A stretch of DNA of 64,000 nucleotides from Auanema rhodensis (lineage: Eukaryota; Animalia; Nematoda), in the NCBI GenBank assembly GCA_964057225.1, contig OZ059895.1:13640001-13704000 (forward strand), in the 5' to 3' direction. Shown here piece after piece: positions 1 to 64,000 of this stretch (its first letter is position 1; each line of letters begins with the position of its first letter). The notes beneath the pieces are model-generated. The model had not been told where the DNA came from. It did no database searches and saw only the letters and a program-made list of their open reading frames with translations. The position numbers were made by a program, and so were the translations under genes.

Positions 1-67
1 ACGAAAAATTTGAGAATCTTGAGAGACACAGAAGATGAGTACAGATTATTGGTGCCAGGTGATTTGG

Positions 68-3000
68 TTATAAAGTATAATCTAGTTCGTAGCGTACGTA
101 AGTATTGCGATCCGTATCCTCAACCCTAGGATATCCGGCTACCAAAGCATCTTGTGCTCCTAAGATAAGATTGTTGTAAACCTGAAAAATAAAATCGACA
201 ATATGTTTCGCATGAAAATTAAAACAAGCCTTCCAAACAGGTTCCCGAACTTTCCTGGCAGGATGCCACAAGCATTGTAAACAATATTGCAGAACCTAAA
301 CTCTCCAATAAAAATTAATCAAATGAATATATAAACCTTAATAGGGCCTAAGGAAACTCTCATGCCTTCGCAGGCAAAAACAAAACGCTGGATAAGATGA
401 GGAGAATTCTCAAGCATATTTGGCCAAACAAAGTTCAATAAGTGAAGCAAAGCATCCTCACAACCAAAACCATATACACCTACAAAAAAGATATATAAAT
501 ATTTTACGAGTCAATTTAAACCTAATGCCAAGTGAGCAACAGCATCAATAGCGATCTGTCTGTGGACTTGATCACGTTCCATTAGGGCATCGATAAGAAG
601 AGGCGTTACGGCATATATATAGTCTTTTGCCATTTCACCGATATACTAATATAGATATTAAGTGGTAAAATAACATATAAATATTTACCTCGAACATGAA
701 TGATAGTGCTTTAAGTACACCGTTTTGAACATTCATTTCGGGAACTCTGTACTCATTCATGATAGCAGGAAGAACAGTGAAAGGAGCACAGGTTTCTGCT
801 ACAATAGCTATAGCTACAGTGGTACAAACACGAAGCTGTCGTTCTTGAACTTTAAGATTATTCAGAAGAGTTGCCAAAACATCGTGAGGGCCGATAGCCT
901 ATTGAAAAACAAATAGTTTACATTCAGTTATCAGAAAATTAAAAATACCTTAGCAATATAGCCAAATGTATTAATGGCTGCCCTTCTGATGCTCTTCTTA
1001 TGAGCTTTCAACAACTCGAGTAATTCAAAACAAATACGCATCCATTCTCTTGCTGATACGAATTCTGAACCTCTATCTGCAATTGCACCGACTAAATCAA
1101 TGCAATTTTCTTGAACTTTCTCGTGTCTATTTTTCAAAATGGGAGTTAATCTGAAAGGGTGATCAAAATCAAGAAAACAAAAAGCGCTTCTTACCTAGGT
1201 AGAAGATCTTTAATAGGAGGTGTCATCTTCGTCATACCAATTACATTGCATATTGACTTGAGAGCACCAAGAATAGATCCAAGAACTTCTGGATACTCCT
1301 CGCCGAGGTATTCGTAGAGAACTAAGCCAAGATGGCTCATTAGTTTTTCTTCTTCGCAGGTATGCATTACTGGTGCAATTCTTGCTATCTGAAAAGAGGA
1401 TAATAGAAGTGTTGGCTAGAGGAACTCACTAGATCAGCAGCCTGCTGACGAACTTTAGCAGCTTTATTGTTCAAACGCCAAAGAATAGTTCCACAAATTT
1501 GAGGAAGATATTGTTTGGTGCGTCTGAAATTAACAGGTATATTATTCGAATATAAGTAACGATACATGCCTCCCTAGAGCTTTGCAAATCGTACCAAAAC
1601 CGTCTAACATTACAACATCTTCTTGTGTTTGTTCTTGGAAAGCATAGAGTATGCCTTTAACATATTGAAATAAACTAAAAACACCTTGAAACAATACCGT
1701 CTATAAGCTGCTCTTCTAAACGAGAATCAATTTCATTACCACCCTGTAGAGCTATTATATTTTCAATCGTTTCCATAACCATTTTTCTGAACAAATTGAA
1801 AATTACCACAATTTTCGATAAAATTAAAACCTATATTGTTCATTCTCATCTTTCAAATCATCTACTATTCTAGCTATCATTTCAGAGCTTCCAACTTTTG
1901 AAGCTATTTCAACAGTAGTATCAACCAATTGTCTAAAAAATGATTTATTCAAATATATAATTTTAATAAAGTACCTATAATTTCTACGATCCATTGCCAT
2001 TCTTTGATTCCAAAAAGCTCGGAAAAAACTGGGAAGAATCTCGTCACGAATGTATGATGGTTCAACACCATCGGTTGCACAACATTGTTTCACTACCTAT
2101 TAACACAGATATATTATTATTTACAAATAACAACGAACCTTCAGAACAATTTTCTTCATTTCTTCATCGGGAGACGCAAACTCTCGGATTAAAATAAGCA
2201 TGACTTCACGAGTATAATACGATGCATATTCAGCATCCATAAGCGGAATGAGATATCCAATAGCTTTCAGGAAAGCGGCAAGACCTTTTCCTCTATGCAT
2301 GCGAATACCCTATGATTTTTTTTATATATGTTTAGTTTTTGGCACTTACTTTCCAAAGAGGCTTTAACACTGAATCAAATGCTTCAATACCGTACGGAGT
2401 CGCAGCTTCAGCCAGAGCAGCAAGACATAAAGCAGTAATGGTACGCACCTTAAAAATATAATAGATGGCATAATTATTTTCGATAATACCTTTTGTTGTT
2501 CATCTTCCAGGCCTCCTTCCACAATTTCTACCAGTGCTTTCAAATGAGGCAAAACAGCGCAACCCAAAAGAATAGCCATTTGCTGAACAATTTTAATTCC
2601 TTAAAATAAAAAAGTTTTTCATAATGAGTCAATAATAAACCTGTATGCCTAGCTTGCCAACTTTTTTTACTCTTGCACACAGCTTTTAAAAAGGGCAGAA
2701 GAGCTGGTATACCAAGCGCAGAGGCAACTACAGCAAACGCACGGGCAGTTGTGTTACGCACATATCTAAACAACGTTGAATATTATTTCAATTTTGCAAA
2801 AAATTGAAAGAAACACACTCGTCAACATTATCTATGTCAGGACGCATTGTAGAAATCATTGTTGCGAGCCCAGCTGCTTTAGCTAAATTTGAAATAATTT
2901 CACGACCTAAAGATAGATATGAAATAGGCTTTCTTCAAAAACTGGACAACCCTCAACACGAGCATAGTAATCTTCATCAATCAGCAACGGCTCAATAACC

Positions 3001-5456
3001 ACCAATATTTTATGAACATAAGGTCTGACAAGATCATCAAGCTTGTACAATATTCTATCAATTACCTGAAGCAACCAAGCAACTAAAAAATACAAAACGT
3101 AATAAAACAAAATACCTTAACCATTAAATGGCGTTCCTGGTCTTCCAAAGACGGAGACATGAGAAGAGGAAGAATTTGATTAAAAAGTGGCCCTGCCCCA
3201 TATCGACGTGCATTTTCAGTTATCTAATAACTATGTTATACAGTGAAAAAAAAAGAGAGAAACTTTTCTCAGTCCACTTTTTCTCATTGGAGGAGTTCCG
3301 TTTTTTATTTTAAGCAAATGCCCCATGATTTCTCTTTCTATCAGCTCTTCTTTTGACAATGTACCTTAAAAGAAAAAAACTAAACAAATCAAGAAAAGTA
3401 CTTCAGTACTTTCATCAACGTCCATTAAAAGTTTGTCGAAATATTGCATATCGTCAGGTTTCAGGGGTGGCAGTTCTGGATTTTTAGGTTGAGTATCTAC
3501 GATTCCCCCAACTCCTAAAACTGGCATAATAAAGATTCATCGTTTTCAGCTTTAAACCTTTCTCTCCTACTCCTTCTCTGTCCGGTGTTCCTTGCATGGT
3601 AAATCCAGCTAATCCACCCATAGGAGTTGGAGTAGCCATAAGTTTATGAGAAGGTGTTCTATGAGGAACATATCCAGCAGGTTGAGGAAGAATCTAAAAC
3701 AGCATTACTTATACAACAAACATCAAAATCAAAATGAACCTTATAGCCTGCAGGGAACAAAGCATCAAGCTCCTCGTCACTCAATGGTTTATTTCTATCG
3801 TCAATCTCTTGATTCCATCTAAAAAATATTCTATGACAATTTTCGAATTTGACAAATCACCTATATATTTGCATTTGATCTGGAGTCATTGGAATTTGAA
3901 CGGCTGGAGTCTTCATTCCCATTGCTGCAGCTCCCATAGGCGTAGCTCCTCCAGGAGTCATCATTTGCTGTAGAAAAACAATTCAGTACATCTTAAATTA
4001 GAAACAAAACCGGTGTAGCTCCAGAATGGCTTGGGGTGAATGATGGGGTTTGAGCACCCGGAGGCAAAGTTGTTGTAGGTGTTTGAGCCGGTGTCAGATC
4101 CCAACGAGAACGTCTCTTCGAAGCCGAAGGTGTATCTTCTATCTGTTCAATAGGATATTTTGAACTAGAAATAAAAAATGAAAAACCTTAATATCATCAC
4201 TACCACGTGCAGGAGTTTCCATTCCCCAACCAGGTGTCATACCCCCATCTCTCACGCTTTCTTTAGGTGTTTCATCCCATCGATTCCTTCTACCCGGAGT
4301 TTGAGCGGCCGGTGTGGAGTCCCATCTGAAGCCAATATATGTAACAAAGTTGAATGAAACTTTTACCTATTCGCTGAAGGGGTTGCAGCAGTGGCACTGT
4401 GCGATGGAGTTTCATCCCAGCGACCAACATGAGGAGTAGCAGCCTAAATCGCAAGCTACAGAGAGTGAAACGTAAGTTTCCTACCTCAGCACTAATACTG
4501 GAAGAAATGCCTAAACGTTTCCGAGGAGCATTGCTTGCGGTAGAGCTAGATTCATTTTTCACGCTGCCTAATGCCTAAAACAAACTTACAAAAATTACAA
4601 ACTGACATGAAATACCTCAGAAACAGAATCATCCCAACGACCCTTTTTTTTATCTGGTCCAACAACTTTAAGATCTCCGGATTGTGCTAAATCCGCGATT
4701 TCTTTATCTACACGAGCCTTTTCTTCTTGATATTGTCGTTCTTTCATAATTTGAGCATGATCACGATTTCGAACATCGGGAGTACGATCAACTACAAAAA
4801 ATTCATACAATCAGTTCATGATTAAAAAAAATACCAAACGCATCAACTCGATCAGGTGATATTTGTAGCTTTCGAGCTCTTTGTTGATATTGAGACTGTC
4901 TTTCTACAATTGTTTTAGTACGAGTTTCAGCAAAGGGATCATGCTCCTTAAGAAAAATAAAATTAAAGCATTTCCAAAAAAAAATTACGTCAGAGTCTTT
5001 TGCTACTTCATTTAAAAATTTAGCAGGAGCAGCATAAGCATTTGGCTTTTTAGGGACAAGTACATCTTCCTCATCGTCATCGTCGCCATCACCTAAGGAG
5101 GACGTTTAAATGAGTAGTATGTGAAGAAAATAAACCTGCACTGATGGAAGAAACATACTTATCTCCTCTGTTGCCACGTACACTTCCGTACACATCCTGA
5201 AATATTAAATAAATAGCACACTGATTGAATTAAAAATAATACACTATCGTATTGACCAGCTTGTCCAAACTTTGCCTTATTCATACTCATATTTTCATCT
5301 TCCTCTTCCTCCTCATCAATAGGCCGCTTCTGTTGCAAATTCATAGCGTAAGCAGCTGCTTCTTTAAAGAAAATAATATAATATAAAGCGTATACTGCAC
5401 GAATGGCAGCATGCTCAAGTTAGCATACCTTCAGCAGACTGATTATGTCGGGACAT
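68..5456 (-). CDS. SF3B1 (sftb-1): Splicing factor 3B subunit 1 (multi-exon)
   Basis: Exons encode RWDETP repeats, [37 protein letters not shown] and the C-terminal [11 protein letters not shown] at 5456 (MSRHNQSAE) follows a TTTTCAG acceptor at ~5473-5479. Confidence 0.97.
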
Positions 5457-5814
5457 TTCAGAAGTTTAATAACTGAAAAATATGCAGCAAATACTAAAAT
5501 AATGTAATAACTTTATACGATAAATCTTTTCAGCATAAAATTTTTAAAATTTAACATTATAATGCTTATACAAAAAAATTATATATATAGAAAACCAATC
5601 TTGATAGACGCATTTAACTATAAATTCGAAAACCGAGTATACGTCAGCACTGCTTCTTGCGCAAAATATGTGTTAAACGAGGAACATGGATGGCCTCAAC
5701 AACATGCTAGTATCTAAGTAACGTGCAGTTTGTAATTAAAGACGACGTCTTGAGCAGAAACAAACAATTAGAATAGATATTTATTAAGAATAAATATAAA
5801 TATTTCGAATAATG

Positions 5815-6731
5815 ACATGAGAGCAATTAAAGCAAACTGTGATATGTTATAAATTATAGTGTTACGCCTTGACTAACTAAACCTTTGTCCAAAAAGCGTT
5901 TTCTCGCAAAACAGAGCCACCACTACAAGAAAGAAATTATTAGCACAAAAATAGAATGAAAACTCACTTTACTGGGTTTTTGAGCAGGATCAGGAAAAGT
6001 TAGTTCACATAATCTCATTCCTAATTCCTGCCGTAACTGTTGTAAATATGCTCTCATTGTCTCTTCTTCTTGTTTATTAGCAGGAGGCTAAATTCTTAAT
6101 CTTATTAGACGTATCTAAATTTGAAGTAATTACCTTGTACATACTATTTAAAGGAAAATCGGCTTCACCGGGAATTGGTAATTGATGATTTAGTGCTAAC
6201 GCTGCTAAATCTTTCTGCCCAGAAATTTTGTTGGCACTCTGTAGAAAACTTATATATCTGTTATCTCTTATAATCACTTACTCGACATAATTTTCTCAAA
6301 CATTCCGTTATGTACAATGTTAGATATATGAGAGTACGATCTGATGCATTTTTGATTTCAAACTCTCGGAAAAAAATATTTGGCTTGAAATAGTGAAGTG
6401 CTTCGTCAATTATATCTTCACCATCAGTTTCTGAAGATTGGATCTATTAAACATATAAAAGATTCTACAACTTGGAGCAGGTCCTTTTATATTTGTTCTC
6501 AACGGTAATAACCCCATATTTCCAACTGTTAAGGAAGCATCGAATTTGGAATGATACGCCTGAAGAAATCCAAAATAAAGTAGAAATAAATGTGCAAACT
6601 CACTGGCATTGTTGTCAAAATGGTGCACAAAATAGCTTAAATTTTACATGTTAAACAACATAAAAGAATAGTTTAAGATAACGAAACGGATTCTCCATTT
6701 TAAGAACTTTCTTATATAATCAATCATTTAT
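5815..6731. repeat. ~0.92-kb direct duplication containing the whole ARPC3 gene (partner at ~8653-9572)
   Basis: Constant 2838-bp offset; I saw two internal substitutions plus small differences at the edges. Confidence 0.93.
5854..6609 (-). CDS. ARPC3 (arx-5): Arp2/3 complex subunit 3 (p21-Arc), copy 1
   Basis: MP|AYHSKFD...[31 protein letters not shown] and [16 protein letters not shown] across short introns. Confidence 0.95.
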
Positions 6732-6807
6732 GAAAACATAAATGATAAAAGCTCATAAATAATTAGTATATATATTTGTTCATTTAAAGTAGAGAAAGAT
6801 GTTTTAA

Positions 6808-8293
6808 TTATATGTAATCCATAGTTTCCATCTCATCTTTTGTAGGTACTGTTGGTGGTCTCAAAAATGCATTATCATAAACCTTAAAAATCATATCGAC
6901 ATATTTTGATATATTATTGCAGCTTGCCTGGTCTTCCCCTCCATGAGCAATAGTTTGTTGAATACGTTGATCATTATTAGCGGTTTCTGGACTTTCATCA
7001 TCCTAGAACAGAAAGGAATGACTTAATTAACGCAGCTCAGAGCCCCACCTGCATTTCATCCGAAACCAGAGTGGATAAGTACGGCCTGGTTTCCAATGAA
7101 GGATCAAGAACTATAATAGAAAAGTAAGTAACAGATAAAGTATAAGAACCTGAGCAAAATGGAGGCATCCATCTGAGAATAATACTTGTTTCTGTTTCTT
7201 CTAATTCAAAACCATCATTCTCCTCTTCTTCACTATCAGATAATATTCGCGGTTCCTAATATTTACATAATATTATTAAGAAAGCAAAGAGTAAAACCTC
7301 ATTGTTAGAATCTTCAAGAAAATCATCAATAAGCTGATCGGGAAGTATATCGTTAGTTTTTAACGATTTTTGGTTTTTTTCTGCTACCTGAATTTGAAAA
7401 TATAAAACAAATTATTCAAAACGTATCAAACTAACCCGAGCTTGTTTTCGTGCTATTTTTCTAGCTTCTTTTTGCTTTTCTCTATCATTCATCTGAAAAA
7501 TTAGAAAATAAAGACTGAGAATTTCACATTGACTTACAGCTCTAGAAGCTTCATCTTTTAGCTTAGCTTCATATTCACGAAACAAACTTGTTCTAGGATG
7601 CACACGGAGCATAAAATTGATCAAAGAAGTTTCTATTAAAAAAAGTTAATATTTTCAAAACAGTATTTAAACCTGTATCTCTTTTTCGTTGGGATGCTAG
7701 TTCTCGAACTCTTTCATAGGAAGTATCAGGCTCTCCTGAAATCTAAAAAGGGTCAAGAAATCCATATTAACTAACTTCTGTTCTAATATAAGTATGAGGG
7801 TCAGGAAAAGGAGGCAAAAATTCGTTAACATGTTGAGGATGCGGACGGCATCTTCCAACTCGTAGAGGAGCATTATTTTGTAGAGGAGGCTGAATCTTGG
7901 CTGAATATTTATAAAAATTAGTCAATTAATTTTTTCCAACTAACGTGGTGGAATAACTAAAGTTCCTGTAGATATAGCTTCCAGGAAAGTAGGCAACTTT
8001 GTAACATCACTTCCCATATTTATAAGAGCTAGCCAAACATCAGTAGGTATAACAACGGTTCTACCAGCTATTTCACAGTTAAGAGATGCATTAGCACATA
8101 TAGAGTTCAAATCTTCAAAAAAAAATTTACGGAGACTACATGCAACCTATTTACAGCTTGTCATTAAATGTGTTATCATTTCTAATAGCCCTGATTCAGC
8201 GGCATCAAAACCATTTGTGAAACAAATAGCTGCAGCACATTGTTGAAGAACCTTCCTATAAACAGTAGAAGCGGCAACAGGTGGATAACTCAT
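6808..8293 (-). CDS. TAF8 (taf-8): TFIID subunit TAF8
   Basis: N-terminal histone-fold-like segment YRKVLQQCAAAICFTNGF...EIAGRTVVIPTDVWLAL, the TAF8 motif HVNEFLPPFPDPHTYIRT, and NPYL near the C-terminus. Confidence 0.9.
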
Positions 8294-8691
8294 ATTTATT
8301 TTCCTAAACAAATTTGAATTAATCAAAACTTTTTATGTTAACTATATTTCGGCGTAAATACAAACAATATATACACAGACGTCGAATCAAAAACATTAAA
8401 GGTACCAATTCGGAAAACTACACTGATACCTTGAGAAATGTTTTTAAAGCTTCATATTGATTTGAGCTAATGAAATGGAATCTTAGAAAAATTGAATAAC
8501 GCAATTAATTATGTTGCACTAATTATATTTTTATCATAATGTCATGGAAAATCCGTTTTTCATTGATAACATAACGTTGAATAATTTATTTGTTTTAAAG
8601 TAAAAAGAAACTGTAAAAGAGGTAAAAATGGTTACAAGCACATTGAATAATCACATGAGAAAAATTAAAGCAAACTGTGATATGTTATAAA

Positions 8692-9447
8692 TTATAGTGT
8701 TACGCCTTGACTAACTAAACCTTTGTCCAAAAAGCGTTTTCTCGCAAAACAGAGCCACCACTACAAGAAAGAAATTATTAGCACAAAAATAGAATGAAAA
8801 CTCACTTTACTGGGTTTTTGAGCAGGATCAGGAAAAGTTAGTTCACATAATCTCATTCCTAATTCCTGCCGTAACTGCTGTAAATATGCTCTCATTGTCT
8901 CTTCTTCTTGTTTATTAGCAGGAGGCTAAATTCTTAATCTTATTAGACGTATCTAAATTTGAAGTAATTACCTTGTACATACTATTTAAAGGAAAATCGG
9001 CTTCACCGGGAATTGGTAATTGATGATTTAGTGCTAACGCTGCTAAATCTTTCTGCCCAGAAATTTTGTTGGCACTCTGTAGAAAACTTATATATCTGTT
9101 ATCTCTTATAATCACTTACTCGACATAATTTTCTCAAACATTCCGTTATGTACAATGTTAGATATATGAGAGTACGATCTGATGCATTTTTGATTTCAAA
9201 CTCTCGGAAAAAAATATTTGGCTTGAAATAGTGAAGTGCTTCGTCAATTATATCTTCACCATCAGTTTCTGAAGATTGGATCTATTAAACATATAAAAGA
9301 TTCTACAACTTGGAGCAGGTCCTTTTATATTTGTTCTCAACGGTAATAACCCCATATTTCCAACTGTTAAGGAAGCATCGAATTTGGAATGATACGCCTG
9401 AAGAAATCCAAAATGAAGTAGAAATAAATGTGCAAACTCACTGGCAT
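8692..9447 (-). CDS. ARPC3 (arx-5): Arp2/3 complex subunit 3 (p21-Arc), copy 2
   Basis: Near-identical to 5854-6609 at offset 2838 bp. Confidence 0.95.
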
Positions 9448-9619
9448 TGTTGTCAAAATGGTGCACAAAATAGCTTAAATTTTACATGTTAAACAACATA
9501 AAAGAATAGTTTAAGATAACGAAACGGATTCTCCATTTTAAGAACTTTCTTATATAATCATCAATCATTTATATTGTACATCACTTCCTCATAAAATTTC
9601 TCATTTACAAACTGTTATA

Positions 9620-10110
9620 CTATGAAACATTGCTTTTCAAACTTATTTGCTCCGAAAACGATTGCTTCGATAAATTTATATAATCTACTGGTGATATAGT
9701 TAACATTGACACCCATTTCTCCAATCCTTTGAAATTTTCAGCAGCAAAAACAAAACTACGACCAGTGCTAAAGTACGGAGTTAGAAAAACAAATTGTACA
9801 TTGTACTCACGTTTTAAACTTAATTTCAAATGTAAAATCCTTGCCTATTTTGTTCTCATCACACAACTCAATAAAACAATCTTCAATAATCAATATTTGA
9901 AAGGGTTCTTCTTCATTTTCCTTATTGTACACGAACAAAAGATTGTCCTTTAAAACACCATAGCATGGTCTCCATCGGAAATCCTATAATTAATTGTTTT
10001 TGTTTTAATGCTCTTGTACCAGCAAGTGCCATGAGGACAACTGTTCTAAGCTCTTGATGTAAGAAGACGTCTATTAAATTTATTTAATCAAGATTTAGAA
10101 CTTTGCAACT
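9620..10110 (-). CDS. Sesquipedalin (PHETA/FAM109)-like PH-domain protein; 5' end uncertain
   Basis: Exon DFRWRPCYGVLKDNLLFVY...ILIIEDCFIELCDE...FTFEIKF splices to GRSFVFAAENFKGLEKWVSML...VDYINL. Confidence 0.75.
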
Positions 10111-10251
10111 CATTTCAACACTCTCGACTGATGAAAATTTTTTTTGTTCATTTATTTACCTGTTGCAATTGTAGGTTTCCACAGAATCGTTTCTCGTGAG
10201 CAGGACTGTGTGCTAGCAGATATAGCGAATTAAGATTAGCGAGCATTTTCT

Positions 10252-12828
10252 ATGATGATTATCTATGCTATCATATGGCTATTAACAACACTTCAGTTTT
10301 CAATACAAGAGCCACAGAGTCAGAATATAAAATGGGAAAATACAGCGATGCAGGTTTGTACATGAAATATTTATTTGTTTCACCCATATTTCAAGATCGA
10401 GCTTTGTGAGAACGACAATGGACGATTGCATTATCAAGTTTTTCGTAATCAAAATAACAACACGTGCCACAAGAAGTTAGGAAAAGCAAAATACATGAAT
10501 TCTATTAACTCAACAGGGTTAGTAAAATTATGAATTGCTTTTTTTGAGTTAGAGATAGAAAAAAATATGAGAAAGTACACCACATTCGAAAGTAACAGGA
10601 CTAAGAACAATCATTTGTATAATGCTTTTAACAAATTTAGAATTTAGCATATGACTATAACGCAAGTTTAAATAATATGTAGCTTATGACTAAGAGGCGC
10701 ACGCTTGATCCTTTCTTGAATCGATACAGTAATCTCATATATACGTGAACGATGTTTCACGTATTTTCTTTACGATAAAAAAAGCATATTAGTGAATTTC
10801 ATGGCAAATTTGCCAATAAGTAAAATAATATAAAAATAAGTTCATAATATATTTAGATGGGCGTTTTTGGAGGTGGAAATATTCAATGACGATTCACTTG
10901 ATTTTCAAGGATACATCGCTGGTTTTTTGGAAGGTATTGTTTGTTTCTTTGAAGTTACAACTTTTGCATATTAGGAATCATTACAAAAGACTTAATCGAG
11001 CTGCATATCCGAAATACTGTAACCGGTTACTGTGATGGTGCCACTGCTTATTGTCGACGTCTGAACAAATTTCTTCAGAAAAATGTAGAATGGATGCTTG
11101 AGAGCATTAAACATAACCCAGATGACGAATATTGGCAACAGGTTAGTATATGTAGCATGTATCTCACGCAATAACAAATTATAGGTTAGCTTAACTCTTC
11201 ATCAAGTTTTTGGTATGATTGACGGCTATGAAGGGGTTTTGAATCAGCAACTGTCTGCTCAAGATCTTGTGGCCCATCCTATATAGTAGAGCTAAATTTT
11301 TGATTCCTCACTAGTAATGTGTTTTTAGTCTCATCCAGCTAGCTGGTGATTTGGAAGATTTGTCAGAAAAATTTAAAAAACCGGAAAACCCTAATCGTTT
11401 AAGAACTGGTCACGGTAGATGCTCCGCATTAGTGAAAGTATTCAAACATAGTCTTACTTTAAACAAAAACACAATTTCAGATGTTAGCAGATTTTTCGGA
11501 TATATACTTCTCACATGTGACATGGACATCTTATTCAACTTTACTGCGAATGCAAAAGAAATATATTTTTAAATCTAATGATCCTGGTAAAGCGTACAGT
11601 TTCAGTAGTTACCCAGGTATGCATGAGATCGTTATTTCATGAATGATAGTATTTGAGCTTCGGTGACGTCTACTGATGATTTTATTATTACATCTTCAAA
11701 ATTAGCTATATTTGAAACCACAATTGGGAATTACAACAAACATTTATATGAATACACTACTCCAGAAACTGTTCTTACATATATTCGTAGTCAGGCAAGT
11801 TATATAAGAGGGGCAATAATTAAAATTGTGTTAGGTTGCGCATAGAACTGCTTCTTCCGGAATCGAATGGGCTCATGCATTTGCAAAATATAACAGTGGA
11901 ACATATAACAATCAATGGGTTATTCTTGATTATAAAAAATTCAAAAGATATTCACCTAACCAAGAACGACATGGTTTGCTGCATGTATTAGAGCAACTAC
12001 CGTATAGAATATGTACTTGATTATTGCGAATTATTATATTTTTAGTCACCATATAGTTCATGCTGATATGACAGCGCATTTGTACAACTCATCTTATTGG
12101 CCGAGCTATAATTGCCCGTTAGTTGTACTTTGAGCTTCTGTATGCATTGTTCATTCTTCCAGATTTTTCCCTCAGATATTTAAATGGAGTGGTACTCCTG
12201 CTATGGTGGAACGATATGGTGATTGGTATAGGTAAAGAAAAAGGTTATATATATTTTTTAAAAAATAAATGCTTCAGCTACGAAAAAACTCCGAGATCTT
12301 TAATATTTAAAAGAGATCACGTCAAAGTTCGAAATATGAAATCTATGATTAACTTAATGAGGTTTTTTATTATGGTTTTAAAATTACGCCATCCTTGACA
12401 GATCCAATAATTTCACGAAGGATCCTCTTTCTGCATGCGATTGTAATCCACCATATTCGGGAGAAAACGCTATTTCCTGTCGCAGTGAGTTGAACGATCC
12501 AGATGGTGACTATCCTTTCCCTGCATTGGGTTATAGAGATCATGGCGCTACTGATATGAAGGTTTATTTTATATCTGGACTGCTAATTTCATAACAGAAG
12601 GATTATCATTAGGTAACCAACAGCTTCCTTGTGGAAAATTTAGCATTTACTGCTATCTCTGGTCCGACCCATGACCCAACTCCTGTCTTTGATTGGAATA
12701 CAATTTCTATCCGTGATAAAGTACCTCACTACGGACAACCGGATGTCTGGAAGTAAGATAGTTTCGCTTATAGATTTCAAATAGGAATGTATTTCAGTTT
12801 CAAGCCAGTTACATTCAAATGGAAATAA
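10252..12828 (+). CDS. PLBD2-like: Phospholipase B-like protein (PLBD family, Ntn-hydrolase)
   Basis: Signal peptide MMIIYAIIWLL; GHGRCSALVK (N-terminal nucleophile Cys); FSSYPG, FETTIG, YNSGTYNNQW, HGATDMK, SGPTH motifs. Confidence 0.92.
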
Positions 12829-13137
12829 CAATTTATATGATCTTTGATGTGCTTTGTACAATTTATCATAATTTTATCTCATTATTGTTTTACTTCGTAA
12901 TTTCAAATAAAATTGCTTTAAATGTCTAAATTGAAACAACTAGGAGAAATATCGATAGCAGTTCGATATAAGGGCTTTTTTCGTTAGCTTTGGTGGCGAG
13001 TCTTATTGATTTCGAAGCTGTGAGCGAGAGGGCGGAGCAGGTCTCATCCTTAACCACTTCTGTTGACCTCACGCAGTACATCGATCTAATCAGTTATATT
13101 CCTTACTATTTAGCGATTTAATCGAGACTTGAATGAA

Positions 13138-14501
13138 ATGGTTAAGTTAACGGAATCAACCGTTTACATAAGAACAAAAACATCCGTCGAAGCTGTTAAA
13201 AGATTAAATCTTTGGTAAGTTATCCATTTTGAATATACATATATTTCATTTCTCTCATCTATAACTAATTGAAATCTGATTTGGATGATATTTTAGGGGT
13301 TGTGACATTGATGATATTTCGATTTGTTCTCGCATGGTTTCTTTAGAAGTATTATCACTTAGGTTGTCTTTATTATAAACTACATTTTCTTCTCATCCAT
13401 GGTTTTCAGTGTTAATAGGGTTGAATCATTGGAGCCATTGAAATATTGTAGCAAGCTTACTGAGCTTTATCTGAGAAAAAATAATATTAATTCCTTATCA
13501 GAACTAGATTATCTAAAGGTTTGTAATCGGCATAACCATCAGTGACATCAACGTTTAAGAATCTGCAAAATTTGCGGGTCTTATGGATGGATGAAAATCC
13601 ATGTGCCCAAATCCATGGATATAGAAATAAGGTTCTTAAGTTACTGCCACAGCTAACAAAATTAGATGATAAAGGTATATACAGTGTTTTATTTTTAATT
13701 CATAACCATTTGCAGCAATTCATTCACACGAAGATTCAGAAAATAGTAAATATGACAATAGTGCAAGTGACAACAATTCCTCGGAAAATGAGCAAACGCA
13801 GAATTTGCAACCCAACTATATTTCATCTTCCTGTTCACAATCTATTTCTGCCAGAAATGAGATATCAACAACAAAATCTCTATATGGTATTATTTGAGAA
13901 AATGTATATTATCATTTAGTATGTTCAGGTGGAGCCATAGTTGATACAGTAATGCAACCGCAATTAGTTCACTACGGCGATAATACTTCGGATGATGATC
14001 GATTTTCAACACGAGAATTACTTCAGTCTAAAATGTCTTCAAGAACTAATCTTATGACACAGTCTGTGTATGGCGCACTCCCTGAGGATGATTGGGGAGA
14101 CTTCAAGTTGGTCTTAGTTTATTCCTACCAAGGATTGAATGCTCATACATTAAAAATTTCAGTGTTGAAGACGATTTGATGCCTTTAACAATTGATTCCC
14201 TGACTCCCCGAATGTGCGCTAGCATGCACGAATCCTTGGATCGTAGCTGTTATCGTTCTCAAACAAATTCTTATGGTCGTAGTGTCAGCGTGCCAAGGCG
14301 TCGAATCCAATCTCGAAATCTTTCTACAAGTCCTGCTCGTGTAAAATAGTTAAAGTTTTTTCAATCAAATATTAAGATTTTTAGGAGCAACGATTATCTA
14401 AAATAATGTCAGCTGTCTCAGTTTTGTTAGATGAGTTAGATCAAGATGGTCTTCGTGCTGTAGTATGTGAAGCACAAAGTCGGATGAAAAAACAGAAATA
14501 A
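13138..14501 (+). CDS. CFAP410: Cilia- and flagella-associated LRR protein 410 (C21orf2 family)
   Basis: MVKLTE...LNLWGCDIDDISIC...LEVLSLSVN...LTELYLRKN...LRVLWMDENPC, and a C-terminal IMSAVSVLLDELDQDGL helix. Confidence 0.9.
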
Positions 14502-14876
14502 CCTATTTTTCTAGGATTAATCTTATACTAACGGCCCCTATTCTTGATTGGTTTTTATGTTTTGATTAAAGCTACTTTTAACAATTTGATCGGTTTAACT
14601 ATTTTCAATATATGTAAATCAAATATACTATAATAAATGTTTTAATTATTTTAATTTTATAATGCAGTTGATCACATAAATTACAGTCAAAGTCACAAAT
14701 TTAAATTATACGTTTATAAAAAAAAACAATATATTCAAGGTTATTTACCTCTCTGGCTCCGCCTACATTCTCAATCATTGAGCACTCTGTATTGCTAAAC
14801 TTGTTTGATGTCAAGTTGGTGTCGTCAGTATTAGAAGTCTTGTTTTGCAGACCATCTTCCATTAGTTGTCAGAGCT

Positions 14877-17308
14877 ATGACATATAACTTGCGAGTAATA
14901 ATTCTGTTTCTTATAGTGAGTTTTTTTCTACTCTTCAAGCATAATATTTGAATTATATATATTATATATTTAACTAATTTTTTCTATTTTAAAAATGCTC
15001 ACCTTTTCTTTCATTTTTTAAATCCAAGTTAAATACATTTCTTTATACTATTAAGATGTTCTTCTACCTGAAAGAGTTAGGAAAATGATCATTATTGATA
15101 AAGTTAAGATGATATGGAGAGTGTAGAGGACATCGTGATATATATAATCCTCAAAAATAAACATATTACTATGTATTCATATTATTCAACGTTTAAAATG
15201 ATCACAAAATAGATTTTTCTGGAGCTCATCCAAAATGTATTTTTCCTAATCCTGTACGCTCAGCAAGTACGGTATGTCCTTGGCATTTAAGAGCAGATTA
15301 ATATCTATAATTCGCAATAGCGTCCTTCTTCGTTAGGATAACCTTTGGCTCTTACATCCAAAGCTATAAACTCAAAAAATAGTTTATATTTCATTAGACA
15401 ACAAAGTAATTGCAAGCAACATAATTTTCCTTAAATAAAAACAACATTTCGAGTAGCAAGAGATTTTCAAATATTTTCAACCTTTAGATAAAACTTTTTA
15501 ATTTTTCAGATAAGATATGGATCCTCCAAAATTCTAGATAATCGTTTAATAGGTTTGATTCAATAATTGTGTTTCAAAATTAACAAAAAAGGTTTAGAAA
15601 ACCCTAAAGTTACCTGTGGCCCTAACGATCTTACTATTGAAGCTCATAGTGAGGATATTTTTGAAGGACAGGTAAACATCTGATTTATTTTTCAATACAT
15701 TCTTATTTATTAGGTTTATATTAAAAATCATAGACGATCATCTTCGGATTGTTATGCCACTTACTCGAAAGCAAACTATTCCAATACTCCCAAACTATCT
15801 CTACCTCTTAGTAGAATTTCAGCATGCGGTCTAGAAATGCAAAGAGATGTTAATATTGGAATAATATTAATCTTTTGAACATTCTGTTTTAGACAAGCTC
15901 TAAACGTTTACAGCTTTCTGCAGTTATTGTTTTTGCTTTCCATCCTTCGTTCATAACAGCAGGTGACCGAGCCTTTGCTGTTCAATGCTTGTTTCATCAA
16001 GGAGATTACCCTGTTTTTACCGCTTTCAATCTTACTGAGTAAATCAATTTTAATTCAATTAGATTGTAGAATCAATGATGTTTAAGGAATTTCCACTCAA
16101 TTCCAGTACAGGGATATGCTGAATATCCTACAGTTGAACTCAGTATTGTTAAAGGAAAAATGGCAGATTCTGTAAATGGTGAGTGGCTTCTTTAGTATCC
16201 ATAAAAATAATTTTTTGCTAGATTCTCCCACAGACATATCGATTGGTCAACCATTAATGTTGGTGTGGCATCTAACAAATGAATCAAGTAAGCAAATTAA
16301 CACTATTTCTATGAAAACTTATTTTTTTTAAAAGTTGGGAGTGAGTTTTAAAAAAATACTATTGTAATATTTCTGACCTTGGCGCATAGTCTTGTATAAA
16401 TAAAAGGAATGGCTAACAAGAAAGTTTTTGGAGTTTTTTATACATTTCCTTTTGTTTGCCAATATATAACTGCCTTGAACTCGATGTGTTAGACTTCTTC
16501 CATGCAATTAGTTGGAAGGAAACTTCCCGATATGTACATCCAATCTTATAATTTTCCAGTGGTGTATGGTATTCGGGTATTGTACTGTACAGCGCAGTCC
16601 AAATCTGGACTAAGTATGCAAATTTTAAACAACGATTGCTCTCAAGATTATGGTCTAGTATCTGATGTGCGGTTAGTTTTCCCATTAAAATATATATTTA
16701 TTAAATTTCATTTGCAGTTACTCCGATGAACACAATCGAGCTTTTGCGGATGTCACTGCTTTCAAATTCCCAGACCAAGCAGAACTAAAAATCCGATGCC
16801 ACACAAAGCTGTGCATAAAAAAGTAATTTTATTTATTGTTTATATACAGACTTATTAAATGAATTTAGATTCGATCATTTACAATTAGGTGGAGCTAATC
16901 AACAAGATTTATGCCAAAAAGCAGTGGTATGGTTTGAACTTTCGTTTTTTAAAGTTTAATATATATTAGACATGTGACGATAAAACCTCAAAAAGTAAAA
17001 GAAGCACACCGTGGCATTTGGATGATTCAACCATAGTCGTAGAAGGACAAGCGAGAAATTTGGATAAAAAGCATTACTTAAGTGCAAAATTAGATTTCAA
17101 TCAATGTGAATATTAATATTATTTCATCAATAATTTCATCTTTTTTCCAGTTTCTGAATCTGAAGACTGGACTGCTCATACCACATGCCTTGATTACTCA
17201 ATCTCAGCTTTGATATCAGGAATATCACTCTCTTTATATATTACAACAACAGTCGTCGTTTTCATATTTATTTGTGGAAAAATTAAATTAACCAAGTTTT
17301 ACTTATAA
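14877..17308 (+). CDS. Cuticlin-like ZP-domain protein
   Basis: Signal peptide MTYNLRVIILFLI|IRYGSS; PKVTCGP, VFAFHPSFITAGDRAFAVQC, AFKFPDQ; furin-like KSKRS site; C-terminal transmembrane segment. Confidence 0.85.
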
Positions 17309-17402
17309 TTGTGTTTTTCGTAAAAATGTTAACGGGTACTTTAAATTGAATAAACTTCGTCTTACTTTGCTTCAAAATTACAACTCTTTACAAGCCTTAA
17401 CA

Positions 17403-17416
17403 ATCTCCATGGAAAC
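17403..17416 (+). promoter_or_regulatory. X-box (RFX/DAF-19 site) upstream of the anoctamin gene
   Basis: ATCTCCATGGAAAC fits the 14-bp X-box consensus RTHNYYWTRRNRAC and starts 133 bp before the ATG at 17536. Confidence 0.6.
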
Positions 17417-17535
17417 TGATATCATTTCTTTGTTGGCTTCAAATTCCATATAATCGATTCCTCACATTTTGATGGAATAGTCCTAAATACTCCAATTTTA
17501 TTTAGCATTCAAGAAAACATCTGTTTTGAAGAGGA

Positions 17536-20500
17536 ATGGATGGTTCCACTCTACGATCAACGAAACAATTGGATTATCCTTATTTTCCATTTCGAATTCC
17601 GGTAGATTATGTTCTTGTATCTCGAATTGATAATTTAAGTAAACAGACGCTTAGAACATCATTTGAAAAAGTATTCAAAGAATGTATATATATGTAATGA
17701 AAATTTTTATTTTTTAGAGTTGTAAAAAAGAAGGACTTATTGTAAATCATGAGGTTACCGGAAAAATCTGTTTTACCCTCATTAGTGCACCTTTTCATAG
17801 ATTATGTAGAGAAAGTGAGAAAAGTCAGCTCTCATTTGCTTTAAAAGATGTATAACTCATAGGAATAATCCAAAGTTTTGTTTTTCCTTTTAGTGTGCCT
17901 TCAAACCTCAACGTCCCGCTTACTGTTCTTCTTTGTACAAACTGTTATTTGGGGATGAAACAGGTAATTTTACTATTAAATACACACTATAGTAAACTTT
18001 TTGTAGAATATTGTATTAGTATGCCGTTTCAACGTAAATTTTCTCATTTATTCCATAACTATACCAATGAGAAGCTTTTTTTTAATTCTGCCGACCGAGC
18101 TAAGCTTGTCCATCAGGTGAGCTGAAAACAATTTATGTTTTAGAAAAAACGTTATGATGTAGATACTAACCCGAATTGACATTAATCAATTCATAGAAGA
18201 GAAAAAGACAGAAAACAAACATTCTTCTTCCAGCATTGAAGAAGTTAAAGAAATAGGTATATATAAAACACGTTTCAATTTATTAAATTATAATTTTGAA
18301 CTCTCTAAATATTATTTTTAAAAATGAAATTTAGACGAAACTTTAAAACAGAGAGGATTGGAACATCTTCTCTTGGAAGATGTATATGAAGAAGCGTTTA
18401 TTCTTCACGAACCAAGCGAGGTATTTATTTTGACTTTTTAAAAATATTTTAAACTATTTTAGGTTGAACCTTACTTCAAACGTTTGAAAGAAGACTCTGT
18501 GTTGAGTTTCCTAGAAGCAATAAGCGAAATAGACGACGATCCACGAAAACAAATCAGTGACACTTGGTCAAAGTATTTTAATTTACTTGTTTTCTTCTAT
18601 TATTTCATTTTCAGGTTCTACAAGCCTCAACCGTTAGATAAGATCCGAGATTATTTTGGTGAAGAAATAGCATTTTACTTTGCCTGGCATGGAACATTTA
18701 TAACTTTGTTATGGCCAGCAGTAGTACTTGGTTTAATTGCGGTTACATATGGAATGATTAAAAAGTAAATTTTAAACATGTTCTTGTGAAATATTATTTG
18801 GTTTACAGTATAAAAGAAGAACCTTTAATTATTGCTAATTGTACCAGTACAAAGTATCTAGATGTTAACAGTATGATAACCTGCCCACAATATGACAGGT
18901 ACAAAATCATATTTAATATTTAATTCTTGCGTTTCAGCAGTCAACGATTATTTTCAAAAATCTGGAGATGGTTTATGATGTCTTTTGATAATGAGTTCAA
19001 TGCTTTTTATGCAGCTTTTGTTTCAATTTGGGGTTGTTTTCTACTATATTTCTTACCTAATAGTCTCCTTTTAGGTTCTTTTTTCTATCAAATTTGGAAA
19101 AGAAATAATTCAGTTTTATCTTTTCGGTGGAATACCGAAGACTTTCAAAATTATGAGTCAGATAGACCTGAATATGTTGGACATGTATTAAGAGAAGTAA
19201 AATATTTTTTTTAAAATGTCGTTATTTATATATTTTTGAGGATGTAATAACAAGAGAATCTGAATGGATAACGCCAACAATAATAATTTTTTTTAAAGTA
19301 AGGAAAATAAAAATAAAACGAAAGATTCATTAAATACTAATTTCAGATGATTATATCATATATAGTTGTTGGACTATGCATGTTGATTGTTGTTATTAGC
19401 GTTTTTTGTGTTATAGTTTTCAAAATGTGGGCTATACATACATTTGGCTGCGACCGATCAGTACGAACTTATTTTTATTAAGAAATTTAATGATTTATTA
19501 TTCAAATAATTCTTAGTATTTTAGTTTACTTGGCAATGCAGTATTGTAACAACAATTATTCCTTCCGTATTAAATACAAGCTCGACAATGCTTCTAAGTT
19601 GGGTTTATGGTCAAGTTGTTATAATGCTAAATGACTGGGGTAACATCTGAATTTATGTTTAATAACTTTGAAATTTTTTTAGAAAATCATAGAACCAATT
19701 CTGAGCATCATAACGCGTTAATTATCAAAATATTTGCATTTCAAATGATTAATAATTATACTTCTTTATTTTACATAGCGTTTATTAGGCCTGAGAGTAA
19801 TTTAAGTTTTAAAGCTGAGAAAATGGTTTAGTAATGGAAATACGTTTTCAGGGATTTCAAAGCAATGGTCTATTCGGGTTAGGAACTCACTATAAGGATA
19901 CTTGCTTGGAAACTACATGCTCTATGTCCTTAGCTGTGCAATTAATAACAAATTTACTTCTGAAACCTGTACCAAAATTCATCCAGGATATCATTATTCC
20001 GTATGATAGTACATTCAATACAAATATTATCTTATCTATATCTTTTTCAGATTTATAGTTTTGCTTTATAAAAAAGCCAAGATGAAGCAAACGAAAGTTT
20101 CTGATAACGTACCTCAGACTGATGAAACGAATGTTTTATCAAGAGAATGGGTGAAACCTGACGCCGGTCAATTTACCTTATGGGAATTTAATGAAAAGAT
20201 AATTTTATTAGGAACAACTATGGTATTTGAAAGAACTTATCACAAATATTTTTACTTGTTTTAGATGTTTGCTGCGCTTTTTCCCTTGGCTCCTTTGATA
20301 TCTTTAGTAATAGGAATTGTAGATTTACGAATTGACGCTCATAGGTTACTCTGGTTTAATCGACGACCTATTCCTCAGTTTGCAAACGGTATTGTTTTCA
20401 ACAAAAATTCGTCACATATATATCATATAATCAATGAAAATACGGGGGTAACTCCGTTCCGTTACACCCGGGAATTTAGAGAACCAAATGTTGTAAATAA

Positions 20501-21296
20501 TTTGTTCTAAAGTTAATGATTTTTTCATGGTTCAGTTTGGAAAGACCCAGTTTTTTCTTAATTGTGGTTCTCTTACCCCCCTAAGAGTAAAAGTTTATAT
20601 CCGATCAATTTACGGATATTTGGATCAACTCATGCTTTTAGCTTAAAAAACTTCATAAGTGAAATTTACTTTAATCTGATATATAATTACATATATAGTA
20701 TATATATATATATATATATATACATTTTACATTATGAACAGGAATTGGGATATGGCTACCAATCTTGTCCTTCTTACAATATGCAGCAGTGTTAACAAAC
20801 GCTTTTATAGGTGTCTTTTCAAAATAATATTTTTTATATAAATATATATTACAGTTGCATTTACTTCTGATTTCTGTATAAATTTTTATAGTCAAGAGAA
20901 ATGTACTATCAAGGATCGTTTGGTTATAGTAATTGTTTTTCAAGTATGCATGGAATAGTCACCGTGATTATTTTACTATTTCAGAATATGGTATTTATAC
21001 TAAAATACGTAATGCAAAGCTTAATTCCAGATGTTCCTAGTTATATCAAAGTCATTAAACGAAAGGTATTTTCAATCTTATGTAGCAATACATACATGTA
21101 CACATGCGCTTTAGAGGAGATGCATTCTATATCATGTAATTGAAAAAGGAGATTTGCCACATAAGCTGAAACAACGGTTGGCATATAGCATGTTTATTTT
21201 TCCTAATGTACTAGAATTATCAGTAAACGTGCTAGAAAAGCAAAAATTGCTTGGATTGCATCTCGAGTAAAAGGAACAGCTACAACATCTTTATGA
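17536..21296 (+). CDS. anoh-1-like: Anoctamin/TMEM16 protein, full-length copy
   Basis: LDYPYFPFRIPVDYVLV, QPLDKIRDYFGEEIAFYFAW, ENHRT, FQMINNYTSLFYIAF, FAALFPLAPL, LRIDA, GIWLPIL; stop at 21294-21296. Confidence 0.92.
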
Positions 21297-21398
21297 TCAA
21301 TGTTTTAACCCCTAAAAATAAAGCTCAGGTTAGAACTAAAAGAATTTTACAAATATCGAAAATATATTTTACATTGAATTATTTTGTTACAGATTTTC
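19437..21398. repeat. 1,962-bp host segment, copy A (anoctamin 3' half, 3' UTR region and last lipase codons)
   Basis: Recurs at 25193-28670 (with a 1516-bp insertion) and at 32465-34426; ORF offsets are 5756, 7272 and 13028. Confidence 0.95.
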
Positions 21399-21995
21399 AG
21401 TAGTATACAAAAAGTTGACGCTGGCGCACCTGTTTGCCCAAATGCGATTTTTGCAGATTTTCAACATTTTTTCATCACTATTTTAATGCACAAAATCCAT
21501 AACCCATAACCGATTACAACAACTCGGAGATCAGTTAATTTATTCAATTCATAAGTCTTAATACTTCGAAAATGTGTCATTTTAAACAATTTTCAATAAT
21601 GGTAAAAAGGTCGAAATGTGCTACCATAAAAATGTGGCCGAAATGGATGGTCGAAATATTGCGCTAACAATTTTGAATAAAAATTGTTCCCGTATGATCC
21701 TTGACTCAATGTGAGATATTCTAAAATTACAACGTTAATCAAAACATTAAAGAATTTAAGCAAATTTATTCTCGAAGAGTATTCCAAACATAAACCATCA
21801 ATAATCAAATCATCATCATCATATCACAACAGATTCCTAGGACACAAAAAATCGCACTCAATGTCTAAGTCACCCAAATACTCAATATACAAAATGAGCA
21901 CAAAATTTTTTATCATAAAGCCAATTTTAAACATAATTCAGCTCTTGCAAACACTAAAGTTTTAACGCAGAGTTCATCCATTCCAAGTGGTGCGA

Positions 21996-23207
21996 TCATT
22001 CATTCCAATCGACATCTTCTTCCGGCGGTAAAAATTCCTAAAGTCATTGATTAATTCAATGATGTTGCATTAAGTAAAGCTTACCACAATATTCGCATGA
22101 ATGTTTGTGATCGGAATAATTCTACATCGTCCACCCGATGCCGGAGATGCCGGTCGACCATTATTGTCCGTTGTATGATGAACCTTTTCAGTCTCAACCT
22201 TCATCCCAATCAACCTTCCATCATCGCTCCAACAACTTCCACCGCTGTCGCCTTTAAAAGAGCCACTCGAGCCCAGAAAACGCAGCTTTGATGTCATATC
22301 ACTAGAAATAATTCCCGCGGAGAATGAGATGTGTGAAGTTCTTCCATGCATAACCGAATAGCCCATCTGAAATCATTTTCAGTGTAGATAATAATCAAAA
22401 TTCATAAGTTGTAAGTGAAATACTTAATTAAACTTACCAAAACGTATTTCATTCCTCTCTTCGGCTCAACTGCTTCCATAATCAAATCTCTATCGCAGAG
22501 TTCGGCAGATTTAGATTGAAGCACAATTAGATCGAGAGCGTCATTAACCAGTACTACGCAAGTATCAACAACAACTTGCAGGTTTTGATATGACAAAAGT
22601 TTAATAGAATCGCCTTTTACAAAACTCTTGTTTTCTCCATGACGGTAAGTAATTGCCAAATTTTTCGTCACTGGGATAGCCGATCTCTTCATATTGTCTC
22701 CTTTCGTGTAATACCAAGCATATTGGCATATTCGAGAAACCACATCTCCATCCACAGGTAGCGGTTCCAACTCTGGATCAATCCTTTGTCGCTTTCTAGA
22801 TGTAGATTCTAAAACAAAAATTAAATATGCTCAATGAATATCAAACCCTCAACGTCAGCAGGAGTTGATGGTCTTGAAGGAGTTTTATCCGATTCCACAC
22901 TGAACTTCATATTTGGAAAGTCCTCCGGTAGTATAAACGCCGAACCATTTTCATTCATTCTAAATTAATTGAAATACAATCAGAATCAATTAAACTTGAA
23001 TTAAATCTGATAAAACGTTTTTATAATCAGAAATAATATGACTTACTGGCAAAATATATGATCGTCATCTAATCGATAAGACAGCGAAATAACCTCCTCA
23101 TCACCAAGCAAGAAGGCGGATTTGATTGAGCTCTTGTTAATCGTATTACCCGTCAAAGAAAATCTCACGTCCTTGGCGAACATCTTAATTTTGATTATTT
23201 TCACCAT
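21996..23207 (-). CDS. Cargo trypsin/chymotrypsin-like serine protease, 5 exons, 322 aa, no signal peptide
   Basis: Exons 23207-23047, 22959-22847, 22808-22438, 22366-22085 and 22037-21996 join in frame through GT-AG introns. Triad candidates are LAITYRH, DLIVL and FKGDSGG. A TTTTCAG acceptor lies at 23251-23257. Confidence 0.85.
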
Positions 23208-23557
23208 TTTTTCATAATTATGAGCTTGATCCTTATTGATCCCAATGAATCTGAAAACAAAGAATTAATTGGAAACTAATGTAAGAACATCATGCACTAT
23301 GTAAATATCCAATTCAATTCGAGAGAGAGAGAGGGAAAGTAGGAAAAGTTGTCAAATTACTAAAATTTAAGGAGAAAATAACAATGACACGGATGGGAAA
23401 ACACGCACAACGTGAACTACTAAAGAAAAGAAAGTCTCTTTTTTATTCACAAAAGTTAATGGAAGATTTGGCAGTTTTTCGCTTTTCTCTGTGTCTCTGC
23501 TCACAAAAGCGTCTCTGCCTTCCACTCTAGCCCAACGCGCGATTGTGCTTGGTCAGT

Positions 23558-23731
23558 GATCTTACAGATTGACCACTCTCTAGATCTTACAGGAGGAAGA
23601 GAAAAAAAAGGTCACACAAAGAGAAAGAGAAGTTGCCAGGGCAAATTGAGTTGACAAACAAATTGAGAAAAAATTGACATCATAAATTGAGAGAACTGAT
23701 GAAAAAGGGAGAGTGGTCAATCTGTAAGATC
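23558..23731. repeat. Perfect 23-bp inverted repeat upstream of the cargo protease (also at +7272)
   Basis: GATCTTACAGATTGACCACTCTC at 23558-23580 and its reverse complement at 23709-23731. Confidence 0.85.
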
Positions 23732-24049
23732 TATAACCGTTCCATTATGCTCCTACGTATATTGAACAGACCATTGTAGTCTGCTCAACTACGCGTATAG
23801 TATTCCATAAGTGTAGCGATATGGAAACAGAGCATAAGGATTACATAAGATAAGGAAATATAGGTTTATTATACACAATACAATATCATTACAATACAAT
23901 AACACAAGGATAAAGTAAACTACATTTACAAGACAAAGACTAATATATAAGATTAACTAAGTTAGATACAAACCGTCCATGGGCTTGCAAAGGGGCGAAC
24001 TCCCGAAGAGGGGCATGAGGGAAGGCGGTGCCATTCCTCATTCCTCTAG
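23730..24049 (+). mobile_element. Possible short non-autonomous Helitron nested in the Maverick-like element (also 31002-31321)
   Basis: Starts A|TCTATA; ends with the hairpin ATGAGGGAAGGCGGTGCCATTCCTCAT followed by CTAG|T. Confidence 0.4.
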
Positions 24050-24319
24050 TCGGTCTGGCTCTAACCCTGCAGTTACATATATAGAGTCTCCGAATGGAAC
24101 GTAACTCCACGAGTTTGGTCACAGCTAAACCTTCTCGAAGGTGTTGGCAAACAGGTATGAAAGAACGAAGTGTATCATTTAAGAACGATTTACGTCGCAG
24201 AATTTCTTCAGTTTTTGTATTGTTATTTCATTTTCAAGATGTTTTTCAAGCAAAGTTCAATATTTTCTTCTAAGATGGGGATGCTTTTTGTGTCAAGAAA
24301 TCTCTACAAAAGCATTAAA

Positions 24320-24633
24320 AAGAGATAAAGAATCCCAAACTTTCAAGAACACAAAAATTTGGTGATGAGTCTAAAAAAAGTAAAGGAATAAAGAATAATG
24401 TGGTCAAGAATGAACTCAGTGTAGATGATTTAAAAAATTGTTTGTTTGATAAAACTATTGTCAGAAAGACACAGTATTGTATCAGGAGTGTTAAACATCA
24501 AATATGCACACAATGTCAAAATAAAGTTGCTCTGAATAATGAATCTGGGGATCATAAACGTTACATTCTCAAAGATAGTCATTCAACTATGGCTTTTGGT
24601 AATTGTCATATTAAACCAGAGGAAGAAGTTTGA
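24320..24633 (+). pseudogene. C-terminal fragment of protein-primed DNA polymerase B (Maverick type)
   Basis: KKSKGIKNNVVKNELSVDDLKNCLF...IRSVKHQICT...KVALN...DHKRYILKD...TMAFGN resembles the pPolB C-terminus; an in-frame stop lies upstream and there are no catalytic motifs. Confidence 0.8.
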
Positions 24634-25985
24634 TTCTTAGAATCTAATATCAAACCTGAGATTCTTTGATTCTAAAATCTTGAGAATACTGCTTCTGAAG
24701 TCATAAGATTCTAATAATTTGAGAAGTAAAAGCCAGTGATAACCACAATGATGTGTTCCAAATTCTTGAATTGAAATGTCGAAAGATTTATTTTATCTTT
24801 TTTATTTTTACTCTTGAGATACTCTTGAAGTTCTATTGGGGGATCTAATCCTTTATTTTGAATCTTATACGGCAAAGTGTCTCTCATGAAAACATCACGG
24901 AAATTCTTGAGTTCAAGTACTTTTACAAGCTCAGGAGATCTAGATTTGTTAGAGCTTTAAGGTTTTTATGAAATTTCATTTATTACCTTAAAATTGTTCG
25001 AAATGATCAAAAATTGTAAAATGGGCAAAATGGGCAAATGACCATATGGTGAAAAAAATGACGGGTTTTCACTTAATGTAAACATATTTTTGAAAAAAAA
25101 ATTTTTAAAATAAAGCCTAAATTTGGCTAAAAAGTGTAAAAAATTGGGATTGGGCAAAATGTCCATCTCGCGTCAAATTTTTATATACTACTCATACATT
25201 TGGCTGCGACCGATCAGTACGAACTTATTTTTATTAAGAAATTTAATGATTTATTATTCAAATAATTCTTAGTATTTTAGTTTACTTGGCAATGCAGTAT
25301 TGTAACAACAATTATTCCTTCCGTATTAAATACAAGCTCGACAATGCTTCTAAGTTGGGTTTATGGTCAAGTTGTTATAATGCTAAATGACTGGGGTAAC
25401 ATCTGAATTTATGTTTAATAACTTTGAAATTTTTTTAGAAAATCATAGAACCAATTCTGAGCATCATAACGCGTTAATTATCAAAATATTTGCATTTCAA
25501 ATGATTAATAATTATACTTCTTTATTTTACATAGCGTTTATTAGGCCTGAGAGTAATTTAAGTTTTAAAGCTGAGAAAATGGTTTAGTAATGGAAATACG
25601 TTTTCAGGGATTTCAAAGCAATGGTCTATTCGGGTTAGGAACTCACTATAAGGATACTTGCTTGGAAACTACATGCTCTATGTCCTTAGCTGTGCAATTA
25701 ATAACAAATTTACTTCTGAAACCTGTACCAAAATTCATCCAGGATATCATTATTCCGTATGATAGTACATTCAATACAAATATTATCGGCGCTTTTTCCA
25801 TATCTATACCCCCCGATTTTAGCCCCGCCCCTTTTGCCGTTTGATGCATACTTTTGTTAAATGTGATAACAATATGAGATACGGAGGTTTATAGAATATA
25901 TAAAAGCTAAAAAAACGAAAATATAAATACAAAAGTAATTATTATTAAATCATTAACAGATTTGATTAATAGAATTTAACATTTT

Positions 25986-26905
25986 TCAAATTTCTTCTTG
26001 AGTAAATTCAGCAATATCTTGTAATATAGTTTCGAAAAGATCCCTGTTCCTATTTCTTCTACGCCACATAAACTCACATAGGTATCCGTCTAGCATTGTT
26101 TGACGTACCCCATACATGCGCTTGAATTTCGCTTTAGCCAAGCTCCAAAGTCCTTCAATCATATTAGTGTTAGCTCCTGTCTCTGGATCCGTGAAGTTGT
26201 ATCTGTGGTTAACTGTTAAGTGTCTATACTGTTGGATAAGACCATCAATTCCCCCATATGCTCTCCAACAATCACTAACTATGGTAGTTTGTGGCTCTAT
26301 ACAGTTAGTAATGCAGCTGTTCAAGGTTTCTGTAGTTCTATCAGGAACAGCATATAAAAAACACTCTTCTGTTTCCCTACATACTCCCCCGAAAACCCAT
26401 TGAGCTGGTCTTACCCTTCCTACATTGAACTTCCTACGTGAAACCAACGTTTCATCAATTTCCACAGTCATGTTTGGACCTCCAATCTTCATGGGATGCT
26501 TTAAGATGCTGAACGCACAAATTTCCCTCATATAATTGTTGTAGTCAACAGCGGTCTGGCAAGATTTCATATCTAATTCATCTTGGCAAAACTTAACGGT
26601 GGTATATTCTTTACTCCAACAATACACGAAAAGAATGAACTTTGTGTACGATAATTTTGAGCCTAAAATGTTAATGCTGTTAATATTTAGTTTTTAACTT
26701 TATAACCTTGAAGATATGTTCCTTTCTTAATTAAAACTTCTTTTCTACAGTCCTTTCTGGTGCATCTCCACTTATTTCGAACAACAGAAATGTTCATTTG
26801 TCTCGCGCATCTATCACATTCCTTAGTTTGAGGAATTATTCCTTTCTCTTGCAAAAATTGAACTGCATCAGCTTCAGTACGGAGTCTTTCTTTCAGAGCG
26901 AACAT
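25986..26905 (-). CDS. Merlin DDE transposase, 2 exons, 291 aa
   Basis: Exon 26905-26707 (CDRC...CTRKDC zinc ribbon), a 44-bp intron, then exon 26662-25986 with VEIDET, WVFGG, IVSDCWRAY, HLTVNH, NTNMIEGLW, YLCEFMWRRR. Confidence 0.92.
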
Positions 26906-27006
26906 TTTGAGAAAATACGGTCGGTAACGCAGATGCAATGATAATTTAAGATTCAGTTATTAATATCATAATATATTCCAGTTTTATTGTTGTAATTACA
27001 GCTAAT

Positions 27007-27146
27007 TACAATGTATTACACGCTTTTTAAATTCATGGTTTTACAATGTATTACACGCTTTCTTAATTCATTTTTTTTACAATGTATTACACGCTTTTTA
27101 AATTCATGGTTTTACAATGTATTACACGCTTTCTAAATCCATGGTT
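27007..27146. repeat. ~36-bp tandem repeat x4 inside Merlin, upstream of the transposase
   Basis: TACAATGTATTACACGCTTT...ATTCAT units. Confidence 0.85.
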
Positions 27147-29267
27147 ACTGTGTTAAAATATTATAACCCCATTGGGGGGGAAACCCCCCCAAACCCCCCG
27201 TTTTAGGAAGGGAAGTAAGCTGGTAGTAAAAGTATGCACCAAACGGCAAAAGGGGCGGGGCTAAAATCGGGGGGTATAGATATGGAAAAAGAGCCATATT
27301 ATCTTATCTATATCTTTTTCAGATTTATAGTTTTGCTTTATAAAAAAGCCAAGATGAAGCAAACGAAAGTTTCTGATAACGTACCTCAGACTGATGAAAC
27401 GAATGTTTTATCAAGAGAATGGGTGAAACCTGACGCCGGTCAATTTACCTTATGGGAATTTAATGAAAAGATAATTTTATTAGGAACAACTATGGTATTT
27501 GAAAGAACTTATCACAAATATTTTTACTTGTTTTAGATGTTTGCTGCGCTTTTTCCCTTGGCTCCTTTGATATCTTTAGTAATAGGAATTGTAGATTTAC
27601 GAATTGACGCTCATAGGTTACTCTGGTTTAATCGACGACCTATTCCTCAGTTTGCAAACGGTATTGTTTTCAACAAAAATTCGTCACATATATATCATAT
27701 AATCAATGAAAATACGGGGGTAACTCCGTTCCGTTACACCCGGGAATTTAGAGAACCAAATGTTGTAAATAATTTGTTCTAAAGTTAATGATTTTTTCAT
27801 GGTTCAGTTTGGAAAGACCCAGTTTTTTCTTAATTGTGGTTCTCTTACCCCCCTAAGAGTAAAAGTTTATATCCGATCAATTTACGGATATTTGGATCAA
27901 CTCATGCTTTTAGCTTAAAAAACTTCATAAGTGAAATTTACTTTAATCTGATATATAATTACATATATAGTATATATATATATATATATATATACATTTT
28001 ACATTATGAACAGGAATTGGGATATGGCTACCAATCTTGTCCTTCTTACAATATGCAGCAGTGTTAACAAACGCTTTTATAGGTGTCTTTTCAAAATAAT
28101 ATTTTTTATATAAATATATATTACAGTTGCATTTACTTCTGATTTCTGTATAAATTTTTATAGTCAAGAGAAATGTACTATCAAGGATCGTTTGGTTATA
28201 GTAATTGTTTTTCAAGTATGCATGGAATAGTCACCGTGATTATTTTACTATTTCAGAATATGGTATTTATACTAAAATACGTAATGCAAAGCTTAATTCC
28301 AGATGTTCCTAGTTATATCAAAGTCATTAAACGAAAGGTATTTTCAATCTTATGTAGCAATACATACATGTACACATGCGCTTTAGAGGAGATGCATTCT
28401 ATATCATGTAATTGAAAAAGGAGATTTGCCACATAAGCTGAAACAACGGTTGGCATATAGCATGTTTATTTTTCCTAATGTACTAGAATTATCAGTAAAC
28501 GTGCTAGAAAAGCAAAAATTGCTTGGATTGCATCTCGAGTAAAAGGAACAGCTACAACATCTTTATGATCAATGTTTTAACCCCTAAAAATAAAGCTCAG
28601 GTTAGAACTAAAAGAATTTTACAAATATCGAAAATATATTTTACATTGAATTATTTTGTTACAGATTTTCAGTAGTATACAAAAAGTTGACGCTGGCGCA
28701 CCTGTTTGCCCAAATGCGATTTTTGCAGATTTTCAACATTTTTTCATCACTATTTTAATGCACAAAATCCATAACCCATAACCGATTACAACAACTCGGA
28801 GATCAGTTAATTTATTCAATTCATAAGTCTTAATACTTCGAAAATGTGTCATTTTAAACAATTTTCAATAATGGTAAAAAGGTCGAAATGTGCTACCATA
28901 AAAATGTGGCCGAAATGGATGGTCGAAATATTGCGCTAACAATTTTGAATAAAAATTGTTCCCGTATGATCCTTGACTCAATGTGAGATATTCTAAAATT
29001 ACAACGTTAATCAAAACATTAAAGAATTTAAGCAAATTTATTCTCGAAGAGTATTCCAAACATAAACCATCAATAATCAAATCATCATCATCATATCACA
29101 ACAGATTCCTAGGACACAAAAAATCGCACTCAATGTCTAAGTCACCCAAATACTCAATATACAAAATGAGCACAAAATTTTTTATCATAAAGCCAATTTT
29201 AAACATAATTCAGCTCTTGCAAACACTAAAGTTTTAACGCAGAGTTCATCCATTCCAAGTGGTGCGA

Positions 29268-30479
29268 TCATTCATTCCAATCGACATCTTCTTCCGGCGG
29301 TAAAAATTCCTAAAGTCATTGATTAATTCAATGATGTTGCATTAAGTAAAGCTTACCACAATATTCGCATGAATGTTTGTGATCGGAATAATTCTACATC
29401 GTCCACCCGATGCCGGAGATGCCGGTCGACCATTATTGTCCGTTGTATGATGAACCTTTTCAGTCTCAACCTTCATCCCAATCAACCTTCCATCATCGCT
29501 CCAACAACTTCCACCGCTGTCGCCTTTAAAAGAGCCACTCGAGCCCAGAAAACGCAGCTTTGATGTCATATCACTAGAAATAATTCCCGCGGAGAATGAG
29601 ATGTGTGAAGTTCTTCCATGCATAACCGAATAGCCCATCTGAAATCATTTTCAGTGTAGATAATAATCAAAATTCATAAGTTGTAAGTGAAATACTTAAT
29701 TAAACTTACCAAAACGTATTTCATTCCTCTCTTCGGCTCAACTGCTTCCATAATCAAATCTCTATCGCAGAGTTCGGCAGATTTAGATTGAAGCACAATT
29801 AGATCGAGAGCGTCATTAACCAGTACTACGCAAGTATCAACAACAACTTGCAGGTTTTGATATGACAAAAGTTTAATAGAATCGCCTTTTACAAAACTCT
29901 TGTTTTCTCCATGACGGTAAGTAATTGCCAAATTTTTCGTCACTGGGATAGCCGATCTCTTCATATTGTCTCCTTTCGTGTAATACCAAGCATATTGGCA
30001 TATTCGAGAAACCACATCTCCATCCACAGGTAGCGGTTCCAACTCTGGATCAATCCTTTGTCGCTTTCTAGATGTAGATTCTAAAACAAAAATTAAATAT
30101 GCTCAATGAATATCAAACCCTCAACGTCAGCAGGAGTTGATGGTCTTGAAGGAGTTTTATCCGATTCCACACTGAACTTCATATTTGGAAAGTCCTCCGG
30201 TAGTATAAACGCCGAACCATTTTCATTCATTCTAAATTAATTGAAATACAATCAGAATCAATTAAACTTGAATTAAATCTGATAAAACGTTTTTATAATC
30301 AGAAATAATATGACTTACTGGCAAAATATATGATCGTCATCTAATCGATAAGACAGCGAAATAACCTCCTCATCACCAAGCAAGAAGGCGGATTTGATTG
30401 AGCTCTTGTTAATCGTATTACCCGTCAAAGAAAATCTCACGTCCTTGGCGAACATCTTAATTTTGATTATTTTCACCAT
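29268..30479 (-). CDS. Cargo trypsin-like serine protease, copy 2
   Basis: Matches 21996-23207 at +7272. Confidence 0.85.
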
Positions 30480-31591
30480 TTTTTCATAATTATGAGCTTG
30501 ATCCTTATTGATCCCAATGAATCTGAAAACAAAGAATTAATTGGAAACTAATGTAAGAACATCATGCACTATGTAAATATCCAATTCAATTCGAGAGAGA
30601 GAGAGGGAAAGTAGGAAAAGTTGTCAAATTACTAAAATTTAAGGAGAAAATAACAATGACACGGATGGGAAAACACGCACAACGTGAACTACTAAAGAAA
30701 AGAAAGTCTCTTTTTTATTCACAAAAGTTAATGGAAGATTTGGCAGTTTTTCGCTTTTCTCTGTGTCTCTGCTCACAAAAGCGTCTCTGCCTTCCACTCT
30801 AGCCCAACGCGCGATTGTGCTTGGTCAGTGATCTTACAGATTGACCACTCTCTAGATCTTACAGGAGGAAGAGAAAAAAAAGGTCACACAAAGAGAAAGA
30901 GAAGTTGCCAGGGCAAATTGAGTTGACAAACAAATTGAGAAAAAATTGACATCATAAATTGAGAGAACTGATGAAAAAGGGAGAGTGGTCAATCTGTAAG
31001 ATCTATAACCGTTCCATTATGCTCCTACGTATATTGAACAGACCATTGTAGTCTGCTCAACTACGCGTATAGTATTCCATAAGTGTAGCGATATGGAAAC
31101 AGAGCATAAGGATTACATAAGATAAGGAAATATAGGTTTATTATACACAATACAATATCATTACAATACAATAACACAAGGATAAAGTAAACTACATTTA
31201 CAAGACAAAGACTAATATATAAGATTAACTAAGTTAGATACAAACCGTCCATGGGCTTGCAAAGGGGCGAACTCCCGAAGAGGGGCATGAGGGAAGGCGG
31301 TGCCATTCCTCATTCCTCTAGTCGGTCTGGCTCTAACCCTGCAGTTACATATATAGAGTCTCCGAATGGAACGTAACTCCACGAGTTTGGTCACAGCTAA
31401 ACCTTCTCGAAGGTGTTGGCAAACAGGTATGAAAGAACGAAGTGTATCATTTAAGAACGATTTACGTCGCAGAATTTCTTCAGTTTTTGTATTGTTATTT
31501 CATTTTCAAGATGTTTTTCAAGCAAAGTTCAATATTTTCTTCTAAGATGGGGATGCTTTTTGTGTCAAGAAATCTCTACAAAAGCATTAAA

Positions 31592-31905
31592 AAGAGATAA
31601 AGAATCCCAAACTTTCAAGAACACAAAAATTTGGTGATGAGTCTAAAAAAAGTAAAGGAATAAAGAATAATGTGGTCAAGAATGAACTCAGTGTAGATGA
31701 TTTAAAAAATTGTTTGTTTGATAAAACTATTGTCAGAAAGACACAGTATTGTATCAGGAGTGTTAAACATCAAATATGCACACAATGTCAAAATAAAGTT
31801 GCTCTGAATAATGAATCTGGGGATCATAAACGTTACATTCTCAAAGATAGTCATTCAACTATGGCTTTTGGTAATTGTCATATTAAACCAGAGGAAGAAG
31901 TTTGA
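31592..31905 (+). pseudogene. pPolB C-terminal fragment, copy 2
   Basis: Matches 24320-24633 at +7272. Confidence 0.8.
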
Positions 31906-32464
31906 TTCTTAGAATCTAATATCAAACCTGAGATTCTTTGATTCTAAAATCTTGAGAATACTGCTTCTGAAGTCATAAGATTCTAATAATTTGAGAAGTA
32001 AAAGCCAGTGATAACCACAATGATGTGTTCCAAATTCTTGAATTGAAATGTCGAAAGATTTATTTTATCTTTTTTATTTTTACTCTTGAGATACTCTTGA
32101 AGTTCTATTGGGGGATCTAATCCTTTATTTTGAATCTTATACGGCAAAGTGTCTCTCATGAAAACATCACGGAAATTCTTGAGTTCAAGTACTTTTACAA
32201 GCTCAGGAGATCTAGATTTGTTAGAGCTTTAAGGTTTTTATGAAATTTCATTTATTACCTTAAAATTGTTCGAAATGATCAAAAATTGTAAAATGGGCAA
32301 AATGGGCAAATGACCATATGGTGAAAAAAATGACGGGTTTTCACTTAATGTAAACATATTTTTGAAAAAAAAATTTTTAAAATAAAGCCTAAATTTGGCT
32401 AAAAAGTGTAAAAAATTGGGATTGGGCAAAATGTCCATCTCGCGTCAAATTTTTATATACTACT

Positions 32465-34426
32465 CATACATTTGGCTGCGACCGATCAGTACGAACTTAT
32501 TTTTATTAAGAAATTTAATGATTTATTATTCAAATAATTCTTAGTATTTTAGTTTACTTGGCAATGCAGTATTGTAACAACAATTATTCCTTCCGTATTA
32601 AATACAAGCTCGACAATGCTTCTAAGTTGGGTTTATGGTCAAGTTGTTATAATGCTAAATGACTGGGGTAACATCTGAATTTATGTTTAATAACTTTGAA
32701 ATTTTTTTAGAAAATCATAGAACCAATTCTGAGCATCATAACGCGTTAATTATCAAAATATTTGCATTTCAAATGATTAATAATTATACTTCTTTATTTT
32801 ACATAGCGTTTATTAGGCCTGAGAGTAATTTAAGTTTTAAAGCTGAGAAAATGGTTTAGTAATGGAAATACGTTTTCAGGGATTTCAAAGCAATGGTCTA
32901 TTCGGGTTAGGAACTCACTATAAGGATACTTGCTTGGAAACTACATGCTCTATGTCCTTAGCTGTGCAATTAATAACAAATTTACTTCTGAAACCTGTAC
33001 CAAAATTCATCCAGGATATCATTATTCCGTATGATAGTACATTCAATACAAATATTATCTTATCTATATCTTTTTCAGATTTATAGTTTTGCTTTATAAA
33101 AAAGCCAAGATGAAGCAAACGAAAGTTTCTGATAACGTACCTCAGACTGATGAAACGAATGTTTTATCAAGAGAATGGGTGAAACCTGACGCCGGTCAAT
33201 TTACCTTATGGGAATTTAATGAAAAGATAATTTTATTAGGAACAACTATGGTATTTGAAAGAACTTATCACAAATATTTTTACTTGTTTTAGATGTTTGC
33301 TGCGCTTTTTCCCTTGGCTCCTTTGATATCTTTAGTAATAGGAATTGTAGATTTACGAATTGACGCTCATAGGTTACTCTGGTTTAATCGACGACCTATT
33401 CCTCAGTTTGCAAACGGTATTGTTTTCAACAAAAATTCGTCACATATATATCATATAATCAATGAAAATACGGGGGTAACTCCGTTCCGTTACACCCGGG
33501 AATTTAGAGAACCAAATGTTGTAAATAATTTGTTCTAAAGTTAATGATTTTTTCATGGTTCAGTTTGGAAAGACCCAGTTTTTTCTTAATTGTGGTTCTC
33601 TTACCCCCCTAAGAGTAAAAGTTTATATCCGATCAATTTACGGATATTTGGATCAACTCATGCTTTTAGCTTAAAAAACTTCATAAGTGAAATTTACTTT
33701 AATCTGATATATAATTACATATATAGTATATATATATATATATATATATACATTTTACATTATGAACAGGAATTGGGATATGGCTACCAATCTTGTCCTT
33801 CTTACAATATGCAGCAGTGTTAACAAACGCTTTTATAGGTGTCTTTTCAAAATAATATTTTTTATATAAATATATATTACAGTTGCATTTACTTCTGATT
33901 TCTGTATAAATTTTTATAGTCAAGAGAAATGTACTATCAAGGATCGTTTGGTTATAGTAATTGTTTTTCAAGTATGCATGGAATAGTCACCGTGATTATT
34001 TTACTATTTCAGAATATGGTATTTATACTAAAATACGTAATGCAAAGCTTAATTCCAGATGTTCCTAGTTATATCAAAGTCATTAAACGAAAGGTATTTT
34101 CAATCTTATGTAGCAATACATACATGTACACATGCGCTTTAGAGGAGATGCATTCTATATCATGTAATTGAAAAAGGAGATTTGCCACATAAGCTGAAAC
34201 AACGGTTGGCATATAGCATGTTTATTTTTCCTAATGTACTAGAATTATCAGTAAACGTGCTAGAAAAGCAAAAATTGCTTGGATTGCATCTCGAGTAAAA
34301 GGAACAGCTACAACATCTTTATGATCAATGTTTTAACCCCTAAAAATAAAGCTCAGGTTAGAACTAAAAGAATTTTACAAATATCGAAAATATATTTTAC
34401 ATTGAATTATTTTGTTACAGATTTTC
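32465..34426 (+). pseudogene. Duplicated anoctamin 3' half (copy C), continuing into the native lipase 3' end
   Basis: Matches 19437-21398 at +13028. Confidence 0.88.
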
Positions 34427-36257
34427 CTTTAAGCATATTTGGAAAATCTTTTTTTATTTCTTCTATAATTGGGGTATACACCAATGGAGCAGCTTTCAAT
34501 CCCCAATTGAAGTCTATATGTGAAAATCCATCAAACCCTATAAATAATTTGAATTGTAAAAAGAAAATCTCAATCTACCACCTTCTTCGGATAAAAGAGT
34601 ATTTTTAAGACGTGGAATGAGATATTCTTTGATATCAGTAGGATCCGCACATGTGTCATTGAATCCCCAATAAAGCCTTATTGGAACCGTGATGTCTTCC
34701 ACTTTATATTCTGGAGGTTGATGCTACATAACACCTGTTTAAAACGTTATTTAAGAAAATTCACCGTTCCATAATGTAATTTATTTAAAATCTTAGTTCC
34801 ATAATCCCACATTTGAAAACGTTTATAATGAACATTTTGAGCAAATTGAATCATTGTTTTTGTTGATGTTCCCGCTGGTGTGTGGTTAATGTATATAGGT
34901 ACTCTAGTCTAAAAACAAAGAAAATATAAAGAAAAGCAAAATTATTGTTTGTTACTTCGTTAAGTTGCCCGCTTTCTTTACCAGAGATGAGAAACATTAT
35001 GTTATCACAAAACTGGTATGTTTCCTTGTCCTCACAGACATCTTCTGCTATCATATGCGTAAACCAATCTGGCATTAAGAATTCATCTTCGCCAGTTACT
35101 TCAAGTATCGCCTAAGTTGAATGTTAGCGCAGATAATAGTATATCAATATTATACGTCAATAACTTCGTATCTATCTGCCATCCATCGGAACAGTCCTTG
35201 GATATGGGCTACTGAAGCAACAGGCCCCATTGCGAAGAACTCACGAATCTATTTTAATAGTGATTGAAACCTTCGATATTTTAAAACCTTATGTTCTAGA
35301 TCATGATTCTGAGAAAATTCAGCAAAAGCAGTTAAAGTCCCCATTGAAAAACCAATATAGTAGAGCTGTTTTTGTTGAGTTGCATCTATAACATAGTTGA
35401 TCATTGTAGGCAAGTCTTGAGATGCCATCTGAAAGTATATATGATAGAATTATTTTTGTTGAAGTTATCAACCTGATCCCATCCAAAATCCCAAAACTTG
35501 TGGCTTGTAGTATTCAAATATGAATGACCAATAGAGTATTCATTTCCTCTAAAATTACCTAGCCAAACATCGAAGCCAGCGTCTGCGAGAACAAATGCTA
35601 AATAAATTATATAACATTTTGTATTAGACAAATTAGTATAAATAACCAGCGCTTTGATGAGGAAGGTTCAAAACCCAACTTGCCGAGCTTCCTTCTAATC
35701 CATGTTGTACAAAAACTACAGGCCTGTTCACATCTGATGTACCATTTTCGAATTGTCTGAAAATTACTCTATATATTTTTTATAATATTATCAAATCAAC
35801 AATATTCTTATTTTTTTTTTAAGATTTCTTTCAAAATATCATAATTAGCTCGTGTTCTCATCATTAATGAAAGCCAAAGTAGTTGTTTAACTGATGGACT
35901 GATAATAACTATAATATTATCTCATTCTTGTGAGCATCTTGTTCCTGTTTCTGAATACTTGCTTATACGAAGCTCTTCATCTTTTATTCACGAAACTTTT
36001 TTTATAGTTTGTTACGAACTTGTAAGGAATCCTATGTAATGTCAAGATGTATCCATCACCAGTTGTAACTCGATGTGTTTCGACTGAATAATTCCATCTA
36101 TGAGCAATTCCTATCTAAAAGTATAAATGTATAATATAAGCTACAGTTTTCTTACAAAGTCCAATGTCAATTCTGGATCTATTGGAAATTCTGTTGGAAA
36201 TGCTTCTACGAGTGATATTATAGAGATTATTGTAATTAAATATGATTGGTAACGCAT
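34407..36257 (-). CDS. Acid/gastric-type lipase (lipl family)
   Basis: Signal peptide [14 protein letters not shown]; [48 protein letters not shown] nucleophile elbow, HIDFNWG. Confidence 0.92.
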
Positions 36258-36599
36258 TTGAAAAAGAGAAATCTGAAATATAAGAACATTTTAAAACGTA
36301 ACTATCAAACAAATAGAATTTTCAGTGTAGCTGATAAGTGAAGACTTAAATAACCGAACTCTTATCAAACATATGATTGTATCATTGGAATCCGGGTCTA
36401 TTCTGAATTCTTGACTACGGAAAAAGCAAGATATGCTTATATTTAATCAGTAAATTATAATATATTTTATTTTTATAATTCATTAAACATATTAAATTTA
36501 TTAAATACAAATAATGTCGTGTTCAAATTACAAATAATAATTTTTGAAAGAGAAAAGGGGAAATATTGTGCAGATATATTATAAAATATCAAAACGTCA

Positions 36600-39244
36600 T
36601 TATCGTTTCCACTGTTTGTTATTTCTTATATTTCAAGAGAATTGTGAACCCATTCCAGTTGGAATCCACGACACCCATTGTCCTGTCTCATCACGCTTAG
36701 TACTTTGTGAGGCCAACGGATATTGCCAGTGCCCTCCAAAAGTATCTGCTTCAACTCTGAAAAAGCTCCTTTATTGAAGATAAATATATTTTTCAAACCT
36801 GAAATTTCTCCACTCTGGAACGTAAAAACGGAAACAGTCCAAGCGCCTAATACCAAGAGTGCTGTCATCATCATAATTTCCTTTCCGAATTATAGCCCAA
36901 TCCGGTAGACAAAAGTCATAACAATCAGAACATGAAACATCTTAAAAGCATTTTTTAAAATCTTCGAAGTTCTCAAAATAAGAACCTTTAGCATGAACGC
37001 GCTGTTTCAACAAATACCACTTAGCACCAACACAATCTGACACAGTATCTGTGAATTTGCTGTTTGCTGAAACGGTGTCTAAAGCTTCGGCTTCAAATTG
37101 CCAAAACTCCTGCCATCCAAATGTTGAATGAATCTTTAAAAAATGTTTATAATTTTGTTTAAGAAGAATATTTACTTCATATGAACTACTGGAAACAGCT
37201 TCAGAAAGTTGATCAATGCTGCTTATTGCATCTCGATCTAATGGCATTAAAAAGCATGTAGTATGACGCCCAGATGAATCAGTAAGTGCATGATCAGCTA
37301 TGGCTATGAAGCCCTAAAGATTTATTGGTTATTGGTTTATTGGTTATTAAATCAATAGTTGTGTCTTACGGTTTCGAAATCTATCGCAGTAAAACTATTG
37401 CTTTTAAATGGTAAATTTCCACGAAGTTCGAAATGAGCTTGAGCTTTAAGAAAAATGTATTTTCAACGTTTTCGATAAAAATAACTAACTTGAAGAAAAG
37501 AAATGCACATAAACAGACGATGGCAGATTGGTTGAAGTCAATGAGGGATTTTTTCGACGACATTCTTCACAAACAGGAGGATATAAGAGGAATTCAGTTA
37601 TCTGAAATATCAAAATATTTATTATATTATGGTCGTACTAAGAACATACGGCATAACGATGAAGGAGAGCATTCAGTACAATTCCAAGTAGAATCAAAAA
37701 GAGTATCAAAAATAAAATTATGCAACATAAATTTGCTAGTAGTTGCGGTGTATACTCAGCGTTTCTATAACTTATCGTACTTTTAATATAAACGCAACAA
37801 CAAATACCGAAAATGATCAACTAATGAAAGTATATACTCTTTCGTTCGGAAGCAAAAGCCCTGTCGTCCTTCAGCATTGCGAGTACTTTTAGATACAAGA
37901 GACGCTTGAGATTGTGGCTAGAAATTATGACTTTTTTGCTACCAGATTTCATATTGAAACTTACTATATGAGATTTGCTTGATATATGTAATGATCCCAT
38001 TAGCTCATCTGATTGTTGCATTCTCTTATAACTGTCTTTTCGCATAAATGATCTGAAATATTTATATATTAAACTTTGAAATACTTTTCTAGGAAATGTT
38101 TAAAGCGGTTGTCATAGAGGGGATTGGAGAAAACGACGCAGTACAACTAATGTTTTATATTCGCTGGCATAGCAGCTGATGTTTGACTAGTTACGGTAGA
38201 ACGCTTATATTGTTAGATTTCCAAATTTTTGTCTATTTTCAACAATAAATGGATTGATCTTTAGGAATTTTTAAACAAAAACAACTTTATTAAGACACCT
38301 GAAAATGACTTTATATTGAACTTACTCATTGTCAGATACGTGATAACTATCAAATCTATGAGATATCGGAGACTGAACAGTGAAGATAGGATTGGATCCT
38401 CTAAAAAATAAAGTTACAGAAATAAAATTAAAAGATGTGAAACCCTGATCTTACCTCATAGCATTAATACCGCTGCTTGGAACAGCCGAAGTAATGACTT
38501 GCCTTTCTTCCTTTAATTTGTATTTATAAACTTTCTTATTAGAATATTAAAACCTCTAATCTGGTCGAAGGTGAAGCTTCTTTTGAATGTCCCGAACCAT
38601 GTGTTTCAACAATACGAGCGCCCCCTTCTAAAATATATGACATATGATATATGAATTGTAAGTTATACCAGAAGTATGAATTTCATGAACATCATATCCA
38701 AAGTTATTAATGATTGTTGTATTGTTTGTTGTATCGGCAAACTCAATGCGAGGACTCGATGCATTTAATCCTTAAGAAATGAACTTTTCTTATATTTTCA
38801 ATTGTGAATCCAAATATAAACTGACCACTGTTGTCAAAGTACGGTCGAACAGGTGACACTTCTATATGTTGTCCATAATCTAAATTAAACAAATATTTTA
38901 AGTTTATATGATATAACTAAAGATTACTTGCTGAATCATGAATAAATGAAGGCTCACGGCTAACATCATGCTCCCCTGTGAAGTGATACCTAATATATAG
39001 TAGTATATCGTAGTTTTGTTTATAGTGCTTAATACCTATCGAAATCGCCATCTTTAGTTTCAAAAGTCTCTACCGATTTTCTAATTGTTGTGATTGGTAC
39101 TCCTATTCCTAAAACGGCACATTACTATACCCTTTTTCCCAAAGGTTATATCTAACCTCCTACACGAACAGGACGTCGTCCTTCCTCTATAATTTTGTGT
39201 TCAATGACCTCAACTTGTTCAATGGAACGCCTAGGGCGATCCAT
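36600..39244 (-). CDS. Type II membrane BRICHOS-domain protein
   Basis: Long low-complexity N-terminus, transmembrane segment LCCIILFLILFLILLGIVL, and a BRICHOS-like IVDF...FIAIAD...CFLMPLDR region followed by a Cys-rich C-terminus. Confidence 0.7.
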
Positions 39245-40796
39245 AATTGTCAGAAACCTTGTACTGAAAATGAAATTGAAGAAATGAGTAAAGACAATTT
39301 GTGAATAGTGACGTTCAATTATACAAAGCAGAATAAAAGCCGAATAAGTAAAAAGAAAACAAGGCCAGTTTCAAAATCAATTGTATTCTAAAATAAATAC
39401 ATTTATCTTGTAAATCATTATTTTTATTGAAAGAAAAACATAGCAAGTTCTTATATAGATGAAGTAATAAGTTTTGTTAATATACAGCAATAGCATTAAT
39501 AGCCGGATTTTATTGATTGGAAGTAATGAAAATCATGTGAAAGGGAAGTTTTTCAGTTTTCAAGGTTAAATCCTCAAAAACAAATTCACAAAACTCATTA
39601 TAGCTTTGGAAATTTGAAAACTCATTTCAGAGCAAACTTTAACTCACATTATTCAAATTTCCACTAGAGGATAGTGGACAAATAATTTTGATATTTAAAC
39701 GTTCTACGACAGAATGTGACCCATTTTTCGTTATCCGTTTCCGATCTTCTACTTTCGCTCTGTTCAGATTTATTATATTCCGCAACGTATCCGTGAAAAG
39801 GACGAAACACAAGAACATAAAAATAAGAAAAACCATCCAAATATTTTGAAGTATATTGAATATTTTATAAATTTGTATTTTTAGAAGTCATCTACTATAA
39901 TATTACAAAATATTACAAAATACAGACACACTTAGGATATGTAAATTCAAAAAAAATAGAATTTTTCGATTTAAAATGTTGAATATTCAAAAAACGATAA
40001 AGAAAATTGAAGTTAAGTTGTAATTACAGAAACAATCAGAAATATTACCAAAAGTGTTTCGCTTCATGAAATATATCTATATAATACTTAGAATATACAT
40101 TTATCGTAGACGGAGAGAGAAATAGAAATTAGAAGACGAAAGAAGAGGATAACAGTTGAATGTGGGATCCCGCAGTAAAATGGTAGGGTTGGATCACCTT
40201 CAAAAGACATACGACAAACATATATATATATAGTGTAGCAGTTTGGAATATATGCTTAAATATGAATACTTCAACTCTCGTAATGTAGATATATGAAGTT
40301 CTCCAGCTGTTTCGTTTTAGTGTTCATCTAAATGAAGAATAACAATAATATGTAACTATATAGTATGGAATTTGCAATGGTTTCATAGTAAGTAATGTTC
40401 AAGAGAATGTCCAGTACACATGAAATGACCTCGAAATGATCATTGTGAGGGTGACAGGTTAAAACAGCGCTTGAATAAAAGAGAGAACAGAAATGTGATT
40501 GTCCATCGTGCTTAGAGGGTCACTCTAGGAAATAGCAGAGAAGGTTGTGTTGCTCATTTCATTCTGTTGTCATACTTTCCACTTTCACATATAAAGTGGC
40601 TCCTACTGGTCAGCTTTCTATCATCTTCTCTTTGTATATCTGTATAGTATGTTGTACATTAGCTACGTCACAATTTTTTGGAATGTTTCTCAGTTTTCTC
40701 CAATTAGAAAAAAGAATTTAATAAAAAAACCAATACAATTATGTTTGAATTTACTTTGTACATATTTGAGATTTATCTACCAGATTATACAACGAC

Positions 40797-41478
40797 TTAT
40801 TTCATGTAAGCTCTAGCTTGGAATGTGATACAAGCAGCTTGTCCCAATTTAGTATCGTGAAGAGCATACTGTAGTTGATAAGGAGCATTATCTTTCAAAA
40901 GGTCTATAATGCTGGAATATTGGGAAAAGTCGAGTTCAAATTTGAGTTGCTGTTTTCCTGGTCTTATTGGACAAGAAACACCATTTGTGCAAGCATCCAA
41001 GTTTTTCCTATTTGTAAAACATATGCTTAATAGATAGAACAAAAATCTTACAATAATCCGAAGGTTGGAACCGAAGACCAAGTGCAAGCGCCTGACCAGG
41101 ACCAAACACTGATTGTCTATAAAGTTTTAGTCAGTGAGGCTTTAGCTCGTAATAAATACTTGTTTCAAAGTAGGACTGGAGTATGTGTGAGACGGATTGT
41201 ATGCATCAGTTAGAATAATTAAGGGGTTGCTCAAATGAATTGGATACTCATAATTTCCTGCAATTAATATATAACTTTTTTATTAGAATAAAATATATAT
41301 TTTTTAATTTCGTGTTATATAGCTAACCTTTTAGGTCTTGTGGAGTTGCACTTGAAAATTGAATATCTCCACCACACTGCCACCAAGTCACACTAGTTTC
41401 AGTAGTGTTCGGCCATTGAACGTTACATCCATATACAGTTGAAACAAGAAGTAATGTGCAAATTAGTTTATAAAGCAT
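40797..41478 (-). CDS. Secreted ML (MD-2-like lipid-recognition)-type nematode protein
   Basis: Signal peptide MLYKLICTLLLVSTVYG; WWQC, YEYPIHL, VPTFGLL, LDACTNGVSCPIRPG. Confidence 0.65.
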
Positions 41479-42862
41479 GGCTACAATTTTGAAAATAAGA
41501 CTTGGAATTTTTTTTATTTGTTAAATTAGAAAAAATGTTTAGAAGACGTGGTGGTTTTGTTTCACCGCGTAAAATGTAATACAATCTCTCATTTAAGTAT
41601 AGAAGGTTATCATGCATTTTTACAGATAATCTAGGGCTACATTGTCATTATCTTGAGCAGAGTAATTGATAAGACGAAGAACGTACCGTCCTTACCTTCC
41701 TAATTTATACTCCAATCCGGAATTGAGCAATAAGTCTCACGTGTTTCGGTTGACAAGAACAAAGGTTTACATATTTCACAGTCTAATCATAGTCGTTTAC
41801 AGGAGAACAGTTGAAGTAAAATTAAGAAAATCATTATACTATAATAATAACTTTTTTCCTATATTTACAATTAAATAGAAGATTTTCAAGCTATTAAAGG
41901 AATCCATAGTTCAGTTTAGTTTTTTAATCAAAAAGCAAGAAGACCCTACTTAAAAAACACGATATTCATTCGATGACTTCTGATCTTCTATTAGAACAAA
42001 TAATAGTAAATGCTAGCTGTTTACTGTACTTGCTCACTGTAACAATAGAATTCTTCATAATTCAATAAATTTATTAGGACTCACATATTATTTGTTTTAT
42101 ATTTATTAGCTTTAAAATTGTGAAGCTTCTTTATTAAACTAGCAATTGTATGCAAAGCGGTGCTAGAATTTTAATCTTCTCAACATATGAATTCGTTGTT
42201 CCAGTGCTAAAGCTTTAACCAAAAAAATATGGACATTTAATTATGAATTATCATACATTGCAAGAAATCTCAGTATAAATCAACTGAAGGTGCGTTTGAT
42301 GAAGAGTGATTATGATATCCCCTCAAACAGTTGATTTGAAACAAAAAGAATAATACAGATCTTTACCAAGTAGAAGCAAAATAAGACAATACATCTACTG
42401 CACAATATCATTATGCCAATACTTTTCAAATGCAATAAAACATTGCGTGTTGTTAATGCGCTGAAAAAATAAATTCATACCAATAGTTTTCGTAAAGACA
42501 TTAAACATTTTGGTAATGAAAATAAGTTTCAGTGCCATGAACAAACTTTATATATGCACAATAGCAGCAATTAGCAAAAGAAATTTCAAACAGATGAAAC
42601 ATACAGAAGATATGTGAAAAAACAGTTCTATGTCGACTCTCCAATATACGAAAATAAGGTAAAACAATAGTGAAGTAAAAAAATTCAAGCTGGGATTGAA
42701 ACCGAGAGCATTAAATTAGCATTAGATTATAAATTCGAAGAAAACATTAGAATAGTGAAAAGTGTTGGAATTCTAGAGCGAAAGTTCTTATGAGGCAAGT
42801 TCATATTTTTCGAAAACATAGAAGCTTGCTCAAACAGCAAGCAAAAGGAAAACAGCAAAAAT

Positions 42863-43607
42863 CTAAACATAATTACAGCATTTGTTCATTTTCCGAGCTT
42901 GCGTATAAAACAGCTTAGACTGGTCAGAAAGATTTTCACTCTTTTTCACGAGATCGTCCAATTTTTCTCCACGATCCAAGACGGACTGAATGGTATTATG
43001 CATGACAATTTTAGTTTCTTCGACTTCTTCCTGAAAAAATAAAATTATTGACGGTTTACAAGTATTTGGATTAAGTATTTATCACCTGCACTCTGGTCAT
43101 TGGATCAGCTTCTCTAGGGTTCTGCCATTTCTTTAACATTTCTTCCAATCCCGCATACGTACAATCTTTATCTGATTGTATTTGAGCCTTTATTAGAATA
43201 TTAATTATCAAAATATTAGTTATAAACTAACCCATTGTACGGCTGGAACTTTAGCAGTAAAGTCATCAAGAACTCTTGTCATAAACGACATAGCTACTCG
43301 TGCTTGATATTCACCATCAGTCACACATACACCAGCTAAGCCGTCAGCTCTAACGTAACAGTGAAGATAATACTCGTTTTCTTTCACACTACTTCGAGCA
43401 CCCAATCCTGATCTTTCAACGAGTAGTTTACCGGTGAATAGCATGAATTCCTAAATGAATAAGTAGATAAAACAAAAGCATACAGAATGATACTTGTACA
43501 GATCCTCGCTGGAAAAATCCAAATGAGGATAAGTCGTAACACGCCTTCAATGGTCGAACAGTGCCATCTGTTATTTTATGATATACCATAACAGAGTAGA
43601 GTTTCAT
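42863..43607 (-). CDS. YKT6 (ykt-6): Longin R-SNARE YKT6
   Basis: DLSSFGFFQRGSVQEF, WQNPREADP, LDRGEKLDDLV, and the C-terminal CCNYV* prenylation motif. Confidence 0.96.
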
Positions 43608-43851
43608 TCTAAAAAACACTGTTAAAACAAAGATACAAAAGCTTAGCTCAAAATAAAAATAGGGTATCAAACCATACAAAAAACAAAACGCATAAAATAT
43701 CAAACTTTAATTAAACGATAACAAAAACAACAAAACCCGAAGATGTAGAATGTCAACGACTAGAAAATAAGAAAGTATATTTTATATTTTATATACTGTT
43801 GTATGTTGTGATATACATTTCACTTAATTTGAAATTCTTTCGAAAATTAAT

Positions 43852-45796
43852 TCAAAAGATAGATGTAATTGCGGTTGTGAATTGTTTATCAAAGTTTGTC
43901 TCAGAAAAACGTTTGGTAGAATCTCGAGCAGCTTCCCGAATCCTATCTCTTTGACTTTTCGTTTTGGAAATTATTTCTTGTATTTTTTCAACATATTCTG
44001 TACGAAAACATTATTTTGTAAACATGATTTGAAATAGTACCTTCCTTGGTATTTGCCAAAAAACCTACTGTACCACTTTTATTTGAAATTATATCAAGTT
44101 TTGGTCCAGCTACAAACATATAAATAATATCGAAAATATATTAAATGTAACCTGAATTGTGAGCAACCATTAAAGTCCCTGCTGCCAAGCCTTCCACAAC
44201 TGATATGCCAAAGTGTTCATCTATCATTGTATGTATAGATATCATAGATTTCTAAACATATAGTATATTATCGACATATTAAAATGAAAAGAAAGAAAAT
44301 AGAATTCAAAAATTATACGCTTAATGCTTCCAATAGATCATCGAAAGGAACATTCAGAAGAAATTTCACATTATCCTCTAATTCTAATTGCTGCGCATAA
44401 GCCTAATTCAAATATCTGTAAGTACGGGCCAAAATCAGAAAGAAAACCTTCAAATCGCTTGCGCGTTTTTCATCGTCTGAACCCCTACATCCGCCTGCAA
44501 TAGTCAGTTGAACCTGAAAATAAAAGAACACTAATTGTTGCATTATTAAAACTATACTTTAAGGCCTTGTTTGAGAAGAATAGGTTTTAGATCATGGATA
44601 ATCTCTATTTGTAACTTATGATTTTTTTCAGGACGAATCTGGCCGACAGAAATAATGCGGACAATATTATCATTAGAGTAACTATAAGCAAAAAGGTATA
44701 GTGGTAAATGACAACTATTCAATACCAACTCTCAGCAGTCTGCTCCAAAAGCAACAGCGAAGATACGTCGCATGGCGGAAATACAATAAAAGGTACTCTC
44801 TTCCAAAGTAATTTTAGGTGATTTGATGTCCAACTATAAAATTATAACAAACTTATTACAGAAGACGTGCAGTTTTCTCACCTACCGTTGGCGATCACAA
44901 TATCGGATGACCGCCCCGCAAAGCCATAAATCAAAGCAAATAAATCTTAACTCAAATGAAATAAAATAAAAAAAATAATTCTCATTACTATAATATATCA
45001 TCTTAGCATAACTAAGAATAGAGGAACGCACTATCACACTTGAATTGTTATATCTTTCCTCGCGCCTAGATACCATGTCGATCATATCTGAAGTAAGCAA
45101 ACCAATTCAAAAATATTACATTATCAGCAAACCGTAAGAAATTGTCGGATAATGAACATACGCTGCAACTTTAGCCCCAGCGATGTATTTGAATAATGGC
45201 AAAGTAAACGGAAAACCCATACTATCGATATAAATCTAAATAAGTCGGTCGCATACAGCAGTCACAGCACATAATACCTCAGGATTTACTTTTATCAATG
45301 CTTCACATCCTAATATGAACCCGAAAAATCCTTGTAAGATCATGGTGAAATAAGGATATAAATCCGCTTCAACAAGTCGACGAGTTCTAACGAGAATAAT
45401 GCAAGAAATATTAGATTCATTATTACCGTAGATAAACGAAGATTAAATTGTCGGGATCTACTTCTATTCCGAATCTTTGTTTGGCTTTTAGAAGAATTTG
45501 TTCTTTACTAGCATCTCGATCACCAGTGAAAAGCACATATTTTTTCCGAGGAAATCAAAAACCAAAAAAATTTACTTAAAAATTATAGAATATTACTTTT
45601 TTTGCAAGCTGCTGATTGCACACCATAGCACACGCTCTCCACCTCCTCCTGCATTGCAATAAGGATGAAAAAAAGCTACAACATTTTGCTGTCTAAAAAT
45701 TGAAAATGTATTACTCTCTATATTATGTAAACGTTATTACCTGCGTAAACGTATCAAAACAAGAAAACAAATTAGTAAAAAAGCTAAAATAATCAT
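43852..45796 (-). CDS. ALG11 (algn-11): ALG11 alpha-1,2-mannosyltransferase
   Basis: [65 protein letters not shown]. Confidence 0.95.
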
Positions 45797-47142
45797 TCTA
45801 GTCCTACAATCAATACCTCGCAATGTTGCGTAGATATATTATTCAAAGGAAAAAGCTGTAATCATAATTAAAAATCGTTAAACATATTAAAAGAATTTCA
45901 ACGGGACAATGTGAGCTAGAGAAAAGCAGTATAAATAAGAAACATTGGACCTCGCGGAAAACAAAGCTAGCTACGTCATCACATTATTTAGCCACGTATC
46001 GATTTAACCCGCTGATGGCCTGCGTCTCTTAAAAACTAGTTTTCTCTAAACTGACCTAACACCAATTTTAAAAAAACATAACAGTTTGAATACCCATTAT
46101 TATTCTAAGATATTTTTTCATTCAAACTCAGTATAAAAACATTAGCTCGTGATAAATCATTTTAATTATTACCCTTTATATTTCTTTTACCTTTCAAGAG
46201 TATAATATTAACCTAAATGTTTTACTTCATATTATTTCTTCCATTTTCAGAAATAAGCCTAACCTCTTCTTTAATACTAATTCTCTTCTGGCATTCTCGA
46301 CCGTATCTTCTTTTACTTTTCCAGAATATACTATTATATATCATAGCAAACCGAATTTGGAAAAATTACTACGAATAGGCGCAGAAGGTATAATATGATA
46401 CGATGAGAACAATAGCAAAAACAGTTATAAATCAACATTAGAACATTTAAAATACTTTATTAATATCAAATCGCTCTATATATTTACAGTCTTTAATCGT
46501 TCGATAAAATAATTCAGAATAAACAAGTAGTCGACAGCAATCGCGTTAAAAAACCGCGATACGTTTGAAGAAGAAATAGTTACGCATGAAATCAAGTTTT
46601 TCATCGGTCACTTACAAGTCGCCCAGCATACAGTCCTGTGCGATGAAATTGGGACAATTGCAACTCAGAGATCTCAGAAAACACCTTGAAACTTCAAAAG
46701 ATTTTTTTCAAAAATATTATAAACTTTATTGCTTCATATAGCAAATATTAAAGCAAAATATATTAACATAAAAAAACTGAATTTAATATTATTACAAAAT
46801 TTATAACGAAAACAAGTGTTTTTTGAATAATTTTAAAATTCCAAAATTTTAGACTAGGAATATTCAAAAAATTTCAAAATGATTCTAAGCACTAATTATG
46901 TTCAACGGATAAAAGATAAACACAAGGCAAGTCTCCTATATACATATATGCTTGAACAGTACAAAGAAATTGATATCTCCGATCCAAAATGTTCATGATG
47001 ATGGAACAAAAGAAATAAACACAATTACCATATTGAACACGGTAGCAATGGAATAGAAAAAGGACGTATGCTTAAGTAAGTCATCGACAAATAATGTGAA
47101 AGTTTAAAGTTTTTTTCAAGCATAATTAAAAGCATGTATACT

Positions 47143-50100
47143 TCTTCCATATTATTATTCGTTGATTGGTATACGCGCATGCGTTTTACTGTGAACATAC
47201 GCAGTACTTGTCGAGCACTTACATAAGGATACCTTCCAGTTCCATTCAATTGCTGCGTTATGATTTCACTATCGAGCACTTACGTAAGCATGTATGCTTC
47301 TTTAATATCTGAATATTCATCTTGCATCTAAGACATCTAACTCTTTGTAGTTTCAAGCATAATTAACAAACAATAACATGATACTTTTGTTTTTGAAATT
47401 AACTTCTAATTCCAAACATATTCGTTAATGAATATACGCGCATGTGCTTTACTGTGAACATACGCAGTACTTGTCGAGCACTTACGTAAGCATTTAAACT
47501 TATTCCATATCTGAATGTTCATATCTTGCATCAAAGACATCTAACTGTTTGTTGTTTCAAGCATAATTAACAAACAATGACATCATACTTTTGTTTGTGA
47601 TTTAACTTCTAATTCAAAACATATTCGTTAATGGGTATACGCGCAAAGGATCTAGTGTAAACATACGCAGAACTTGTCGAGCACTTACGTAAGGATACCT
47701 TCCAGTTCCATTCAATGGCTGCGTTATGATTTCAGTAACGAGTACTTGCGTAAGCATTTAAACTTATTTCATATCCGAATGTTCATATCTTGCATCTAAG
47801 ACATCTAACTCTTTCTAGTTTCAAGCATAATTAACAAACAATGACATGATACTTTTGTTTTTGAAATTAACTTCTAATTCAAAACATATTCGTTAATGGA
47901 TATACGCGCAAGGGGTCTACTGTGAACTTACGCAGTAGTTGTCGAGCACTTACGTAAGGATACCTTCCAGTTCCATTCAATGGCTGCGTTATGATTTCAG
48001 TAACGAGTACTTGCGTAAGCATTTAAACTTATTTCATATCTGAATGTTGATATCTTGCATCTGAGACATCTAACTCTCTGTAGTTTTCAAGTATAATTAA
48101 AAAACAATGACATGATACTTTTGTTTTTGAAATTAACTTCTAATTCAAAACATATTCGTTAATGGATATACGCGCAAGTGGTCTACTGTGAACTTACGCA
48201 GTAGTTGTCGAGCACTTACGTAAGGATACCTTCGCGTTCTGTTCAATTGTTGCGTTATGATTTCACTATCGAGTACTCGCGTAAGCATTTAAACTTATTT
48301 CATATCTGAATGTTCATATCTTGCATCTAAGACATCTAACTCTATCTAGTTTCAAGCATAATTAACAAAAAATGACATGATACTTTTGTTTGTGATTTAG
48401 CTTCTAATTCCAAACATATTCGTTAATGGATATACGCGCAAGTGGTCTACTGTGAACTTACGCAGTAGTTGTCGAGCACTTACGTAAGGATACCTTCATG
48501 TTCCATTCAATCGCTGTGTTATGATTTCACTATCGAGTACTTTCGTAAGTATTTAAACTGATTCCATATCTGAATGTTCACATCTTGCATCTAAGACATC
48601 TAACTCTATCTAGTTTCAAGCATAATTAACAAAAAATGACATGATACTTTTGTTTGTGATTTAGCTTCTAATTCCAAACATATTCGTTAATGGATATACG
48701 CGCAAGTGGTCTACTGTGAACTTACGCAGTAGTTGTCGAGCACTTACGTAAGGATACCTTCGCGTTCTGTTCAATTGTTGCGTTATGATTTCACTATCGA
48801 GTACTCGCGTAAGCATTTAAACTTATTTCATATCCGAATGTTCATATCTTGCATCTAAGACATCTAACTCTTTCTAGTTTCAAGCATAATTAACAAACAA
48901 TGACATGATACTTTTGTTTTTGAAATTAACTTCTAATTCCAAACATATTCGTTAATTGATATACGCGCAAGTGGTCTACTGTGAACTTACGCAGTAGTTG
49001 TCGAGCACTTACGTAAGGATACCTTCGCGTTCTGTTCAATTGTTGCGTTATGATTTCACTATCGAGTACTCGCGTAAGCATTTAAACTTATTTCATATCT
49101 GAATGTTCATATCTTGCATCTAAAACATCTAACTCTATCTAGTTTCAAGCATAATTAACAATCAAGGGCATGATACTTTTGTTTTTGAAATTAACTTCTA
49201 ATTCCAAACATATTCGTTAATGGGTATACACGCAAAGGATCTAGTGTGAACATACGCAGTAGTTGTCGAGCACTTACGTAAGGATACCTTCATGTTCCAT
49301 TCAATCGCTGTGTTATGATTTCACTATCGAGTACTTGCGTAAGCATTTAAACTTATTTCATATCTGATTGTTCGTATCTTGAATCTAAGACATCTAACTC
49401 TCTGTAGTTTTCAAGCATAATTAATAAACAATGACATGATACTTTTGTTTTTGAAATTAACTTCTAATTCCAAACATATTCGTTAATGGGTATACACGCA
49501 AAGGATCTAGTGTGAACATACGCAGAACTTGTCGAGCACTTACGTAAGGATACCTTCGCGTTCTGTTCAATTGTTGCGTTATGATTTCACTATCGAGTAC
49601 TTGCGTAAGCATTTAAACTTATTTCATATCTGATTGTTCGTATCTTGAATCTAAGACATCTAACTCTCTGTAGTTTTCAAGCATAATTAACAATCAAGGG
49701 CATGATACTTTTGTTTTTGAAATTAACTTCTAATTCCAAACATATTCGTTAATGGATATACGCGCAAGTGGTCTACTGTGAACTTACGCAGTAGTTGTCG
49801 AGCACTTACGTAAGGATACCTTCATGTTCCATTCAATCGCTGTGTTATGATTTCACTATCGAGTACTTTCGTAAGTATTTAAACTGATTCCATATCTGAA
49901 TGTTCATATCTTGCATCAAAGACATCTAACTCGTTTTATTTTCCAAGTATAATGAACAATCAATGACATGATACTTTTGTTTTTGAAATTAACTTCTAAT
50001 TCCAAACATATTCGTTAATGGATATACGCGCAAGTGGTCTACTGTGAACTTACGCAGTAGTTGTCGAGCACTTACGTAAGGATACCTTCCAGTTCCATTC

Positions 50101-53100
50101 AATTGCTGCGTTATGATTTCACTATCGAGTACATGCGTAAGCATTTAAACTTATTTCATATCCGAATGTTCATATCTTGCATCTAAGACATCTAACTCTT
50201 TCTAGTTTCAAGCATAATTAACAAACAATGACATGATACTTTTGTTTTTGAAATTAACTTCTAATTCCAAACATATTCGTTAATTGATATACGCGCAAGT
50301 GGTCTACTGTGAACTTACGCAGTAGTTGTCGAGCACTTACGTAAGGATACCTTCGCGTTCTGTTCAATTGTTGCGTTATGATTTCACTATCGAGTACTCG
50401 CGTAAGCATTTAAACTTATTTCATATCTGAATGTTCATATCTTGCATCTAAAACATCTAACTCTATCTAGTTTCAAGCATAATTAACAATCAAGGGCATG
50501 ATACTTTTGTTTTTGAAATTAACTTCTAATTCCAAACATATTCGTTAATGGGTATACACGCAAAGGATCGAGTGTGAACATACGCAGTAGTTGTCGAGCA
50601 CTTACGTAAGGATACCTTCATGTTCCATTCAATCGCTGTGTTATGATTTCACTATCGAGTACTTGCGTAAGCATTTAAACTGATTCCATATCTGAATGTT
50701 CATATCTTGCATCAAAGACATCTAACTCTCTGTAGTTTTCAAGCATAATTAATAAACAATGACATGATACTTTTGTTTTTGAAATTAACTTCTAATTCCA
50801 AACATATTCGTTAATGGATATACGCGCAAGTGTTCTGCTGTGAACTTACGCAGTAGTTGTCGAGCACTTACGTAAGGATACCTTCGCGTTCTGTTCAATT
50901 GTTGCGTTATGATTTCACTATCGAGTACTCGCGTAAGCATTTAAACTTATTTCATATCTGAATGTTCATATCTTGCATCTAAGACATCTAACTCTATCTA
51001 GTTTCAAGCATAATTAACAATCAAGGGCATGATACTTTTGTTTTTGAAATTAACTTCTAATTCCAAACATATTCGTTAATGGGTATACACGCAAAGGATC
51101 TAGTGTGAACATACGCAGTAGTTGTCGAGCACTTACGTAAGGATACCTTCATGTTCCATTCAATCGCTGTGTTATGATTTCACTATCGAGTACTCGCGTA
51201 AGCATTTAAACTTATTTCATATCTGAATGTTCATATCTTGCATCTAAGACATCTAACTCTTTCTAGTTTCAAGCATTATTAACAAACAATGCCATGATAC
51301 TTTTGTTTTTGAAATTAACTTCTAATTCCAAACATATTCGTTAATGGATATACGCGCAAAGGATCTAGTGTGAACATACGCAGTAGTTGTCGAGCACTTA
51401 CGTAAGGATACCTTCATGTTCCATTCAATCGCTGTGTTATGATTTCACTATCGAGTACTTGCGTAAGCATTTAAACTTATTTCATATCGGAATGTTCATA
51501 TCTTGCATCTAAGACATCTAACTCTTTCTAGTTTCAAGCATAATTAACAAACAATGACATGATACTTTTGTTGTTGAAATTAACTTCAAATCCCAAACAT
51601 ATTCGTTAATGGATATACGCGTAAGTGGTCTAATGTGAACTTACGCAGTAGTTGTCGAGTACTTACGTAAGGATACCTTCCAGTTCCATTCAATTGCTGC
51701 GTTATGATTTCACTATCGAGTACTTGCGTAAGCATTTAAACTTATTTCATATCTGAATGTTCATATCTTGCATCTAAGACATCTAACTCTCTGTAGTTTT
51801 CAAGCATAATTAATAAACAATGACATGATACTTTTGTTTTTGAAATTAACTTCTAATTCCAAACATATTCGTTAATGGGTATACACGCAAAGGATCGAGT
51901 GTGAACATACGCAGAACTTGTCGAGCACTTATGTAAGGATACCTTCATGTTCCATTCAATCGCTGTGTTATGATTTCACTATCAAGTACTTGCGTAAGCA
52001 TTTAAACTTATTTCATATCTGATTGTTCGTATCTTGCATCTAAGACATCTAACTCTCTGCAGTTTTCAAGCATAATTAATAAACAATGACATGATACTTT
52101 TGTTTTTGAAATTAACTTCTAATTCCAAACATATTCGTTAATGGATATACGCGCAAGTGGTCTACTGTGAACTTACGCAGTAGTTGTCGAGCACTTACGT
52201 AAGGATACCTTCCAGTTGCATTCAATTGCTGCGTTATGATTTCACTATCGAGTACTTGCGTAAGCATTTAAACTTATTTCATATCTGAATGTTCATATCT
52301 TGCATCTAAGACATCTAACTCGTTTTATTTTTCAAGTATAATTAACAATCAAGGGCATGATATTTTTGTTTTTAAAAGTAACTTCTAATTCCAAACATAT
52401 TCGTTAATGGGTATACACGCAAAGGATCTAGTGTGAACATACGCAGAACTTGTCGAGCACTTACGTAAGGATACCTTCATGTTCCATTCAATCGCTGTGT
52501 TATGATTTCACTATCGAGTACTCGCGTAAGCATTTAAACTTATTTCATATCTGAATGTTCATATCTTGCATCTAAGACATCTAACTCTATCTAGTTTCAA
52601 GCATAATTAACAAACAATGACATGATACTTTTGTTTTCGAAATTAACTTCTAATTCCAAACATATTCGTTAATGGGTATACACGCAAAGGATCTAGTGTG
52701 AACATACGCAGAACTTGTCGAGCACTTACGTAAGGATACCTTCATGTTCCATTCAATTGTTGCGTTATGATTTCACTATCGAGTACTTGCGTAAGCATTT
52801 AAACTTATTTCATATCTGAATGTTCATATCTTGCATCTAAGACATCTAACTCTCTGTAGTTTTCAAGCATAATTAATAAACAATGACATGATACTTTTGT
52901 TTTTGAAATTAACTTCTAATTCCAAACATATTCGTTAATGGGTATACACGCAAAGGATCGAGTGTGAACATACGCAGAACTTGTCGAGCACTTACGTAAG
53001 GATACCTTCCAGTTCCATTCAATGGCTGCGTTATGATTTCACTATCGAGTACTTGCGTAAGCATTTAAACTTATTTCATATCTGAATGTTCATATCTTGC

Positions 53101-56100
53101 ATCTAAGACATCTAACTCTCTGTAGTTTTCAAGCATAATTAATAAACAATGACATGATACTTTTGTTTTTGAAATTAACTTCTAATTCCAAACATATTCG
53201 TTAATGGATATACGCGTAAGTGGTCTAATGTGAACTTACGCAGTAGTTGTCGAGCACTTACGTAAGGATACCTTCCAGTTCCATTCAATTGCTGCGTTAT
53301 GATTTCACTATCGAGTACTTGCGTAAGCATTTAAACTTATTTCATATCTGAATGTTCATATCTTGCATCTAAGACATCTAACTCTCTGTAGTTTTCAAGC
53401 ATAATTAATAAACAATGACATGATACTTTTGTTTTTGAAATTAACTTCTAATTCCAAACATATTCGTTAATGGGTATACACGCAAAGGATCGAGTGTGAA
53501 CATACGCAGAACTTGTCGAGCACTTATGTAAGGATACCTTCATGTTCCATTCAATCGCTGTGTTATGATTTCACTATCAAGTACTTGCGTAAGCATTTAA
53601 ACTTATTTCATATCTGAATGTTCATATCTTGCATCTAAGACATCTAACTCTATCTAGTTTCAAGCATAATTAACAAACAATGACATGATACTTTTGTTTT
53701 CGAAATTAACTTCTAATTCCAAACATATTCGTTAATGGGTATACACGCAAAGGATCTAGTGTGAACATACGCAGAACTTGTCGAGCACTTACGTAAGGAT
53801 ACCTTCATGTTCCATTCAATTGTTGCGTTATGATTTCACTATCGAGTACTTGCGTAAGCATTTAAACTTATTTCATATCTGAATGTTCATATCTTGCATC
53901 TAAGACATCTAACTCTCTGTAGTTTTCAAGCATAATTAATAAACAATGACATGATACTTTTGTTTTTGAAATTAACTTCTAATTCCAAACATATTCGTTA
54001 ATGGGTATACACGCAAAGGATCGAGTGTGAACATACGCAGAACTTGTCGAGCACTTACGTAAGGATACCTTCCAGTTCCATTCAATTGCTGCGTTATGAT
54101 TTCACTATCGAGTACTTGCGTAAGCATTTAAACTTATTTCATATCTGAATGTTCATATCTTGCATCTAAGACATCTAACTCTTTCTAGTTTCAAGCATTA
54201 TTAACAAACAATGCCATGATACTTTTGTTTTTGAAATTAACTTCTAATTCCAAACATATTCGTTAATGGATATACGCGCAAAGGATCTAGTGTGAACATA
54301 CGCAGTAGTTGTCGAGCACTTACGTAAGGATACCTTCATGTTCCATTCAATCGCTGTGTTATGATTTCACTATCGAGTACTTGCGTAAGCATTTAAACTT
54401 ATTTCATATCGGAATGTTCATATCTTGCATCTAAGACATCTAACTCTTTCTAGTTTCAAGCATAATTAACAAACAATGACATGATACTTTTGTTGTTGAA
54501 ATTAACTTCTAATTCCAAACATATTCGTTAATGGGTATACACGCAAAGGATCTAGTGTGAACATACGCAGAACTTGTCGAGCACTTACGTAAGGATACCT
54601 TCATGTTCCATTCAATTGTTGCGTTATGATTTCACTATCGAGTACTTGCGTAAGCATTTAAACTTATTTCATATCTGAATGTTCATATCTTGCATCTAAG
54701 ACATCTAACTCTCTGCAGTTTTCAAGCATAATTAATAAACAATGACATGATACTTTTGTTTTTGAAATTAACTTCTAATCCCAAACATATTCGTTAATGG
54801 ATATACGCGTAAGTGGTCTAATGTGAACTTACGCAGTAGTTGTCGAGCACTTACGTAAGGATACCTTCCAGTTCCATTCAATTGCTGCGTTATGATTTCA
54901 CTATCGAGTACTTGCGTAAGCATTTAAACTTATTTCATATCTGAATGTTCATATCTTGCATCTAAGACATCTAACTCTCTGTAGTTTTCAAGCATAATTA
55001 ATAAACAATGACATGATACTTTTGTTTTTGAAATTAACTTCTAATTCCAAACATATTCGTTAATGGGTATACACGCAAAGGATCGAGTGTGAACATACGC
55101 AGAACTTGTCGAGCACTTATGTAAGGATACCTTCATGTTCCATTCAATCGCTGTGTTATGATTTCACTATCAAGTACTTGCGTAAGCATTTAAACTTATT
55201 TCATATCTGATTGTTCGTATCTTGCATCTAAGACATCTAACTCTCTGCAGTTTTCAAGCATAATTAATAAACAATGACATGATACTTTTGTTTTTGAAAT
55301 TAACTTCTAATTCCAAACATATTCGTTAATGGATATACGCGCAAGTGGTCTACTGTGAACTTACGCAGTAGTTGTCGAGCACTTACGTAAGGATACCTTC
55401 CAGTTGCATTCAATTGCTGCGTTATGATTTCACTATCGAGTACTTGCGTAAGCATTTAAACTTATTTCATATCTGAATGTTCATATCTTGCATCTAAGAC
55501 ATCTAACTCGTTTTATTTTTCAAGTATAATTAACAATCAAGGGCATGATATTTTTGTTTTTAAAAGTAACTTCTAATTCCAAACATATTCGTTAATGGGT
55601 ATACACGCAAAGGATCTAGTGTGAACATACGCAGAACTTGTCGAGCACTTACGTAAGGATACCTTCATGTTCCATTCAATCGCTGTGTTATGATTTCACT
55701 ATCGAGTACTCGCGTAAGCATTTAAACTTATTTCATATCTGAATGTTCATATCTTGCATCTAAGACATCTAACTCTATCTAGTTTCAAGCATAATTAACA
55801 AACAATGACATGATACTTTTGTTTTCGAAATTAACTTCTAATTCCAAACATATTCGTTAATGGGTATACACGCAAAGGATCTAGTGTGAACATACGCAGA
55901 ACTTGTCGAGCACTTACGTAAGGATACCTTCATGTTCCATTCAATTGTTGCGTTATGATTTCACTATCGAGTACTCGCGTAAGCATTTAAACTTATTTCA
56001 TATCTGAATGTTCATATCTTGCATCAAAGACATCTAACTCTTTCTAGTGTCAAGCATAATTAACAAACAATGACATGATACTTTTGTTTTTGAAATTAAC

Positions 56101-59100
56101 TTCTAATTCCAAACATATTCGTTAATGGATATACGCGTAAGTGGTCTAATGTGAACTTACGCAGTAGTTGTCGAGCACTTACGTAAGGATACCTTCCAGT
56201 TCCATTCAATTGCTGCGTTATGATTTCACTATCGAGTACTTGCGTAAGCATTTAAACTTATTTCATATCTGAATGTTCATATCTTGCATCTAAGACATCT
56301 AACTCTCTGTAGTTTTCAAGCATAATTAATAAACAATGACATGATACTTTTGTTTTTGAAATTAACTTCTAATTCCAAACATATTCGTTAATGGGTATAC
56401 ACGCAAAGGATCGAGTGTGAACATACGCAGAACTTGTCGAGCACTTATGTAAGGATACCTTCATGTTCCATTCAATCGCTGTGTTATGATTTCACTATCA
56501 AGTACTTGCGTAAGCATTTAAACTTATTTCATATCTGATTGTTCGTATCTTGCATCTAAGACATCTAACTCTCTGCAGTTTTCAAGCATAATTAATAAAC
56601 AATGACATGATACTTTTGTTTTTGAAATTAACTTCTAATTCCAAACATATTCGTTAATGGATATACGCGCAAGTGGTCTACTGTGAACTTACGCAGTAGT
56701 TGTCGAGCACTTACGTAAGGATACCTTCCAGTTGCATTCAATTGCTGCGTTATGATTTCACTATCGAGTACTTGCGTAAGCATTTAAACTTATTTCATAT
56801 CTGAATGTTCATATCTTGCATCTAAGACATCTAACTCGTTTTATTTTTCAAGTATAATTAACAATCAAGGGCATGATATTTTTGTTTTTAAAAGTAACTT
56901 CTAATTCCAAACATATTCGTTAATGGGTATACACGCAAAGGATCTAGTGTGAACATACGCAGAACTTGTCGAGCACTTACGTAAGGATACCTTCATGTTC
57001 CATTCAATCGCTGTGTTATGATTTCACTATCGAGTACTCGCGTAAGCATTTAAACTTATTTCATATCTGAATGTTCATATCTTGCATCTAAGACATCTAA
57101 CTCTATCTAGTTTCAAGCATAATTAACAAACAATGACATGATACTTTTGTTTTCGAAATTAACTTCTAATTCCAAACATATTCGTTAATGGGTATACACG
57201 CAAAGGATCTAGTGTGAACATACGCAGAACTTGTCGAGCACTTACGTAAGGATACCTTCATGTTCCATTCAATTGTTGCGTTATGATTTCACTATCGAGT
57301 ACTCGCGTAAGCATTTAAACTTATTTCATATCTGAATGTTCATATCTTGCATCAAAGACATCTAACTCTTTCTAGTGTCAAGCATAATTAACAAACAATG
57401 ACATGATACTTTTGTTTTTGAAATTAACTTCTAATTCCAAACATATTCGTTAATGGATATATGCGCAAGTGGTCTACTGTGAACTTACGCAGTAGTTGTC
57501 GAGCACTTACGTAAGGATACCTTCCAGTTCCATTCAATTGCTGCGTTATGATTTCACTATCGAGTACTTGCGTAAGCATTTAAACTGATTCCATATCTGA
57601 ATGTTCATATCTTGCATCTAAGACATCTAACTCTTTCTAGTTTCAAGCATAATTAACAAACAATGACATGATACTTTTGTTGTTGAAATTAACTTCAAAT
57701 CCCAAACATATTCGTTAATGGATATACGCGTAAGTGGTCTAATGTGAACTTACGCAGTAGTTGTCGAGCACTTACGTAAGGATACCTTCCAGTTCCATTC
57801 AATTGCTGCGTTATGATTTCACTATCGAGTACTTGCGTAAGCATTTAAACTTATTTCATATCTGAATGTTCATATCTTGCATCTAAGACATCTAACTCTC
57901 TGTAGTTTTCAAGCATAATTAATAAACAATGACATGATACTTTTGTTTTTGAAATTAACTTCTAATTCCAAACATATTCGTTAATGGGTATACACGCAAA
58001 GGATCGAGTGTGAACATACGCAGAACTTGTCGAGCACTTACGTAAGGATACCTTCATGTTCCATTCAATCGCTGTGTTATGATTTCACTATCAAGTACTT
58101 GCGTAAGCATTTAAACTTATTTCATATCTGATTGTTCATATCTTGCATCTAAGACATCTAACTCTTTCTAGTTTCAAGCATAATTAACAAACAATGCCAT
58201 GATACTTTTGTTTTTGAAATTAACTTCTAATTCCAAACATATTCGTTAATGGGTATACACGCAAAGGATCTAGTGTGAACATACGCAGTAGTTGTCGAGC
58301 ACTTACGTAAGGATACCTTCCAGTTCCATTCAATTGCTGCGTTATGATTTCACTATCGAGTACTTGCGTAAGCATTTAAACTGATTCCATATCTGAATGT
58401 TCATATCTTGCATCAAAGACATCTAACTCGTTTTATTTTTCAAGTATAATTAACAATCAAGGGCATGATATTTTTGTTTTTAAAAGTAACTTCTAATTCC
58501 AAACATATTCGTTAATGGCTATATGCGCAAAGGATCTAGTGTGAACATACGCAGAACTTGTCGAGCACTTACGTAAGGATACCTTCGCGTTCTGTTCAAT
58601 TGTTGCGTTATGATTTCACTATCGAGTACTTGCGTAACCATTTAAACTTATTTCATATCTGAATGTTCATATCTTGCATCAAAGACATCTAACTCGTTTT
58701 ATTTTTCAAGTATAATTAACAATCAAGGGCATGATACTTTTGTTTTTGAAATTAACTTCTAATTCCAAACATATTCGTTAATGGATATACGCGCAAGTGT
58801 TCTGCTGTGAACTTACGCAGTAGTTCTCGAGCACTTACGTAAGGAGACCTTCCAGTTCCATTCAATTGCTGCGTTATGATTTCACTATCGAGTACATGCG
58901 TAAGCATTTAAACTTATTTCATATCCGAATGTTCATATCTTGCATCTAAGACATCTAACTCTTTCTAGTTTCAAGCATAATTAACAAACAATGACATGAT
59001 ACTTTTGTTGTTGAAATTAACTTCAAATCCCAAACATATTCGTTAATGGATATGCGCGCAAGTGTTCTGCTGTGAACTTACGCAGTAGTTGTCGAGCACT

Positions 59101-62100
59101 TACGTAAGGATACCCTCGCGTTCTGTTCAATTGTTGCGTTATGATTTCACTATCGAGTACTCGCGTAAGCATTTAAACTTATTTCATGTCTGAATGTTCA
59201 TATCTTGCATCTAAGACATCTAACTCTATCTAGTTTCAAGCATAATTAACAATCAAGGGCATGATATTTTTGTTTTTAAAAGTAACTTCTAATTCCAAAC
59301 ATATTCGTTAATGGCTATACGCGCAAAGGATCTAGTGTGAACATACGCAGAACTTGTCGAGCACTTACGTAAGGATACCTTCGCGTTCTGTTCAATTGTT
59401 GCGTTATGATTTCACTATCGAGTACTCGCGTAAGCATTTAAACTTATTTCATATCTGAATGTTCATATCTTGCATCTAAGACATCTAACTCTATCTAGTT
59501 TCAAGCATAATTAACAATCAAGGGCATGATACTTTTGTTTTTGAAATTAACTTCTAATTCCAAACATATTCGTTAATGGGTATACACGCAAAGGATCTAG
59601 TGTGAACATACGCAGTAGTTGTCGAGCACTTACGTAAGGATACCTTCCAGTTCCATTCAATTGCTGCGTTATGATTTCACTATCGAGTACTTGCGTAAGC
59701 ATTTAAACTTATTTCATATCTGAATGTTCATATCTTGCATCTAAGACATCTAACTCTATCTAGTTTCAAGCATAATTAACAAACAATGACATGATACTTT
59801 TGTTTTTGAAATTAACTTCTAATTCCAAACATAATCGTTAATGGGTATACACGCAAAGGATCTAGTGTGAACATACGCAGAACTTGTCGAGCACTTACGT
59901 AAGGATACCTTCGCGTTCTGTTCAATTGTTGCGTTATGATTTCACTATCGAGTACTCGCGTAAGCATTTAAACTTATTTCATATCTGAATGTTCATATCT
60001 TGCATCTAAGACATCTAACTCTATATAGTTTCAAGCATAATTAACAAACAATGACATGATACTTTTGTTTTCGAAATTAACTTCTAATTCCAAACATATT
60101 CGTTAATGGGTATACACGCAAAGGATCTAGTGTGAACATACGCAGAACTTGTCGAGCACTTACGTAAGGATACCTTCATGTTCCATTCAATTGCTGCGTT
60201 ATGATTTCACTATCGAGTACTTGCGTAAGCATTTAAACTTATTTCATATCTGAATGTTCATATCTTGCATCTAAGACATCTAACTCTTTCTAGTTTCAAG
60301 CATAATTAACAAACAATGATATGATACTTTTGTTTTTGAAATTAACTTCTAATTCCAAACATATTCGTTAATGGATATACGCGCAAAGGATCTAGTGTGA
60401 ACATACGCAGTAGTTGTCGAGCACTTACGTAAGGATACCTTCATGTTCCATTCAATCGCTGTGTTATGATTTCACTATCGAGTACTTGCGTAAGCATTTA
60501 AACTTATTTCATATCTGAATGTTCATATCTTGCATCTAAGACATCTAACTCTTTCTAGTTTCAAGCATAATTAACAAACAATGACATGATACTTTTGTTT
60601 TTGAAATTAACTTCTAATTCCAAACATATTCGTTAATGGGTATACACGCAAAGGATCTAGTGTGAACATACGCAGTAGTTGTCGAGCACTTACGTAAGGA
60701 TACCTTCCAGTTCCATTCAATTGCTGTGTTATGATTTCACTATCGAGTACTTGCGTAAGCATTTAAACTTATTTCATATCTGAATGTTCATATCTTGCAT
60801 CTAAGACATCTAACTCTATCTAGTTTCAAGCATAATTAACAATCAAGGGCATGATACTTTTGTTTTTGAAATTAACTTCTAATTCCAAACATATTCGTTA
60901 ATGGGTATACACGCAAAGGATCTAGTGTGAACATACGCAGTAGTTGTCGAGCACTTACGTAAGGATACCTTCCAGTTCCATTCAATTGCTGCGTTATGAT
61001 TTCACTATCGAGTACTTGCGTAAGCATTTAAACTTTTTCATATCTGAATGTTCATATCTTGCATCTAAGACATCTAACTCTTTCTAGTTTCAAGCATAAT
61101 TAACAAACAATGATATGATACTTTTGTTTTTGAAATTAACTTCTAATTCCAAACATATTCGTTAATGGATATACGCGCAAAGGATCTAGTGTGAACATAC
61201 GCAGTAGTTGTCGAGCACTTACGTAAGGATACCTTCATGTTCCATTCAATCGCTGTGTTATGATTTCACTATCGAGTACTTGCGTAAGCATTTAAACTTA
61301 TTTCATATCTGAATGTTCATATCTTGCATCTAAGACATCTAACTCTATCTAGTTTCAAGCATAATTAACAAACAATGACATGATACTTTTGTTTTTGAAA
61401 TTAACTTCTAATTCCAAACATAATCGTTAATGGGTATACACGCAAAGGATCTAGTGTGAACATACGCAGAACTTGTCGAGCACTTACGTAAGGATACCTT
61501 CGCGTTCTGTTCAATTGTTGCGTTATGATTTCACTATCGAGTACTCGCGTAAGCATTTAAACTTATTTCATATCTTAATGTTCATATCTTGCATCTAAGA
61601 TATCTAACTCTATATAGTTTCAAGCATAATTAACAAACAATGACATGATACTTTTGTTTTTGAAATTAACTTCTAATTCCAAACATATTCGTTAATGGGT
61701 ATACACGCAAAGGATCTAGTGTGAACATACGCAGAACTTGTCGAGCACTTACGTAAGGATACCTTCATGTTCCATTCAATCGCTGTGTTATGATTTCACT
61801 ATCGAGTACTTTCGTAAGTATTTAAACTGATTCCATATCTGAATGTTCATATCTTGCATCTAAGACATCTAACTCTTTCTAGTTTCAAGCATAATTAACA
61901 AACAATGATATGATACTTTTGTTTTTGAAATTAACTTCTAATTCCAAACATATTCGTTAATGGATATACGCGCAAAGGATCTAGTGTGAACATACGCAGT
62001 AGTTGTCGAGCACTTACGTAAGGATACCTTCATGTTCAATTCAATCGCTGTGTTATGATTTCACTATCGAGTACTTGCGTAAGCATTTAAACTTATTTCA

Positions 62101-63725
62101 TATCTGAATGTTCATATCTTGCATCTAAGACATCTAACTCTTTCTAGTTTCAAGCATAATTAACAAACAATGACATGATACTTTTGTTGTTGAAATTAAC
62201 TTCAAATCCCAAACATATTCGTTAATGGGTATGCGCGCAAGTGTTCTGCTGTGAACTTACGCAGTAGTTGTCGAGCACTTACGTAAGGATACCTTCCAGT
62301 TCCATTCAATTGCTGCGTTATGATTTCACTATCGAGTACTTGCGTAAGCATTTAAACTTATTTCATATCTGAATGTTCATATCTTGCATCTAAGACATCT
62401 AACTCTTTCTAGTTTCAAGCATAATTAACAAAGAATGACATGATACTTTTGTTGTTGAAATTAACTTCAAATCCCAAACATATTCGTTAATGGATATACG
62501 CGCAAGTGGTCTAATGTGAACTTACGCAGTAGTTGTCGAGCACTTACGTAAGAATACCTTCCAGTTCCATTCAATTGCTGCGTTATGATTTCACTATCGA
62601 GTACTTGCGTAAGCATTTAAACTTATTTCATATCTGATTGTTCATATCTTGCATCTAAGACATCTAACTCTTTCTAGTTTCAAGCATAATTAACAAAGAA
62701 TGACATGATACTTTTGTTGTTGAAATTAACTTCAAATCCCAAACATATTCGTTAATGGATATACGCGCAAGTGGTCTAATGTGAACTTACGCAGTAGTTG
62801 TCGAGCACTTACGTAAGAATACCTTCCAGTTCCATTCAATTGCTGCGTTATGATTTCACTATCGAGTACTTGCGTAAGCATTTAAACTTATTTCATATCT
62901 GAATGTTCATATCTTGCATCTAAGACATCTAACTCTCTGTAGTTTTCAAGCATAATTAATAAACAATGACATGATACTTTTGTTGTTGAAATTAACTTCT
63001 AATTCCAAACATATTCGTTAATGGGTATACACGCAAAGGATCTAGTGTGAACATACGCAGTAGTTGTCGAGCACTTACGTAAGGATACCTTCCAGTTCCA
63101 TTCAATTGCTGCGTTATGATTTCACTATCGAGTACTTGCGTAAGCATTTAAACTTATTTCATATCTGAATGTTCATATCTTGCATCTAAGACATCTAACT
63201 CTATCTAGTTTCAAGCATAATTAACAAACAATGACATGATACTTTTGTTTTTGAAATTAACTTCTAATTCCAAACATATTCGTTAATGGGTATACACGCA
63301 AAGGATCTAGTGTGAACATACGCAGAACTTGTCGAGCACTTACGTAAGGATACCTTCATGTTCCATTCAATCGCTGTGTTATGATTTCACTATCGAGTAC
63401 TTTCGTAAGTATTTAAACTGATTCCATATCTGAATGTTCATATCTCGCATCTAAGAAATCTAACTCTTTCTAGTTTCAAGCATAATTAACAAACAATGAC
63501 ATGATACTTTTGTTTTTGAAATTAACTTCTAATTCCAAACATATTCGTTAATGGATATACGCGCAAAGGATCTAGTGTGAACATACGCAGTAGTTGTCGA
63601 GCACTTACGTAAGGATACCTTCATGTTCCATTCAATCGCTGTGTTATGATTTCACTATCGAGTACTTGCGTAAGCAATTAAACTTATTTCATATCTGAAT
63701 GTTGATATCTTGCATCTGAGACATC
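47143..63725. repeat. Tandem satellite array, 265/266-bp monomer, about 62 copies
   Basis: GAGCACTTACGTAAGGATACC recurs every 265-266 bp (e.g. 57766, 58032, 58297); the left edge is degenerate. Confidence 0.98.
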
Positions 63726-64000
63726 TTAGATATGAACAATATGATAAGAAATAAGTATAAATGCTTACTACTCTAGTACTCGACATTGGAATCGAGAGAC
63801 AGCATTTAAATAGATAAAGAAAATAATAAAATATGTAAATCAAATATATCTTGATGTTGATGTTGGTTAATTTTGTTTGAAAAGTAGAAAGAGATTGTTG
63901 CCTGAGATCCAAGAAAAGATAAATCGAAAAGCCTCCTTACGTTAGTTCTCGACAACGAATGCGTAAGTTAAGAGAGATATTATATAGAGAAATGACATTT

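Follow-up and report, generated by a model that had tools for sequence, protein, structure and literature searches.

The DNA analysed here, a 64,000-nucleotide stretch of the genome of the nematode Auanema rhodensis that we refer to as the window, contains a 3,794-bp element (E) that is very probably an internally deleted relic of a nematode Maverick, still equipped with an intact WOSP cargo gene and amplified at this locus by local duplication, not by ordinary integrase-mediated transposition. The presence of this kind of cargo in decayed Mavericks has already been published; what differs here is a perfectly identical tandem array that includes a piece of a host gene. To our knowledge, no mechanism other than Mavericks has so far been put forward for gene transfer from one nematode species to another. 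WOSP proteases are the best-studied cargo of these elements, and one of them became a toxin that causes hybrid incompatibility.

The limits of E are set by a pair of terminal inverted repeats (TIRs) and by homology that is collinear with locus L004 of Mesorhabditis belari:

21399..25192, no strand assigned: element E, copy 1, a 3,794-bp Maverick deletion derivative
21399..21421, plus strand: left TIR, 23-nt core with weaker similarity extending to about 54-100 nt
25170..25192, minus strand: right TIR, 23-nt core

The initial annotation had described a 3.8-kb unit with AGTAGT...ACTACT ends, and this description holds. The two inverted, AGTAGT-type ends match each other over 23 nt with two mismatches, and more loosely to about 54 nt, and the terminal 23-mer occurs four times in the window, against 0.00 occurrences expected from 100 shuffles. 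It is present in one of the eight comparison loci, and a degenerate TIR pattern scanned against IMG/VR matched no contig. The clean TIR of 23 nt is short compared with the 100-1,500 bp given for Polintons (PMC10748475).

Locus L004 (GCA_958450365.1) is a largely complete Maverick that encodes an rve+chromo integrase, a double-jelly-roll capsid protein, a Pox_A32 ATPase and a WOSP cargo, the first three of which are missing from E. The left TIR of E differs by two mismatches from the L004 terminus (11753-11775), and the similarity stops at the same terminal base. Both ends of E align with this terminus over about 100 nt, diverging directly after the same terminal ACTACT, and the right subterminal region of E (24870-25192) is 65% identical to L004 positions 11440-11775. 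This homology to the last base with an element bearing integrase, capsid and ATPase genes, together with a pPolB remnant described below, upholds the earlier proposal that E is derived from a Maverick. E is collinear with L004 from the terminus through the cargo and its upstream region, the shared part of which includes a 228-bp stretch at 90-93% identity. In L004, about 550-600 bp separate the end from the WOSP gene, whose 3' end points outward, an arrangement also found in E. However, the WOSP coding DNA of the two elements is only about 58% identical (49% at the protein level) while the flanks are similar, so the relationship between E and L004 is a mosaic one.

The conserved 228-bp stretch is preceded in E by a nested insertion:

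23738..24101, no strand assigned: MITE-like insertion of 364 bp with 9-nt inverted ends and a 4-bp TAAC duplication
24103..24330, no strand assigned: conserved segment, 90-93% identical to the M. belari Maverick

The MITE is missing from the homologous uninterrupted sites of M. belari L004 and Caenorhabditis sp. 36 L001, and is carried by both copies of E found in the window. The counterpart of the conserved segment in the M. belari Maverick is located between the cargo and the integrase gene, and the segment is also 92% identical to positions 19005-19093 of L001.

The cargo is a gene that reads towards the left end of E, its stop codon lying 597 bp inside that end:

21996..23207, minus strand: WOSP (WASP) serine protease gene, five exons, 322 aa, apparently intact
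23207-23047, 22959-22847, 22808-22438, 22366-22085 and 22037-21996, minus strand: exons of the spliced model
23208..23540, minus strand: conserved 5' flank of the WOSP gene, containing an acceptor-like TTTTCAG 46 nt before the ATG

All four introns of the model are of the GT..AG type and the 969-nt coding sequence has no internal stop. The deduced protein aligns without gaps, residues 1-322 to 1-322, with the 322-aa protein P0026 of C. auriculariae (70% identity). The view that E carries one clean, intron-containing gene for a 322-aa protease is thus confirmed. A search with exon 3 among 1.84 billion representative sequences returned 20 proteins, and all those with a named organism are from nematodes; the closest named relatives are 60-80% identical, with none near-identical among the proteins returned. 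One homologue is named 'TDP-43 N-terminal domain-containing' in UniRef. The window protein is 60% identical to CBG26403, a member of the family according to Widen et al. (10.1101/2022.07.12.499685). These searches support the assignment of the cargo to the nematode-only WOSP/WASP family described by these authors (the name 'wosp' is used in PMC10680173), as had been anticipated. Members of this family are composed of an N-terminal ubiquitin-like domain, a flexible linker and a C-terminal HtrA-like protease (Widen et al.).

The gene of E looks functional, and its predicted product is a serine protease of the HtrA type, preceded by a putative small beta-grasp domain at the N-terminus and a disordered linker. 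The motifs RHGEN, LDLIVLQ and GDSGG, which contain the His/Asp/Ser triad, are present in the window exons in the conserved columns of the family, and the Pfam Trypsin_2 profile gives a weak match. We used P0026 as a proxy for the fold of the window protein, to which it is 70% identical; its model (pLDDT 81) has a confident beta/alpha domain at residues 1-82 and a disordered stretch at 83-106, and matches DegS, HtrA1 and DegQ with E values of about 1e-8. The dN/dS values of 0.23-0.38 indicate purifying selection on the cargo gene. The WOSP genes of C. bovis, C. auriculariae, C. sp. 36 and M. belari are preceded by sequences that share 71-76% identity with the 5' flank in E (23208-23540). This flank is probably the promoter and 5' UTR, with a predicted trans-splice site, in which case WOSP would be expressed from its own promoter. 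The possibility of a small conserved ORF upstream of WOSP was considered, but there is probably none: the similarity is short and resembles conserved non-coding DNA.

Two pieces of viral genes remain near the right end:

24319..24633, plus strand: pPolB remnant, the last 104 codons and the native stop, with a single large 5' truncation
24673..24869, minus strand: remnant of an adenovirus-type cysteine protease (PRO) gene, convergent with pPolB, found by tblastn with an ORF of locus L006

About nine tenths of the pPolB gene is gone, and the surviving part contains neither a stop nor a frameshift. The peptide was identified indirectly, through uninterrupted relatives, as the C-terminus of pPolB that the initial annotation had placed at about 24320-24633. 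It is 77% identical to P0035, which in L006 follows an ORF with polymerase B motifs, and 45 uninterrupted proteins of 222-275 aa align with it through their C-terminal 72-99 residues. PF03175 is present on members of its family, and an hhalign comparison of the family gave a probability of 99% (E value 2.6e-18). Direct searches were negative: PF03175 had no match in E, the peptide had none in the PHROGs, neither relatives nor a 41-sequence profile matched a PDB sequence, and an IMG/VR scan with the peptide alignment was empty. The Auanema protein P0013, tried as a guide to this peptide, is a WD40 fusion and the comparison gave nothing. pPolB is not the only viral-type remnant, as had been assumed, since the PRO remnant lies between it and the right end. 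This second remnant is broken, lacking its 5' part and containing at least one frameshift; the L006 ORF that served as query matches Pfam Peptidase_C5 below the cutoff (E value 0.0012).

The remaining Maverick functions are missing, in agreement with what had been noted before. No integrase, capsid or ATPase sequence was found when the whole window was searched by tblastn with the M. belari Maverick proteins, the L004 integrase among them, and the ORFs of E gave no rve match. Autonomous Mavericks were taken to be elements of 13-25 kb with TIRs, a target-site duplication (TSD) of 5-8 bp, pPolB, an rve integrase and a morphogenesis module (major and minor capsid proteins, packaging ATPase and adenovirus-type protease). 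With 3.8 kb, E lies below this size range, and the window contains no full-length Maverick. Because the integrase, the capsid genes, the ATPase and most of pPolB are gone, E is unable to move or replicate alone. The earlier description of E as a deleted Maverick that kept only its ends and cargo is therefore correct as regards the deletion and the retention of ends and cargo, but pieces of pPolB and PRO were retained as well. An Rfam scan of positions 19000-35000 gave no match.

A unit with the same layout is found in C. auriculariae (L005, about 8118-14775), which contains, in order, a TIR-like end, a PRO remnant, a C-terminal pPolB remnant, the upstream region, WOSP and another TIR-like end. 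The pPolB remnants of L005 and E begin at the same residue of the comparator P0043, a coincidence that is as precise as the ends of local alignments allow, and the terminal 23-mers of L005 differ from those of E. The matching layout and pPolB start may point to a deleted lineage older than either copy.

E and its surroundings form a tandem array, F-E-F-E-F:

19437..21398, plus strand: F copy 1, a 1,962-bp host segment that includes the 3' part of an anoctamin gene (Pfam positions 190-460)
25193..28670, plus strand: F copy 2, in two parts (25193-25787 and 27296-28670) on either side of a Merlin-type transposon
25788..27295, minus strand: Merlin-type DNA transposon, 1,508 bp, present in the middle F only
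28671..32464, no strand assigned: element E, copy 2, 100% identical to copy 1
32465..34426, plus strand: F copy 3, 100% identical to copy 1, end of the array

F is host anoctamin sequence, contiguous with the upstream exons of that gene. Identity between the repeated parts is 100% over 1.96-5.76 kb, and the array begins and ends at precisely those positions of F that the two termini of E abut. The Merlin transposon contains an IS1595-like DDE ORF (25986-26627), has TIRs of about 56-76 nt and is flanked by an 8-bp TSD, ATATTATC. No short TSD surrounds E: its flanks, ATTTTC and CATACA, differ, so that the 6-bp duplication considered in the initial annotation is not there, nor is any other direct repeat of 2-10 bp. 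In place of a 5-8-bp TSD, the 1,962 bp of host DNA are repeated on either side of E, and the array with host DNA is the only increase in copy number of E seen at the locus. The array, the second copy of E and the lack of a TSD, as well as the PRO remnant and the MITE, had gone unnoticed in the earlier work.

The simplest reading of the array involves two steps. A relic that retained both termini, WOSP with its own conserved 5' and 3' flanks by the left end, and the pPolB and PRO pieces by the right end, would have inserted aberrantly via its ends, an event that would have copied 1,962 bp of target and produced what is formally a 'target-site duplication' of 1.96 kb. The second E would then have arisen by unequal exchange between F copies, after which the Merlin transposon would have inserted into the middle F. 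Two other origins were rejected. F-E-F is not an LTR-type element; F consists of host anoctamin exons and E contains introns. Nor did a circle of E and F integrate by homologous recombination, because this would leave either a junction between the end and the start of F or an E internal to F, neither of which is seen.

Several known systems resemble parts of this locus. WOSP/WASP proteases have been found in 'pseudogenized' Mavericks of C. auriculariae and C. parvicauda (Widen et al.); the cargo family of E is the same and it likewise sits in a decayed Maverick with TIRs, but E is smaller (3.8 kb), contains a nested MITE and forms an exact tandem array with host DNA. In the layout described by Widen et al., an intron-containing cargo adjoins a TIR with its 3' end towards it and the 3' end of pPolB is directed to the other end; E fits this layout. 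In C. elegans, partial Polintons at eri-6/7 have been linked to duplication and rearrangement of host gene segments (10.1101/2024.01.15.575659). Like E, these remnants have a pPolB end and a TIR but no integrase; they are associated with inversions and TIR-derived direct repeats, whereas the repeats at the E locus are in direct tandem order and join at the element termini. Outside the nematodes, alternative transposition of maize Ac/Ds, involving sister chromatids or reversed ends, generates tandem direct duplications. The product, segment-element-segment with exact element ends at the junctions, is like the array described here. Ac/Ds belong to the hAT elements, move by cut-and-paste and have a known transposase; for Mavericks we know of nothing comparable.

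The initial annotation saw in E a vector, mobile though non-autonomous and perhaps selfish, readings that find no support at this locus. It is rather unlikely that E is a currently mobile mini-Maverick, moved and perhaps packaged in trans by a full-length Maverick and ferrying WOSP within and between species. Such mobility would agree with the completeness of both termini, down to the last base that E has in common with an autonomous relative, with the reduced layout and pPolB start shared with L005, and with WOSP introns and flanks that can be aligned between hosts at 74-92%, as Widen et al. report for transferred cargo. However, E has no 5-8-bp TSD, its two copies in the window belong to one tandem array and not to independent sites, and the window offers no source of integrase, pPolB or capsid; moreover, just one comparison locus has the terminal 23-mer and the IMG/VR contigs gave no match, and the shared pPolB start is only as exact as alignment ends. 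A selfish toxin-antidote role, with WOSP as the toxin, is brought to mind by msft-1/tlpr-1 of C. briggsae, whose toxin MSFT-1 is a WOSP member derived from Maverick cargo (Widen et al.). The carrier in that system is a MULE whose 870-bp TIRs, transposase and antidote gene are all missing from E: there is no second intact gene, MULE transposase or MULE TIR in it, no antidote-like partner, and the sole other similarity is the short, apparently non-coding stretch upstream of WOSP. In addition, most of the 235 reported family members are not toxins (Widen et al.), and the closest named relatives of the cargo are 60-80% identical to it. We consider this reading highly improbable. That the ends belong to a non-Maverick TIR transposon, for instance a MULE, that captured the protease gene and a stray polymerase fragment is scarcely tenable. 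A MULE did capture a WOSP gene in C. briggsae (Widen et al.) and the clean TIR of E is short; against this stand the alignment with the terminus of an element encoding rve integrase, capsid and A32 ATPase, the lack of a DDE transposase inside E, and the Maverick order of the retained pieces.

The array itself could be questioned, since 100% identity over 1.96-5.76 kb is unusual except after very recent events or assembler errors, and is also what a mis-assembled repeat of 5.8 kb would show. The real locus would then contain one E, alone or flanked by a single duplicated F. This seems decidedly unlikely: the unique 1.5-kb transposon with its clean 8-bp TSD provides an internal landmark in the middle F, an assembler has no reason to make the array edges meet the E termini to the base, and WOSP loci are also locally duplicated in the assemblies of three other species (C. 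sp. 36, C. auriculariae and C. bovis, where the duplications are recent and 96-99% identical).

In summary, our preferred reading is that of a Maverick relic amplified by local duplication: E is a very small derivative in which the cargo remained under purifying selection and the viral genes were lost, as expected if it is the cargo that persists after transfer and not the virus. The exact meeting of the host-DNA array with the termini of E, in the absence of a normal TSD, is a concrete hint, and this coincidence suggests that host genes can be duplicated on a kilobase scale with the participation of Maverick ends. We regard it as unlikely, though conceivable, that E and the C. auriculariae unit represent one old 'satellite' mini-Maverick lineage, composed of ends, pPolB and PRO stubs and WOSP, that is still spreading among nematode species to the detriment of full-length Mavericks, with end-dependent, non-canonical insertion copying kilobases of target. 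If the same deleted form is truly common to several species, the question arises whether such relics still spread. If the satellite view is true, Maverick relics would directly give rise to duplicated segments of host genes, here the 3' half of an anoctamin gene.

The 3.8-kb unit at 21399-25192 is, as the initial annotation proposed, delimited by inverted ends: a 23-nt inverted repeat with 2 mismatches, whose left copy is AGTAGTATACAAAAAGTTGACGC. Four occurrences of this terminal 23-mer lie in the window, against none in 100 shuffles, and in a gapped alignment the similarity between the two ends reaches only ~54 nt. Comparing the window with itself shows that the unit, hereafter E, is present as two identical copies, 21399-25192 and 28671-32464. 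The origin of the ends can be traced through L004, a Maverick locus of Mesorhabditis belari that contains P0031, a homologue of the E-borne protease of the nematode HtrA-like serine protease cargo family (WOSP). Upstream of P0031, intronless ORFs encode an integrase with an rve core and a chromodomain, a double-jelly-roll capsid domain and a Pox_A32 packaging ATPase. E's terminal 23-mer is found in L004 with 2 mismatches, ~550 bp downstream of the WOSP gene; the L004 terminus aligns with both ends of E over ~100 nt, and the final ACTACT is the point after which E's left end, E's right end and the L004 terminus all diverge at once. Widen et al. described one circular Maverick copy with a lone TIR bridging the 3' ends of pPolB and the cargo gene (10.1101/2022.07.12.499685), and the layout of E agrees with theirs, since the cargo has its 3' end on the left-end side and pPolB on the right-end side. 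By homology, then, the ends of E are those of a Maverick. The view that E is a deleted, Maverick-derived element carrying a WOSP cargo is well supported, its ends being homologous to the M. belari Maverick terminus and a pPolB stub having been kept.

Features of the two E copies and their surroundings (window coordinates)
19437-21398, F copy 1, left of E copy 1, 1,962 bp
25193-25787 and 27296-28670, F copy 2 (F*), between the E copies, split by 1,508 bp
32465-34426, F copy 3, right of E copy 2, identical to F copy 1
23207-23047, 22959-22847, 22808-22438, 22366-22085 and 22037-21996, minus strand, exons of the WOSP gene, spliced model
23738-24101 (and 31010-31373), MITE-like insertion of 364 bp nested in E, with 9-nt inverted ends CGTTCCATT / AATGGAACG and a 4-bp TAAC duplication
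24319-24633, plus strand, pPolB remnant, 104 codons and a stop, matching the C-terminal columns of its relatives' profile
24673-24869 (outer bounds), minus strand, PRO remnant (adenovirus-type cysteine protease), between the pPolB stub and the right end
25788-27295, Merlin-type DNA transposon of 1,508 bp, ORF on the minus strand, with DDE domain, TIRs and TSD

The peptide encoded at 24319-24633 has no match of its own in Pfam, PHROG or PDB, so that a direct Pfam comparison fails to place it, and its identity as pPolB is borne out through uninterrupted relatives. Its sole close relative of similar size, P0035 (77% identity), lies on a 1.15-kb Logan contig. The ORF preceding P0035 contains NSxxGK and DTDS, which we take to be family-B polymerase motifs, and for some of its 3,912 relatives a PF03175 assignment was already available from precomputed annotation; the convergent ORF that follows P0035 has a weak match to Pfam Peptidase_C5 (adenovirus endoprotease), below the family cutoff. 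On retesting, residues 6-125 of the relative P0085 match positions 336-461 of the 468 in PF03175, a placement that explains why the last ~100 residues of the protein fall outside the Pfam model. From the 3,912-relative set, 45 uninterrupted proteins (222-275 aa) align with the E peptide over their C-terminal 72-99 residues, and the C-terminal columns of their profile match the peptide with 99% probability (E 2.6e-18). Two metagenome contigs bearing relatives of the peptide also have capsid, ATPase or integrase fragments. By these comparisons the assignment to the pPolB C-terminus is right. The remnant has a single break, a large 5' truncation, and what remains is free of stops and frameshifts.

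It is not the only viral-type remnant in E, as had been thought, since the PRO remnant, 5'-truncated and carrying at least one frameshift, lies beside it. With the M. belari Maverick proteins as tblastn queries, similarity to integrase, capsid or ATPase was found nowhere in the 64 kb window; the initial annotation had found none in the unit. The stretch of E between cargo and pPolB stub is collinear with the spacer between cargo and integrase in L004, and 228 bp of it are 90-93% identical. Identity between E and L004 is 72-85% at the termini, ~90-93% in this one spacer segment and only ~58% in the WOSP coding DNA, a mosaic relationship. The MITE-like insertion, which in E breaks up the stretch between cargo and pPolB stub, is absent from the uninterrupted matching sites of M. 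belari and C. sp. 36. A 30-nt inverted repeat upstream of the cargo (23551-23580 / 23709-23738; 90% complementary, 128-nt spacer) abuts it, and is partly conserved in the same two species.

The cargo is, as proposed, one clean intron-containing protease gene. Its five exons are separated by GT..AG introns of 87, 38, 71 and 47 nt, and the 969-nt CDS encodes 322 aa with no internal stop, aligning without gaps (1-322 to 1-322, 70% identity) with P0026, the 322-aa WOSP protein of C. auriculariae; the highest identity, 80%, is with a C. sp. 36 protein. When exon 3 was scanned against all of 1.84 billion representative proteins, only 20 relatives came up, and those with a named organism are all nematode (Caenorhabditis briggsae, C. 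auriculariae, C. tropicalis, Auanema and Bursaphelenchus). Among these relatives is CBG26403, listed by Widen et al. as one of two C. briggsae members of WASP, 'Worm HtrA-like Serine Protease' (10.1101/2022.07.12.499685), a family that goes by 'wosp' in a later report (PMC10680173). The motifs RHGEN, LDLIVLQ and GDSGG are present in the window exons at conserved family columns. The fold was predicted, with the family alignment, for P0026 as a 70%-identical proxy; the model (pLDDT 81) starts with a small beta/alpha domain (1-82), from which a disordered linker (83-106) leads to a beta-rich domain whose top PDB matches are DegS, HtrA1 and DegQ (E ~1e-8). Pairwise Nei-Gojobori dN/dS against the copies in C. 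sp. 36, C. auriculariae and C. bovis is 0.23-0.38, and identity is highest at second, then first, then third codon positions. Given the uninterrupted model, the motifs, these ratios and the codon-position order, the gene looks intact and constrained. The sequence TTTTCAG, resembling a splice acceptor, is found 46 nt upstream of the ATG, and the ~290-bp 5' flank (23251-23537), 71-76% identical to WOSP upstream regions of other species, is a putative promoter/5' UTR with a trans-splice site.

The two copies of E are embedded in a tandem array of the order X-F-E-F*-E-F-Y, X and Y being the outer flanks. F, by its sequence, is host DNA; its exons match Anoctamin profile positions 190-460, X contains the exons for positions 1-97 immediately upstream, and the 3' part of the anoctamin gene is triplicated by the array. 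Y contains a convergent alpha/beta-hydrolase gene. The neighbours are the anoctamin gene at 18484-21143 (+) and the lipase-like alpha/beta-hydrolase gene at 34541-35631 (-). At the inner junctions E's right end is followed by the first base of F and E's left end is preceded by F's last base; these two bases are also where the array starts and stops, respectively. Ordinary unequal exchange would put the edges anywhere in the 5,756-bp unit; that they coincide with both termini implies that the junctions were produced by E's own ends. No target-site duplication was found at E, neither the 6-bp one sought after the initial annotation (the outer six bases are ATTTTC and CATACA) nor any repeat of 2-10 bp. 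Formally, F-E-F would result from an insertion of E that duplicated 1,962 bp of target, after which F copies would have exchanged to yield F-E-F-E-F; a variant resembling sister-chromatid transposition is just as possible. The identity of all copies means that either these steps happened very recently or the assembly is in error. The transposon that splits F* is classed as Merlin-type, with an IS1595-like DDE ORF (25986-26627, minus strand; Pfam E 8e-17), TIRs of ~56-76 nt beginning GGCGCTTTTTCC and an 8-bp TSD, ATATTATC; of the three F copies, identical in all else, a single one contains it, which makes it a very recent insertion. Elsewhere in the window, a satellite of 265/266-bp units (47088-64000, >60 copies, 76-100% identity) continues up to the window end, and a 928-bp direct repeat (5807-6731 and 8645-9572, 99.1% identity) has its copies ~2.8 kb apart.

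In C. auriculariae, the locus L005 holds a ~6.6 kb unit that resembles E in its reduced content and order, while its inverted ends are related but differ. The pPolB stubs of the two units share their starting residue on the comparator P0043, local alignment ends being imprecise, and the units may represent one old deleted lineage. The WOSP loci of three species are themselves duplicated: in C. sp. 36 as 6.2-kb inverted arms (97-98%; L001 2676-8870 / 16078-9885), in C. auriculariae with an 11.1-kb direct period (96%; L005 2372-6307 / 13458-17388) and in C. bovis in tandem (97-99%; L003 5001-6361 / 9246-10616). At 96-99% identity these duplications are recent and local, and host genes lie within them, for example WDR54-like ones in C. 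sp. 36. Between hosts, the cassette's introns and flanks can be aligned at 74-92% (window 21996-23207 against L001, L002, L003 and L005); the short introns and flanks are at least as conserved as third codon positions and exceed them in several comparisons (e.g. 91% vs 58% against C. bovis). The alignability, as distinct from the excess over synonymous sites, fits the horizontal spread of Maverick cargo argued by Widen et al. (10.1101/2022.07.12.499685).

The terms 'vector' and 'selfish', applied to E in the initial annotation, find no support at this locus, and WOSP cargo in decayed Mavericks has already been published (Widen et al., 10.1101/2022.07.12.499685). What is of interest here is the extreme reduction of E, possibly common to more than one species, and a tandem array in which the termini of the element form the junctions.
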